Below, in pieces: positions 1 through 64,000 of a DNA stretch of 64,000 nucleotides. The notes beneath the pieces were generated by a model. The model did not search any database, was not told where the DNA came from, and saw only the letters and a program-made list of their open reading frames with translations. Source of the stretch: Podarcis vaucheri. Lineage: Eukaryota. The DNA is taken from the NCBI GenBank assembly GCA_965113315.1, contig OZ220364.1. One strand, given 5' to 3'. Positions within the stretch are counted from its first letter, which is position 1. Each line of letters opens with the position of its first letter. The translations under genes and the position numbers were made by a program.

Positions 1-2559
1 CCTCTCAGCTGGGCTTTCACAAAATGGGAATATTCATGATCTCTCTTACAGAGCTGTTTTGAGAGAAACATTGCACATTATCACTCCAGTCCTAGATTCA
101 TTTACTGGGAACTTTGTACCATTGATTTCAGTGGACTGTACTTGTGACTGATGTGCATAGGGCTGCAACTTGAAGGTGGTGCGTAAATTAATAGCATCCA
201 CCCAGCCACTCAAGTGCTTCCAAGGTGGGAAGCAAATAAATGTCATTTGTTGTGTTACAGCAGAAAGGGATGATGCGCTGTGGAATGACAGTTCATGTAG
301 TGAAATAAAACTACAGATATGTTGAAAATTAATGCAAGTAAAGGTGGAGGGAAGGAGACGGCTGGGGATTTTGTCATATACTACATGCAATTTAGCCCAA
401 AGGTTGAGAAGAAGCTGCCATTAATTTGCCCGACTGCAACGCTACACATGTAGCTCTCCTAAGGCAAGATGCAATATGGGGCTATCTGTTGGCATCTGAT
501 AATGTTTTGAAGCCAAACTTTTCTGTAGCTGGCTAAAAACAGACACTGAGCTTAGGAGTAATAAGGATATCAGGAACTCTGAAATACAATGTTCTTCGTC
601 ATTTAAAGTTTTCCCTTGAGCATTCAGGTGCAAGGCAGGCAATGGCAAGGGTGGGATTATTCTTTTTGAGCTGCAGTGAGGAAACTGTGGCCCTCTAGAC
701 ATTGTTGGATGCCAACTCCCCTCAGCCCCAGAGAGCAAAGTCAGTGTTCTGCGAAGAAGGGTGTTGTGGTCCATCTGGGGGTCCACTGGTTCCCCATCCC
801 TGTGTTAGAGCTCTGTGCTATCATTCTTTCTTGAAGGCATCTGGGAGTAACCACAATCAAAGGATCCTGGTGGAAGGAAGACTCTTGCTCTGATCTGGTA
901 ACACCGCTTCCCTTGCATTTTCTGTGCTGTTGGTGAGCATTTGAATCTGCATAAATGTGACCCAGACAGTTCTATAAACACAATTTCCTGAAACTTTATT
1001 AGCCAAACATTCTAGCAGCTGCTGCTGTTTTCAAAAAAACTGCCTGCCTACCCTCCATCTAAATAGCTCTAGGTAAATGGTATTTTTTTTTATTAAAAAA
1101 CAAACCCCAAGGTTCTTGAGTATCTGTGTATTTTGGTAATCCCCAAACACATTTATTTACTTTCCATATATACAGACTGTTTTTCACCATAGATGATCAC
1201 AAAGTGGTTTACACAACCATCAACAAAGTGATCCATACTACAACGTTTAAATCGAAAAGGTCAAATGAAAATGTACATTCAACAAATAGGCATAGTACAA
1301 CTTACTTAAAATGCCTTCTGAAATAGAAAAGTCTTTGCCAAGCACCTGACATTCAACACGGTGGGGGGTGTCTGATCCGTCTGGAATGCGTTCTGTAGCA
1401 TAGTCAAATGTGTCCATATTGTACCACATGTGACAGTGAGGAGATTTGTCTGAACCCAACAGGTGAGAGAAAAATCTCCCAGGTTTGAGGATTGTTTTGC
1501 TTTGTTTTCCCTAACCCGTGCTGAAGGGGGTTTGGTGTGGCTCCTTACTATAGAGGAAGAAGGCACATAACACCTGCTTCCCACAACTGCAGCTTTATGT
1601 CACTGGTGCATTAAATCCATTTTCTTCAGGATTTTACTCCCTAGAGTACCTGAGAAATACACCAATTAAACAAACAACTTGATTTCCCTCTTTTAATATG
1701 TTGAGTACTGATTTCAGCCATGACTGTGAGCAATCCTTGGTTGCCTTTCCTTCCTAAATTAACAAGAGAAAAGGCGTGTCAGTCTCTCATACACACAAAC
1801 ATGCTTTATTAGGTCAGAAAGTGGAGACGACATAAAACTCAAGTCAACTACACCCTCTGCTGGCTTTATCTGAAATTGTTAGTTTCCCCAATATCATTAG
1901 AAGACCAATTCAGATTTTTGTGATCGTTTTATAATAGATAGTAGCATCTCTTGTGCTAGCACAAATCTGTTGACGGCCATCTGCCTTGAGAGACAATGGA
2001 GTGTGCCTCCGAGGGTGAACACAAACCACTGCATAAGCAGCACCGAAGTGACTTCCCCATATATGGGTTGCCCAGATGACAAGACCCTCCTCTTAGCCTT
2101 GTTTATGTGGTCCATAGGAAAGCAGAGCAGTATGTTTGGCACCAGCCTGGCTGCAGGAGTTGCTTGAAGGAGGCATATAAGGTGCCAGCCAACCATCTTA
2201 GAGACTCCACCCTAGATGTGTGTAGGGTTTGCTCCTTTCTTCCCTAGAAGATCTATTGCAAGGGAACAGAGGTTTAGGATCAGTTTTCCTTCTTCTAGAT
2301 AACATGGGCTACTTTCCCATGTTGTCAAGCTGCATCTGCCCCTCACTTCCCTCTATAGCATGTGTAGAAACCACCTTCTTGACCACTGGACCCACTACTG
2401 ATCTTGGCCACTCAATCTGCCAGAGCCTGTCTTTGAATGCAGGGGAAGTCCCTAACTCAACGAGGGTTTCAGACCCATGGCTACCCTCACCTGGTTTAGC
2501 TGGCCATTTGAAGCTGTTTCCAGGGTGTAGCTGCTTTCGAATGCTGACAGCTACTAGGA

Positions 2560-3120
2560 GCCACAGGTGAGAGCTGCATGTCAGGTGCAGCATCACCATC
2601 ACAAGAATAGGATGGGTCCTGGAAACAAACATCTCAGATGTCAAAGACCAAGCTGTGTAGTGAACATGCCAGCCACACCTCTGTGGGGAGGGAATTGCAG
2701 AACATAGGAGCTGCTGCAAAGAATGCCCTATCTTGGACCACCATCATCCCTAACACCTGGATGCATCTGTAGGGAAGGAGGGGGTCTTTTGGATATTTGG
2801 GGCGTAAGCCATTTATGGCTTTAAACACTACCATGAACTCTTTCAATTGAGTCCAGAAATGAACTGATAGCAAAATGCAGTTGTTATATGAATTATAAAA
2901 GGAATCGCTCCCCTGTAACTTGGCCACTGTGTTTTGGACCAGTTCCTAGTCATCATCAGGGGTAAGTTTTGGACTAGGTGAAGTTTCCTAGTCACCATAA
3001 AGCACAATGCAGTAGTTCACTTTGGAAGTTGCCTAAGCATGGAGTACCATAGCCAAGTCATCTCTGTCCAAAAGGAGCCAAAGCTGTTGAACCAGCCATA
3101 GCTGGAAACAGGCACTCCCT
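2560..3120 (-). mobile_element. Degraded L2/CR1-class LINE remnant
   Basis: Minus-strand fragment reading VVFKAINGLRPKYPKDPLLPY...DRAF resembles the L2 ORF2 C-terminus; heavily decayed, boundaries approximate. Confidence 0.5.
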
Positions 3121-3430
3121 TCCAGACTTGCATTTTCTCACCCCTGCTTTAATCAGTAGGCTTTGATGCATCAGAGGTTCCTCTCCTTCCCGCAGCCAGC
3201 TACTTTCTCTGCCTCTGGGTCCAGAGAGAAAGGCCATTCGTGCGAACAGGCCTTCTGCTCACTTGGCCTGCTCCTCTGGGCTGGAGGGATTGAGCTGGTG
3301 GGAACGGCAAGAAGAGCAGCAGCAGCAGCAGAAACAGGCAGCTCTGGTGCTCAGTAGGGGACCCTCTGTGGAGTAGGCTTTGGCAGGTCCCCAACCATGG
3401 CAAACCCTGGCATGCTTCAGTTAGCACATG

Positions 3431-3564
3431 CAGAGCTTTTTTCAGCTGGAACTCACCAGAACTCAGTTCCAGCAGCTCTCAGGCAGGCACCATTGCCATT
3501 ATAAGAGAACAAGGGAGGTGTTCGTGGCAAGTTTGGCACTTATTTTTCTAAAAAAATAGCACCA
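3431..3564. mobile_element. hAT-type MITE
   Basis: Degenerate TIRs CAGAGCTTTTTT...AAAATAGCACCA; 8-bp TSD AGCACATG (3423-3430) / AGCACATC (3565-3572). Confidence 0.65.
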
Positions 3565-5189
3565 AGCACATCTATATGGATGTACATTTACATAATAAAT
3601 CAGTTAAAATACCACAAAAATGTGTAAATTAAAGGACAGAACTAGCTAAAAAAAACATGATTAAGTCTTCAGCCATGGTGTGCAGATATGATTACCTTTA
3701 TCTCTTTAAGTATGCGGAGTGCTTTGCAAATTCAGCTCATTTGTTAGTTCCACCATCTCTGAGATAGTCTTTAATATTTCTCTTTCTACAAGAGGGGAAC
3801 TAAGGCAGAATTAATGCAGCTTGTCTCTTCCTACCCTGTTCTCATTCTGAGCACTTTTATATATCCAGATTTTATATATTGTAGTATATAATCTTGAGAT
3901 TGGAAAGAAATTGCTTGTAGCATTCAGTCTGATAATAAAACACAAAAACAACATGATCTGAGAACATTACACTCTGTCTGTAGTAGTGAAGCCTATGGCA
4001 CTGATTGGCTGAACTGGTGTGATGATACAGAATGTTCAAGAGTATTCTAATTCATCAGTAAACTTAGCTGTTAGACTGTTTGAATGTAGATTATCTGGAA
4101 GGAATTAAAGTGCTGTGCTAAGGCAACCAGCAACCATTTCATCAGCATGTTTCAGCTTGTTCAAAAGGAACAATCCCCCCTCCCCTCTCACACTGTCCCA
4201 AGGATTCCTCCCCCCCCCCAAACTAATTTTGTTCAGGGCTTCTGTTGATGAGACTCATTAGATGACTCCCACCCTCTGAAAGAAAGATGGTTTTGGCTGG
4301 AATTAAAACTTTGCATGGGACGTAGCTTTTGGAAGAAGTTTGAAAAATGGGAAATGGGTACAAGTCGTAGAGATGCAGAAAAGGCTATGGACAGAGAAAA
4401 AGGAAGCTGGGGGAAGTGTAGGTTTAGGAGGTTTGTGGAAAAGAACCATATTCTTTATTAATGTGAACTAAGCAGCCGGGTTCTGTTATGTTTTTAATAT
4501 TGTATTTTTAAATTGCTGCAACCGGTACTAAGACCTTATGGTGAAGTGTGGGTGAGAATAATATAGACATTCAGGCCTCATTTATGGGATAACTTAGGGT
4601 ATATCATGATGTTGCAGACTGAAATGTTTTACATATTTTGTCCTACCAGAAGTACATTTTAAAAAATGGATCTGTTAAAAACGGATTTCAAAAAATGGGA
4701 TATGAAGTGCAATGTCTTTTCAGATCACCCAGAATGTTGAAATTTGCTGCACACATAGCTAAAGACAGAGTCAGAGCTAGAAAGCCTGACAATGGGAAGT
4801 TTTTGCACCTAACAGCCAAAACCTGGAACATGAAGCTAGTTTATCTGAGTATGCTGAGCCACATGTGGGACAAGCTGCTATAGTGTGGGCTCTCTGTTGC
4901 CTCTTCAGGCTTTGCTCGGGTGGTCAGAAGAGGCCAATTTACTGTTATGATTCTGATATAAAAGGCATTTGGGCCCCACTGTCTTGACTCAACAGAGGCA
5001 TTGAAAATAATTTGTTACCTCCCTATGATTTAGCAGTATGAAACTTGTTTGATGGCTAGTCCAAAGAACACTGAATATGGGACGTATCTCTTCCCCTCCA
5101 CCCCCAGAAGGCTGCAACTGGGCCTGCTTCTACAGGTGGCTTGGTACCCAAGTAGTTCAAGATTTCCAGAGATTTAGATGTGTTATCTT

Positions 5190-5480
5190 TAGCAGAAAAA
5201 ACCAACAAAGAGACTTGTGGTGCCTTAAAAACTAACCAATTTATTATGGAACAAGCTTTCATGAACTAGTGTATTTAACAGTGGTAATTCACAAGTCCCT
5301 AATTACCACTGCCTGTACTTTACCTCAGTTCATTTTCCCTTGACCACACTTTTTACAATCCTCCATCCAAACATATGTATATACATACCTGCAACTCAGG
5401 ATAACACTTCATTCATCCAAAGTTGACTGTAGTCCAGAAGCCCTTATGCCTTGATAATTTGTTAAACCTTAGATGCCATA
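5190..5480. mobile_element. Decayed Penelope-like terminal-repeat fragments in opposite orientations
   Basis: TGGTGCCTTAAAAACTAAC...AAGCTTTCATG and GTTGACTGTAGTCCAGAAGCCCTTATGC resemble the element at 32944-33213. Confidence 0.5.
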
Positions 5481-6799
5481 ATTTGTTAAACCCTAGTGGC
5501 ACTCTGATCCTTCAAAGGGGGACAGGAAGTGTACTCCAGATACATTAAACACTTCCAAACTGCCCCTAAAGTTGACAACTTTTCATAGGAACACTAGAAG
5601 CCATCTTGGATGATGCTAATACAGCTTATTGTTCCTATTTGAGACAAATACTGCCTTAATTGTATAGAGGGAAGTTCACAAGTGGCGTTTGATAGCAAGC
5701 AGAATCTATCTATCACGAGCTAAGAAAAAGCCCATTTCTAACTGCTGGCACTTTTAGACTTACAGGCAATAGGCACCATCATATACTTCTCAAATACATT
5801 AGACACCAATTTATGCTAGTGATTCACACCATCCTGTGGCAGTGAATTGGCCACTATGTGTTGCAATAAGCATTCTACCTTAGTTTTCTTTTCATTTTTT
5901 GACCATTAATTTAATGGATGTTGAAATTCTGAAGGGGCATGTTGTTTTTCTTCTCAGTAAACAACTTATCTTACTATTAGCCCACTTCATGAAACCTAGT
6001 AACCACACATTAGCTACTTAAAAAAATACTTTAGTGCTCTGTAGTTTCCACTCGTGGTGAAACCCAAGACTGCACTGCTTCCTGTTTCTCTGTGCTGCAC
6101 TAGACTCCACAGATAATCAGAGACCACAGACCACTTCTCCATGTTGGGGGGGAAAAGCTCACCAACTCTAGGCCTTTAGCAGTCACTGGAAAGCACCTTC
6201 GGGTCCCACTTAAATGAGATGCTCAGAATGTGTGAAATACCTGTACAGGATTCTGTGTAGATCAGTCACATATAAAGGGTTCTGAAGCTCCGATCTTAGC
6301 AGCATTTACATGCAAACACAGATTCCCATAAATTACATATACTTATTTAAATATGCATATACTTTTGGCAGGATTCACCTAAAAAACCCCATCAGCAGAA
6401 GCCCTGAAACTCCATTTGAAACACTGGAGATCTGCATTTTTCTCTGGTCTATGAGGGTGAGTGGGAACATCTGCCTATAAATGTACTGATTTTCTGAAAA
6501 CAATGCCATTTTTTTTCCATTGTCAGATATTATTTACATTTATTGATTCACTTATATCCTACCTTTCCTTCAAGGAACTAAAGGGTGGCTGCAAAAGAAG
6601 TTTCATTTGTGCAAAACGCTATCGCTTACTTGCTCTGTGTTGCATTGTTCGCTGACTTGCAGAGGCTGTAAGAAAAGTCTTGCTTAATAATTATTTGGGC
6701 CCCGTTATTAGAAAGCCCACTCTTGTCCAAATAGATCTATGCCTCTCAAAGTGTAAACTGCCTTAAAATGCAAGCTTGTACATGTCTACTCAAAAGTAA

Positions 6800-7111
6800 G
6801 GTAAAGGAACCCCTGACTCTGGGGTTGCGACGCTCATCTTGCTTTATTGGCCAAGGGAGCCGGCGTACAACTTCCAGGTCATGTGGCCAGCATGACTATG
6901 CTGCTTCTGGCGAACCAGAGCAGCGTTTACCTTCCTGCCAGAGCAGTACCTATTTATCTACTTGCACTTTGACGTGCTTTCGAACTGCTGGGTTGGCAGG
7001 AGCAGGGACCAAGCAACAGGAGCTCACCCCGTCGCGGGGATTCGAACCGCCGACCTTCTGATCGGCAGGTCCTAGGCTCTGTGGTTTAACCCACAGCACC
7101 ACCCACGTCCC
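6800..7111 (-). mobile_element. Sauria SINE (POM/Squam1-like) with internal deletions
   Basis: tRNA-like head with GGTTCGAATCC B box, ACCTTT tail, 15-bp TSD TCTACTCAAAAGTAA at 6785-6799 and 7113-7127. Confidence 0.9.
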
Positions 7112-7519
7112 TTCTACTCAAAAGTAATCCCCACTAAATTCAGTGGAACTTATTCCCAGTTAACTATGTAAAGGATTGTGGTCTCAGTGCATCACAATCA
7201 AGGCTATTCCCTCTTTCAGAAAGTTAGTATTTGAAACCATTAGAGGTAGGCAAATTTGATAAAGATTAAAATAGGGATTAGGGGAACAAGGCTCTTAAAA
7301 GAATTGTAATATTAAGAGAAGAAAAATAAAGGTGGTATTAGTTTACCATAAATGAATGCTCAGAAACACTGTCTTGTGACTGTGATTATAGTCTCTCTGC
7401 TCACTACTTTTCAATTCTACATGTGGATGTCTTTGTTCTCAAGAGGTCCAATAATACTGAGGCAAACGGAAGGGTAGCTCAGAAGCACGACAAAATTGGG
7501 TTTGTTTGCAGAGGGTATA

Positions 7520-7782
7520 CAGTGGTACCTCGGTTTACAAACTTAATCCATTCCGGAAGTCAGTTCTTAAACCGAAACCATTCTTAAACTTTCCCTAATG
7601 GCACTTTCCCTAATGAGGCGTTCTCCCTAATGAGGCCTCTTGCCGCCAGTGCCCTTCCACCATCCGGATTCCGTTCGTACACTGAGGTAAAGTTCGCAAA
7701 CCGGGACACTACTTCCGGTTTTGCAGAGTTCGTAAACGGAATCGTTCGTAAACAGGACTGTTCTTAAACCGAGGTATCACTG
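7520..7782. mobile_element. Tc1/mariner (pogo/Tigger-like) MITE
   Basis: TIRs CAGTGGTACCTCGGTTTA / TAAACCGAGGTATCACTG, flanked by TA on both sides. Confidence 0.85.
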
Positions 7783-8199
7783 TACTCTGAATTCTGCCTC
7801 TTATTTCATCACAACTGCAGGAGAGTTCTAGAATTTGTTCCACGGTATTGTAAAAGACAAAAACAGGCATGTAGCATTTTAACAAAAATACAATAACTGT
7901 TTCATATAAAATGCATTCCTATATTACGTCAGAAAGATTTAGAGGACAGCTATCAGATACAAATGGCAAGAGTAGGCAATTGCAAGCCACAAGTCCACAA
8001 TCTGTAACTGGAATATAGCATGTAAATTAAAGTATACATATATGGAGGGTGAAATTTTAATCACTTCAGATATTTGCAGGTTGCATATGTATGAATGTGG
8101 AAAGCCTTAAAAATGCCCTCAACAACAACAACAAAAATCCCTGTGATCAAAGCTAGAATTAACAGTCATCTTTGTACACAAGAAAAATACACGGTCATC

Positions 8200-10950
8200 T
8201 TAACAGCCAAGAAAAACTGCAGTTTATTAAGTTTCAAAGAATCTTCGTACTCTTGAAAGCAACTTCTGGTGCATGTTTTTAACAATCACATTCTATGAGG
8301 AGAAATAACATTAAAAGCCACAAACTTTTTTTTTTATCTTTTCATCTCAGAGTTACAGACATCTTGAATTCAAAATGAAAGAAGGCAAAAAAAAAAAAAA
8401 AGTTCAACAGGATGTATTTGCTTTTTTTCTTATGTCCATCCCCAATTTTAAATGATCAGGAGTTCTTTTTCTACAACTCATTACTAAACTTCAGCATGGA
8501 AAATTGTATTGACTATTTCAATCCGCACATAGGCACATATGTATTATATATATATAAATATAATGTGTGTGTGTCTGTGTGTCTGTGTGTGTATTAAGGG
8601 AGAGAGATATATATACACAATACATATGTAGAGTGCGTGTAATGACAATGAGATGCAAGCACTCTGAGAAAAGGGTATTCAGCTAAATACACTACGAAAA
8701 CTTGAGAAAACACAAGTCTGGAACCCAATCTGTGCATAGTTCATGATCCTCTAGAAAACCAGCTTTTGTTGATTTGCAATCTTGCAGGACCCTTTTTAAT
8801 TGGACAAAACCATTAAAAAGCTAATCTTTAACAAAACAAAAAATGTAATGCACAAGTTTCCTGATCCAAGCAGGCAGGGAGCACAATGTTCATATAATTT
8901 TTAAAAACATACTCAAAGGGTATGTTATTCCATTGTCTTTCTTCCTTTCAAAACAATCAAAAACATTGATCATTTTTAAACATAAAGCAATTTTTAATAT
9001 ATAAAGCACTCTTCAAACATCTATTTCTTTTGAGTCCATTATTTGGTAAATATGTAACTGCTACACATTAGATTAGGTATTTTTCTTCTTCTCTTACTGT
9101 CTTTTTATTTTTATTTTTTTCATTTTGTTTTTTAATAATATCTTCAGTGCTAGGAGTTGGGTTTAAAAAATACATGAAATGGTGTGGAGTTGCTCCTCGG
9201 GAAACCCGGCTTTCCTGAGACATCTTCCACCATGTGCAAGATAGTGATAACAATATTTTTCGCCACTCTTGACGAAGAGGAGGAAAAAACAACAAAGGAG
9301 TACACAGCAATGGCCAAAGAAAAGGATAAACAACAACAACAACAATAACAACAACAAACACTGTTCAATCCCAGAGCTCTGAAGTAGCATATCTTCATTC
9401 TGAAAATAGGTTTCTTTATGATGGAAGTCTATTTTTTTTCTTTTTTTTCAATTCCTTTTTTATTTTAAAGTTTGAAGGAGGAAAAAAAAAGGTCTGTAAA
9501 CAGGTGGGAGCCGAAACCGTAGGCTCCTCCAAAAGCAGTCAAAACCTATGTCCAAGTGCTTGTTTCCGTTCCGGCTTGCAGGGAACCATCCACTCTTTAC
9601 AAGTATTTATGGCCACAGTTCAACAAGTTTTTTTTTTCCTTTTTTAAAACTTTATATTCCGAATGGGGGGAAAAATGGTGCAATACTCCGGTATTTATTT
9701 CCTTGCATTAGTCCACAATAAAAAGCTGCTAAAGGTAGATATACATATTATTCTCCAGAGATACACACTGTAAGTTTTTTAAAATGCAGTAAGAGTCCTT
9801 GAGTAAACATTTACACGTGAATTGTCGCCAGCCCCTCCTATCAGTTTTTTTTTTCAATTTTCTTTTTTAAAAACAAGTAGGATTAGCTACAAGAAGGGCT
9901 GTGGACACTCAGTGCAAAGTTAGAAGCTAATAACAATTAAACGTTTGACCAAATAGCAAATCAAAAGCATATACTGAGAAGTGGGGAAGGGGGAAGAAAG
10001 GAAAAAAGTCACACAATTTGTTCAGTTGTACAACTGGCGCGCACACACGTCCATACGCTCACACATCTATCCATCTTTTTCCCCAATGCATACGTATAAG
10101 AAAGAACTTAACAAAAATATTCCTAGAGCCTGTTCTTTTGTTTTCTGGTGCCGACCTGGAAGTGTAATAATAGAAAGTGTTCACATTTTGTTATTGGCCT
10201 GCTGGATTCAAGTATAGTTGCATGTTTGATATGTTTTTTTAAAAAACCTTCTTCTTTTTTACTATTTTTTGGGGGGAGTTTAAAAAACAAAACAATGACA
10301 CAAAAAAGTAATGAAACAAGTGTAATGTGCATAGGCAAGACCCGTGGGAGTAGTGGACATGGATATTCCACCCCACCTCTCAATCCAAGTCGTACAGCTG
10401 AGGGGCATAGGATTTGTTCCCCCCTATGCTGCTGACTGCTGACGGGCTGGTCGGATGCCATCCCCTACTGATTACTGGATCCGCCTCTGGTAATGTGCAT
10501 AATTATCACAGGCTCATTTTAAATAGGCTTTCTCACAACCCTCCCCCCCCTTCATCCCTCCCCGACTCCCACAGTTGATAAAATAACCCTTTCCAGCCCA
10601 AATTCTGAAAAGTGCCCTTCATGATAGAACTAGTCTAAGCAGCTTTTATACGTCTTTAAAAACACCATACAAACATAAAAACAAAATTAAAAAGCCATTG
10701 GAAAAAAAACCCACATAAAACCTATCATTAGCACGTGACACTGACCAAAGGGAGCCCATACTGTTGCACTAACAGTTCACAAGGACTTCGGCAGAGTTTC
10801 ATAGTCGATATTGGACAGAGGTACTAAAAAAAGGGCTGCCAGTCTGATCTATTAAAGCTGGATTCTTCGTGATGCCCTGGACTGGAAAGGGTTACCATTA
10901 TTTTCCTTTAGTGCTGATGATTGTTACTTCCATTTTGTTTCTCTGGTGTC
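8200..10950 (-). other. TNRC6C: TNRC6C 3'UTR (distal boundary approximate)
   Basis: U-rich on the mRNA strand, no recognisable transposon, directly follows the stop. Candidate AATAAA at 8223-8228; could extend to about 7800. Confidence 0.65.
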
Positions 10951-11311
10951 CTAGATGGACTCCCCGCTGAGAAGGTCACCTGGGAGCAGAGTATTCAAAG
11001 GCGTTGGGCTTCCAATAACCCTGCCGTCATCGGTACTGGGTGGACCCCAAAGGCTGCTTGAGTACTGAGGGACCCCGCCCCAGAGCAGGTCACTGCTCCC
11101 TTTGCCACCTAGGCAGGGGGTATTCCAGTGGCCTGCATCGTTGCGCACCATGCCGTGTGAGCTGCTTGTGGAGCCCAAACGTGTCTGAGTGGTTCCAGTG
11201 TTGGACTGCCAACTGGAGGTGGGGGGCAGTGGCTGGCCTTGTGCTAAGAAACGGTTCACTTCCTCTTCTCCAGCGAACTCGGCCAAGATGGTAGTGTTCC
11301 CCAAAACGCAC
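10951..11311 (-). CDS. TNRC6C: TNRC6C terminal coding exon CVLGNTTILAEFAGEEEVNRFLAQG...LLPGDLLSGESI*
   Basis: End of RRM, LWG motifs and conserved GW182 C-terminus; TTTTCAG| acceptor; TAG at 10951-10953. Confidence 0.96.
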
Positions 11312-12764
11312 CTGAAAACAGAGAAAGACACAGAGATGCTCAAAGGTAAACCACACTCTTACCTGGGCTCAGAGAGGGGGATTTGTCTCAGGCTACTTTC
11401 ATATTCTGTTATGAAACCCAATGCTATGAAAATCTAACAAATCAATCCTTATTATTTCTGTTTTAATGTATGATTATGTCTGTTTTAATGTATGATTATC
11501 TATATACTGCAATCATCACTCAGTGGACGGAATGCTAGATGTACGTATGAAAAAGCAGGGCTTGAAGCTCACTGCACCAAGAAAATCTATGGATGCACAT
11601 AGCATATAAAGCGCACACACATTTATTTTGCATACTTTATTTTGTTTTGAATATATAGACTTCTGTAGACTTCAGAATATATATTTCAGATGATAGACAA
11701 CCTTTCCACAACCCATTTCTTTGGACCAGAATTCCAGATGCTTTGGACGACAACTTGTATAAGCCCTAGGCAGAGCAGCCATGCAGGCTGAGGCTGACAG
11801 GTACTGTGGTCCAAAACATCTGGAAGGTGATGCTGGATAGCAGGGGGTATATTAAAAATAACAGTCAATTCTACGTTGGCTGTCTCCTCAAAGACAGAAG
11901 TGGCTATTATTTTTCAATCCATGGCCTTTGGTTAAGGCTTGTGGTTGCTTGTTCAAATACCAAAATCATGGGTTTATTCTAGATCCTCATAATTATATTC
12001 CACATGTGTGCAAGTGTGTGTCCATCCACTTTTCTCCTCCTGAGCTGCTTTGGTAGTGTGGTTGACAAGAGGTACCATGCAAAAGCTGAGAGGGAGGGAA
12101 AGGCATTAGGCTGTGTTTGGGAAACAAATATTTCACCTGGAAGAGACCCTCCTCATGTGCCTTCTTCCCCTAGGAAATGTACTGGGCAAGAGTACTGCTT
12201 TCAATTGCATGCCTCTGTGGCCTCAGAAATCATTTCTCCAGTCCCTATCTTCACACCCTCCTGCATGTCTAGCAATGAACACACCACACAGTAAGCCAAG
12301 GGGTGGAGACTAACATTCTTCTTCTTAATTAACTCTAATCACTACTTCTGGCCTTACATAATGAAATGCTGCAAAAGTACTCCATATCCAAAGCTGAGAC
12401 TGATCTACCATGTCTCTAGGTTTCCTCCTCACCAACCCACATTTAAGAATGCAGTGTGGGTTACTGCAAACATTAAAATGTTAAACTTATTTTTATTGGT
12501 TTTTAATTCAGTGCAGGATAAAAGCTGCAGAAGCTTCGGGACTGCTGGTGAATGGAATTGGGAGTCCTAAGTAGGAGCAAATCTACCTCTTTTGGAATTT
12601 GCCAGTTTTTATAGGCATATCCTGTATGATGACTTTTCACTTAATGCCCTTCTCATGTAAATCTCACAGCTTAATTGTCATTATTCAGTTCTTCTGCTTC
12701 TGCTCTTACAGACACACCAAACTAAGACACAGAGGTCACAGCAAATACTGAATAGATTGCATAC

Positions 12765-12904
12765 ATATGCAGAGATTTCTGGGCCTTCGCTGCTTCTTCC
12801 TTGGAACTGTATCGAACCACAGCATTCCCTTGAGTCAGGTTCAGATGGAATGTAATAAGAGGACCGTGCTGCAAGCATAGAGTACGCAGTGTAGAGCCAT
12901 CAAT
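12765..12904 (-). CDS. TNRC6C: TNRC6C exon (140 nt) [47 protein letters not shown]-like RRM core
   Basis: GW182 RRM sequence [38 protein letters not shown]; CCAATTAG| acceptor, TAT|GTATGC donor; phase 0-2. Confidence 0.93.
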
Positions 12905-13931
12905 CTAATTGGAAAAGGAGCACAAATGAGATTGATTTAGAGGCGTCATGAGCAACTGCATCACATTGGTTTTATCTAGCCTTTCTCCAAAACTTAACTG
13001 CACTCACTTACATTCTCTCTGGAGATCCAGTACAACAAGAGAACTCACACCCACTTCTTTCTCTTTCTGCCTGCTCCCCGATATCAGCATAGCTACACTC
13101 AAGCTGTTTCTGTAAAGCCTCTGTGCCAAGTATTTTGAGGTCATGTGCATTAAGTCTGAAAGCTTTAATTGGTAGGATTGCTTAATTACCCCATTAACCC
13201 AAAGAGAAATAAGACTTTAATCAGACTTGTCTTAACGTAAAGCATTTGATCTGGTTGCTAATGCTATGCATTTTCTGAGTCAGGGAACTTGTTTAAGATT
13301 ATTTCCCAGAGTGAATTATTTCCCGGAGTGGTCGATGTGGTGCCGCCCTTCTGACACCAGCACTGCTGCCACTTACCAGGATGGGGGGGGGCAGTGGCCA
13401 GGTCTGGGCTGCACAGGCACACCAGTGGGAACATTGGAATGGCTCCACTGATGCACCTGCACAGCTCTGTCCTACTCTGCACTGGCCAGGTAAGGAGCAG
13501 TGATGCTGGTGTTGGGAGGGTGACACGGCCCATCCACATCTAAAGATGGCAAAGATTTTTTTCCAGTTCGGGCAGACTCACTATACTAAGACTACAGTTT
13601 CTCCTGCAACTGAAGAGGAAAGTTGTGTATCTCCTGCATGGGCAGGTGGCTGAGCTGAACCCCATTTCTGGTGGCCATGCATTTCCATATGGGACCGAGC
13701 GGCGACTTTCTTCAGTAATTACATGGAAAAGTGGATGTGTGAGTTTCTCATACAGAGTCACAGAGTTGTAGAGTTTGAAGGGATCCCAAAGATCATCCCC
13801 TGCAATACAGGAATCTCAACACACAGTTCCCCATCCAATCTGAAACCATACCAGACCTTGTTTAAGTTTGCAAATGTTTTATAGCTGCACCACTAGGAGG
13901 TCAGATAGCTGCTCTTACTGCTTCCATAGAC

Positions 13932-14442
13932 CAGTGTTTCCCAACCGGTGTTCCGCGGCACACTAGTGTGCCGTGAGACACCAGCTGGTGTGCCGTGGGA
14001 GGGAGGCGGGCGGTGAGAGGCGGCGGCCGCGAGGATCCGCGTCGAGCCGGGGGCGGCTCCGCGGTGGTGGTGTCGAGCGGCGGGGCAGCGCGCGCAAAAG
14101 GGAGGAGTGCGAGACAGCGGAGGAGGAGGAGGCCGGCATGTCCGGGCAGCAGCAGCAACAGCAGCAGCAGCAACTCCCGGCGACGGCTCCTCCTCCGCCC
14201 GCTATCGCCGCCACCACCACAACAGCCGCCGCCGCCTCAGCTGCCGCCGTCCCTCAGTCCCTCGCTCTGCTGCCTCCTCCCACCCCGGCAAGGGGAAGGG
14301 AAAAAACATTCACTTTTGTGCGTCCCTCCCGGCGTGACGCTGCGCGCTGACGTCACGGGGCGGGGCTTTAATGGTGGTGTGCCGCGAGATTTTTTTCCGG
14401 TAAACAGGTGTGCCGTTGCCCAAAAACGTTTGGGAAACACTG
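13932..14442. mobile_element. Non-autonomous hAT element with GC/CpG-rich cargo
   Basis: TIRs CAGTGTTTCCCAA / TTGGGAAACACTG; perfect 8-bp TSD CCATAGAC at 13924-13931 and 14443-14450; subterminal GTGTGCCG repeats. Confidence 0.9.
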
Positions 14443-15268
14443 CCATAGACCACCTAAAGCCATCAGGGGAAATAGTACACTTTCTGTAACGTATACCAAT
14501 AGCCATGCTACTGAAAGACAACCTTGTATATTTCTGGGTATCAAATCATTTGATGTCCTCACTATTTTTAAGATCGCATTTCTGCATTACCTGATGGCCC
14601 TGTTTTACATTTGACAATGAAACCTGCAAAAGCAGGAGGAAGAACTCTGTATTTTCAAGGCAGCTTGTGTTCATTGCTCATACCTACTTCATGCGATATA
14701 CTTTGCAAGGATTCAACCAATAAATGAATAGGTTAGGATAGGGTGGGCAAAAGGATCTGAGTGATCTGCAGTAATTACTAAGGAATTCTGACTCCCTTTG
14801 GTTGAACCATAGCAACCACCTTTCCTTTCAGATTGGGCTGCTGAAATGAAGAAAATTTGGGAAGAAACTAGGATTGGATTTTGGTGAGAAAGCACTGTGT
14901 GCTACTATTGAAAACAAGTATCTGGGCTCAGATCCCACAAACTTGGAAGTTTGCTCACTTCTGGGTAAGGAGATTCTATTTTAAATTTAGCAAACTTTGC
15001 AGCACTATATAAAAACACTGGGCTCTCAAGAATGAGGATTTGCATTTGGTTCTAGGTGTGTTTCCAAAGGGTTAAATGAGCTAATCCTAAAACGTACAGC
15101 ACCCTGAGTGCTTAGGACAGGATGCACCAATGGCTATGCTAATGCAGTGTCATAAACACTGACAATTATACAGCACAAGGATTTAGAAGCGGGATACCAA
15201 ATTTTATCTCCCTGATATCTCAAATAGCCCATAGCTATTTTCTGAATTAATCAGGGAACTTTGCTTAC

Positions 15269-15339
15269 CTGGGGTGTGAGGTTACGGAGGACCAGCCAGC
15301 TACTTGTTCTTCCTGAGCTGTCAGTACTCCATGCTGAGC
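15269..15339 (-). CDS. TNRC6C: TNRC6C exon (71 nt) GSAWSTDSSGRTSSWLVLRNLTPQ, start of RRM
   Basis: GTATAG| acceptor, CAG|GTAAGC donor; phase 1-0; not in ORF track. Confidence 0.92.
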
Positions 15340-15540
15340 CTATACCACAAAGAAAGGAAAGATTATGGAGAGCCTAACCCAACTTACTGAATGAAGGCTA
15401 TACAACATGCAGGACACAAACATGAGGAATACAACTGCTATACAGATTCCTAATAAGGAGGTGACTTATCAAATGCCCACTAACCTCTTTTTCCTTGGTA
15501 GTGGCCCTGAGACAGTACTGTAAATACCTATACCACCATC

Positions 15541-15632
15541 ATGCATCAGATAACGTGGACTCTAGTCCATAAAAGCTAATGCAATAATAGCCTTTGAGGT
15601 GCCACAAGAATCTTTGCTGTTTTTTTGCTGCA
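15541..15632 (+). mobile_element. Decayed Penelope-like terminal fragment
   Basis: GCATCAGATAACGTGGACTCTAGTCCATAAAAGCTAATGC...AGGTGCCACAAG; hammerhead core mutated. Confidence 0.5.
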
Positions 15633-16240
15633 GGTTACCCCCCTGGAAACTGCAGAACTGATGTCTCTCTAAAGTCAGTGATGCTATGTTTCAGTAGCTA
15701 TGAGGTGAGCTTAATGACATGATAAGCAACCTGTGGCCTTTTCTGTTGTTATCCTTTGACACTGTTATCTGTCAAGTTTTGTTTTACAAAATGGCCAGAT
15801 CATGATTTTAAAGATTGTGTTTAAAGACAATAGTTTCAAATGCTCAGAAGGCAATTTCAAAAGGATATTGCTGCTTCCACACCTCCTGATTTTCAGATAT
15901 GCCGAGTTAAGGCCCCAGGAGTCCAGCTTATCATATTTGAATAGGTGATGTGACAGGGTACTTGCATAGAGCAGAATGCCATGTAAGGCACGGGATGAAT
16001 GAAACAGATTAAGAACGTATCTTCCAGCTGTGATCCAGACATCTAGCACCCATTATATGTACAATAAAGCAAGCAATTCAACTCTAGATTTCCAGTTCAT
16101 TATTTCCTCTATACTAAGGCAGTGTTAATTGCTGAACCTGCACTGCTTCGACATTTAAATGGCAGCATTTTAAAAAGGCACATGACTTCCAAAGTCAGGT
16201 GGGTTACTGCACTGAAGCTGAAATTTGAATCCTTGTTATT

Positions 16241-16259
16241 TGGCCACCAGGTGGCGCTC
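16241..16259 (+). promoter_or_regulatory. CTCF-binding motif
   Basis: TGGCCACCAGGTGGCGCTC closely matches the CTCF core consensus. Confidence 0.6.
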
Positions 16260-16665
16260 ATAAAAAGCTAATAATGTGTGTTTTTCAAAGGGTTGATGGG
16301 AGCATTTCATTTCCACACTTACTGGTAAAACAATAAATATTGTGACACGTGAAGAAATCCATCTGAAACAGTGTATGGTGTGTGAAACAGAAGTAGCCAA
16401 ATAAATGGATCATAAGGTAAGGACAGGGAGAAATCTTTTTATGGATTTTGCATCTTATGGGAAGCTATGTATGCCTTAGTTACACATCTTCCCTTCATTC
16501 AGAATTAACTTGCACAGTTTTGCAAATAATTGGCATTGCTTTCCAGAGGATTCTGCCTGGTGCTGCACTAAGGGCCCACACTTAGCAGGAACATTGGGGT
16601 GTGATGGTATCAGCTGAAGAATTTTCATTAGCAGTTTTTTAAAAAAGCAAATCTAGTAAAGCCAT

Positions 16666-16795
16666 CATAAGAAAAGACTGCTGGATCAGGCCAAGGGCCC
16701 ATCTAGTCCAGCATCCTGTTCTCACAGTGCCCAAGCAGATGCCTGTGGAAACTGGCAAGTAGGGCTTGAGTGTAAGATCCCTCTCCACTCAGCAA
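16666..16795 (+). mobile_element. CR1-like 3' fragment
   Basis: CATAAGA...CTGCTGGATCAGGCCAAGGGCCCATCTAGTCCAGCATCCTGTTCTCACAGTG, a common squamate CR1-associated tail. Confidence 0.55.
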
Positions 16796-17803
16796 GTATC
16801 CAGGACTTCTGTCCCCTTTCCACTCCACTTCCTTCCTAGCTGATTGCTCATCCCAATCATGGCTTGCCTGAATCTTTGAAATCTCCGAATATAGCTGTTT
16901 TGTGCTATAGCAAGCTGTGCCACTTGTGCTGATCCTCCAACTAATTTTGCACTAGCATCACTTATCATGGAGATCAACATGGTTCCCCCATTAGGACTGT
17001 AGGAAAACAGTGGCAAAACAGGTGCAATCATTCTTCAAAATGTTGATCTCATTTCTGCTTTTCCATGAATTCCAGAAGCTTAAGATAGTTATGTCCCATT
17101 TGCAGCACAAACAACCCAAGTCCTTCTTGCCTTTAACTGTATAGCCCTTGCTTACATTACAGTCTGAGGTTTCAACAAGGCTCTCTTGTAGCCTGTTTTT
17201 GCCTTATGGGGTAACATGCCTCGTTTTACAAAATTCTGCTTAGCATATGCAGTACAATTGTGCATTACTTTCTCTACAAAAATATGGGGGAGCAGAGAGA
17301 GAAAGCTGGATCAATACCACTTTCAGTAACTTGCAGTGATTTGGTAAATAGGTATGAACTTATACACCAAATGATATAATCATGGACACCAACAGCAAAC
17401 TCATTCTCTGAGTGTGGATCTTATCATTCATACGGAAGAGAGAGGGGTTTGCAGGCTTGGAGGAACCTCAGCCGAGCTTATTCCCCAGTAAGTCTTCAAT
17501 GGCTTTTATCCTGAATTACTGAAAGCACAACTGCTAATAGCACATAGAAATGCACCTGCCACAGAGGAAATTACTGAGAAAAGTACTTTCTGGGGAGAAC
17601 TGTCACGTCTGACTGGTTGCACGAATTTTCCATCTCAGGAATAATCCAGCAAATGAGTGCATTCCACTCACCCTTTGAGGCCTACAGATTTGCTACATTA
17701 AAAAATCTGAACACAGAGAGGGGATAAGAACAAAAAAGTTGTTGCGTTGCCCCCCCCAAAAAAAAAAATCAAGGAAAGGAAAAAAGACAGGAGTCAGGAA
17801 TAC

Positions 17804-17998
17804 CAGAGGAGTAAGAGCTGGTCCAACCCAGTGGGCTGGCACCCCAAGTAGACGATGGCTTGGTGTTTGTTAAGCCTGGAGGTGGTCTTGTAGGAGCAGT
17901 AGTGTTTCTGGGCACCTTCCACAGTTCATGGGACAGAGAGGCTTGTGTGTGAGAAATTGGGCCAGAGGACCACGTTGATTTGATGTCTGACAGTTTAC
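17804..17998 (-). CDS. TNRC6C: TNRC6C exon (195 nt) [13 protein letters not shown]...HELWKVPRN...GWTSSYSS (M2 region)
   Basis: TGTTGCAG| acceptor, CTG|GTATTC donor; phase 1-1. Confidence 0.92.
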
Positions 17999-20900
17999 CT
18001 GCAACAGAGAAATGCAATTCATGTATTTGTTAGAATGTAGTATAGGGACACTGAGTGATCCCCAGGGTTCTTTTATCTTTACACCAGCATAATAAGCACT
18101 ATAGCAAACATTGATCATAACTGGCAGAGCTTCTCTTGCTAATATATCTGCATAATTAATCCACAGCCTTTAAACATTTGTTCCTCCTGGTTTGGACAAA
18201 AGTCCCATTAGCGAATGCTTCCAGAGTCCAAACTGTAAGATCTGAAATTAATCTGACTTCTGAATAAAACAAGTTACTTACAGGTTTTAAATCACTAAGC
18301 ACATAAAATTAGTCTTTTTTTCGTCTTCTTGAACTGGAGGAACTGTCATGTTTGTTTCTGGGTATGCTAGAGGTTATGGTGGACCAAGTCCCCTGCTAGT
18401 TCCAAAAGTGATCTGCTGACAAGCCCCATTGCCCCGTCACCATATTTCATGCCTTCTCCTCTTCCTCCTCCTCCTTCTCTATCCACAGGAGGAAGAGAAT
18501 TGCTGACATCTTAAGTTATTGCCCAGCAATTACCCTGGGTGTTCTCCAACTGTTTCTAGATAGCCTGAAAGCAGTAAGAGACCACATCAGGCTGTTTCTT
18601 GCTTAACAATATGTTAACTGTTTCCTCTCCTGTTATCTGTGGGGAAAGGATGATGGGAATGAAAGGTGCAAGAGACAGGCAGATCTTGCTCCTTCTGCAT
18701 CCTTTAGTCATAGTGTATTACTGAGTCTACACTATCATTGGCATTCTTGTACCTTGGCAGCTGTTACTTTGGCTCTCAGAGGGGAGAGAGTTGACCTCTC
18801 AACTGCCATCCCAGAAATGAGAGAAGCACCTTTCTCTCCTTCTTTCTGAGGAGGGAGCGAAAGAGAGAAGGGAGTTCCTCATCTTGTTATCTCCTACATT
18901 AATCTGAAATGTTTCCACAAAGACCCCTCATGGCACAACATTTATTCCTACAATCACACATCCCTTTCTGATTCCTTTTAATCATCATTACCAGAAATGA
19001 ATGGTATGTGTTCAACGAAAGGAAAGAAATGCACATTATTAAGCATCAATCATATAAATGATGTACTTAGAGGTCAGTAAGAAAAATGCAAGATAACTTC
19101 CCAGCCTTAAAATATTTTCACATGTATATAAAGAGAGGAAGCTGGTTCACACATGCAGTACTAAACACATTTACCACGGAGTATGCCCTGTGCTGTGAGA
19201 GTTTAACTTAAACACACAGCCTTGTCCCAATGTGAACCTCAAACTTGTGTGGCCTTCCTTAAAAAAAAAAAGAGAAAAAAGAACCAGGACCTAGTCCTTA
19301 TGTTGTGTACAAATTGTACAGCTGTGATGTGTGTGAATTCACCTGCAGTCAAGTTGGTTCTCCTTCTAGAAACAATTTTTTCAACAAGATGAACTCAAAG
19401 GATAAAAACGTTAAATGCTGCAAAAATGGTCTTACAAACCATATGAGTCTGATTTAAAAGTAATATTCAATGTTGAATCTTCATTTTTTAAAAAAGAAAA
19501 CATTTTCAAAACAGTTTTACCATTATGTCACATGGTCAGTGCACAATTCACCAGAGACTTACGTTGTTAAGCAGTATATAAATGGTTGAAGTAGATAAAT
19601 GATAAGTAAAAATAGTAGTAGGAGAAAAGCTACATGAAGGAGCAGTGCATAAAAATTAAAATTAAGGGTAAGTAAACTTGTTTTATTTCCTTTTAAAGAA
19701 TTGTTAATAGGTAATCTTTTAAAAATACACGCTTTACTGCTTAAACTAAAGAGCTGAAGATTTAAGATTGTAGCCACCGAGGCTGTCCTTTTAATACAGG
19801 ACTTCTGCCTGTGCAATGGGATTTCCTCTCCCTCTCTTGTCCCCATGCCTGTCATCTGCTCAGGAGGGTTGGGGGAACCCCCAGAACAGATTTGGGGACA
19901 GCGGCACATGGGAAGAAGATATTCCACTACACAGACAAAAGCCCTTGAGCTGAAAGAAGAACTTGGTTGGATGCAAGCCTTAATGGGTACATAAATGTAA
20001 GAAACAAAAAGCATGGCTACCTGAGCACAGGTCTGCATGAATGTAAATGACATTGGTGAGCTGTAGAAAAAGTTTCCACAAGCCACCAAGATCATTTACA
20101 TTCATGCAGACCTGTGCTCATGTAGCCGTTTTTGGTGTCTATTCTGTGTTGTTTGCCCCATATGGTTCCCAAAGCAAGCCCGTGGAGAGGGGAGATCTGA
20201 AATAGAGTATAAGATTCCAGCTGTACACCAGTTTCTCAGGACTTGAGGCAGTGTGGGCTTAGTAAAGAAAAACAGCTGAGCTTTCCCTATTACTTACAGA
20301 TTTCAGCTTAAACTGCCCATTAAGAAATTCACAGTTACTGGAATTATCATTTGGACTATCTAGGCCTGCATCCAGCTGTGGTGGTAGGTTACATATTGTT
20401 TACATCAAGGGGGCCAAAGTACTGTAAGAAGACCATGTAACTCAAAAACAGGAAAAATAAATGTTCAAAATATTTTTGAGGTTTTGGGCTACAGTAAAAA
20501 AACATCAGATCCATGGGCTGTCCAGTTGCTGGCTGAAAAGGAGTTCAGCATTCCTTTCCATTTTCAGCAGTGGGAAACCCAATACCCTCACAGTCTTCAG
20601 TCTGGAGACCAAAATAAAACAGTATCATGTCAACATATTAACATTTTGATCATGGCTCTCAAAAATTACCTATCTGCTAGATGTTAAGTGTCTTATTTTG
20701 GCCAATCAATTAAAATGCATAAATTTATAACTGCAACATTGCTGGCATTTTCATTCTAGTTAGGGTAGGCCTGGCAATATCTGCAGGTTGAAGCCCCACG
20801 TCTCTGGGAGAAAATTAGGTGGCAGTGGCAAGGGTAACTTGAGAAAGTTTGCATATACAAAGTCCTCAGCACTGCTCAGGAAAAAAGTAAGCAGCAAGCA

Positions 20901-22130
20901 CCTGTTCTCGCAGTAAAAGCATTGTGCCCCACCCCTTCTAGTGTGTGATATGCAATGTGGGGGTGCATGGCACAATGATTAAAAGCTGCACTGTGATTAA
21001 AAGCTGCACTGGCTGCTGACCTAGCCCCTGTCTCCAGGTAGGAACAAAACATGTGAACAGAAATGACCCTATTCCTTTTGAAATGAAGAGAAAAGAGAGG
21101 AGAGGAGGAGGAGGAGGAGAAGCTGGGCCTTCCCATGAACTCCTACAACATGAAGGGATCAAGCTCATCACCTTTTCCTATCTATGGCGCTGGGAAGAAA
21201 ACCAGGCTAAGCATTGCCAAAAAACCTTTTATGGCCTGTTTTGTTCACCCCCTTCCCCAGGTCAAAGAGGAAGTCACAGGACCAAGACAGTAGGGCTTTT
21301 TGCTTCAATTTGGCAAAAGTTTAGGCTGGCCCGGAATAAGGCAAGCTATTTATTGTTTGGAAACAAATCTTACCTTTACAATACAAGCACAGGTGTTCAT
21401 TTTGTAATAAGATGCATCATATGAAAAGGGCATGATCAAGAAGGCCACTTGGGAATTTAGAGATGGGCAATAGGGACACAATTTGTTGCTGCCCCCTGTT
21501 TTCCCAATTGAGTCCACTTGCACCTATTGATCCCAGGGTGGCTGAACAAAGCAAGATTGCTGACAGCATCTTGAAAATTGCTGGGTATGTGTTAGAAATA
21601 ATGGAATTTCAGCCACATATATGTTGACAGTGACCACACTGCCCACTTTCTGCTTCATCAAGACATTTGCTGAGATGGGTAGGCAAAGTTGGGAAGGGAA
21701 GGGAGAACAAGGAGAAGTGAAAGACTTTGGTTGTATTGATCAACTTATTTCCAGGAAATGAGAAACACAACATCAGACAAGCTATGCTCTTTATTCCACA
21801 ACTTCTGTTGATGCAACAGTATAAGCTAGTTTGAATGATGGTCAAAAGCTTTCCTGTTTTCATGAACAGAATTTAGTCCGATATGCACCAAGGCATTGGC
21901 ACTCTAATTTATGTTTCTCATTTTGAAGTATTTTCAGTGCCAAACATCCCCGTTACATATTCATCACTGCCAAACTCTCAGGACAGTTACTGGACTGAAG
22001 GAGCACAGTATGCAAAAGACATGCGGCACACCTATAGGACCATCATTACCACATTGAGCAGAAGCCTTTCAAGAACCTCCTCTCTTTGTGGATAAAGAGG
22101 GACTCTAAGTAGAAAGACCATTGGTCGTAC

Positions 22131-22247
22131 CTGCAATGCTAGGTGCGGATGCAATGCTGCTGAAAGAGCTACTGTAGCCGGAGGCACTAAGTGGCCAGGC
22201 ACTCGATGAAGGCAGCGTGGCATTCTGAGATGATGTTGGGGATGACC
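22131..22247 (-). CDS. TNRC6C: TNRC6C cassette exon (117 nt) GSSPTSSQNATLPSSSAWPLSASGYSSSFSSIASAPSIA
   Basis: TTCTGCAG| acceptor, CAG|GTACGA donor; symmetric phase 1-1; resembles the insert I recall in the longer human isoform. Confidence 0.85.
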
Positions 22248-25200
22248 CTGCAGAACCAGCAAAGAAGCAACTAAGAAAGATGGGCAGAATGGTGTCTACT
22301 GTAGCATATGCAATTCTAACACCGTCATGTGCAAACAGAAACCATGCAAGGTAAGATGCTAACCCAGCCTTGCCTTTGAGGTCTAGGAATGAAATGTTAT
22401 AGGAAGCATGATCCGATGCAGCAGAACTAAGTACCAAAAAAGGGTGGCACGGTGACAAGGGTAGTTGTGCCCATGCAGAAGGATACATTCTATCTCTCCT
22501 TAAACTGTTATTTCCAAGAAGGTGACATTCATTGCCACCGTATCCAGGATACATGAATCGTAGATGAAAAATGTTTATGAAAATGCAGCTATATCAGTTG
22601 TGGTGACCCATGTGTCAGAAAGTTAAAAGCATCGTTCTGTGCAAGGCAGGTCAGACAGATGTGCTCATCTCGGCCCCACTTGCCTTCGACAATCCCTGCA
22701 ACTGTCGCCAGCCAATCCCACCCCCTCCAGCTTTGTAGCATGGGATGTTCCCACAAGCCTCAGCAAAATAAGTCACATCACAGGCCAAGGCCAGAGCTGC
22801 AGGACCAAATGCCTCCACGGATCTGCCCTGGGAGCTGAGTGTCACGTCTAGTACTCTGCAGCCACTGTGCAACTGCCACATTCAGGCTATTGAAAACCAA
22901 TAGGGTGGTCAAGTTGCTAGAAGCCACCTGAAATTATAAATTCTCTTGTAATGCTTCTTAGACAGAGGCACACAAATTACTTTAGAAGTTATTTATATAG
23001 TCAGAAGGGCTAAACATGACTTACACACATGGCATCTTGTTGGTATAGGTAACTTATATATGAAGGAAGAATCTCAAGGGGGAAAGCCCAAATAATCGAA
23101 TCCAATCTAACATTAGCATTACTATACAAGTGGACAACAACTCTATTCTAATAAATTAAGGGACTATCCAAGTTTTCAGATGTGGTGGAGCAAACATCAG
23201 CCATTCATCTTAAAGGCTTAAGGGTCCCACGGTGAACTCATCTATGTTAGATTGTGTTGTGTGAATATATCCTCTGTTTGAGGTACCTTGCTATATTGTT
23301 GTGAAGACTAGATGTATATATGAATGGTTTTTAAATGAGAGAATCACTCTTCAGTGACTGGTTTGCTGCAATATGTCTTGCTCTTGCACCCAGCATTTTC
23401 AGTAATAACACAGGGCTGATCCATATGCTGTGCGGCTGCAGCACCCACATTAATAGGGCTCCCTGGTTTTTATTTCTCTGCCTGCTCAAACACTGAAAAA
23501 TATGCAGGCACTGTGATGGGACATCTGTGCATACCTCACATATTCAGCCCCTTCTCTCCAGGCCTTGCAAGTTACTTGTAGTCATAGCGTAAGTATCTTG
23601 TATTGGGCAGAGGACAGACTGGACTGGCATGCATGAGATGTACAGAGATGCTCCTTTCTGTCTAACATCCTATCACACCACCTGCATGCATGTCTGTGAG
23701 GCTTGGGGGCGGGCAGAGGGGAAGCAGATCTCTTCCGAGCCTAGTTGAGCTTTTTACCTACATTTGCTACTCCTACAAGAAGATAATGTCCAATGTATAT
23801 AAATTCAGAAAATGGAAAGTTGATGTTATTTTCTGAGTCTCGAAAAAAGCTGGTCGTTATCTTGTACAAGTATTTCATAACAAGATAACTATACATACTA
23901 AAACCAATTGTAACACAAAGTTGTGTGATAACTTCTGCTCCAGGATCAATGCTCCAGTGAAAAACCAACAGTATAAAACCCACAAAGAAACTGCATGGTG
24001 CTACATAATGTTTTGCGTATCCCACACTCATGTGGACTGCATCATCCCAGACTATAAGGAAGTCAGTTGAGCAGTCAGTGAGTGTTGCATGAAACCAGTG
24101 CTTTAGTTCCCATGAGCATATATATATACTTGAATGGCTCCCATGCTTCCAGGAAATCAGCAAATCAACCAGATTATATGTTTGCCATATATGGTGGTGA
24201 TCCTGCCTTAGCACATGGGGGGGAGTTGGATCTATGGAAAATTATGAAAGGAAAATATTACTAAAATTACTTTAAAAGTCTTGGAAGCAGAATGCTTACA
24301 TTGAGTCAATACATGTAAGAAGATTGTAAGTGGTATACACCTAAATTTTACTCAGAGTAGACCCATTTAACTTAGACCTAACTTAGTCATGTTCATTGAT
24401 TTCAGTGGGTCTGCCATGAGTAAACTTAGCTGAACACAACCCTATGGCTCAGCTCACATGAATGAACCTCACACGCTTGTGCATTCATTCATTCCCTCAT
24501 GTATTTTTATTTCTTCCCATACTTCCTAGTTCTCAGCAAAGCCATTTCAGGATGGTTTGCCTCCAAACCAGAACTAGAAACCAAGATCAAATGATGGTTT
24601 CTAGTTCTGTGTTTGCTAAGAACCAGGAAGTGTGGGAAAGAACTGAAACATCTGAGGAAAGGAAATAATAAGTCAGCCTGAGGCTCATTCATTTAATGAA
24701 AAAGCATGGTTTGGCATTACAGCTGAAGTAAGTCAAAGTTGCAGCAATGCAGATACTGTGGTAAAAATACACCAGTGAAAGAGTAAAAGCCTGAGAAGAG
24801 AGATCTTGCACTGAAGACACTGGGTAGGTTCAGAGTAACTAAAGCATAATTTAGCAATATGAGAACAAGCCCAATCATTCTGTGGGTTTGCATTCTATCC
24901 ACTTCTCTTCCAAAATGGCTGTGAGGAGGAATTACCATGTCCAAACCAGTGCATCTTAACTATGGTTAGTGACAATAAGCCAACTTTGAACCATAATTTA
25001 TGAAGCTGGCCTATTTTCACTAACCATAGTTAAGTCTAACCACAGTCTAGTTTTCAAATGATCTCCTTGTGCTTGCATCACAGGGGGAAGAGGCCCAAGG
25101 CCAAGGGGAATTGAGGCACATTTTAATAACATTTTGCTGTGGTTTAACATTATGTCCAAACACAGACAATCTATTTTGGTGTGAAGATTGCAGGTATGAT

Positions 25201-28200
25201 GCCCTCTATCCTCATATACAATGAGAGAACTGGAAAAGGTATGAATCTAAGAACGGTGACCTAGATTTGATGGAGGTAAAGTGGAACTGTCAATGATCAT
25301 GACAAAAAGGCATGACAGAACATTCAATAAGCATTGAGGGCAAATAGCTGTAATACAGAAACAGCTGTGGATGAAGATTTGTCCGCAACCTCTAGCAGAA
25401 GGCACAGTCATTAATGACTGTAAGAAGACATCTCTGGCAATGCATTCACAGCTGTGCTCATGCCAGCTGCTGAAAGAACAACACTCAATACTGAATGTAC
25501 AGGGTATTTTTGTATTACTAACAGAGAACCTGAACATCCAGGCAGCATGTATAAGATAGATAAAATTATGGTAGTAAGTATGCATACAAAGATGTGCTGA
25601 TAAATAGGCATCAGGGTGCCTCAGCTAGTTGCAAACTCACAGGAATTATGTCAACCATACTAAAATTAAATTTGCATTCCAAAAATGCAGATAATTTTTC
25701 ATTGTGCAATAGAATAACCAAGAAGCAACACATAAACAAAACAAGTTTCCATGTTATTCTATATGTGCATTCTGATGCTGAGCCCTGAGAGTTTTAGGAA
25801 TGCTTCAAATGTTAGAAAAATCTTGTCATCTACAAAAGGCTTCACTGTTCACAGTCTGTGCAGTACAAATATATCCTGCTCTTTTCATCACCTTGGTTTC
25901 CCCATCCAGAACAATCTACTGTCCTTCTATTACCCACACTTTTCCTTTCAAAAGATTGGTCGGAGACAATTCAGTTTGTAAATCCACTTTAAACTGTGGG
26001 TCAAATGATGCTTGGAGGTTAGTACTAATTTGCCTAATTTTGATGGCAAACTGTGGTTAGAGGAAGCTCTAAAACAGAAAAGGGAATCATAACTCTTTTG
26101 GGGTGGGGTGGTGAAGGACTGAAATGTGATTTCTGAACCATGAACCTGGCCACTTCATTATTGAGGAGTCCACATGTATAAATGTTCACAGAATTATACA
26201 AAATAGATATTTTCCGTAAGTTTTTCTGGTTTCCATAATATTTTACAACATCAATTTCTACTTTACAGTATGAAAACAGCTTTGCCTATGGGATGAATAG
26301 CTTCTGCATTAAGGTATGCATTAAAACAGGGCTGTACAACTTCTAATCATAGTTTGGAGTTCAGTCAAACTGAAGGCTACTTTTATATTTTTACTAATGC
26401 AAGAGTATTACATCATATGGTTAATAACTGAAACTCATCTTTCTTGAAAATTTTAATGCTGCATTTTCTTTAACCCATTCTCTGTTAACCACTTTTCTTT
26501 CTATACTGGGAAACAACATACTTTATTCTTTCTTCAAATCCTGTATTTTTCTGCTTCTCTATCCATAGGTGTTTCTGCCATTACTCCCCTATTTTTTCTA
26601 TGCTTCCTATAGAACTCTTCTTCCCCCTGTACAGATCTCTTAGTATCCAAATTTCCATTTTCCCCCTACAACTTATGATTCCTCTCCCCCACTCCACAAG
26701 TCTACACTCTCATTACCATCTCTCCCCCCTCATTTCCCCCTCTGCCTTGTGGTGTTTGATCCCTCAACCAAAGTAATGCTCAGCAGTGAAATAATCTCAG
26801 AATCAAATTAGATGTTTCTGGGTTGTTGTTGTGTTGTTGTTTTTAACAGTTTAAGAGCGGGTCCAGGGTGTTTATCTGTCATGAATCCAATTAGGATGCT
26901 GGTACTGGGGGAAAGCAAGGAGCTAACACCTAATGAAAATTGCCCCTCACTCATCCACTGAAGTGGATTTGCTGCCATATAGTACCTGTATGTCTTCATG
27001 ATGATAGAAACAGAATCTTGGAAATGAGTTATAATTGTGAAAATGGTGGAAGGAAAAGGAAACCCCCTTTCCTTTCTGCCAGGAAATGATAGAAACCCCA
27101 CACCAGTACCTCAGTAGCTCAGTTATTTCCACTGCACACTCCACAGTTGCCATTAAACTGTTAAAAAGGAGCTAGAGAGCTAATCATAGATCATGTCTAG
27201 CTGTACTCATAGAATGCAAAAGGGTCATTCAGTGCAGCTGGGTGGGTGAATAAGCTGGAAAAATCTGGCACCAGTTCCATCTTGGAATCTAGGGAGAAAA
27301 GGGCCAAGGCAAATGTAGTGGTGCATGCATCCTTTCAAACGCTCCCCCCCCCCAATCTTTGATGGTTTTTCAAGGCTCCCACAAATATGAGGCAAAGGAC
27401 CACAAATAATGGCTATTTTGAATTCCCTTAAATTCCAAAGGGATGCCACCAGGCAGGAAAGGGAGATACACTAAGTTCACTGGCCTTATGATTTACAGCC
27501 TGGGTTGTGAAGAACGGTATTACAGTACATGTAGGTAACAAAAGGCAGAGAGCTTTGTACATACATGCAAATGTCTACTGCTGACTGTAATCTCTTATTC
27601 TTATGTGTCTAACTTCTATGTAAAATCTACATAGATGGCGTAACGGAGACAAACAATTATTTTTTCCAGCCGACAAATCCAACATAGCTGAAAAATACAC
27701 CCAAACGTACAGAACTTCTAAGGACAAAACTGATTCATAGTCATCCTTGAAGATAGGGAGTGAAGCAGCTCAATCTATAACTGGGAGGCCTGTTAAATGT
27801 AAATTACCAACACAACTATACTCCAGTTAGTGTTGTTGCTACATGACTTCCACCAGGCAGTGCCAGTCACTTCAATATAAGCTAGGCATCTTCAGATGCA
27901 GCGCTTGTTTCTGCTACTTTAGAAGCCAGTTAGTACAGTCAATAGCCTGGTGTTTGAGGAAGCTCAGATAAAGATGTGACAAAGAACATTCACTATATAG
28001 GGCCTCTATTTTTATTTATATATATATCGCCTGCTTCTGGGTTTAGTGATGGGTCAGCCTATTTTCTCATCACAAATGACACCCCATATGAGATTTATGA
28101 TATTCACTTTCTTGTTAACAGGACAGCTGCTTGTAACTGGATTATGACTTCACAGCTGTAATGTACAGGAAAAAGGAAATCTTTACTGAAGCTCAAGAGT

Positions 28201-28853
28201 GACATAGCAACTTCTGATGAACGTGGAAGACTTGTCCACTAAACTAAAACTTGTATAGGCTTAAAATTTCAAAGATGATGATGAAGTCTTCAAATGATAC
28301 CCTTACAGGTCAAAGTCAAAATAAATCAAATCTGAAGGCAGATGTTCAAGCAGAAACAGCTATTATGAAATACAGTAGATATTCAGGCACAGTTTTGAGT
28401 TGCATGAGTATAAGGACCAAAACTAGACATTACATTTAGTGATGTGCATCTTTCTCTATTTGTCTTAAAAATAAGATAAAATTCAGCACTAGGAGGTTGT
28501 GAATTGAAAGCAGAGAGGAAGGGGCGGCTTAGTCATTCCCCTGTCTGGCTCAGCCTTTCCCACAAGTTGAAAGAACAGCTGGAAGGGAGTGCTTTTTTGG
28601 GTGGGAAAGCAGCCAGCAGAGAAGGTTTACATAGGGCTGTTCCCTGCTATTCTGCTGGTTAAACTTGTAGCCACCCAAGGCTGTTTATAGCTTAAAAACT
28701 AAATGCTTAGGGAACAAATACAATTGCAAATTATGTCAATTCTGGTCATGAGTACAGATGGCTTTCAGACTTGGGTATACTATAAAAACACAGAAGTTGA
28801 AGAGAAAGGAAGGGAAACAATAAAGGCAACATAATACATGGATATTACTCTAC

Positions 28854-28997
28854 CTCCACTCTTGAGTAGATAGCGATTAACATCTTGTATGGTGGTGTTA
28901 ATAGTTGGCCCTGTTGGAACACTTCCTGGTGTAACGTCAGGATCATTCTCAGGGTCAATGTTCTGCAATCCTTTCCATGGTACCCCAGGATGAAATT
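28854..28997 (-). CDS. TNRC6C: TNRC6C exon (144 nt) [27 protein letters not shown]...LLKSG, PAM2 (PABPC MLLE-binding)
   Basis: GW182 PAM2 motif [13 protein letters not shown] spans the junction; AAACAG| acceptor, GAG|GTAGAG donor. Confidence 0.94.
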
Positions 28998-29447
28998 CTG
29001 TTTGGGCGAAAATAAGATGACATCACATTTCTTACCAAGATCCACATGCGTGGGAAAAGGTACCGTTGCACAGAAGATGAAACCAGGTACACAACTCTCT
29101 GGTGATGGAGTGGGCATTTTGATAAAAAGTTTAAGAAAAACATTTTATGAGGGAGGTTTAGATGGATGGATTTTGTTGTCCAAATTCAGTGATAGTATCA
29201 GGCAGGTAGGAAGTTTTATCCCAGTTCACACCAGGATAAAACATTTTATGTGCCTGCATGCCTCGCCCAACAAAAGCGTGGCAAAATGTTCCTCATACTT
29301 TCATCTTACGGAAGACTACAGCTGGAATGAGCTGAACTAGTATGTTAACATTTGGATACTGAAAGCATTGCCTCAGTAAAGGGGTTTGTATCACATTTCA
29401 GATACCTTCAAGCTCTAAAAGCTAGAATACATATTTTTTTTTGTTAC

Positions 29448-29639
29448 CTGGTGGCCAGTTGATACTGGAGCCATTGGAGATTTTATCACTATCAGATTTG
29501 GCACGTGACCAGCTGTGAGGAACGGCTACAGGAGGACTAGCTGGTGACTCGTTGTTTTGAATCAGATCATACCGGCCATAAGAGTCATCAATGGAGGACT
29601 TTCCTGGAGGACCAATACTCAGACCTCCAGGGATAGCAC
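29448..29639 (-). CDS. TNRC6C: TNRC6C exon (192 nt) GAIPGGLSIGPPGK...NGSSINWPP, start of PAM2
   Basis: TTATTCTAG| acceptor, CAG|GTAACA donor; phase 1-1. Confidence 0.93.
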
Positions 29640-29725
29640 CTAGAATAAAGAAGGTGGGACGACAGCACAAGATTATTAAGGGCATGGCTAACATTTGGCT
29701 CCTTCTCTTATTGGTAGTCACTGAT

Positions 29726-30060
29726 CAGCGCCTAGGGCTTGCCGATCGAAAGGTCGGCGGTTCGAATCCCCGCGGCGGGGTGCGCTCCCGCTGCTCGGTC
29801 CCAGCGCCTGCCAACCTAGCAGTTCGAAAGCACCCCCGGGGGCAAGTAGATAAATAGGTACCGCTTACCAGCGGGAAGGTAAACGGCGTTCTGTGTGCGG
29901 CTCTGGCTCGCCAGAGCAGCGTTGTCACGCTGGCCACGTGACCCGGAAGTGTCTCCGGACAGCGCTGGCCCCCGGCCAATAGATGTGAGATGGGCGCACA
30001 AACCCCAGAGTCTGTCAAGACTGGCCCGTTCGGGCAGGGGTACCTTTACCTTTACCTTTA
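29726..30060 (+). mobile_element. Sauria SINE, 5'-truncated
   Basis: GGTTCGAATCCC B box, conserved core, (ACCTTT)3 tail; no clear TSD; about 85 nt from the acceptor at 29640. Confidence 0.9.
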
Positions 30061-31121
30061 TAATTAGCACTCACACAACACATCTGTAACAGTGGCCAGT
30101 TAAGTGAAAGATAGCAGGTTAAACTGGGGCTGAAAGGTAGCTAACACAGTTCAAAAGTTATCTATCAAAGATTCGTGAGATTAAAGCTGCTACTGGGTGT
30201 AAATCTCACTGAACACACAGTGGGACCTGTTTCGAACAAACCTGCATGGGACTGATTTGCTACTGATAAAACTGTCAAGTAAAGTTAAAACAAAAGGACT
30301 CTAATGAAAAATGTAAGATACACAACATGGTATTTTGCTGAGTGTCAGCAAAAGCACTTTGCTATATGGATCATTAAGATCCTTAAAAATCTTACCAATA
30401 TACTCACAAAATGTAAATGTTTTTAAAGAGCACAGTATTAGCTGTGAGTTTAGAAAATGGGAGTTTGAAACAAGAGCAGGGAGCTAAAACAGGTTTCTCT
30501 CAGTATTGGATTAAAATGTATAATGACACTAAGGGCAATACTGAATTTTCACTTCTGCTCTGCCTACAGTTGTAGTCTGCATTCAATTTACATTAATGTG
30601 ATGAATTCCAAACACAGTTGGTAGGTATTTTGCACTCTCTTTGGGGTGTGTTTTTTTGGAAACTGCTCACCTAAGTGAACCTCCGCCCCTGCCAACTTCT
30701 CTTAACATCTCATAAAGTTTAAGATTTAAGGATTCATGAGAAAAATATAACACATGTGTAATTTAATTTTCTAACTGTGCATTCTATGCTTACCTGTTTG
30801 GAGATTAAATCTGATTGAGTTCAGTGGGGCATACTTCCCAGTAAATGGATATAAGACTAGCCTAAGCCACTCAAAAGTCGAGATGCTTGATGTTCTGGAC
30901 TTTTCAAACTGATTTTCCCTTCTTGGTTTTTAGGCCATTAACATTTATTATGACCAATAATATGAGCAATGAAATCAGTATGAGCAGTAATATGTGTGTG
31001 GGGGTGTGGTGGGAATTACAAGAATAAGATATTTGCACATACAAATGTTCCATTGAGAAATTTATATTCTGTTAAGTACTTTGCAATGCCCACTGCTAAC
31101 CTGGGGTGGGGGGAGAGAATA

Positions 31122-31347
31122 CAGTGGTACCTCAGGTTACATATGCTTAAGGTTACAGACTCCGCTAACCCAGAAATAGTACCTCGGGTTAAGAACTTTG
31201 CTTCAGGATGAGAACAGAAATCGTGCTCCGGCAGTGCGGCGGAAGCAGGAGGCTCCATTAGCTAAAGTGGTGCTTCAGGTTAGGAACAGTTTCAGGTTAA
31301 GAACAGACCTCCAGAACAAATTAAGTACTTAACCCGAGGTACCAGTG
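31122..31347. mobile_element. Tc1/mariner-type MITE
   Basis: TA|CAGTGGTACCTCAGGTT...AACCCGAGGTACCAGTG. Confidence 0.8.
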
Positions 31348-31407
31348 TTTCGGAAAAACGTGGAATCTTGCAATTGGACTTGATGTATTTAGAACGATGA
31401 CACATAC

Positions 31408-31575
31408 CGTGCTTGCTAGGATTCTGGTCAAGTGGAGAAGCAGCACTGGAGAGATTATCCATTGAGTTGGGATGTGTCCACTGAGGAAGGCGAGATTGGG
31501 ACTGAGAAGTGTCCTTCACTGACAAACCACCAGGAATGTCCATGCTGTTTACATTCATGTTTGGGTTCAGTCCAG
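31408..31575 (-). CDS. TNRC6C: TNRC6C exon (168 nt) AGLNPNMNVNSMD...QSRLPQWTHP...PSKH, includes CCR4-NOT-interacting QSRLxxW motif
   Basis: CCTCTTAG| acceptor, ACG|GTATGT donor; phase 1-1. Confidence 0.93.
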
Positions 31576-32012
31576 CTAAGAGGAAGTAGGCAGGCTATTA
31601 AGAAACCCTTAATCCCCGATTCTTGGCATTTAATCACACTTTACTTTAAGCTGAAATCACAAGCTAATCTTTTTACGTCTACAAGTAATGCAAACATGGG
31701 TTAAAGCAGCAAGGGCCCAAGAAGTAAATTGGGAGGGACAGTATATTACAACCACCAAGTATCTTACAACCACCTAAACTGGTACCTACCACTACATTTT
31801 CTGTAAGTTAATTTAAGACTTAAGTTATTTTGTTCTGTCAGTCCTAAACCTTCTACCATTCAGACTCATTCAGGGATCCTGGATTCTAATATTATACAAG
31901 ATAAAAAGAGTATAAGTGCTGCCTGAGTTTTGTTATACTGATTTTATTCTCTGCTTCTGAAGTTTTTTAACACTGTGCCATTTTTTGATGTTGTTATGGT
32001 TCAGTTTTAATG

Positions 32013-32013
<1 letters not shown>

Positions 32014-32053
<40 letters not shown>
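32014..32053. repeat. (ATT)n microsatellite
   Basis: About 13 tandem units. Confidence 0.95.
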
Positions 32054-32054
<1 letters not shown>

Positions 32055-32249
32055 GCTGCCAGAGAACTTTGTTTTGGGGTAGCATATTAATAAAGATAAT
32101 AAGTAATTTGGACACAGTTGCCAAATTAGTTAAGAAGCAGAGGTACGCAGGAGAAAGGATTCCAGACTGAAGCAAGTTAAATCACTGTATGTATACATAA
32201 TTAGGTAATTTACATCCTTCTGAACAGGTCCTTAAATAACTGCACATAC

Positions 32250-32481
32250 CAAGGGGGTAAGGAGCAAAGGTGTTCGGTGAAGACTGTTGCTCTTTGGTCT
32301 GCAGGTCAGATAGGCCAGGAGCCTGGGGATGGGGTGAAAAGTTATCCATGGCTGATTTGCCTGCAGGGGGGTGCAAAGATAGATGTGGAGGGGGTGGCTG
32401 CTGCTTCATAAGCAGGGCCTGGGCCAGCTGGCGCTGGTGCTGCTGGATCTGCTGCTGCATGTTATTGATTGTACGTGCAAC
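32250..32481 (-). CDS. TNRC6C: TNRC6C exon (232 nt) VARTINNMQQQIQQHQRQL...NTFAPYPL
   Basis: Q-rich region; TGCCAG| acceptor, TTG|GTATGT donor; phase 0-1. Confidence 0.93.
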
Positions 32482-32768
32482 CTGGCAGCAAGGAAAAAAT
32501 AAAACAAAGTAAGCAAATGCTAGCTGGAACAAAGGTTTGTGGCACTTTATCTAGAACCGCTCAGCAGACAGTGAATTCAATAGATTAAGAATTAGATGCA
32601 TCCCAGACATGGTAAGAGAAACTGAAGTCTGTCAGCCCCGTGTGTGATTTATGTCTGCATTAAAGCGTGCAGCACAGTAGATTTCCTTCACAAATAAGCT
32701 TTTTCTTGTAACATGCTAGACTCTTTAGAGGCTTTACATTTGGAACTGGGTCAACAAGTTGCACCTAC

Positions 32769-32852
32769 TTGCTGCTCCTGTTGTCTGATGGGTCCGGAAA
32801 CATTACGCTGAGCCTGTAACATCTGCTGCTGGATTTGTAAACGTTGGTACGC
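32769..32852 (-). CDS. TNRC6C: TNRC6C exon (84 nt) AYQRLQIQQQMLQAQRNVSGPIRQQEQQ
   Basis: CTTGCAG| acceptor, CAA|GTAGGT donor; phase 0-0. Confidence 0.92.
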
Positions 32853-32943
32853 CTGCAAGTTGAGGAAAAAAAAGCCTAAGGTCACAGTGTGAAGAAGCCC
32901 AATGGCCTCACTGCAACTGCATTAAATAACACATGAAACAAAT

Positions 32944-33213
32944 TACAGATGGGTAGCCGTGTTGGTCTGCCATAGTCAAAATAAAAAAAGTTCCTTCCTG
33001 TAGCACCTTAAAGACCTTAATTCCTTCCGGTAGCACCTTAAAGACCTTAAAGACCAACTAAGTTAGTTCTTGGTATAAGCTTTCGTGTGCATGCACACTT
33101 CTTCAGATACACGGTGTGTATCTGAAGAATTGTGCATGCACACGAAAGCTTATACCAAGAACTAACTTAGTTGGTCTTTAAGGTGCTACAGGAAGGAATT
33201 TTTTTTTATTTTG
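32944..33213. mobile_element. Penelope-like (PLE) inverted terminal-repeat insertion forming a long hairpin
   Basis: Starts TACAGATGGGTAGCCGTGTTGGTCTG; inverted arms around loop GGT (33113-33115); 13-bp TSD ACATGAAACAAAT at 32931-32943 and 33214-33226. Confidence 0.85.
33073..33110 (-). ncRNA. Minimal type I hammerhead ribozyme motif (PLE-associated)
   Basis: Minus strand reads GUAU-CUGAAGA-A-GUGUGC-AU-GCACAC-GAAA-GC-UU-AUAC: core boxes, stem II, palindromic AGCU stem III, 4-bp stem I. A plus-strand copy at 33118-33155 has one stem II mismatch. Confidence 0.65.
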
Positions 33214-34071
33214 ACATGAAACAAATGCATGTTCCCAAAGCCCTCCTTGCAGGAAGTAACAGACCCAGAGACAGAAGTCAGCTCAGATCAAGAGTGCAAA
33301 CAATACATGGCCAATTAAAGCTATTTAAAACGTGATGAGGAAAAGGCATCATCAACTGAATGATTGTTCAAGAAAATGTAAACACGGAGATGCAAATAGA
33401 GTGTTGGTAGCATGTGAGAGAACTAATCACAAAGGCCCAGGGTAGACAAAACATTTAATCAGGGTTCATGCTAATTCTGCTCTCTTAATCCTGGTTTAGA
33501 ACTCAAGTTAACAGGAACACTGTGGTGCAGAGGTTGCCCACAAGGTGCTTGTTGAAGGTCTTAATAAATATCCCCTTTAAAAACCCCTCAGACTTTTTGC
33601 CTTTCTTGTTCAATTCTGTCTGCACGACTCCACCTCTCCTACACTGAGCATGCCCCCTTAAACATGCCCACATCTCACTGGGTGCCAAGTTGCTCTCTGT
33701 GAGCAAGTGTAGCGGTGGCTGATGTATGCACTTTCCCCCCTTTGATGGGGTGGCTACTGGGAGAGGGGAATGCCACACCATTCTGTCTCCTTTTCCTCTC
33801 TTTTTCCTTGGTAGCAAGGTATGTCATGCCCCCACTCCCGCAGTTATTTGGTATTATGCTACATCTCCACAGCAGCCATTTTGTGTTAGGGCCTGTCCTC
33901 CTGGCAGCCATTTTGTGACTGACATCCCTAGCACTTTCTCAAAATTCCAAGTGTGTCTACTTGCCCAAAAAAATTAGAGAACCTTTAGCTTGTCAAACTA
34001 AGCCCTGGAGCACACATACATTGAGATGATACCAGTGGAATTCATCTGTTGCCTACCTGAAACCCTCTATA

Positions 34072-34318
34072 CAGTCATACCTCATGTTATGTCTGCTTCA
34101 TGTTACGTTCTTTCAGGTTACGGCCCGCGGCAACCGCGGCAAAGGGTTGTTTCCGGGTTTCTCTGCTTGTGCATGCGCAGAAGTGCAAAATGACGTCATG
34201 CGCAGAAGCAGCGAATTGCAACCCGCGCATGCACAGATGCACCGCTGTGGGCTGCGCACTTTTCATGTTGCAAACGGGCCTCTGGAATGGATCCCGTTTG
34301 CAACCAGAGGTACCACTG
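34072..34318. mobile_element. Tc1/mariner-type MITE
   Basis: TA|CAGTCATACCTC...GAGGTACCACTG|TA. Confidence 0.8.
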
Positions 34319-35026
34319 TACTATGGTTCAAACCATACATTCACACCTGGTCTCTGGCTAGGGCTTAAGCTTATTTAAGGTATTTATACCACTGTTGTTA
34401 TGTCTGTACATACTTCTGTATGCTCACAAAACTGAAATAAAAAGAAGTTCTATATTTATAACATGGGGCAGTTTTCTCAAAACCTAAGATTAGTTGTTGC
34501 CATTGGGTACATTGAATTCTACACTGGTATCTTAATATCTGGAAGCCTGGGTCCTAGAAAAATTTGGTTTGCAATAACTTTGAAAGGTTTGCAATAAAAT
34601 ACATGCATATTAAGGGCATGACTAATTGCACAAATGAATGGAAATAATGCTCCATTGCATCTACTGGTGAAGAAGTATTGCAGAACATCAATTTTATTAG
34701 ATTAGCATACAATACAAAAACAACAACACAGGAATCTATCAGGAATATTGTAGAATTTTGAGTAATAGTAGTGGTACCAGAGGTTGTTTTTGAGGTTGCA
34801 GTCCTATACATGTGTTTCAAAAGTTAAGTTTAGAACAATCCAATGGTAATGAGCAAAGTATTTAGTCTTTATCATACTGGAAGTATCAAGCAACTTTTAA
34901 GATTCAGGTAGTTATATAAATTCATTTTCAGAACCAAGTCTAATCATCATTTCTGAAGTGAACATGCCCATTCATGTGGCTTTAAATGCAAGATTTTCTT
35001 TCTGGATTTATAGCTTTCTCACTGTG

Positions 35027-35174
35027 NNNNNNNNNNNNNNNNNNNNNNNNNNNNNNNNNNNNNNNNNNNNNNNNNNNNNNNNNNNNNNNNNNNNNNNNNN
35101 NNNNNNNNNNNNNNNNNNNNNNNNNNNNNNNNNNNNNNNNNNNNNNNNNNNNNNNNNNNNNNNNNNNNNNNNNN
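35027..35174. other. N run (148 nt) that probably hides a ~120-nt TNRC6C Q-rich-region exon
   Basis: The orthologous segment between FLSPQ and AYQRLQ is absent elsewhere in 32853-36086. The minus-strand flank reads TTCACCTCTTAC immediately before the Ns, like an acceptor missing only its AG. Confidence 0.8.
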
Positions 35175-36086
35175 GTAAGAGGTGAATATTCATTACTACA
35201 GTGGTTAGTAATGACCTTAGTTACAGGTCTGAACTACTTGCAGAGTTGAAACAAGACAATTCCAAAGAAAGTGGTTTTTAGGTTACTTGCTGTGATTTTT
35301 GTTTAATAGAAAGCTATGTGTAGAAGTTGAAAGCAAACACAACATATCACAGCAAAATAAACCTTTATTCCAGAATTGCTCATCCTTTCTGAACCTGACA
35401 CATAAAATATAAATACTTGAGAGTTGTATCCAACCAACTCATTGTATGTGTCTAACAACTTCTGCAAGTGCCACACAAATTCCTCTCCCTCTTCTCCCCC
35501 CAGAACTGCTCCAGAGGGTTGAGGGAACTCCCAAGGCAGATTTGGGGTGTGCGCAGGGGCAGGAAAGGGAGAGGAAGTTCCACCCTGTTCACCAAAGTCA
35601 TTCCACACATGCAATGATTTAGTAGGGTACAACCTGAGTCACTAATAACTTTCCCACAACATGCTATTTTTTGTAATTCAAATAAACTGGCATGGCAACT
35701 TAAAAACTCTGCGGCATTTCTCTATACATGGTGCCTTTCATAGAAGTATACTGTGTAAGTGTGGTGGTGTCAATATTTTATGTTGCATTATTCCAACTGG
35801 CACTATCAGCCATCTCTAGGTGCAGATAACTTTAAGAATATATTATTTTTTCTTCCATTTAAGTGTTCCACTCAATATGCATTAGTTATGGCACAGAAAT
35901 GGCCATCGCCAGGGATACAACCATTTTTGCAAAACTGAGGAGCCGGTGAGGAGGAGAAACCTGCCTCCTTACCTTATCGACAACCCAAGTGCTAACCGCT
36001 AGGCCCTTGTTTTCCAACTACTAGTGGTTAACAACACCTGGGTTTGCATCCCTGGCTATCACTAATGCTACAGAGCTCAATCTAAC

Positions 36087-36233
36087 CTGAGGGGAGAGAA
36101 ACTGAGGCACTTGAGCACGAAGACTAGGCTGGGATGAGTTAAGAGGTTGCACTGGCGGTTGCTGCGGCTGTTGCATGGTCCTGGCTTGTGCTGCTCCGCT
36201 ATTGCCAAACATACCCAGATTGCCACTCGGTAT
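36087..36233 (-). CDS. TNRC6C: TNRC6C exon (147 nt) [18 protein letters not shown]...VPQFLSPQ
   Basis: CCCACAG| acceptor, CAG|GTTAGA donor; phase 0-0. Confidence 0.92.
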
Positions 36234-36365
36234 CTGTGGGATGACAAGGTTAGAAGATTTAAGTTTCACAATTTTATAGCTTGTGACAGTCACTGTAGAC
36301 TAGCTCAAGACATTAGCAAACAAAGGAGCTCTCATGCAGATTAGCAGCAGGTGAAGCGTTTAAAG

Positions 36366-36501
36366 CAGTGATGGCCAAACCTGGCCCTCCAGCTGTTTTG
36401 GGACTACAATTCCCATCATCCCTGACCACTGGTCCTGTTAGCAAGGGGTGATGGGAGTTGTAGTCCCAAAACACCTAGAGGACCAAGTTTGGCCACCACT
36501 G
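36366..36501. mobile_element. Palindromic hAT MITE
   Basis: CAGTGATGGCCAAAC...GTTTGGCCACCACTG; perfect 8-bp TSD GTTTAAAG at 36358-36365 and 36502-36509. Confidence 0.88.
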
Positions 36502-37329
36502 GTTTAAAGTACAGCAAATTGAAACATCAGTAGGCATGTACATCGGTAGGAGTTTGGTACAAATACATCAGTTGACCTAAATTACTCACGCAGCCAACCA
36601 TGTTCACTTTGTGGAAGCAGCTTCCTTTGGAAAGATGATGGTGCATACAAAACTGCACCTAATTCTGTCAAACCATGGCAAATGCCCCTAGAAGAAGGCT
36701 AGCAATGATGCCACTGAAAGTGCTGCAACAGCATGGGGATCTGCTATAGAAATGCAATGCAAGCAACTGGATGCAGATACAAATAGCCACCCTTAAAGGT
36801 AGTTGCATGTCTAAAGCAGGCTTAAATTTCGCTTTCAAAATGAGTCAATCATAATCTACATGTATGTGAATTAACTTTATCTAGGAAATGACTTTTTTCC
36901 TGGACATATAATGTAAAGCTTTCCCCTCTAGTTTCAGTAAAAAAAAATTAAAAATACGTTCACGTGTGGAATGTATGACATAAAAATATAGATTTGGGTA
37001 CTGGAATGCATTTGGGCATCCTGCTTGACTGTTGTTTGCTCTTCCTAATGGTCATGCCTGAGCAGAAAGGAGGCAGCTTCTTCATATTATGCTAAACTAT
37101 AGTTAAGTGTGATGTCCAAATGTGGCCAAAGTAAAAATGAATTACTATTATTCTAATAAGTTCGGGTCAACATTCCAGCTTATCCTTTTATCACCTTCGC
37201 TTTAAAAACAGAAACAAAAACCACTTGTACCATGTAGTTTCCTGATTATCAACTATGACACATAGTTCCAATGTTTGGGGCTTTTTAGCTCATGCAAAAG
37301 GCAACTAGGGCATGTGAAACAAATTACGT

Positions 37330-37625
37330 ATGGTGTCGAGAAACTGGATAGTCTCACAGTATTAGAACCCGGGATAATCCATTGAAGCTGAATGGTAGGA
37401 GATTCAAGACAGACAAACTTCTTTACACAGTGATTGATGCCACCCTGGATAGCTTAGAGGGTGAATGGACAAATTCATGGAGCATAAGACTATCAATAGC
37501 TATACTGTACATTATCTCCAATCTCCAATATGCCTCTGAATACCAGTTACAGGGGAACAGGAGAGTGCTAAGGAACTTCTGTTTTGCTTGTGGGCTTGGC
37601 CACTGTAGGAACAGGATGCTGGCAT
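37330..37625 (+). mobile_element. CR1 LINE 3' remnant
   Basis: KLNGRRFKTDK...LDS...DKFME-like CR1 ORF2 C-terminus followed by 3'UTR-like sequence. Confidence 0.6.
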
Positions 37626-37651
37626 TTAACAATACCTAGCCAGCTCAAATA

Positions 37652-37893
37652 CAGTGGTACCTCTGGTTACGAACGCTTCTGATTACGGATGCTTCGGGTT
37701 ACCAACTCTGCTAACCCAGTAGTAGCTGCTCCTGGTTGCAAACTCTGCTCCAGGATGTGAAGGGAAATTGTGTGACGGAGGTGCGCACACAGCAGGAGGC
37801 CCCATTAGCAAAAGCGCGCCTCAGGATAAGAACGGTTTCAGCTTAAGAACGGACCTCCAGAATGAATTAAGTTTGTAACCAGAGGTACCACTG
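37652..37893. mobile_element. Tc1/mariner-type MITE related to 31122-31347
   Basis: TA|CAGTGGTACCTCTGGTTAC...GTAACCAGAGGTACCACTG|TA. Confidence 0.88.
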
Positions 37894-38550
37894 TATAAAT
37901 AATTTGGTCCATAGGTTTTAGAGCACAGCGTTGACATTATAGTGTAAGCAATGGCAAAAGGGCAAATATTTGGTTTCTCTAGTCAAGTGCTCTATCATCT
38001 AGACTTGGAAGCAGCATCAAATGTGTGGATTGGACAGTTAAAAATGAATACTGGTCCTGTTCCACCTAACAAGCACATACTGCAACCAAGAAAGCTTGAG
38101 GGTGGGGGAGAAGAGTGATATAAAGGCCCCAGTATAGGGAAACCTTTCAACGTGTATGAGCTGAGAAGGCAAAGAGGAAGTAAGCAAGAACGGCAAGAGC
38201 TATGAGCGGCAAGAAGTATGGTCTGTGTGAGGATGGGAAGGAGCGCCAGTGTGCAGGGACGCTGCGGGATGCACCAGAGGAGAAAAGGAACCAACAACAA
38301 AGACGGGAGGAACTGCAGGGAAGCAAGGGCAAGTTCTATAGCTAAGGACCTTTGGGAATCTTGGCGTGCAGTAACAACTGTCATTTGAAATACGCTTCGA
38401 TGACAAGTTGATTTTTGACTTTTCATTCACTTCTTTACGTTTGAGAAAAAGGAGCCTTAAAATGAAAAGCAAAGCCAAACAAATATCTTGCTGACTAGCA
38501 AGCGCAAGCGTGCCGACATTCAAATAACTGTCACTCGAAAGATACCTTAC

Positions 38551-38700
38551 CTGTCTAGAAGAATTCAAGTTTTGCATGCCCAGCCCTGAGGCAATCCCAC
38601 CCAGGGTCTGATTAGGGAGTGCACTGTTTGAAAGGGGGAGCTTCAGGCTTGGTGAAGGCAAAAATGGTGAAGTAGTGGGCTCTTCCACTAGGCCGCCATC
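38551..38700 (-). CDS. TNRC6C: TNRC6C exon (150 nt; 174 nt with alternative acceptor) [22 protein letters not shown]...NLNSSRQ
   Basis: TTTTTCAATCAG| acceptor, CAG|GTAAGG donor; phase 0-0. Confidence 0.91.
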
Positions 38701-40960
38701 CTGATTGAAAAAAGAAAGGGTGAGCTGTGTGCAGTGTCCAGGTACAGACAGTGCACAGAACAGTTTCCCATGGAAATATAAGTGGAACATGGATGAATAA
38801 AAGTTCAAAATATTGTTTAAAAAGGCATGAGGAATATATAATGAAAAGTATGGGGTGGAAGGGAGAAGAAAAAGAGAAACAGAATTTAGATACTGTTTGT
38901 CTTTACTTTTCGTTTTGCATTTTGTAAATCTATAACTGAACAGTATTCTGTAGTATGAAAAATGGCAGGCACAAAAAGGGATGCTTGTTGTAACATTTTA
39001 AAAATAGGAATGTTACAGGGCAACCTATCCCTTGCCTCAAGAGGAATGGCAAGAACACCCACACAAGACAGACTTCTGTCTGATCATTACTTCCATGCCC
39101 ACTTCATTTCCTCTCTTTTCTCTCAATTACAAAATAAAACAAAAGGGGAGGGGTTGGAGGACAAAAGGACATTCAATTCTTCTGAAAACCCTGAAAAGCC
39201 TGATTGCATTTTTGGAACACCGCCATAAACCAAAGTGGAAACAGACTTATGAAGAAAGTTAAAAATTACAGGAGTTTCAGAATGCTTTCTTCACTGATAC
39301 TTTGGTAATATACATAATCAACAATTCCAATTTTAGGTAGTGTTCTAAATTGCAAATCAGCTGTTCAGAAAACTTGTTCCATTAATCTTCTGTGTCATCT
39401 ACAGTTAGGTACATGACAGACATTAAACTATTTTTAAACATTAGCATAGTAATCAGTATGTAAACAAACATCTGCTATTGAATGCAGGTGTATAACAATT
39501 TATTTAAAAATCAGTTACCAATCTGAGGGATGAGGAAGACGACAAGGGGGCTGCTATGTTGACAGTGTCCTAGTCTGAATGCCATGTTTTAGAGCTAATT
39601 GGAATTTTCAAAGAATTCTGTATTGTCAACTGTAGCCCCAAGCATATTCCAGTTTATATGCATATAGGTTTCACTGGCATGAGTAGGATGTGAATAAGTG
39701 GGCTGAATTTTGTGTCTAATTCCTCAGCTTTGTCATAGCATAAACAAAAACCAAATTGTAACCCACCCAACCCAACCAATTTCCACTTAAAAAATTCTTC
39801 AAAGTATTGGAAGCAATAACATCCCATAAATTGGTGAGTTCATACGTAACACTTCTAATCCCTCAAGAAATAAGATTATCTCCTCCCTCCCTTGCATGCT
39901 CAGAGTCAATTAAGTTTTGAACCAGGCAAGCCATCACCTCAGTGTTGTCAAGCTGGTTTGTGCATATTCTCCAAACTATTACTGGAAATCACAACTTAAA
40001 GTTGGTTACCGGTTCTGGTTTGAAGGTCAGCCACAAACCATAGTTTGCCGATTTGGATGAAATGGCAAACAACAATTTGCCTAAAAGATGGGAAGGAGGA
40101 AATGTCATACTAAAGAGGAAGGGGCTTGCACAAAGCTTATTCCCAATCATCCTAACCATGGTTTGGAAGATTGGACACATTATATGTGAAACAATACAAA
40201 ATATCAAGAAGAAAACCTTACAGCAGAAGCTTTAGGTGGAGGAGGTTTGGGAAGTAATCTCATCTGTCTATGTCTGTCTAGGTGGCCATCTTCTACTGAC
40301 CTAATTCTAGGGGTATTCTGCTCTTCCCCCAAAAATGCTTTTTTCTGTGTATAGCTAGTGTCTTTGGGGTTTAATGCAGGATAAACACAGTGGGCCAGTG
40401 TGGACATAAGATAACTGTGATATAGTGTTACAAATTCCAACATTCATCAAGTGCCAGTTCAGAAACATCTGCTAATCACAATCCCTTGTTGTGTCATACT
40501 CGAGAAAACACTGTGCAAATGCTAGTTAGTGAGCAAGCTGGTATCATAAACTACAATTAGACCCTGGGTTTGTCTGAACTAACCAGAGTTCTTAGAGTCT
40601 GAACATAACATAATGGTTAATTTAACATCAAAAGAGAAAGTTTTCAATCAATCTTGTATGCAAGAGGAGAAAAGGTAGAGTGCATAACTTGTGCATGTAT
40701 TTCCCCCCCTTAAAATGTTAAGTGGTATATTAATTATGTACATAAACAAACATTGTACATGGTTCCTGGGGCTATTGGTTTCTCCCCTTCCTCATGGTTT
40801 CACCCATCCTACTGACAACCTCACAGTATAATAATACAGATGCCTTCTGAAAACTTCTTTATTTCCACAAGCCTACCTAGATGTATAATTTATTTGGGTA
40901 TATTTGTTTTAATTTTATCTGTGTTTTATTGATAGTTATCATATTATGTTCACTGCTTAG

Positions 40961-41000
<40 letters not shown>

Positions 41001-41245
41001 GCTTTCGTAGATTTTCACGGGTACAGGAATGCAGGTTTTGGTGTCTTCGGGTGTCTTCCCGTGTAAGAGTCGGGGTGTCTGGGCGACGTTTCGACGAGGT
41101 CTCACTCGTCATCTTCAGGCTGGTGCTTTCGGCTTCTTACAAGAAGCCGAAAGCACCAGCCTGAAGATGACGAGTGAGACCTCGTCGAAACGTCGCCCAG
41201 ACACCCCGACTCTTACACGGGAAGACACCCGAAGACACCAAAACC

Positions 41246-41250
<5 letters not shown>
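41001..41250. mobile_element. Penelope-like fold-back insertion in a (TA)n microsatellite
   Basis: Perfect inverted arms 41029-41138 and 41141-41250 with a 2-nt loop; (TA)n on both sides; PLE-type CTGAAGATG...CGAAACGTC motif. Confidence 0.8.
41159..41196 (+). ncRNA. Minimal hammerhead ribozyme motif (identical copy on minus strand at 41083-41120)
   Basis: GC-CUGAAGA-U-GACGAG-UGAGAC-CUCGUC-GAAA-C-GUC-GC: core boxes, 6-bp stem II, palindromic ACGU stem III, GUC triplet. Stem I has only 2 contiguous bp. Confidence 0.6.
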
Positions 41251-41288
<38 letters not shown>

Positions 41289-41562
41289 TGAACTGCAGCA
41301 ATCCATGAAGTTGGCAATCAGCCCCACACATGAGCTCAAAGGCCTAAGTACAGAGTGTAGCAGTTACAAGTTTCTTTAAATAAGAGGCTCTAGCCAGTGG
41401 GATATATGTTCTGAGATCCTCAGCTCACATGCGTGCCTGCCTGTCTCAATCTCATTCTCCTCAACACAGCTAGACAAGTAGAACGATTAGGAATGGAAGG
41501 AGCAGGTTATGTTGGGAGGCACTGAAAATCAATGAGAAAGGAATGAAAGTAAGTGATAAGAA

Positions 41563-41698
41563 CAGGCATAGGCAGACTCGGCCCTCCAAATGTTTTTGAA
41601 CTACAACTCCCATCATCCCTAGCTAACAGGACCAGTGGTCAGGGATTATGGGAGTTGTAGTCCCAAAACATCTGGAGGGCCAAGTTTGCCTATGCCTG
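41563..41698. mobile_element. Palindromic hAT MITE
   Basis: CAGGCATAGGCA...TGCCTATGCCTG; TSD GATAAGAA / GACAAGAA. Decayed relatives near 11720-11835, 43715-43840, 44100-44236, 45735-45870 and 51935-52075. Confidence 0.85.
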
Positions 41699-41753
41699 GA
41701 CAAGAAGGACAAAGTGAGTCCTTGGTGAGGGGAAAGAGGCAACAGTAAGAGGG

Positions 41754-41754
<1 letters not shown>

Positions 41755-41785
<31 letters not shown>
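41755..41785. repeat. (GT)n microsatellite
   Basis: Pure dinucleotide run. Confidence 0.95.
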
Positions 41786-41788
<3 letters not shown>

Positions 41789-44479
41789 CTTACTTTTGAA
41801 ACTGAACAGCAGGAGCCAAAAGAAAAGAAGGTAGTGTGGGAAAAGGGGACTGCAAATTTAATCTGCGTGAGAGAGAACAGTGGAAGAGAAAGTGAATGTA
41901 TGAGTATGGTGCATGCTTCTGTACGTGTGTGAATAGATGGCTGGGAATTTCCATGTGTGAAAAGAGAATGGATTTTTTGTTGGGGTGAGGGGGAGGAAAA
42001 CAGAGGTGTGTCTGCACACTTTGGGCTTTGGCCCTGCCCATTGCCCTCACATGGTCTCCAGCCACTTTTTCTTCCAATAAATGCAACTCTTCACTTATAA
42101 AAGGTTGTCCACCTCAATGCTAAGCTATTCTTTGGCATTACATCTGAACTGGCCTACATTTATGAATGTGCAGTGTATGTGCTGTGGAGCAATTAATATA
42201 GAAGTGAGAACAGGGGCTTCTACTGCTACGCTATGCCTGTCTGGAAGAACGTTAGTAAACAAAAGCATGTATTTCCCGCCCCCACTGGTTTAGTATCACA
42301 GACTGCAGCAGGGTGCTGAGCAAAGGTTCTGCCCCTTGTGGAGCCAGATTATTCTCTGATGCTTAAATATCCCCTTCCGCAGGCAAATATTCTACAAGTA
42401 AAAGCCTGAAGTCATGTGGAAAAAAATCTCAATTTTGCTGTGTACTTTGCAAATAATTATAGCTTCACGAGTGTATGCATGCTCTTTTGTTAACTTGCTA
42501 AAAGCAGTAATTTTACAGCTAATTTGCATCATCTTCCCACCCACTCACTCAGAAGACTATTAAGTGTCAGGGAATAGCCCATGTTCCTAAAAAGGGTGAA
42601 ATATTGTTCCATGCCAATCAAACATGAAATATCTGTGGAGTCCTAAATAAACTCCTGCTAATACAAGTTTTTCTGCCGGCTCCTTGTAGAGGCCCATGAA
42701 AAGTTTCTTTCTCATCAACCAATGTGATACTTAGTTTAGTGCTGGAAGGTCCTGAGGGAGGACACAGACATTTTCTAATCATATCCCCAAGGTCTTTCAG
42801 CTCAACATGTTTCACATTCTGCAAGAATATCCGTCATGCTCCACAAACTGCAGCTTACATGACAGTAACAGGTTCAAGGATTTCTTCTGTTCAGGTCATG
42901 AGCTGTTTGCTATCCTTTCTTGCCTCTTAAGCAGGAATACTTTTCAGTGTCCTATATGTTCCTTCTGCTCAGGATTGGTTTGCTCTAAAAACCAAGGTTC
43001 CTATTCACATACAAAATATTGTGGAATGCTTAAAAAGTCATTTGGTCTGAAGTTTGGCCTGAAGAAAGCTAGGATATAGCTGGAAGAAGAAGGGAAAGCA
43101 TTCCTCAGAAGGGGAAAGTGGCCTTAACACTTCAAAGGCCAAAGAAACAGAAATGAGAATGAAATGTTTTGTTGTGATCCATACTCCATAGTCTGATCCA
43201 CAACAGAACTTTCAAGTACTGTATTTAGGTGCAATCCACCCCCGCACCTTTATGTGCTAATGCCACATAATAATTATTTTTCCAAGTTATGCTCCTGGTT
43301 AACAAGAAAAACTTCCTGAAAGTGTCCTATACTAATGGAAAAGGAATTCTGAGCATTTTCAGACTCAAAGGAGCCCTTCTGTTCACCAGCGGGGCAAGTC
43401 TGGATGGAACACATGGTATTCATTTGTTGTGTTTGCAACCCTTAAAAACACAGAGAAGTGTGATACTGTACCTAGAACTGTAAACTGTAGAAAAGCTGGT
43501 CTTTTCATAAACAAATAAAGGCACTTGCTAAGCAATTAATAATTTTAGGAATAAAGTTGGGGATGCATATGATGATTACTTTATCTTAATGTCTCAATTA
43601 CAGACTCCAAAAGAAGTGTTCTTCCTGGATTCTTATTCTCTGGAGCATTACAAATTGCCATGGCCAGAGATGGGATTTTGGATGTGGTAGATGTGTCAGT
43701 GCAATGTTAGTGCATGTGGTGCCCTCCAGATGTTTTTATTCTACAGCTTGCATCATCCCTGAGCGTTGGCCATGCTGACTGGGGCTGATGTGCTTTGGAG
43801 CCCAACAACATCTGGATGGCAGCCCATCGGTTGCTCCTGTACTAGAGGGTCTAAGGACAAACCTGTAAGAGAAGCTCCATGTAGTGGCTGGGCCTTTTTT
43901 AGTTATTAAATGTATTTGGGAAAGTTTAAAATCTATTACTGGTGTCTCTCGATTACTTGGCAAAAGACAAGAGAAATAAATTATTTTTTTCATATTTCAC
44001 ATATCCACACTGCAAGAGGATGTCTCAGCTCAATATTTATTGTTTATATGGCACCACTGAGGTACAATACTGAGTATAAAAAGGATCTCTGCCTTTTGGC
44101 AAGAATGGGAAACCTGTGGCTCTCCAGATGTTATTGGACTCCAAATCCCATCAGCTACAGGCAGCAGGGCCAGTGGTCAGGAATCATGAGTTGTAGTCTC
44201 AACAAGGTCTGGAGGCCCATAGGTTCGCCAGCCCTGCTAGAAAAGAACAGCTGGAAGCAGCAAGTGGCGATATTGTGCTAATGCCAAATGTCTACACCTG
44301 CAGATGAAATAGAACAGCTCACTCTCCAGTAACTATGCTTTCTTTTACTAGTAAAGCTAAGAAGTAAAGGGAGCAGACTCATGAGGCAAAACAGTACATT
44401 TACCTGCCCCACCCATATTTCCAGGTTAATCTAACTTTTATTGTTTCTTCCCACTCTGCTTCCCGAGTGCTGCACCTAC

Positions 44480-44625
44480 CTTGTCAAGGAAGGTGGGGCG
44501 GTCCATGGAAGACTCTTTGGAGATCGGTGGTGGGCGGCAGCCAAGGGGTTTGGTGACCATTCCATTGTAGTCAGCCACACCCATTCCACGCTTGTCCATT
44601 TCCACCTTCTTTTCCAGCAGAGCAC
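44480..44625 (-). CDS. TNRC6C: TNRC6C exon (146 nt) SALLEKKVEMDKRG...SMDRPTFLDK
   Basis: TTTTTGCAG| acceptor, AAG|GTAGGT donor; phase 1-0. Confidence 0.92.
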
Positions 44626-44917
44626 CTGCAAAAAGTAAACACAATATGAAGACACCAAAGAAAATGAGGGAAATGTCCCTAAATCAAGACAAAATGACTG
44701 TTGTACTGATACAACTACTGCTACACTCCCACTGATATTAATACACTTCATACTTGAAATTTAAAATGCATTTTGTCTTTTAAAACACTAAGATTGGCAC
44801 TTGATAATTTGAAACCAACTCGGTCCTTTGATATAATGCTGCTGGGAAAAGTGATGCAAATTTCATTGTAACAGATCAACCCCCGCAGATGTCTATTTCA
44901 GTTACAAAAATACTTAC

Positions 44918-44975
44918 TCATGGCCTGATCTAGATTCATACTGTTACTCTTCAAGGCCTCTTCTGCTGGCTCTCT
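44918..44975 (-). CDS. TNRC6C: TNRC6C exon (58 nt) REPAEEALKSNSMNLDQAM, UBA-like domain
   Basis: TTTTTTACAG| acceptor, TGA|GTAAGT donor; phase 0-1. Confidence 0.92.
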
Positions 44976-45419
44976 CTGTAAAAAATGAGAAATTGCGTTT
45001 TTTCACAACTATGAAACACAATGTAGATTTTACAAGAACTGTAAAACAGGTGCAAGGGGAGACATACCTAGAGCTTTCAAACCATTCAATTGTTTGAAAC
45101 AGGAATTTTGCAATCAAGTCAGTAATATATATGTAAAATTTGGAGCGAGATGGATTTGCTAGGAGCCATGATTCGGAGCACCTTACAGCAACTACCTCCT
45201 CTCTTAAGACATCATAATCTGACATGCTGATTTTGGCTGAGACTTATGTGAGCTTGGGTGCACCAGCATCTGGGGGGGGGGGGCTACAGGTTCCTCATCA
45301 CTGCTTAACACCATGAAGACAAAGCCAGAGGAAATACTAGCACATGAATATTCCTGGACTAGAACCACATGATGGATGAGCTAGAAATTTAATAAATAAA
45401 TAAACCAAATGTTACTCAC

Positions 45420-45500
45420 TGGGAAGCCCATGTCTGTGAGCTGTTTTATCAGACGGTTCATGATCCAGGCCTCATCGTGCTTACTAGATGTCTTCATGCC
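45420..45500 (-). CDS. TNRC6C: TNRC6C exon (81 nt) GMKTSSKHDEAWIMNRLIKQLTDMGFP, first part of UBA-like domain
   Basis: UBA signature MGF; TTTCTCAG| acceptor, CCA|GTGAGT donor; phase 0-0; not in ORF track. Confidence 0.92.
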
Positions 45501-46745
45501 CTGAGAAAATTAATTAAGAGGAAAAATGGAAAACTTTTAAACGAGAACACCCTACACCCAATTTAATTCAACAGGACTTACTTCTAGGTAACAGTGTATA
45601 GGATTGCAGTCTAAATTTCTTTATTTGTCATATTTATTGCAGGGAAAGAGAATGAAAATCCACATAAAGTCTTTCCATATAAATATTGCATGAATGTGAG
45701 ACGGCTTGGGTGCAATGTTAAACCATTGTATAGTGTTGGGTTAGGCAACATGGTGCTCTCCAGATGTTATTGGACTACAAGTCCCATTAACCCCAGCCAG
45801 TATGGCCAATGGCAGGGGATGATGGAGGTTGTAATCCAACAACATCTGGAGGGCACCACATTGCCTACCTCAGATATACTACTACATGCACGAGCTGTGG
45901 CATGTTTTGGGTTCACACCAGAGGGGGAACTATGTTTCTTCTTGTCAGAAAAGCAGTTTGGATGTAAAGAAAATATATTAGTCTATGGTTAAGCATGGCT
46001 GGGCATCACATCCACAAGTTGCAGCAAGTCTCCTCTTTTGTGCAAAAGTAGAAAAAGTAGGGAACGTCTGTTTTTGATTTTAAATTAACCAGTTCCCTGG
46101 TTAGTTTAGACTTGTTAGCTCAAATAAGCCAGGATCAAACAATGGTTTCTGATCCTGGCTTGTTCACTAACTAGAAATTTTGCCACCTAGAATTCCTTAA
46201 GTGTGGGTGCAAGGAGGAACTCAGGTTACTTTAAAGCTGGAAGTGGAGGCTTTCAGGTTTACACAAATCTTATACAATCAGCTGAGAAAGATTCCTACTT
46301 TCTACCTTATTTGTTGGACAGCAGAGAAATAGCTTATCACACTTGTTAGCAAGCAGACATGCATTATGACCTGTAAACCTATTGTGTCCCTTATTTGTCA
46401 GAACTCATTCTGACTATGTGGTCTTTGCATAAATGTTGAAATACTGCAAAAATCAGATCTGTTTGTGTCTGTAAAGAACACGTGATTGACATCTACAGCA
46501 GGGTGCAAAGGAATCTGTTAGGCAGGGCCATAGCATATCAACTGATTCTCTAGTCCATTCCAGCTTTCCAACACCATTTGAACAAGACAAGTGATGGTAA
46601 CTACAGGATAATAATCTTATTGTAGTGCTTTTTGAAAATGATGACTTTCATACTTTCATAAAACAATTTGATAAAGTATATTAAAAAAAGTGCACGAACC
46701 ATCTCATCTTACTGGTTTTTATAACCCAGCTGTGCTTAGTCTTAC

Positions 46746-46915
46746 CTTTTGAAGTCCTTTCTTTGGAGCATTTCCCCAGGAGCTACAAGAGGAATTACTC
46801 TCTTGTGAAGCAGTATTATTCCACATATCTCCTTCTTCATCTTCCCACTGACTTGTACTGAGATTTACTTCATCTCCACCACCGCCCCAGCCTTCTTGCA
46901 TAGAAGATTTAGAAG
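46746..46915 (-). CDS. TNRC6C: TNRC6C exon (170 nt) ASKSMQEGWGG...WGNAPKKGLQK
   Basis: CCTACAG| acceptor, AAG|GTAAGA donor; phase 1-0. Confidence 0.93.
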
Positions 46916-47533
46916 CTGTAGGAGGAATGGAACATTTCAGTTGACCTTCCTATACTTTAAAATCAATGGGCTTCGTTCGCATGTATCAGTCAAGACTTAG
47001 CACAAACATGTGGGATCTCGCTGAGAAGACAGCAACCACTTTGCTCCTCTCTCCAGCACTGCTGCACCACTGTGAACCAAATCATGGATTGGCTTAGTGG
47101 CTTATTCATCTGAACCTAGGCCTTTGATGTGTCTCATTCCAGACAAATCATGAATGAAAAGTTTTTGCTCAGAGTGAGAAAAACCACGAGCCTGGGTTCA
47201 GGAAACACACTAGGCCAAATCACAAGAAGCTGACAGCAGGAGTAATGTGGCCACTAGTTCCTCTCTAGGACCCCAGACGCTCAGGTCACACTAAGCATTA
47301 TGTGCGAGTCAATATATTTGGAAATTTTGTCGAGCTTGTTCTGTATTTTACTATTTGGAGAGCTTATGTCTGAATTAATAAAAAGAGCATAGGTTATACA
47401 TGTTGGCCTGTTGTTGGTTGTACAAGTGATCAAGCGGAATACCTGTTTAAGCTAAAAAAAAGTTATCTATATGAAAGCAGAGCTATAATTCTTCTTGCCA
47501 ACTCAGCCAAGACAAATCAACACACACACTTAC

Positions 47534-47740
47534 CTGGTTTGCACAGTACTGGGGCAGCAGCTGGTGCACTTGCTCTTCCATATGACCCTGCTGACTCAGC
47601 AGAGTTATCTCCCCACCCTGTACCGCTGCTGGGAGGCTTTCCCCATGCTGAAGTGCCATTATCAACTGCAGCAGAAGGGGAGGAAGGCTCTCCCCATGAA
47701 GCTTCAGGCTTTGCATGGATAGCAGGCATCTCTCCCCAGC
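47534..47740 (-). CDS. TNRC6C: TNRC6C exon (207 nt) [19 protein letters not shown]...[12 protein letters not shown]...LCKP
   Basis: GW motifs; acceptor TTTCAGCAG|, donor CAG|GTAAGT; phase 1-1. Confidence 0.93.
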
Positions 47741-47836
47741 CTGCTGAAATCAGATATGGGGGGGGGGGGGAGAGAGATGGTTAGAGGAAACAAAGAAACA
47801 TAAAATCAACTTTTCGGAATACATCTCCGGAAAGCG

Positions 47837-47837
<1 letters not shown>

Positions 47838-47867
<30 letters not shown>

Positions 47868-47879
47868 CATACATACATA
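47838..47879. repeat. (TACA)n microsatellite
   Basis: About 10 tandem units. Confidence 0.95.
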
Positions 47880-50800
47880 ACTAGCTATGGGCAACTTTTA
47901 AACATGAAGCAATTGGGGGAGAGAGGATTTAATTAAGACAGACCCATTTCATTTCCTCTTCAAGGAAGAATATACCTGTGAACAGTAAGAATAACTTGCT
48001 GAAATTGTGAAGGAAGTGGTGCCTGCATCATAATAAGAAACAGCACCTATGGATTCTTTTGGATGACTGAGTCACAAGCATTCCCTACCTCCTACAAAAT
48101 GCCAATTGATTATGATAATAAGACACATCAGATCAGATAAATGAATATGTAGACACCATAGTGCCCTCCAGATGTTATTGGATAAACTGCCAGGGGCCGA
48201 TGGGAGATGGACTCAAACAATATCCGGTAGGTACTATCCTGGCTACACCTGGAATAATGCATGTCTTGATAACACATATGAAGCAGTTATTAAATCTGGG
48301 AACGAAAACCAAAGTGATTTTTAAAGAAATTAGATGATTGGAGCACATACTGAGTATGCCTTGATTTGATCCAGAGCAATAGGTTACTATCACAGTGACA
48401 GAATGTTGTGTGTTTTACAAGGATAACATGGTCACTGGAGGAAGGAGTAAACATGAGAAAAGTAATTTGCAACTTGAGATCAGATAATAAACAGAGTTTG
48501 CATGCAGTGACTATCAAAATTATTATTGTATGATATAGAGAAGACTCCCCCAGCTTTCCCTTATTGTTATGAGCTGTCCAAAGAACACTGTCGTTGGGCA
48601 GCATGCAGATACTGTAAAAAAATGAAACAAAAGTCCCTGATCAGGAGCCAAGGATGAACAGAGTTGGCTATGGAACATGGTCAGTGGTATCAAAAGTGGA
48701 TGACAGAGCAGAAGTGGCAGAGTTGCACTTCCACTGTCCCAATGAAGGTTGCCTTTCCCATACACAGTAACCCCACACATTGAAAACAGCTCCTCCATGC
48801 TACAACTAGGCTTGAAAACACTGTAGCCAACCGAGAGCTGTTTTCAAGCATAAATGCTGCATTGGGCAGCTGCAGCTGGGGAGAGGTTAATCCTCCCCAT
48901 CTTTAGTGTTCATGATCACCTCTGGCAATTTGGTTTGAAACAAGTTGAAATGCTTTCCCAAAAATAGTTGCTGGGGGAGTGATGCATGTATGCTATGCTA
49001 TGTGTATACTATATGACCATGTGTGTGATGTGTGAGAATGTGGGGTGGTTGAGGAAGATCATCGTTACGATCCACATTTGCTCGTCCTTTTACAGAATTC
49101 TGTCTATCATTCACCATTATCCTCGGTTTCTTACAGCTGATGTATCTTTGTTTAGGGGGGCTTTCTGTAATGTACCGGTAAGAAGCTTTGAGGCAGAAAA
49201 AAGGTCCTGCACCCAAACAGAAACATAGTAATTGCTCTGAACCATTCTACGTTCCTAAACAGCTTGTAAGCTGACTAGGAGTTGGCATCTTAATGATCAG
49301 CCCTTCCTTCTCTAGTAAAATCCTCCTGCTTCTTGTCCAAAAGGAACCTTTACCACAGGAGGCAACGCTGCAAGGTCAAACGTCATGCTGCTGTTTACCA
49401 AAGCCCGTCTCTAATGCAGTAGGTCTGGCTTGGTTAATCACAGACAGCATACATCATTCCACTAATCACCTGGCCGCTAGCCAATAGTGGAGGAAAAATC
49501 ACTTGTTAGCTTTGGGTCTCAGACCTGTCTTTTTTAAGATAAGTCTTCTCTAAGAGCTGCAGCATATTGAAGTAACGTGATTATTTTTAGATTCTTATTT
49601 TGAATTTATTTTCACGACAGACTTCAAAAGATCAGATTCTGATCTTCTCTTATTCAGGCACAAAGAGAAAGAAAATTAAGGCAGAGCTATCTAAAAAATA
49701 ACATTTGTTAACTGTGTGTGATCTGGGAGCTGTGGTATTGGAAGGTGTTTCCCCATGTGTTTGGTTCAAATCCTTGTTTCAAGGATTAATGTTCAAATGG
49801 GCAAGTCTTTATCTCCAGGTCTGTGTGTGAAAACAGGAGTTACCTCAGGGGTATCCTTGCTGTAAGGATATCTAATGGGGGAGGGAAACCTCTGGCCCGT
49901 GGGCCAAATTTGGCCTGACATGGGTTCCAATTTGGTCCCCGAGGCCAACTTCCCCAAATCATGGCCACCTGCCCTATGTATGTGACACCAGGTGTGGGGC
50001 AGGTAGAGATGTGGCTAGACTGTTTGGAAAGTGTCAAGGTGCTTTTGCCTGCTTTTGTGTGGGGTAGGGGTGGTTCTGAGCATTGCCAGGTTGTTTTCTG
50101 TAACCTGGGTATTTTGTAGTGCTCACACCAGTTCTTAGATTTCCATATGTGCCCTTAGGCTAAGAAAGGTATATTGTGTAATACACTAAGACAAGGGTAG
50201 CCAGTGTGGTGGACTGCAACTGCTTTTATTCTTGACCACTAAACAGACTAGTTAAGCTAATAGGAGCTACTCCTGCTTCAAGGTATTTTATGGGAGTGAA
50301 GCTAACTGCAAAGACTGTGGAGGAGCTACCCTAAGACTGTGGAGGAGCTACTGGGACTAGCAAGAGGAGGGGAGGACCTGTGAAGTAGCAAATGGAGGCA
50401 AACAGCCTAAGATAGGAACATAGAAAAGGAGAGAACTGAAGAGTGGATGCCGGATGGAGGTGTTTGTGTAGTGGAGACTGGAGAAAGAATAGTCTGTTCA
50501 TAAGGCATGGGGAGCTTCAGAGATAAGGAAATATAAAGTTGAAAAACAGATTTGAAATAGCCAGCCCAATCTTTGGCTGGATGACTCTCACGTGGAGTTA
50601 AAAGGCTTTCCCTCATTTCTGCATTCATCCTGTGGTCATATATTGACATACATGTTGGCATAGAAGAAATTAAGTCTCATTAATTATTAGAAAGGAAGCT
50701 AGAATGCACAATTTAAAGAGCTCTGAGTCTTTGCAACTGTACATTTAACCTCAAGCTGAATACTGCAATTTCCACTGCAACATGTATTCATTTATTAAGT

Positions 50801-51494
50801 ACAAAGAAAGAGGGACCAGCTTCCCTGGGTTCTCTTTAAATTCAATAATAATGATTAATCACTACCAATCTGTAATGTATAAGCCATTTTGTTAAATACA
50901 TTGTGTTTTGAGCCACACAATGTTATGTAAATTATTACGCACAACAAGGGAGTTCATGCCCTGGCAAATTACATGTAATTACATGAAAACAATAACATGT
51001 GTTAAGACACCCATAGTTTGTAAAGTTCTCAAGAGATCAAATCAAGTGCAAAAAATTGCAGTGTTGAATATGACGGCAGTTAGTTAGAAAAATCTTTAAA
51101 CAGTAACTTGGGTATTGCTGATGTTTGAATCCCTGAAACAATTCAAACTCCACTGGGGGTTTCAGAACGGTTATGTATATTTGCATTTCTTAAGTAACAC
51201 ACTCTCTTTCACACACTACCTTCAATCCAATGAAGCATATTACTAATGATATTTTATAGGCTCACAGGATCAGATAGCTGGGTCTCTTTAGAAGTACTGC
51301 ATTGGAGGGTGATAGTGGGAGATCTCCACTGGGGATGAATTTCAGCATGATATTTCTTCTAATTTTTTTAATACCCCAGTCATTTGTGTGTCATCCCTCA
51401 AAATAAACTGACTCACTACTGGTAGAAGGCATTCCTTGATGACCCAGACAAAGAACTGTTCCATAACATTAACCTGCTTTTCCCAACATTAAGG

Positions 51495-51858
51495 TAAAGG
51501 TAAAGGTACCCCTGCCTGTACGGGCCAGTCGTGTCCGACTCTAGGGTTGTGCGCCCATCTCACTTAAGAGGCCGGGGGCCCGCGCTGTCCGGAGACACTT
51601 CCGGGTCACGTAGCCAGCGTGACGAAGCTGCTCTGGCAAGCCGGCACCAGCGCAGCACACGGAAACGCCGTTTACCTTCCCGCTATAAAGCGGTACCTAT
51701 TTATCTACTTGCACTTTAGGGGTGCTTTCGAACTGCTAGGTGGGCAGGAGCTGGGACCGCAGACGGGAGCTCACCCTGCCGCGGGGATTCGAACCGCCGA
51801 CCATGCGATCGGCAAGCCCTAGGCGCTGAGGATTTACCCACAGCGCCACCCGCGTCCC
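51495..51858 (-). mobile_element. Full-length young Sauria SINE
   Basis: GGGACGCGGGTGGCGCTGTGG head, B box, ACCTTT tail; 15-bp TSD TTCCCAACATTAAGG at 51480-51494 and 51860-51874. Confidence 0.93.
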
Positions 51859-52795
51859 GTTCCCAACATTAAGGCAGACTTATTTTTAATAGGGCTACAG
51901 CTGTCTGGTTGATGATAGGGCAACATACTTTATTTCAGCAGAAGCCTACATGTTGCCTTCCAGGTGTTGCTGGACTACAACTCCCATCATCCCTGACACT
52001 GGCCATGCTGTTTGTGGCTGATGGGAATTCTGAGTCCAAAAACATATGGAAGGCCATATGTTAGCCACCACTGCTTTATTTCATTGTAGCTAGAAAGTCA
52101 ACAAGTAACTGATTTATTGGAATTCAACAGTCCCAATTTTAAGAATCCTGGAATTGTAGAGTTGGAAGGGACTCCTGAGGGTCATCTAGTCTCAACTAAA
52201 GCATCCATGACAGATGGGCATCCAACCTCTGCTTAAAAACCTCCAAGGAAGGAGTGCCCACTAGCTATGAATTCCCCTCATGACCTGGGAGAAGCAACAA
52301 TGTTTACACTTTAGATACCTATGACTAAAATAAAGGTATGTGGGTGCTTTTGGATCTAGATGTATAACTAAAGGTGGATAATATACTTCATAATTTTGTT
52401 TACATCCCACGGATACACTGTAATTGAATTGTAAGCAGATATAATAGAAGGGGAAAGCTCATCCAGCAAGGGGCAGCGAGAAGTAATTTGGCACTCACCT
52501 CTCACTTTGTTATGTCTGCACTACTGCTGAAAATAAGCCAGAGAAATGGCTTTCTTATCTTACAGTACCTCACCAGGACAACATCCTTACTAGAGGAACA
52601 CTTCAAAGCACAGAGGAAACAGAGGACAGACAAAGGGAATAAATCATCGGGTAGACAAAAACATCAGTAAATGAAGGGTTTTGTGCTGTCATCTTATTTG
52701 CTGGAACTGTTTATGTTGTCTGTCCAGCCCAGCTAGGATAGAAAGCCAAAGTGGCATTAATCCAGGTTTTTACTTTTCTATGCACATATAGCTCA

Positions 52796-53159
52796 GGGAC
52801 GCGGGTGGCGCTGTGGGTAAAACCTCAGTGCCTAGGACTTGCCGATCGTATGGTCGGCAGTTCGAATCCCCGCGGCGCGGTGAGCTCCCGTCTTTCGGCC
52901 CCAGCTCCTGCCCACCTAGCAGTTCGAAAGCACCCCTAAGTGCAAGTAGATAAATAGGTACCGCTTTATAGCGGGAAGGTAACGGCGTTTCCGTGCGCTG
53001 TGCTGGTGCTGGCTCGCCAGAGCAGCTTCGTCACACTGGCCACGTGACCCGGAAGTGTCTCCGGACAGCGCTGGCTCCCAGCCTCTTAAGTGACATGAGC
53101 ACACAACCCTAGAGTCGGACATGACTGGCCCGTACGGGCAGGGGTACCTTTACCTTTAC
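52796..53159 (+). mobile_element. Full-length young Sauria SINE
   Basis: Same head, core and tail; TSD GCACATATAG at 52782-52791 and 53160-53169. Confidence 0.93.
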
Positions 53160-56100
53160 GCACATATAGGCTTCATTTGTTACCATGCAGGGTGCAAACT
53201 TCCATTTCAAATGTGGCTATATAATGTCTCAATAAAGATTTATGATTCTATACATGCTTTAGGGGACAAAAGGATAACTTAGGTCTATATATTTTAAGTT
53301 AGTTTGCTCTGTTTTAATATCTTTTTACATTATCTAGAAAGAAGGCTGCTACTACGGAATAGTAGCCCCACACAATGAACTACGAAAGACCACAGAAATA
53401 TTTAATTCTGTCAATGAGAAATTTAAAATATCTTACATAAACAGCCTTTTTCTAGTGCAACTCTTGTAGCTTACTACATAAATAGATTCTATTAGTCACT
53501 GGGGGCATTTAGATGACTCAAAGTTATAGATTTTCATGTCTTATTAAGGTCACCACATTACATTACTAGAGTTTTAAGTTACATTCAAATTGTGTTGTGT
53601 TTTCATGCTAGTTTCCCCAAACGGGAAGTACTGCTGAACTCAGCTGCGCAATTCATTAGGAGCTGGCACTGAAATAATGTTGTGGAGGAGAGTTGTAATC
53701 TCTTGTCCTTCACCATGCAGATAATCTGCCATCTGAAGTGTGGCTTCCCTGTAAACTCCTGGTCACACAGAAGCCTGTCCATGTGATCATCTCTCCCTCT
53801 GGGAGAAGAGGCGTTTGTGTGGATGACCCTGCTCACATGGGTAGTTTTCTACATAGTGGAGGTGAGGGGCTTGTATTGGGACCAAATCAACAGCAAGAAT
53901 AGGGACTACTCCAAACACATATTGCAGATGAGCCTGAAAATATCAGCTTTCCTTTAAAAGAAAGCAAAAAGGTTTCTAGGCTATGTGGCTAGAAAGGCCT
54001 GTAAATATAACTGCACTAGGTAGTTGTGAGGAAAGATGATGGGGCAAGCTTTAGGCATCTTTTGGATTCAGTCAGAGAGAAAGGGAAAACTCATACCTTA
54101 GCCCTTCTTTGTAGCTACCATTTATCTCCCTGTTACATACTGCTTTCTAGCCACCCAAGCTGCCTGTCTCTTCTACCTTGCTCATGAAAAGACCCTTTTT
54201 TCTAAGCAGGAGACTGCTTATGCACCAGTAGAGCAAATCCACCCCTCCTGTCAATACATCCACACTGTACTGAGCTCCACACCAGCTCGCCCTGTCCCAC
54301 AAGATAAGTGGCAGTGACACACCTGCTGGGAAGCTAGCATTGCAGCTTTGCCCCACTGGGTGAGTCGCTACTGCTGGTATATTACTATACAACTTGTAAC
54401 AAATGCTGCTGTTATTGATCCAGAAAATCATTGATTTAGAATATCTGGATAGCCTTGTCCAAGTCCCTCATGCTTATGTAAACTCAGCAGTCTGCACACA
54501 GTAAATGTACAGGAGAGTCACTTTGTGGATGCAATTTAGGGTAGTGTGTAATAGACATAGCTACCATTTCATTCAGCCATATACCATCGTTTCATTTATG
54601 GTTGAAAACTGAAAATATCAAACAGTGTTTTCATGGATAAATTCAACTGCTGATCCCTAAATATATGGAACTGAGATTGCAGCTGTACCAGTTGCTGGCA
54701 CTTCTGTGACTCAGGCTACTCTCATCTCTGTATCAACTCTGCCTTCTATACTGGCTCATGGGAGAGGGCTGGCCGGTATTTGGGGCTACAGGATTGTGAC
54801 ATATCCCACATAGGAACACCCTGCACACAAGGGTCTGGACTGCTCAGTCCTCAGGGGCATTGGCGTGTGTGTTTGTTTGTGTGTGTGTGAGAGAGAATGC
54901 ATTTAGGGGGAATGAAAGTAGGAGGTTCTTAATGAAATCTACAAATCCCACCCCTCTGACTGTCCCCAAATTTAGCTCTATTATGACCCCCCTCCACACA
55001 ATGCATTTTACAGGGTGATTCCTTTAAAAGAGGCCCTGTGGATGCAGAGTACACATGTTCCACAGGGCCTCTTTAAAAGACTCACCCTGTAGAACAGCAG
55101 CGGATGTGGTTAGCACAAAGGGCAAGGGGACAGGATACTTCTGCCCCTGTAAGGCCCCACATCAGGGCAGACTGTCACAGCTGTTCCATCATGGTTCACA
55201 GCTGCTTGCCCACATGTGAAGCTTCCAGGGCACTTGGTAGGGGTTGAATCATGCCCACTTCGTAGAGATGTCCATATCCCACTAAAGGATTGAATATTCA
55301 TTTTTAATGCTGAAGTAACAGGTGCTTTAAAATCTTCCTACCCAAGCTTGATGATCTGTCACTACTTATGAGCTTGAGTACAGGTAGCTCATCTACCTTC
55401 ATGTGACTATAAATGTAGTAAAGTCAGGAAAACTCAGGATTCTAGAGATAGAACTGATTATACGAAACCCTACCAAATCTGGTCAAAGGGTTACAAAATT
55501 TCTAGGGGCATGAGATCCAAGTACATAAGACATTCAGACTGGATAAAATCTCCTCCAAAAATATTTTCTTAAACATTATCAAGTGAAATAGAGAAAATGG
55601 CACAAAGACATAAAAATTGGGGGGGGCAAGCATTAATGATTAGGAGCTGCATTCATCTGGTAGTGGTAAGTTAAAACTTGAGGACTGGCTAAAAGTACAA
55701 GGATTGTCAAAGGTTTTCTTCACTGCTGCAAAAAACTGGAAGTTTTTAAATACCAGGACAACACAAACTACAGCTAATTATTTTGTTCAGCAAAAAATAA
55801 AAAGTAAACACAGAGTTTTCTATTTCTTAAGACAAAAATCTCTTTGTATGAGATAATGAATAAAAATCACTGGTTCAACAACTAAGCAGCCTCTTGGGTA
55901 ACAGCCACAATTGCAGAAATGTGTCTTTGGCAGGAGACAGCCAGAGTAACAGAAACAGATGGATAGTGTCGGAGAATGCACATCAAAGAGGGACAAACAG
56001 CAACAGAGCAAAGAAAGTAAATTCAAAAACATGATGAAATTATATCTTACCATATAATATTTTTGTAAGAAAAAAGTCATGCTGCAGTTTGTGTGGCTGC

Positions 56101-57261
56101 CAATAGGTGGCCATGAGTACTGCAGCGACAACAGCAGGCAGAGCAAGTGAGCAGAGCAGACAGGCTGGCAGCACGAGTGAGCGAGCTGGCAGAGCAAAAC
56201 AGCAGGTGGGTTACCCAGGAAGGCCTTCCCATGTTGTCTGCAGCCACTGCCACCTGGGAAGCCTGGGGTTTGAACGAGCAGGCAGGCCGTCCAGCAGAGT
56301 GAGCATGCACCCTGGCAGACCTTCATGTGCTCCCTGTCTTTGCTGCTGCTGCCCAATGTTTGCCAAAAACTCCCCCCTCTCCTCACAACTTGCCTCAAAC
56401 CACTGCGGTGTGAAGCAAAGGGGAGAAAGACTTTCTCCTCTTCATTCCCCTGTTGTCTGCGAGTGGCAGCAGGATCTTGGGATGGGGCAAGCTGTGAGGG
56501 TATGGGGGTGTTTTGGGAGATAGGGATCTGCAACTGGGTTGGCAACAGTTAGACAGATTAAATGAGGTGTGAGGGGATGGGGAGCTTTGAGTGAAAGAAG
56601 GGGATTGGCAAAGGGATTGGGGGAGATGGCAAGCAATGTGAGCCACAGCAACGCTCCCTAATGAAGATGATATTGTCAGATATGTCCTATGAAGGGATAG
56701 TGATCTGACAAGCATGTGTAGATGAACTGACAACCATTATGTCCCATAGAATTGCCAGATTATGGCTTTAAACACACCTACTTGGCTATGTATATTTTAA
56801 AACAAGGTATTAGTATCACTAGCCAATTACCAAAATCATTTCATAATCTGATAATTCTTTATACCTTTTCGATTTCTCTCTCCATCCTTAGTAAAACAAT
56901 TATTATCATAACCACAATTTCAAAAGAAAGATGATCCACAGACTGATCTAATGGCATGCTGTCTGCATCTTCTATCCTTTTGCGTATCATTTTTCATATT
57001 TTCATCTGGTCACCCTAACTTAGCCTCTTGTGTCTGCCCTGTCTGTGTGCTGTAATTCAGAATGGAAAATGAAATGATAAATTTTAATAGCAATGAGTAT
57101 TTTGGACACCTTTTTATACCTTATTCGTATTAAATACAAACTTATCCTTAAGGCAGGAAGTATAGCTTGAATATAAACAAATAATGCCTACATCACACTT
57201 ATTAAAGTTTCTTTCCAAAAGGTAGCATACTTATTTTGAGAAAACAAAAGCTGTATCATAC

Positions 57262-59850
57262 CTGGACCAAGCAGCGGGGACCGGTTTGACTGGGCACTTG
57301 ACTGGTGCGGTGGCTGAGGTTCAGCCATGTTTGCGTTGATAATGGTGGTGCTAGTGGTGGCGGTTGTGGTACTGCTCTGGATTACAGGATTGTTTCTATC
57401 CCACATGTTTACAGTCTTGTTGTTATTGTAATTTGGGTCACCCCAAGCTGAGGTACCATCATCAATCTCCATCTTGCGCCGAATGGATGGTGGAGAGGGC
57501 TCTTCCCACCCCGTTGCTTCACTACTATCTTTCTGTTTGGCTGGCACTGGTCCACCAACCCATCCTGATCCAGTCTGTTTAACAGAAGCAGCTCCTCCCC
57601 AATTACTCACGTTGTTGTCCTGGGATTTAGAAGCCCAATTCTGTTGAGGACCAGGTTTTAAAGATTCCCCCCAGCTCGTACCTGTATTAGCCTTGCTGTT
57701 TGTGCCATTTCCCCATCCAGTGGTCCCAGAACGCGTAGTATCATTCCAGCCAGACCCTGCTCTATTGTCAGCATCCCATCCAGAACCATTCTTTTTCCCA
57801 TCTCCCAAGTGTCCAGGGACAGATGAGGAATCAACCCAATCTCCACCCCCTGAAGTCCAGCCTGGATTCGATTTCTGTCCATCTCCCCAGTTTTGAGATT
57901 TGGGTTTCTGAGGTTCACCCCAAGTAGGCGACTTGTCCTCCTGATTTGTGGTCCCACTCCAAGTGTGGCCACTTTTGGCAGCAGCAGCATTATTGACAGC
58001 AGTAGAACTTGCTGGCTCTCCCCATCCCCCTGGGCCATTTGGCGCTTTGTTATTGTTGTCGCCCCAACCTGTATTAGTTGGAACTGTTGCAGGTGGAGAG
58101 CTGACCCACCCAGATACTGAAGAGGTATTTGTACTGTTCATGATGGACCCATCATTCTTGCCCCCCGAGTTTGAAGGCTGAGTAGCTGCACAACCCCAGG
58201 CCTCCGTTCCATTGTCATTCTTTCGTTCAGACCTTGGGGATTCTTCAAATTCCCAGGCAGTGTTTTGTTTTACAGGAGTCTGTCCCCATCCAGTGTTGGA
58301 CAGAACCCTTGGGTCAAGGTCATTCCTTGGCAACTGGACTTGTCCTTGGTCTAGCATTCCCTTGTCTCTTCTTCGAGCCTCTCCAGTTCCTTCCCTCCCA
58401 GTACTGCCTTCATTCTGACTCCCATTGCTATCATTACTGCCTTCACTACCTGTGTTGCCAGATGCTGCAGCTTTGGCCCAAGAGTTTATTTGTTCATTGC
58501 CCTGCTGCATGGCAGGATTCTGGCTGGTAACACTAGAGCTATCCCACCCTGTTGATCCTTTCCCATTGATGTCATTACTGGAATGCTGGTTTGGGGGCTT
58601 GCTCCATTCACCATTAACGCCATTACTGGTGCTGCGGCTTGGGTGGCCCCAAGCACCAGAATGCATATTACCAACACCACTGTTGCCACTGCCCCTGCCC
58701 CATGCTAAGATCCCAGGACCAGCAGGAGGCCCCGAATCCCATGCACTTGTTCCGTTCCCTTCCTTTTGTACAGCACTGCTGGATCCATTTTGTTTAGCAC
58801 TTAATGCTGAGTTCACAGTGTCTCCATTCCCCTGACTGAACCCAGAATTGCTGTTTCCTGTGGCAGGATTACCTGGGGATATCCCCCACACTGAATTGCC
58901 CATTCCTTCACCACTTCCCCCACTGACTTGAGAAACTGATGTCCCATTAGCACCAGGAAGGCTTTGCAGGTGGGGCGGGATGATGGCCCCCATGCCAACA
59001 GCCATGCCCCAGTTCGGCAGTCCATTTGTCTGCATTGCATTGATAGGGTTTGGTGAAGAGTTCATNNNNNNNNNNNNNNNNNNNNNNNNNNNNNNNNNNN
59101 NNNNNNNNNNNNNNNNNNNNNNNNNNNNNNNNNNNNNNNNNNNNNNNNNNNNNNNNNNNNNNNNNNNNNNNNNNNNNNNNNNNNNNNNNNNNNNNNNNNN
59201 NNNNNTCCCATTCTGGTTGCCCATGTTCTGACCTATGGCACTGACTGGACTGCAAATACTGGAAGGGTTGCCTGCTCCCACAGTTCCTTCATGTCCGAGT
59301 ACAGGCCAGGCAGCTGGATTGGCATTTGGATTAAGGTTAAGATTAATGCCAGCATTTGAGTTGGAAGCACCCCAGCAATTTTGACTTCTACCATCTCCAA
59401 TCATGTTGTCCATCTTTCCATCCCCACCACTGGCAGAGCAATGAGCTAAGCCAGAGTTGGAACCTGTGGCAACACCCCACACTCTGGCTGAATTTCCATT
59501 ACCATTTGCTCCACCAGCTCCAAGGGCACTCTGGTTAGAAGTGCTTTGGATGAGTGCTCCATTGGTGCCATTATTGCCATTGGGTTTCTTTGTATGTCCA
59601 GTGAAGTTGCCTTGGGCACTCCCTGTAGCCATGCTACTGTTCTCTGAGCCACAGTTGGAGGCAGAGTCAGTGTCTGTAGTACATTCTGAGGCAGATTCAG
59701 TCTCAGTTCCTGTAATGGAAGGCCACGCTTCCTTGTCAGTCCTGTCTATTATCACTTTATCCCAGCTGCAATTGGCTTCACTTCGGAAAGTGGGCTGCTG
59801 TCCCCAGTGAGTATTCTCATAATGGTCTCCCAATCCGCTGTGACCAAGGT
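57262..59850 (-). CDS. TNRC6C: TNRC6C large exon (2589 nt, phase 1-1): GW/WG-repeat Argonaute-binding domain
   Basis: Translation contains MATGSAQGNFTGHTKK, DLDPRVLSNTGWGQTPVKQNTAW and MEIDDGTSAWGDP, characteristic of TNRC6C. Acceptor TTTCAG|AC at 59851-59852, donor CAG|GTATGA at 57260-57261. Internal N run 59066-59205 keeps frame. Confidence 0.96.
59066..59205. other. N run (140 nt) inside the large TNRC6C exon
   Basis: Reading frame is preserved across the Ns (47 unknown codons). Confidence 0.95.
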
Positions 59851-62800
59851 CTGAAAAATTAAACATGATGTAAATTAGTCTGCTATCCAATGACCCAGAT
59901 ACATCAGTTGAACTCTGGCTTGATTGTTATGTTTACATTCTTTAAGACTCTTCCTCCCTCCTCTATTGTCTAGCTTATGGGTAGGGGTTCCCAACTTTCA
60001 CTAAGCCCTTGGAGAAGCACGGCTTGTGAATACAAACAAATTCTTCAATAAGTATAATAATGCATTTTGAATTCTAGGTTCTGAAAAAACAAGTGTGTTC
60101 AGTGCTAATACACAAAGGATTTGCATGCAGACAATAGTACTATTTCTCTTTTATTAGGTTGCACTAATAGGGTCAGATATAATAAGCAATACTTTGGGGC
60201 ATGCAATTTCCAATATTTTCCTATATGCCACATACATTTTAAGCTGAACTATTAAATGGGAACTAGAAATGAAAGAAAAAATCTACAAAACCAATCAAGC
60301 GTATTCTGTGGTCAACGAACAGTTATTCATGCCTTGTTAAATTCAGAAACAGAGATAAAAACTTCACTGTGAGGACTGATTTCCAATATTAAAATACTTC
60401 TCAAACATATGAGTTGTTATCACTTTCAATTGTATGTTTTCACTGCATGAAATGAAATCAAAGAAATAGTTTAGAAAGTATTATCACTGTAAACTAAGAC
60501 TTTGATGACACGCCTGGTACTCGTTGGCATACATACTATCACTCTAGCACAGAAGGTGGAGCCACACTTAGTGCTGGTGCACAGGACTGGGTCTCTTCAA
60601 ACATACTAGTCCACTTCACAGCAAAGGACAGGCCTAGGCTCTTAGACCAAGGTCATAGATTAGAAATCACAAGGTATAATAGAGAGAACCGCTTGTAAAT
60701 AGCTGCAGGATTGAGGCCTTTCATTCATTTCATATATATGAACAATCAAAAATATGGGTGCTTTAAAAAAAAAGGTAACTATGACGGTAGTTAATAATGA
60801 AGATCACTTACATTTTGTACTATAGCACTGATAGCTATTAAATATAAATTGAATGTTCTGTACTTGTCATATATGATTTGGGACTTTAAAATGATACTTG
60901 ATTGACAGGCCAATCTCCCTCTACAAATAAGCTGGATCTTCTCAAACAGCTGTTACACTGTGCCTCGTCCAGATATAAGTCAGCCCCTAAACTATTAATG
61001 CTGTAGGTTTCGACAATTTTAGTTTTTTAAGACTGATGTGACAAAATTCCACAATTCTAAATTGGGGCAACAATAACTTCCCTGTCTGAAATAAAAAGTA
61101 ATCAATACCATGACCTCAATGAACATTTTAATGTAACTCCAAGATCTGATACCATAATCAGTATTTTAAATGATCAAAACATATCAGAAAGCAATCTCAA
61201 AATCAGAGTGAAAATGTAACCTTATGAAGAAAAACATGGACCTTCACTATAACTGTGCATCCTGGAACAAAAAAACTCCATTCAAATTCAATGGGAAATG
61301 GTTAAGCTTGTATGTTTACCAACATGAACAGACACTGACTGATTTGGTCAGCACTTAGATCTGAGGTCAGAACTAATCTCAAAACTAGTACAAATTTGAA
61401 AGCATCCAAAAAGCCAGCTTCTTTCTATTTGTTTCTTTCATTCTAGTAGCTGAAATACTTGTTTACGCAGTCAGGAATTCAAAAAGCACAAACATTTAAG
61501 TGGGAATCTGTTCTGCAAGTTTGCTTTCACAACAACACTGACTCCATAAATGCTGAAGCTGTCAAGACTCTCCCAGAAAGGCATATGCAAATGTGAGGGT
61601 TAAGAGATGAGAACGCTAAATAAAACAGCTTTATTTAGAGACAAAATCCAAAATTAGGCAATGCATGTGGAAAAGCCTATTACTCTTTTAATTTTCTTCA
61701 CTACGGTATGCTACAAAGTATGTTCCGTCTGATGTGGGAACCTTTAATGCGTTCAGAAAAAGAGCTGAGCAGCGTAAAAAAGAGCATTCTTCATTATTAG
61801 ATAGTGAGTACTCCATGAAACACTAACACTCCAGAACCAAACAGCAGTAGATAATGACAAATAACAACTTCATTTTTTTGCCCAGCGCAGCATATCTTTA
61901 GCAAGCAGCTCTTTCTCTGAGGACGCCATTTTATCAAACCTGAAAGGCAGCCAAAAGCTTAGGACGCTGTGCTGCTGCTGCTGTCTCTGAAACATTATGT
62001 AATAAACTGATTTAGCAGAAGCAGATGCCATTTGCCCCCTTTCCCCCCCCTTGCTGCTCTATAGGGGCCAACGAGTAATGAAATACCTGAGAAAAGGTGC
62101 TGCCCAACCATCCTAGGAGACGCTACATTGTGTGCAGAGCTGTCTCCCCTCCTGCATCTAGGTTCGCCTGGGCTCTCGGCTTCAATATGTCGGCTGTGTA
62201 CAGAGTGAGCCTCATCCTGTAGAGCTGCCAAGAAAATCGCTCAGTGCAAGTGTGCGCCCAGACAACCTGCAAGCTTACTCAGGCCCTAGCTGTGCTGGCT
62301 TTGGAAATGCCCTTTCCACACAGGGAGACTCCTACCCCCACCTCTAGCAGCACACAGCCCCCTTAACTCTGGGTAAGGTATCAACAGATGAGGATTTTAA
62401 AGCTTTGATTATCTAATTGCAGCTGACACTAAACCGATCTTCCTTCCTCTTTAAATTCTTTCAACTGTCACAAAACATTTTCACTTCGAGACCTAGCCAC
62501 AATTAGCACGGTGGCTGCTTTTCTTCTGGTTTTTGAAAGTCAGCCAAAAGAACAGCCGCATATTGCCGATTGGCTGCATGCAAATACATTCCTGCCTCCT
62601 TCATGTTTCCATCCTCTTCTTTCCTCCTCTAAACAGCAGTGCTACACACACTTGGCATACCAGCACTAACTACAATACTGGGGACAAACCTTATATAGAA
62701 CCTGGCAAGCCTCCAGGTGCTTAATTACTTCTCTGCCTTTATCGCGAAAGCTGAAAACATGCAAGTCTATTAAAAATCACAGCTTCTATTTGTGAGCGTA

Positions 62801-64000
62801 CGGCATTGTCACTGCGTGCTCAAACAATACATTATAGGCTGTAAGTGCTTTTCCCTCTCACAATTTCAAAGCGTGGAATGGCAAAGGGAACTCTTTTACT
62901 GTTGCTTAAAGTTCATTGTCAGCCTTCCTAGATTTTGAGAGCAAATCAGGTGATTTACAGCATACAAGCTATGAATTATGGTGCCATCCATCTATCCAGA
63001 CTTTAAGACTATAAAATCAACCACCAATAGGGATTACTACTAATAATATAGTTGTCCTAGCATAGGATAAGTACTCCCAGAAGTAACTAAAATATGCATC
63101 AACTTGCCACAGCGGATCTCATAGGAGAAGAATCAGCTGCAATTATTCAGAAACAAAAAAGTTAAATTGCACACAAAACATTATCTAGCTCCTAAAAATA
63201 TACACATAAAACTGCACCAAGCATATGAAGGAACATAGCCAACACACTGTGAATTTAAGATATATATACACTGTAAATTTAAAAAGAAAGTTTCTAGCCC
63301 ATAAGAGTTATATGCTAGGCTCAAAAATGAGCAGGCATTGCTAATGAAAGTAGCCAGAGGAGCTGTTGAGAAAGGAGAAAGATTTCCAGTGGCCAGAACT
63401 TCAAATGTCCTGCAGACTTCAGCTTGCAAGGGTTCGTTGACCTGCACAGTGGAGTGTCCTCTGTGTTACTGAAAAAAGCGTGTAAAATTTAAAATGCAAA
63501 TGTGCTTAGTCTGCAGGAACTTGTTTGCAAACTTCTACTTCCTGAAGCCTATGTGCATTTAGGTTACTTTAGCACCATTTTTAAATGCAGGGTATACATG
63601 GCTAGCAATCTCGTTGATTAAATGACACTGTATCACTGATGTTTCTTTGCACATTTAGTCACAAGCAGCTGCCACCAATTCCTCAGTCGTTGCAACTGCT
63701 TTACCTTCTCTTAAGGTATTTATATTTTTGGGTTTCAGTATTTCCTTTTTTTTTTTTTGCTCTCATTTTGCAAATTATTGGTTTCTCTTTTCTGTAAAAT
63801 TTATTTTACTTTTAAAAGTATTTCTGTACCACCTTCTCATAATCTAACAGCAATATTAAAAAAATTATAAAACATTAAAAAAGTACAGATCAAATACTGC
63901 ATAGGCCTGTCAGTGTAAGAAAGTCTTCAAGAGAAACCTGAAAGCCTAAAGCAAGGATGCCTGCAGGTGCCCACAGGATGGGCTGGTGACACTGAATATC

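Follow-up and report, generated by a model that had tools for sequence, protein, structure and literature searches.

A candidate captured gene 5' end inside a young hAT element in a TNRC6 intron of Podarcis vaucheri

We analyzed a 64,000-nt stretch of the Podarcis vaucheri genome (GenBank assembly GCA_965113315.1, contig OZ220364.1; hereafter, the window) and found that an intron of its TNRC6/GW182 gene carries a 511-nt element (13932-14442) with intact ends and no transposase, the interior of which resembles the 5' end of a gene. In the reading that we favor, and which the evidence as a whole makes somewhat probable, the element is a hAT transposon that took up a piece of a CpG-island first exon (5'UTR, ATG, and about 50 codons, on the plus strand), was moved by a Buster/Charlie transposase acting in trans, and is spliced out with the intron. 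That the 5' end of a gene was captured at all, when every orientation and route is considered together, is likely. The element is a candidate Pack-TIR, an assignment that is probable but unproven.

The element is flanked by an identical 8-mer, CCATAGAC, at 13924-13931 and 14443-14450, which constitutes its TSD, and its TIRs match at 13/13 nt before a mismatch at nt 14, with the arms reaching 21 nt at 86% identity (Table 1). The TIR 13-mer has two perfect matches across the window, and these are the two ends of the element. When the window was scanned blind for any 8-bp TSD combined with a 12-bp TIR, allowing one mismatch at most, two structures were detected, the element and a 136-nt hairpin at 36366-36501, compared with a mean of 0.02 per block shuffle (n = 100), and a perfect TSD and TIR structure was seen in none of the 100 shuffles. 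The TSD and TIR structure of the element is therefore far beyond chance. We detected no Pfam family over the element in any of the six long frames and no repeat of its ends or interior elsewhere in the window, and the 64 kb hold just one copy. The preliminary description of this DNA had reported a perfect 8-bp TSD and intact TIRs with no transposase between them, all of which these results bear out.

Table 1. Features of the element and of the host gene around it
Feature	Position	Strand	Basis or remark
Left TSD, 8 bp, TA at positions 4-5	13924-13931		identical 8-mer
Left TIR	13932-13944	+	13/13 match with right TIR
Left subterminal region, four GTGTGCCGYG-type repeats	13945-14000	+	putative transposase binding
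G-rich, CpG-rich segment, likely donor 5'UTR	14001-14137	+	non-periodic; likely identity
ATG and ~50 codons, likely start of donor CDS	14138-14290	+	periodicity; ORF to 14348-14350
Non-periodic tail: AT-rich spacer, CREs, GC box	14291-14366		donor intron/promoter or transposon-native
Right subterminal region, two GTGTGCCGYG-type repeats (14377, 14408)	14367-14429	+	inner boundary approximate
Right TIR	14430-14442	-	inverted match to left TIR
Right TSD	14443-14450		identical 8-mer
Host intron, 2364 nt, GT...AG, splits RRM region	12905-15268	-	TNRC6/GW182 exons on either side
Upstream host exon, ends ...LVLRNLTPQ	15269-15339	-	TNRC6/GW182 gene
Downstream host exon, RRM	12764-12904	-	GW182 structure 2wbr, E 3.8e-14; lower boundary approximate

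The short TIRs of hAT transposons start with YARNG (PMC3014272), and the TIR of the element, which opens with CAGTG, agrees with this rule. Its left 14-mer is the TIR listed for hAT2_NA of Manduca (PMC3845634), and its right 14-mer is one base off the TIR of hAT-HT3_AC, a Charlie-related family of Anolis (PMC3014272). The target-site consensus of Buster elements is nnnTAnnn (PMC3517528), and hAT2_NA elements have a preference for targets with TA at positions 4-5 (PMC3845634); TA is found at positions 4-5 of the element's sole TSD, an agreement expected by chance about once in 16. Because of the TIR matches and the nnnTAnnn-type TSD, we conclude that the element is probably a non-autonomous hAT of the Buster/Charlie family. 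No autonomous partner was found within the 64-kb window. Further, such hAT elements typically bear short subterminal repeats (PMC4298943), and at the left end of the element, GTGTGCCGYG-type repeats occur at 13948 (+), 13954 (-), 13966 (+), and 13988 (+) and include a palindrome. With up to one mismatch allowed, the 10-nt subterminal motif has 10 matches in the window (1.84 expected), 6 of which, including all four perfect ones, lie within the outer 66 nt of the element's two ends. These repeats are candidate transposase-binding sites.

The host gene lies on the minus strand. It was recognized by the RRM exon that matches GW182 structure 2wbr and by a Pfam scan of seven host segments, four of which gave matches to Ago_hook and TNRC6-PABC-binding; the paralogue is tentatively named TNRC6C after the human proteins. 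Within the intron, the element lies at a distance of 826 nt from the splice donor and ~1027 nt from the acceptor, and its gene-like plus-strand reading runs antisense to TNRC6. We found no support for exonization into TNRC6, as no strong splice sites were detected in the element and the donor-like site at 13918 agrees with the consensus at only 5/9 positions, with many better sites in the intron. On the minus strand, 13918-13927 consists of an ATG in the left TSD copy followed by this weak donor-like site, whose phase fits the next TNRC6 exon; the combination is host-derived and probably incidental. It is most likely that the element is spliced out with the TNRC6 intron and is neutral. We also note two runs of N (assembly gaps) in the window, at 35027-35174 and 59066-59205, the latter of which breaks a large TNRC6 coding exon (open frame 57191-59926, minus).

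The interior of the element (14001-14366, 366 nt) surpasses every other stretch of the window in GC and CpG, with a GC content of 0.73 and 46 CpG (o/e 0.95); the best segment of equal length elsewhere contains 34 CpG at a GC content of 0.62. In the remainder of the intron, GC is 0.46 and 0.39 and CpG o/e is 0.20 and 0.16. The thresholds for a CpG island are 500 bp, 55% GC, and an o/e of 0.65, and the whole 511-nt element, at GC 0.675 and o/e 0.96, lies above them in sequence. The preliminary description had placed a GC- and CpG-rich interior of about 350 nt in AT-rich surroundings; the richness is confirmed, the length is better given as about 366-379 nt, and the surroundings are only moderately AT-rich (flanks of GC 0.44 and 0.40 over 2 kb). 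The ends of the element carry 10 CpG in 145 nt and retain CpG in 6/6 subterminal repeats, and they look no older than the interior. The view that this is a young non-autonomous hAT is supported by this retention, by the perfect TSD and TIRs, and by the Buster/Charlie type of both. Elsewhere in the window, CpG o/e is 0.88-0.94 in three young SINE copies, 1.12 and 0.94 in two Tc1/mariner-like MITEs, and 1.06 in a 222-nt palindrome, all of which retain CpG as well as the interior does. Because young SINEs and MITEs keep CpG too, retention is no proof of island origin; it indicates a young copy and not descent from a CpG island. The preliminary argument from undecayed CpGs thus holds for youth but not for origin, given an o/e of 0.88-1.12 in other young repeats. 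Compared with nine other repeats, the interior differs in GC content (0.73 versus 0.63 or less) and in triplet runs (84 nt versus 0).

On the plus strand, an ORF opens at an ATG at 14138, which has G at -3, and ends after 70 amino acids at a TGA (14348-14350). From the ATG to ~14290, the strand consists of Q/P/A/T-rich codons with a 3-base periodicity. For 14174-14290, the periodicity (chi2 31.1) was reached by 0/1000 shuffles at k = 1, 2, and 3, by 12/1000 at k = 4, and by 9/1000 at k = 5, and of the 39 codons that this segment has in the ATG frame, 32 carry C at position 2 and none carries G there. We detected no periodicity in 14001-14137 (chi2 4.9, matched by 580-861 of 1000 shuffles) or in 14291-14366 (chi2 2.0), and in a sliding window the signal climbed near the ATG and vanished after ~14285; four segments were tested, with the boundary at 14290 set by eye. 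When the stretch from the ATG to 14290 was taken as a whole, CAG run included, the periodicity was not significant against shuffles at k = 4 (178/1000) and k = 5 (380/1000), and synonymous interruptions showed no excess (148-970 of 1000 shuffles). We note that trinucleotide slippage by itself can produce periodicity.

No good 5' splice donor was found on the plus strand between the ATG and 14366, which implies that no more than a portion of an exon was captured. The order of leader, ATG, and low-complexity N terminus resembles part of a first exon and favors the plus-strand reading over a minus-strand 5'UTR. The tail that follows contains a half-CRE at 14335, a full CRE at 14348-14355, and an adjoining GC box at 14358; a CRE and a GC box no more than 15 nt apart were seen in 2/5000 shuffles, this pairing having been picked after inspection. 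Both the plus-strand ORF and the minus-strand text quoted in the preliminary description are present in the sequence, the former as given and running to the full 70 amino acids, and its proposal of a captured first exon gains from the codon-like plus-strand periodicity that begins at about the ATG, although no donor or sibling was found. Two further ideas were rejected. A fold-back origin of the interior was set aside because 79, 139, and 133 of 500 shuffles equaled the similarity between its arms. The predicted fold is strong for the element (z -6.85; interior, z -2.4 to -4.1), and the predicted hairpin is explained by complementary triplet runs and not by an inverted duplication. A signal peptide in the minus-strand poly-Leu frame was dismissed in view of an upstream stop, the lack of an ATG, a non-periodic mature part, and 0 matches.

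We searched for a donor gene within the window, where none was found across the 13.9 kb to the left and 49.5 kb to the right of the element, and in protein collections. The plus-strand ATG frame gave 0 matches among 8000 scored candidates of 204-2000 amino acids and 0 among 594 scored proteins of 63-203 amino acids, all of these being cluster representatives no longer than 2000 amino acids. Because simulated N termini at ~70% identity or more were recovered at E of 1e-3 or less in 20/20 trials, the blank search is modest evidence against a coding donor that is well annotated. The minus-strand poly-Leu frame had 0 matches among 1.84 billion representatives, and the minus-strand frame with an ATG at 14139 was blank against proteins of 46-149 amino acids. 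A PDB search with 6/6 frames yielded compositional matches only (best E 0.041), and the ESM Atlas gave no usable match for two frames. Exact protein look-ups returned 0/9, with only two of the queries being proper ATG-to-stop ORFs, and a further look-up returned 0/5 for the plus-strand ORF and four host-exon control ORFs; since the controls were likewise absent, these negatives carry little weight. Nothing in the window reached the Rfam gathering score, and two sub-threshold chance matches fell at the element. Among prokaryotic assemblies, siblings present as contaminants were found at 0 loci, with 5 single chance matches of up to 14 nt similarity, and a plasmid search returned 15 records with low-complexity matches, covering 17% or less among the best 10 of the 15.

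Under the favored reading, a small Buster-type element undergoing repair or replication would have made a template switch onto the GC-rich 5' end of a distant gene, so that its interior was replaced while ~70 nt of each end and all subterminal repeats stayed. The composite element would then have been cut and pasted into a TA-centered target in the TNRC6 intron, with a transposase of the Buster/Charlie type supplied in trans. The copy would be too young for CpG decay and would later become methylated and erode like other intronic repeats. Multicopy Pack-TIRs favor GC-rich, distant donors (PMC8277862), and we prefer this route here because there is no nearby parent, the filler is GC-rich, and the ends look as young as the interior. 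By analogy with AnBuster, which showed very limited transposition with ends of 58-64 bp (PMC12637253), the ~70-nt ends of the element may be marginal for transposition, or the transposon-native share of the interior may be larger than supposed; because 58-64 bp barely sufficed for AnBuster, the CRE/GC-box tail may be such a part. A far-reaching extension, to which we would attach hardly any probability, is that an active lacertid family of Buster type spreads ready-made CpG-island promoters and first exons (CRE, GC box, 5'UTR, start codon) and that an unmethylated copy fires within TNRC6, giving either antisense RNA or a short sense transcript of the last exons, which would code for just the C-terminal part of the silencing protein, and so tunes microRNA repression in one lizard lineage.

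Three other accounts have to be weighed against this reading. It is possible, though doubtful, that the interior is the ordinary consensus of a non-autonomous hAT, without a genic donor, and derives from the promoter and leader of an autonomous element or from another repeat, with triplets grown by slippage. Every donor search was blank, as this account would have it; other repeats of the window are CpG-rich inside, one of them with a CRE; the CRE and GC box just inside the right end could mark the promoter site of a transposase; and Anolis has eight orphan hAT families that resemble autonomous elements only in their TIRs (PMC3014272). However, the periodicity starts near an ATG that carries G at -3, it stops ~50 codons on, the combination of GC 0.73 and 84 nt of triplet runs is unlike the nine other repeats measured, and no transposase remnant was detected by Pfam in six frames. 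Further, the protein-search negatives on which this account leans are weak, with four host-exon controls missing from the exact look-up.

The two remaining accounts accept a capture and alter its orientation or its route. It is unlikely that the captured gene 5' end should be read from the minus strand; here a GC box/CRE promoter (14366-14330) would precede a TSS and a long 5'UTR, and the plus-strand ORF would be incidental, a variant being two captured pieces joined near 14290. This would make sense of the promoter-like motifs upstream of a G-rich leader on that strand and of the abrupt change in composition and periodicity near 14290, and it would accord with the preference of bat Helitrons for promoters and 5'UTRs (PMC4224331). 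The periodic segment, on the other hand, best fits the plus-strand ATG frame, the matching minus-strand frame is broken by a stop near 14239 and lacks an ATG ahead of its poly-Leu run, another minus-strand frame reads as nine consecutive cysteines, and the minus-frame searches were blank. Capture in place, in which a resident small hAT was filled by gap repair and did not transpose later, seems very unlikely here, even though the majority of Pack-TIRs in animals are single copies that arose by gap filling (PMC8277862) and short ends may transpose poorly (PMC12637253). Of the Pack-TIRs surveyed, 56.9% lie within 15 kb of their parent (PMC8277862), whereas none is present in the window, which extends 13.9 kb to the left, and the ends, judged by their CpG, look no older than the interior.

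Among the published cases consulted, Pack-hAT-N8_XT of Xenopus tropicalis, with copies of 506-562 bp that contain ~290 bp of CAPSL 5'UTR (PMC8277862), appears to be the nearest and closely matching one. Like the element described here (511 bp with ~366 bp inside), it is small and non-autonomous, and the GC-rich sequence between its hAT ends resembles a gene 5' end. The frog element differs in having a demonstrated donor and three copies with distinct TSDs (PMC8277862), and the lizard interior apparently adds a start codon and coding-like sequence. In the same survey, hAT elements account for 208 of 370 Pack-TIRs, and the anole contributed 0, with just 77 annotated elements screened (PMC8277862). 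The hAT-HT3_AC, SPIN, and Charlie-related non-autonomous hATs of Anolis share with the element a squamate host and an 8-bp TSD with a central TA (the TSD here agrees with NYYTARRN at 5 of its 6 specified positions), and the TIR of hAT-HT3_AC is one base away, but no family in the Anolis hAT table has a TIR identical to that of the element (PMC3014272). The hobo_AC elements of Anolis take up genomic DNA; the captured DNA described in Anolis contains old TE fragments, and the text makes no mention of exons, CpG, or host genes (PMC3014272). Manduca sexta hAT2_NA has the identical left 14-nt TIR and an 8-bp TSD with TA at positions 4-5, yet it is known from insect hosts and the comparison extends to the TIR alone; moreover, MITEs typically have many copies of uniform length and sequence and are AT-rich inside (PMC3845634), whereas the interior of the element is 73% GC, and we do not class it as a MITE. 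Bat Helitrons show a similar bias toward gene 5' ends in the promoters, 5'UTRs, and first exons that they capture (PMC4224331). Unlike the element, Helitrons belong to another class, move by a rolling circle, and have neither TIRs nor an 8-bp TSD.

Gene capture by TIR elements is already established in frogs, alligators, mammals, and plants. In the plant kingdom, Pack-MULE and Pack-TYPE elements share the bias toward gene 5' ends, and Pack-hAT elements have reportedly been found there as well (10.1101/2021.06.18.448592). Confirmation of the donor would bring squamates into the range of hosts in which hAT elements capture gene fragments; the literature searched, with most subscription journals lying outside that search, listed no squamate capture for which the donor gene is named. 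The element would then be a very young case with readable breakpoints that tests gap filling against template switching plus transposition. The gain would be incremental, as the process is known and no effect on the host gene was seen; it would carry greater weight if the family were multicopy and spread working CpG-island promoters.

The window contains several other repeats. A second hAT at 36366-36501 is a 136-nt hairpin with a perfect 8-bp TSD (TA at positions 4-5) that is free of CpG and has ends resembling Anolis hAT-HT1, and decayed hairpins akin to it lie at ~41563-41698, 43714-43827, 44108-44238, 45742-45867, and 51951-52078. The MITE at 34070-34322 has a CpG-rich interior with a full CRE (34191) and NRF1-like motifs, so that a promoter-like interior is not unique to the element; its CRE and that of the element are the only full CREs in the window. 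A near-perfect 222-nt palindrome at 41029-41250, with arms 99% identical and followed directly by (AT)19, is probably a young fold-back element, and unclassified imperfect palindromes with arms of 80-87% identity were seen at 20000-20140, 24955-25034, 33019-33200, and 55006-55094. SINEs of the Squam1/Sauria type, which point to a squamate and probably a lacertid host, occur at 6815-7111, 29725-30061, 51488-51858, and 52796-53159, and three of these four copies are young (85-93% mutual identity, CpG o/e ~0.9). With a length of ~360 nt and (ACCTTT)n tails, they fit the lacertid Squam1/Sauria SINE (PMC10058329).

Follow-up and report, generated by a model that had tools for sequence, protein, structure and literature searches.

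A probable head-to-head pair of truncated Penelope/Poseidon-type end pieces in a TNRC6 intron of Podarcis vaucheri, predicted to form a 110-bp RNA hairpin

The 64,000-nt stretch of Podarcis vaucheri DNA analysed here (contig OZ220364.1 of assembly GCA_965113315.1; "the window") carries a perfect palindrome in an intron of a TNRC6 gene, and we conclude with considerable confidence that it consists of two 5'-truncated end pieces, joined head to head, of a Penelope/Poseidon-type retroelement of great abundance, likely a single recent insertion into a TA repeat, whose RNA is predicted to fold into a 110-bp hairpin that keeps the ribozyme motif it contains inactive. The features on which this reading is built are listed in Table 1.

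Table 1. Features of the insertion and of the host gene (window positions)
Feature	Position	Strand	Basis
Compound microsatellite (AC)9(AT)11, left part of the presumed target	40961–41000	none	Sequence
28-nt PLE "tail" (ORF nt +85 to +112), between two presumed RT starts	41001–41028	−	Unpaired; prolongs the arm's reading frame; PAc RT start at +111–118 (PMC11167929)
First 37 codons of the PLE ORF; ATG overlaps A9, the unpaired U and G10.1 of the ribozyme core	41002–41112	−	Open frame through the tail; 68% to the P0003 N-terminus; 21/37 to P0005 residues 1–37
Left arm, 5'-truncated pLTR/ORF-start copy, sense on minus, continuous with the tail	41029–41138	−	Arm comparison; family ends at 41029 beside (TA)n in 4/4 runs
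Mirror hammerhead motif, the copy in sense within the host pre-mRNA	41083–41120	−	Sequence scan, folding
Spacer AC, 2 nt, the two bases that precede the right arm in the parent	41139–41140	+	Loose ends behind 41138 and junction row 41056->41139
Right arm, 5'-truncated copy, sense on plus, tail-less end at ORF nt +84	41141–41250	+	Arm comparison, geometry
Minimal type I hammerhead motif: 2-bp stem I, CUGAAGA 41161–41167, unpaired U, 6-bp stem II 41169–41174/41181–41186, GAAA 41187–41190, palindromic ACGU, predicted cut after C41194	41159–41196	+	Sequence scan, folding; features as in PMC4209133
(AT)18, right part of the presumed target; target-site duplication unreadable	41251–41286	none	Sequence
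Frame of the host exon identified next downstream (GW182 M domain)	38203–38997	−	Pfam M_domain, E = 2 × 10^-9
Exon-like, GW-rich frame assigned to this gene, upstream of the insertion	46722–46949	−	Composition and position

The two arms are exact reverse complements (110/110 positions) on either side of the AC spacer, just as the original prediction of mismatch-free 110-bp arms and a 2-nt loop had it. The right copy is longer than the left by these 2 nt, and the joint between the copies shows no microhomology. The many undecayed CpGs remarked on earlier are also present: the 250-nt insertion contains 20 CpG dinucleotides, an observed/expected ratio of 1.08 compared with 0.25 across the window. 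The 28-nt extension at the left, described earlier as unpaired, indeed has no complementary partner and occurs on one side only. Flanking (TA)n had been claimed on both sides; this holds on the right for (AT)18, but the left flank is instead compound, (AC)9 followed by (AT)11. The 5' truncation, inverted copy and one-sided tail (28 nt) that are typical of PLEs are thus all present, as is a pLTR with a hammerhead motif in it and an overlap with the start of the ORF.

The perfection of the arms, together with the fact that no single contig spans the whole stretch, could also be produced by a fold-back artefact of sequencing or assembly, but we think this extremely improbable. The mirrored flanks that are the signature of such an artefact were absent when 200 nt on each side were compared in mirror orientation (27% ungapped identity), the tail is on one side only, the tail-less end is the natural end of the family in 4/4 runs, the spacer bases are bases of the parent element, and sequence beyond the loop is covered by contigs of run X1, possibly the source sample.

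The family data behind these last points are contigs and reads that lie on window positions 40560–41160 in four of 24 sequencing runs (DNA runs X1, X7 and X3 and RNA run X23; 24 of 1176 pieces listed, and all loose ends but 76 rows). X1 and X7 carry the same species label, and the designation of the runs as DNA is a guess. Depth on the unique flank is 42 in X1, 21 in X7 and 8 in X3, and over this flank X1 is identical to the window and X7 has 6 deviating letters and 5 gaps over 393; the unique-flank contigs of all three runs end at 40952, before the microsatellite, the repeat being skipped. Summed depth on the arm is 10^5–10^6, with some contigs reaching what looks like a ceiling of 25,000 (~590-fold the X1 flank), and since depth is not copy number we state the abundance of the family only as at least hundreds of copies. 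Among the rows listed, the loose ends before 41029 are (TA)n in 4/4 runs; the tail-less end in TA is a family trait, and the microsatellite targeting proposed at the outset is reflected in microsatellite-adjacent ends across the family. Such a bias has been described for Neptune, Naiad and Chlamys elements (PMC8557442), whereas PAc, the Poseidon element of Anolis carolinensis, is described only as inserting into AT-rich DNA. On the other side of the arm, the loose ends behind 41138 continue into one common upstream sequence in 4/4 runs (6, 5 and 2 contigs and 74/164 RNA reads, among the rows listed).

Whether the same or variable loop junctions occur among the copies had been put forward as the way to recognise an amplifying unit, and the family contigs gave variable junctions. 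Other inversion junctions in X1 lie behind 41120 and at 41056, the latter joined to 9 bases upstream of 41139, so that X1 holds at least three, and simple truncations into (TA)n were found at 41054, 41112, 41121 and 41124 in X7 and X3. Depth past the loop (41148–41160) is 635 in X1, 0 in X7, 2.5 in X3 and 0 in X23. The X1 value, 92 of which comes from another junction, is 13–15 times the flank depth and ~0.1% of the arm depth. A joint row for the window's junction was seen in none of the four runs among the rows listed, and that junction was not seen in X7, the second sample with the same species label, where contigs drop rare variants. The window's junction is therefore rare, and a handful of X1 copies may have the same or a nearby one.

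These values bear on the idea, contained in the original prediction, that the 250-nt hairpin and tail form a distinct non-autonomous unit with a fixed loop that is amplified by the Poseidon enzyme. In its favour, the X1 depth past the loop is 13–15 times the flank depth, and the two contigs with A>G clusters on the antisense arm (below) suggest that hairpin RNA is sometimes reverse-transcribed whole. Against such a unit stand the very small share of the arm depth that continues past the loop in every run, the continuation of most records into the parent's upstream sequence, the several X1 inversion junctions and the missing joint row, and we regard it as improbable. A short, PLE-derived, non-coding element with a type I hammerhead also resembles the non-LTR retrozymes (bioRxiv 10.64898/2026.07.22.740005), but we reject that identity, since in the available part of that source a retrozyme is a head-to-tail tandem with at least two same-sense hammerheads and the present pair is head-to-head with one per strand.

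It is similarly improbable that the insertion was once a longer hairpin and afterwards lost its centre by deletion at the tip of a cruciform, so that the junction would not be a product of transposition. Most family records extend past 41138, and the DNA hairpin is predicted to be stable (−156 kcal/mol). Processing of hairpin tips fits a near-symmetric junction without microhomology. Strongly asymmetric junctions and plain truncations also occur in the family, however, as 5' truncation at insertion predicts, and the unrelated hairpin family at 33 kb has the same short hairpin-plus-tail form.

That second PLE-type hairpin (window 32945–33215) is built on the same plan, with a 69-bp near-perfect core, CUGAAGA/GAAA boxes on both strands, a one-sided left extension of ~30 nt and a 30-bp tandem duplication in one arm. 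BLASTN found no similarity between it and the present insertion, in agreement with the earlier statement that the two are separate families.

The copy in the window can be placed within its family by diagnostic bases. Its bases C41071 and G41081 are the prevailing ones in X1 and hardly occur in X7 and X3, and the copy therefore belongs to a subfamily whose spread came after the split of these lineages; T41082 is present in most of the X1 depth and absent from the window, so the copy is not of the youngest layer. The insertion had been called very recent. The diagnostic bases point to a young, lineage-specific subfamily, but the perfect arms alone do not show a very recent age, as they bound the age only at ~4–14 Myr at assumed rates of 1–3 × 10^-9. 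X1 and X7, in spite of their common species label, differ almost completely at 41071, 41081 and 41082, which implies separate large bursts in each lineage.

The PLE origin that had been proposed is supported by the ORF start, the pLTR geometry and a chain of protein matches that leads to RT and GIY-YIG domains. The 37-residue peptide encoded by the arm and tail (P0001) had two matches among 1.84 × 10^9 proteins, both N-terminal; P0003 was matched over its residues 1–37 with E = 5 × 10^-4. P0003 continues as a PLE N-terminal region and is 65% identical to a rattlesnake protein, P0005, and P0005 as query gave 471 longer proteins, nearly all with RVT_1 among the 120 listed. RVT_1 was confirmed in 4/4 homologues scanned and GIY-YIG was below the cut-off in 2/4; a C-terminal two-Cys GIY-YIG-like core was found in 100/120 listed homologues. 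The CX2-5CxxC linker of the Neptune/Nematis type occurred in 0/100 homologues with a recognisable core, a count made on homologues and not on the direct parent. This three-step chain starts from a 37-residue match near the limit of significance, and it supports a Penelope/Poseidon assignment. As for the parent with RT and GIY-YIG domains that was to be sought, these domains occur in homologues reached through P0003 and P0005, but no full-length ORF is tied to the arm at the DNA level. When the 45-residue frame was used as query in a search for longer proteins, four candidates were returned and none scored. The Podarcis gene model P0023 was considered as the parent and rejected, as its N-terminus does not match the peptide of the arm and it is only a relative; P0004 is a database gene call that passes from a related stub directly into a (CA)n-type repeat. 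The closest named proteins of the chain also point to a squamate reptile as host. A name for the family may already exist, in Repbase or elsewhere.

In PAc (Frangieh et al. 2024, PMC11167929) the ORF begins at stem II of the ribozyme and the cut falls 26 bp behind the start codon; RT starts at +111–118, the tail is the stretch between two such starts, and there is cleavage and extension of both target strands. The present family matches this geometry: its ATG is at the start of stem II, the predicted cut is 28 nt from the A of the ATG, the arm ends at +84 and the tail at +112, the targets are AT-rich and the ORFs are homologous. The N-terminus of the Anolis protein P0019 (836 aa) equals, when compared by eye, the peptide encoded by the RNA printed in Fig. 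S1 of the PAc paper; P0019 aligned with the end of the tail in register, and P0003 is 39% identical to it over 146 aa. It is nevertheless a family distinct from PAc: its first 32 residues were not aligned to P0019 by BLASTP, and its ends adjoin true (TA)n runs.

When the window was scanned in full, on both strands, for the hammerhead core with stem II, only two sites were found, +41161 and −41118, and the original prediction of a hammerhead on each strand agrees with these two mirror motifs. The conserved core, a stem II with G10.1-C11.1 and the palindromic ACGU are all present in the motif, and stem I, at 2 bp, is short of the 4–5 bp expected of a minimal type I hammerhead. The minimal PLE hammerheads of Cervera and De la Pena (2014, PMC4209133) share the unpaired base between positions 9 and 10.1, the G10.1-C11.1 pair, the palindromic 15.2–16.2 and the lack of helix III; they differ in their usual stem I of 4–5 bp, the 2-bp version being known from Penelope of D. 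virilis, and here the two cores are only ~40 nt apart, whereas the opposite-strand pairs reported there are 100–700 bp apart. Low activity and the need for a dimer are reported for these hammerheads. That both strands carry a hammerhead follows from the geometry of the inversion, and such pairs were already in print in that paper. No Rfam hammerhead model was matched around the element among 37 matches at E ≤ 10 (all of them weak generic hairpin or microsatellite matches), and the window gave 0 matches at the gathering level.

The motif is not likely to fold in a transcript of the palindrome. In the predicted structure the RNA hairpin has −240 kcal/mol as against −184 kcal/mol with the core held open, so that opening the core would cost ~56 kcal/mol, and single arms fold no better than shuffled sequences (z −0.8 to −1.1). 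Minimal hammerheads of this form, which have a stem I of 2 bp and lack helix III, depend on a same-sense dimer and show weak activity in vitro (PMC4209133). In a head-to-head palindrome transcribed in either direction, the sense hammerhead comes after its perfect complement and has no same-sense partner, and we therefore infer that it does not cleave. No pile-up of RNA read ends at the predicted cut site was seen in X23, where the fragmentation of RNA-seq makes pile-up uninformative. The hammerhead is most likely inert at this locus; in PAc the ribozyme requires protein and is dispensable for insertion (PMC11167929).

On the simplest reading, insertion was one event that could have proceeded as follows. 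The enzyme of the element would cut both strands of an AT-rich target, as suggested by the biochemistry of PAc; reverse transcription would begin at internal positions of the RNA, +112 for one strand and +84 for the second; and both cDNAs would stop early, 2 nt apart, and be joined head to head, each templating the second strand of the other. We somewhat favour this twin priming on both cut strands with head-to-head joining. Fold-back self-priming of a single cDNA, as argued by Arkhipova et al. (PMC3846280), is a possible though less likely route: near-symmetric junctions speak for it, and two cDNAs that stop 2 nt apart would be unexpected if they were independent, but the strongly asymmetric junctions in the family favour twin priming. 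Inverted 5'-truncated copies and one-sided tails have been described (PMC8557442, PMC8969392), and the inverted pLTR insertions of Arkhipova et al. (2013, PMC3846280) and Craig et al. (2021, PMC8557442) resemble the present one in their head-to-head arrangement, junction palindrome, one-sided tail of ~30 nt, pLTR and tail with the ORF start, and target duplications that are unreadable in microsatellites. The present insertion differs in having no internal body and in its 28-nt tail, slightly below the quoted 30–40 nt. The available portions of the PAc paper (PMC11167929) contain no passage on inverted or palindromic insertions.

The insertion is hosted by a minus-strand TNRC6/GW182 gene, identified by Pfam matches to M_domain and TNRC6-PABC_bdg in 3/5 frames scanned, with TNRC6 clusters as Atlas leads. 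The insertion lies between the two host exon frames of Table 1 and is therefore intronic. The introns of this gene hold many potential sources of double-stranded RNA. An older hairpin with 71-nt arms (80% complementary) and a 3-nt loop lies at 19999–20143 and has no relative in the window. Inverted-repeat elements of ~150 bp at 36359–36508 and 41563–41698 belong to one MITE-like family with relatives near 43.7, 44.1, 45.8 and 52.0 kb, one of these elements being 280 bp away from the palindrome. A SINE-like repeat is present at 51494–53159 as two inverted copies ~1 kb apart that are 92–98% complementary in parts. Runs of N occupy 35027–35174 and 59066–59205, the second inside a large TNRC6 coding exon (frame 57191–59926, minus).

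In the host pre-mRNA the hairpin would be a substrate for ADAR and would be removed with the intron. The double-stranded RNA foreseen in the original prediction is predicted by folding at the locus itself, and strand-specific editing is seen in family RNA of a relative. No RNA run was listed for the locus itself, which says nothing about its expression. X23 is raw RNA with another species label (~12% of the run was used, with no DNA of the same individual), and as no read lies on the unique flank of the locus its results are at the level of the family. Changed places in X23 comprise 10 A>G, 16 T>C and 7 others. Position 41046 (fixed), position 40867 (flank repeat) and two further rows were left out of the strand tally, in which T>C at 14 sites was found in 97/875 of first-mate-plus pairs versus 10/522, and A>G at 9 sites in 3/579 of first-mate-plus pairs versus 112/379 (the cells are not independent). 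In all, 21/23 sites lean as A-to-I editing predicts, and a 5' G precedes 9/12 unedited adenosines as against 8/23. Editing occurs in both arms and includes the sense-strand core positions A6 (4/64), A14 (14/70) and A15.1 (13/70). Family RNA in this relative is edited strand-specifically. This agrees with reports that Penelope is the most edited repeat in lizard brain, with over 40,000 sites (Porath et al. 2017, PMC5625713), and is among the most edited in X. tropicalis (PMC10636886); the available parts of these two papers name no structural cause for the editing of Penelope and mention neither core edits nor edited copies fixed in DNA.

Two genomic contigs that match window positions 41037–41138 display A>G clusters on one strand, the antisense arm. 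In X1 record 2 these make up 5/6 differences and affect 5/9 adenosines, and in X7 record 24 they make up 5/5 differences and affect 5/6 adenosines, with an additional G at 41081 where other X7 contigs have A. The records, seen in part, were matched between tables by depth and distance to the end. Under a simple null over 107 divergent contigs, the corrected chance of such clusters is ~1 × 10^-3 for X1 record 2 and ~2 × 10^-4 for X7 record 24; X1 record 4 (5/9 T>C) was rejected as an edited copy, being not significant after correction. X7 record 24 ends at 41078 in AT-rich unique DNA, outside the usual family ends, as would a hairpin RNA copied from the tail and cut off in the antisense arm. 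These observations suggest that edited double-stranded RNA was written back into the genome. Tentatively, ADAR may hyper-edit hairpin transcripts of the family, which the enzyme of the element would then put back whole into the genome; genomic copies made in this way would have A>G clusters in their antisense arm. A host transcript retrocopied by a LINE is also a possible source of the two contigs. Our literature search, which mostly did not extend to subscription papers, found nothing on edited RNA fixed in genomic Penelope copies or on this family, and the available part of PMC2873906 treats APOBEC footprints in DNA and A-to-G changes in RNA.

As an insertion, the palindrome is ordinary for genomes with Penelope elements, and it agrees neatly with the two internal starts measured for PAc, one per end. 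If many insertions are such ready-made hairpins, their structure could explain why no other repeat of lizards is edited as much as Penelope. If edited hairpins are indeed re-inserted, the fossil edits would record which RNA strand templated each insertion, would allow a genome-wide test of whether antisense or hairpin RNA serves Penelope elements as template, and would point to a secondary non-autonomous hairpin cycle in which the ribozyme core is rewritten by a host editor. A>G-clustered copies, if confirmed, would thus bear on how telomerase-related elements make inverted insertions.
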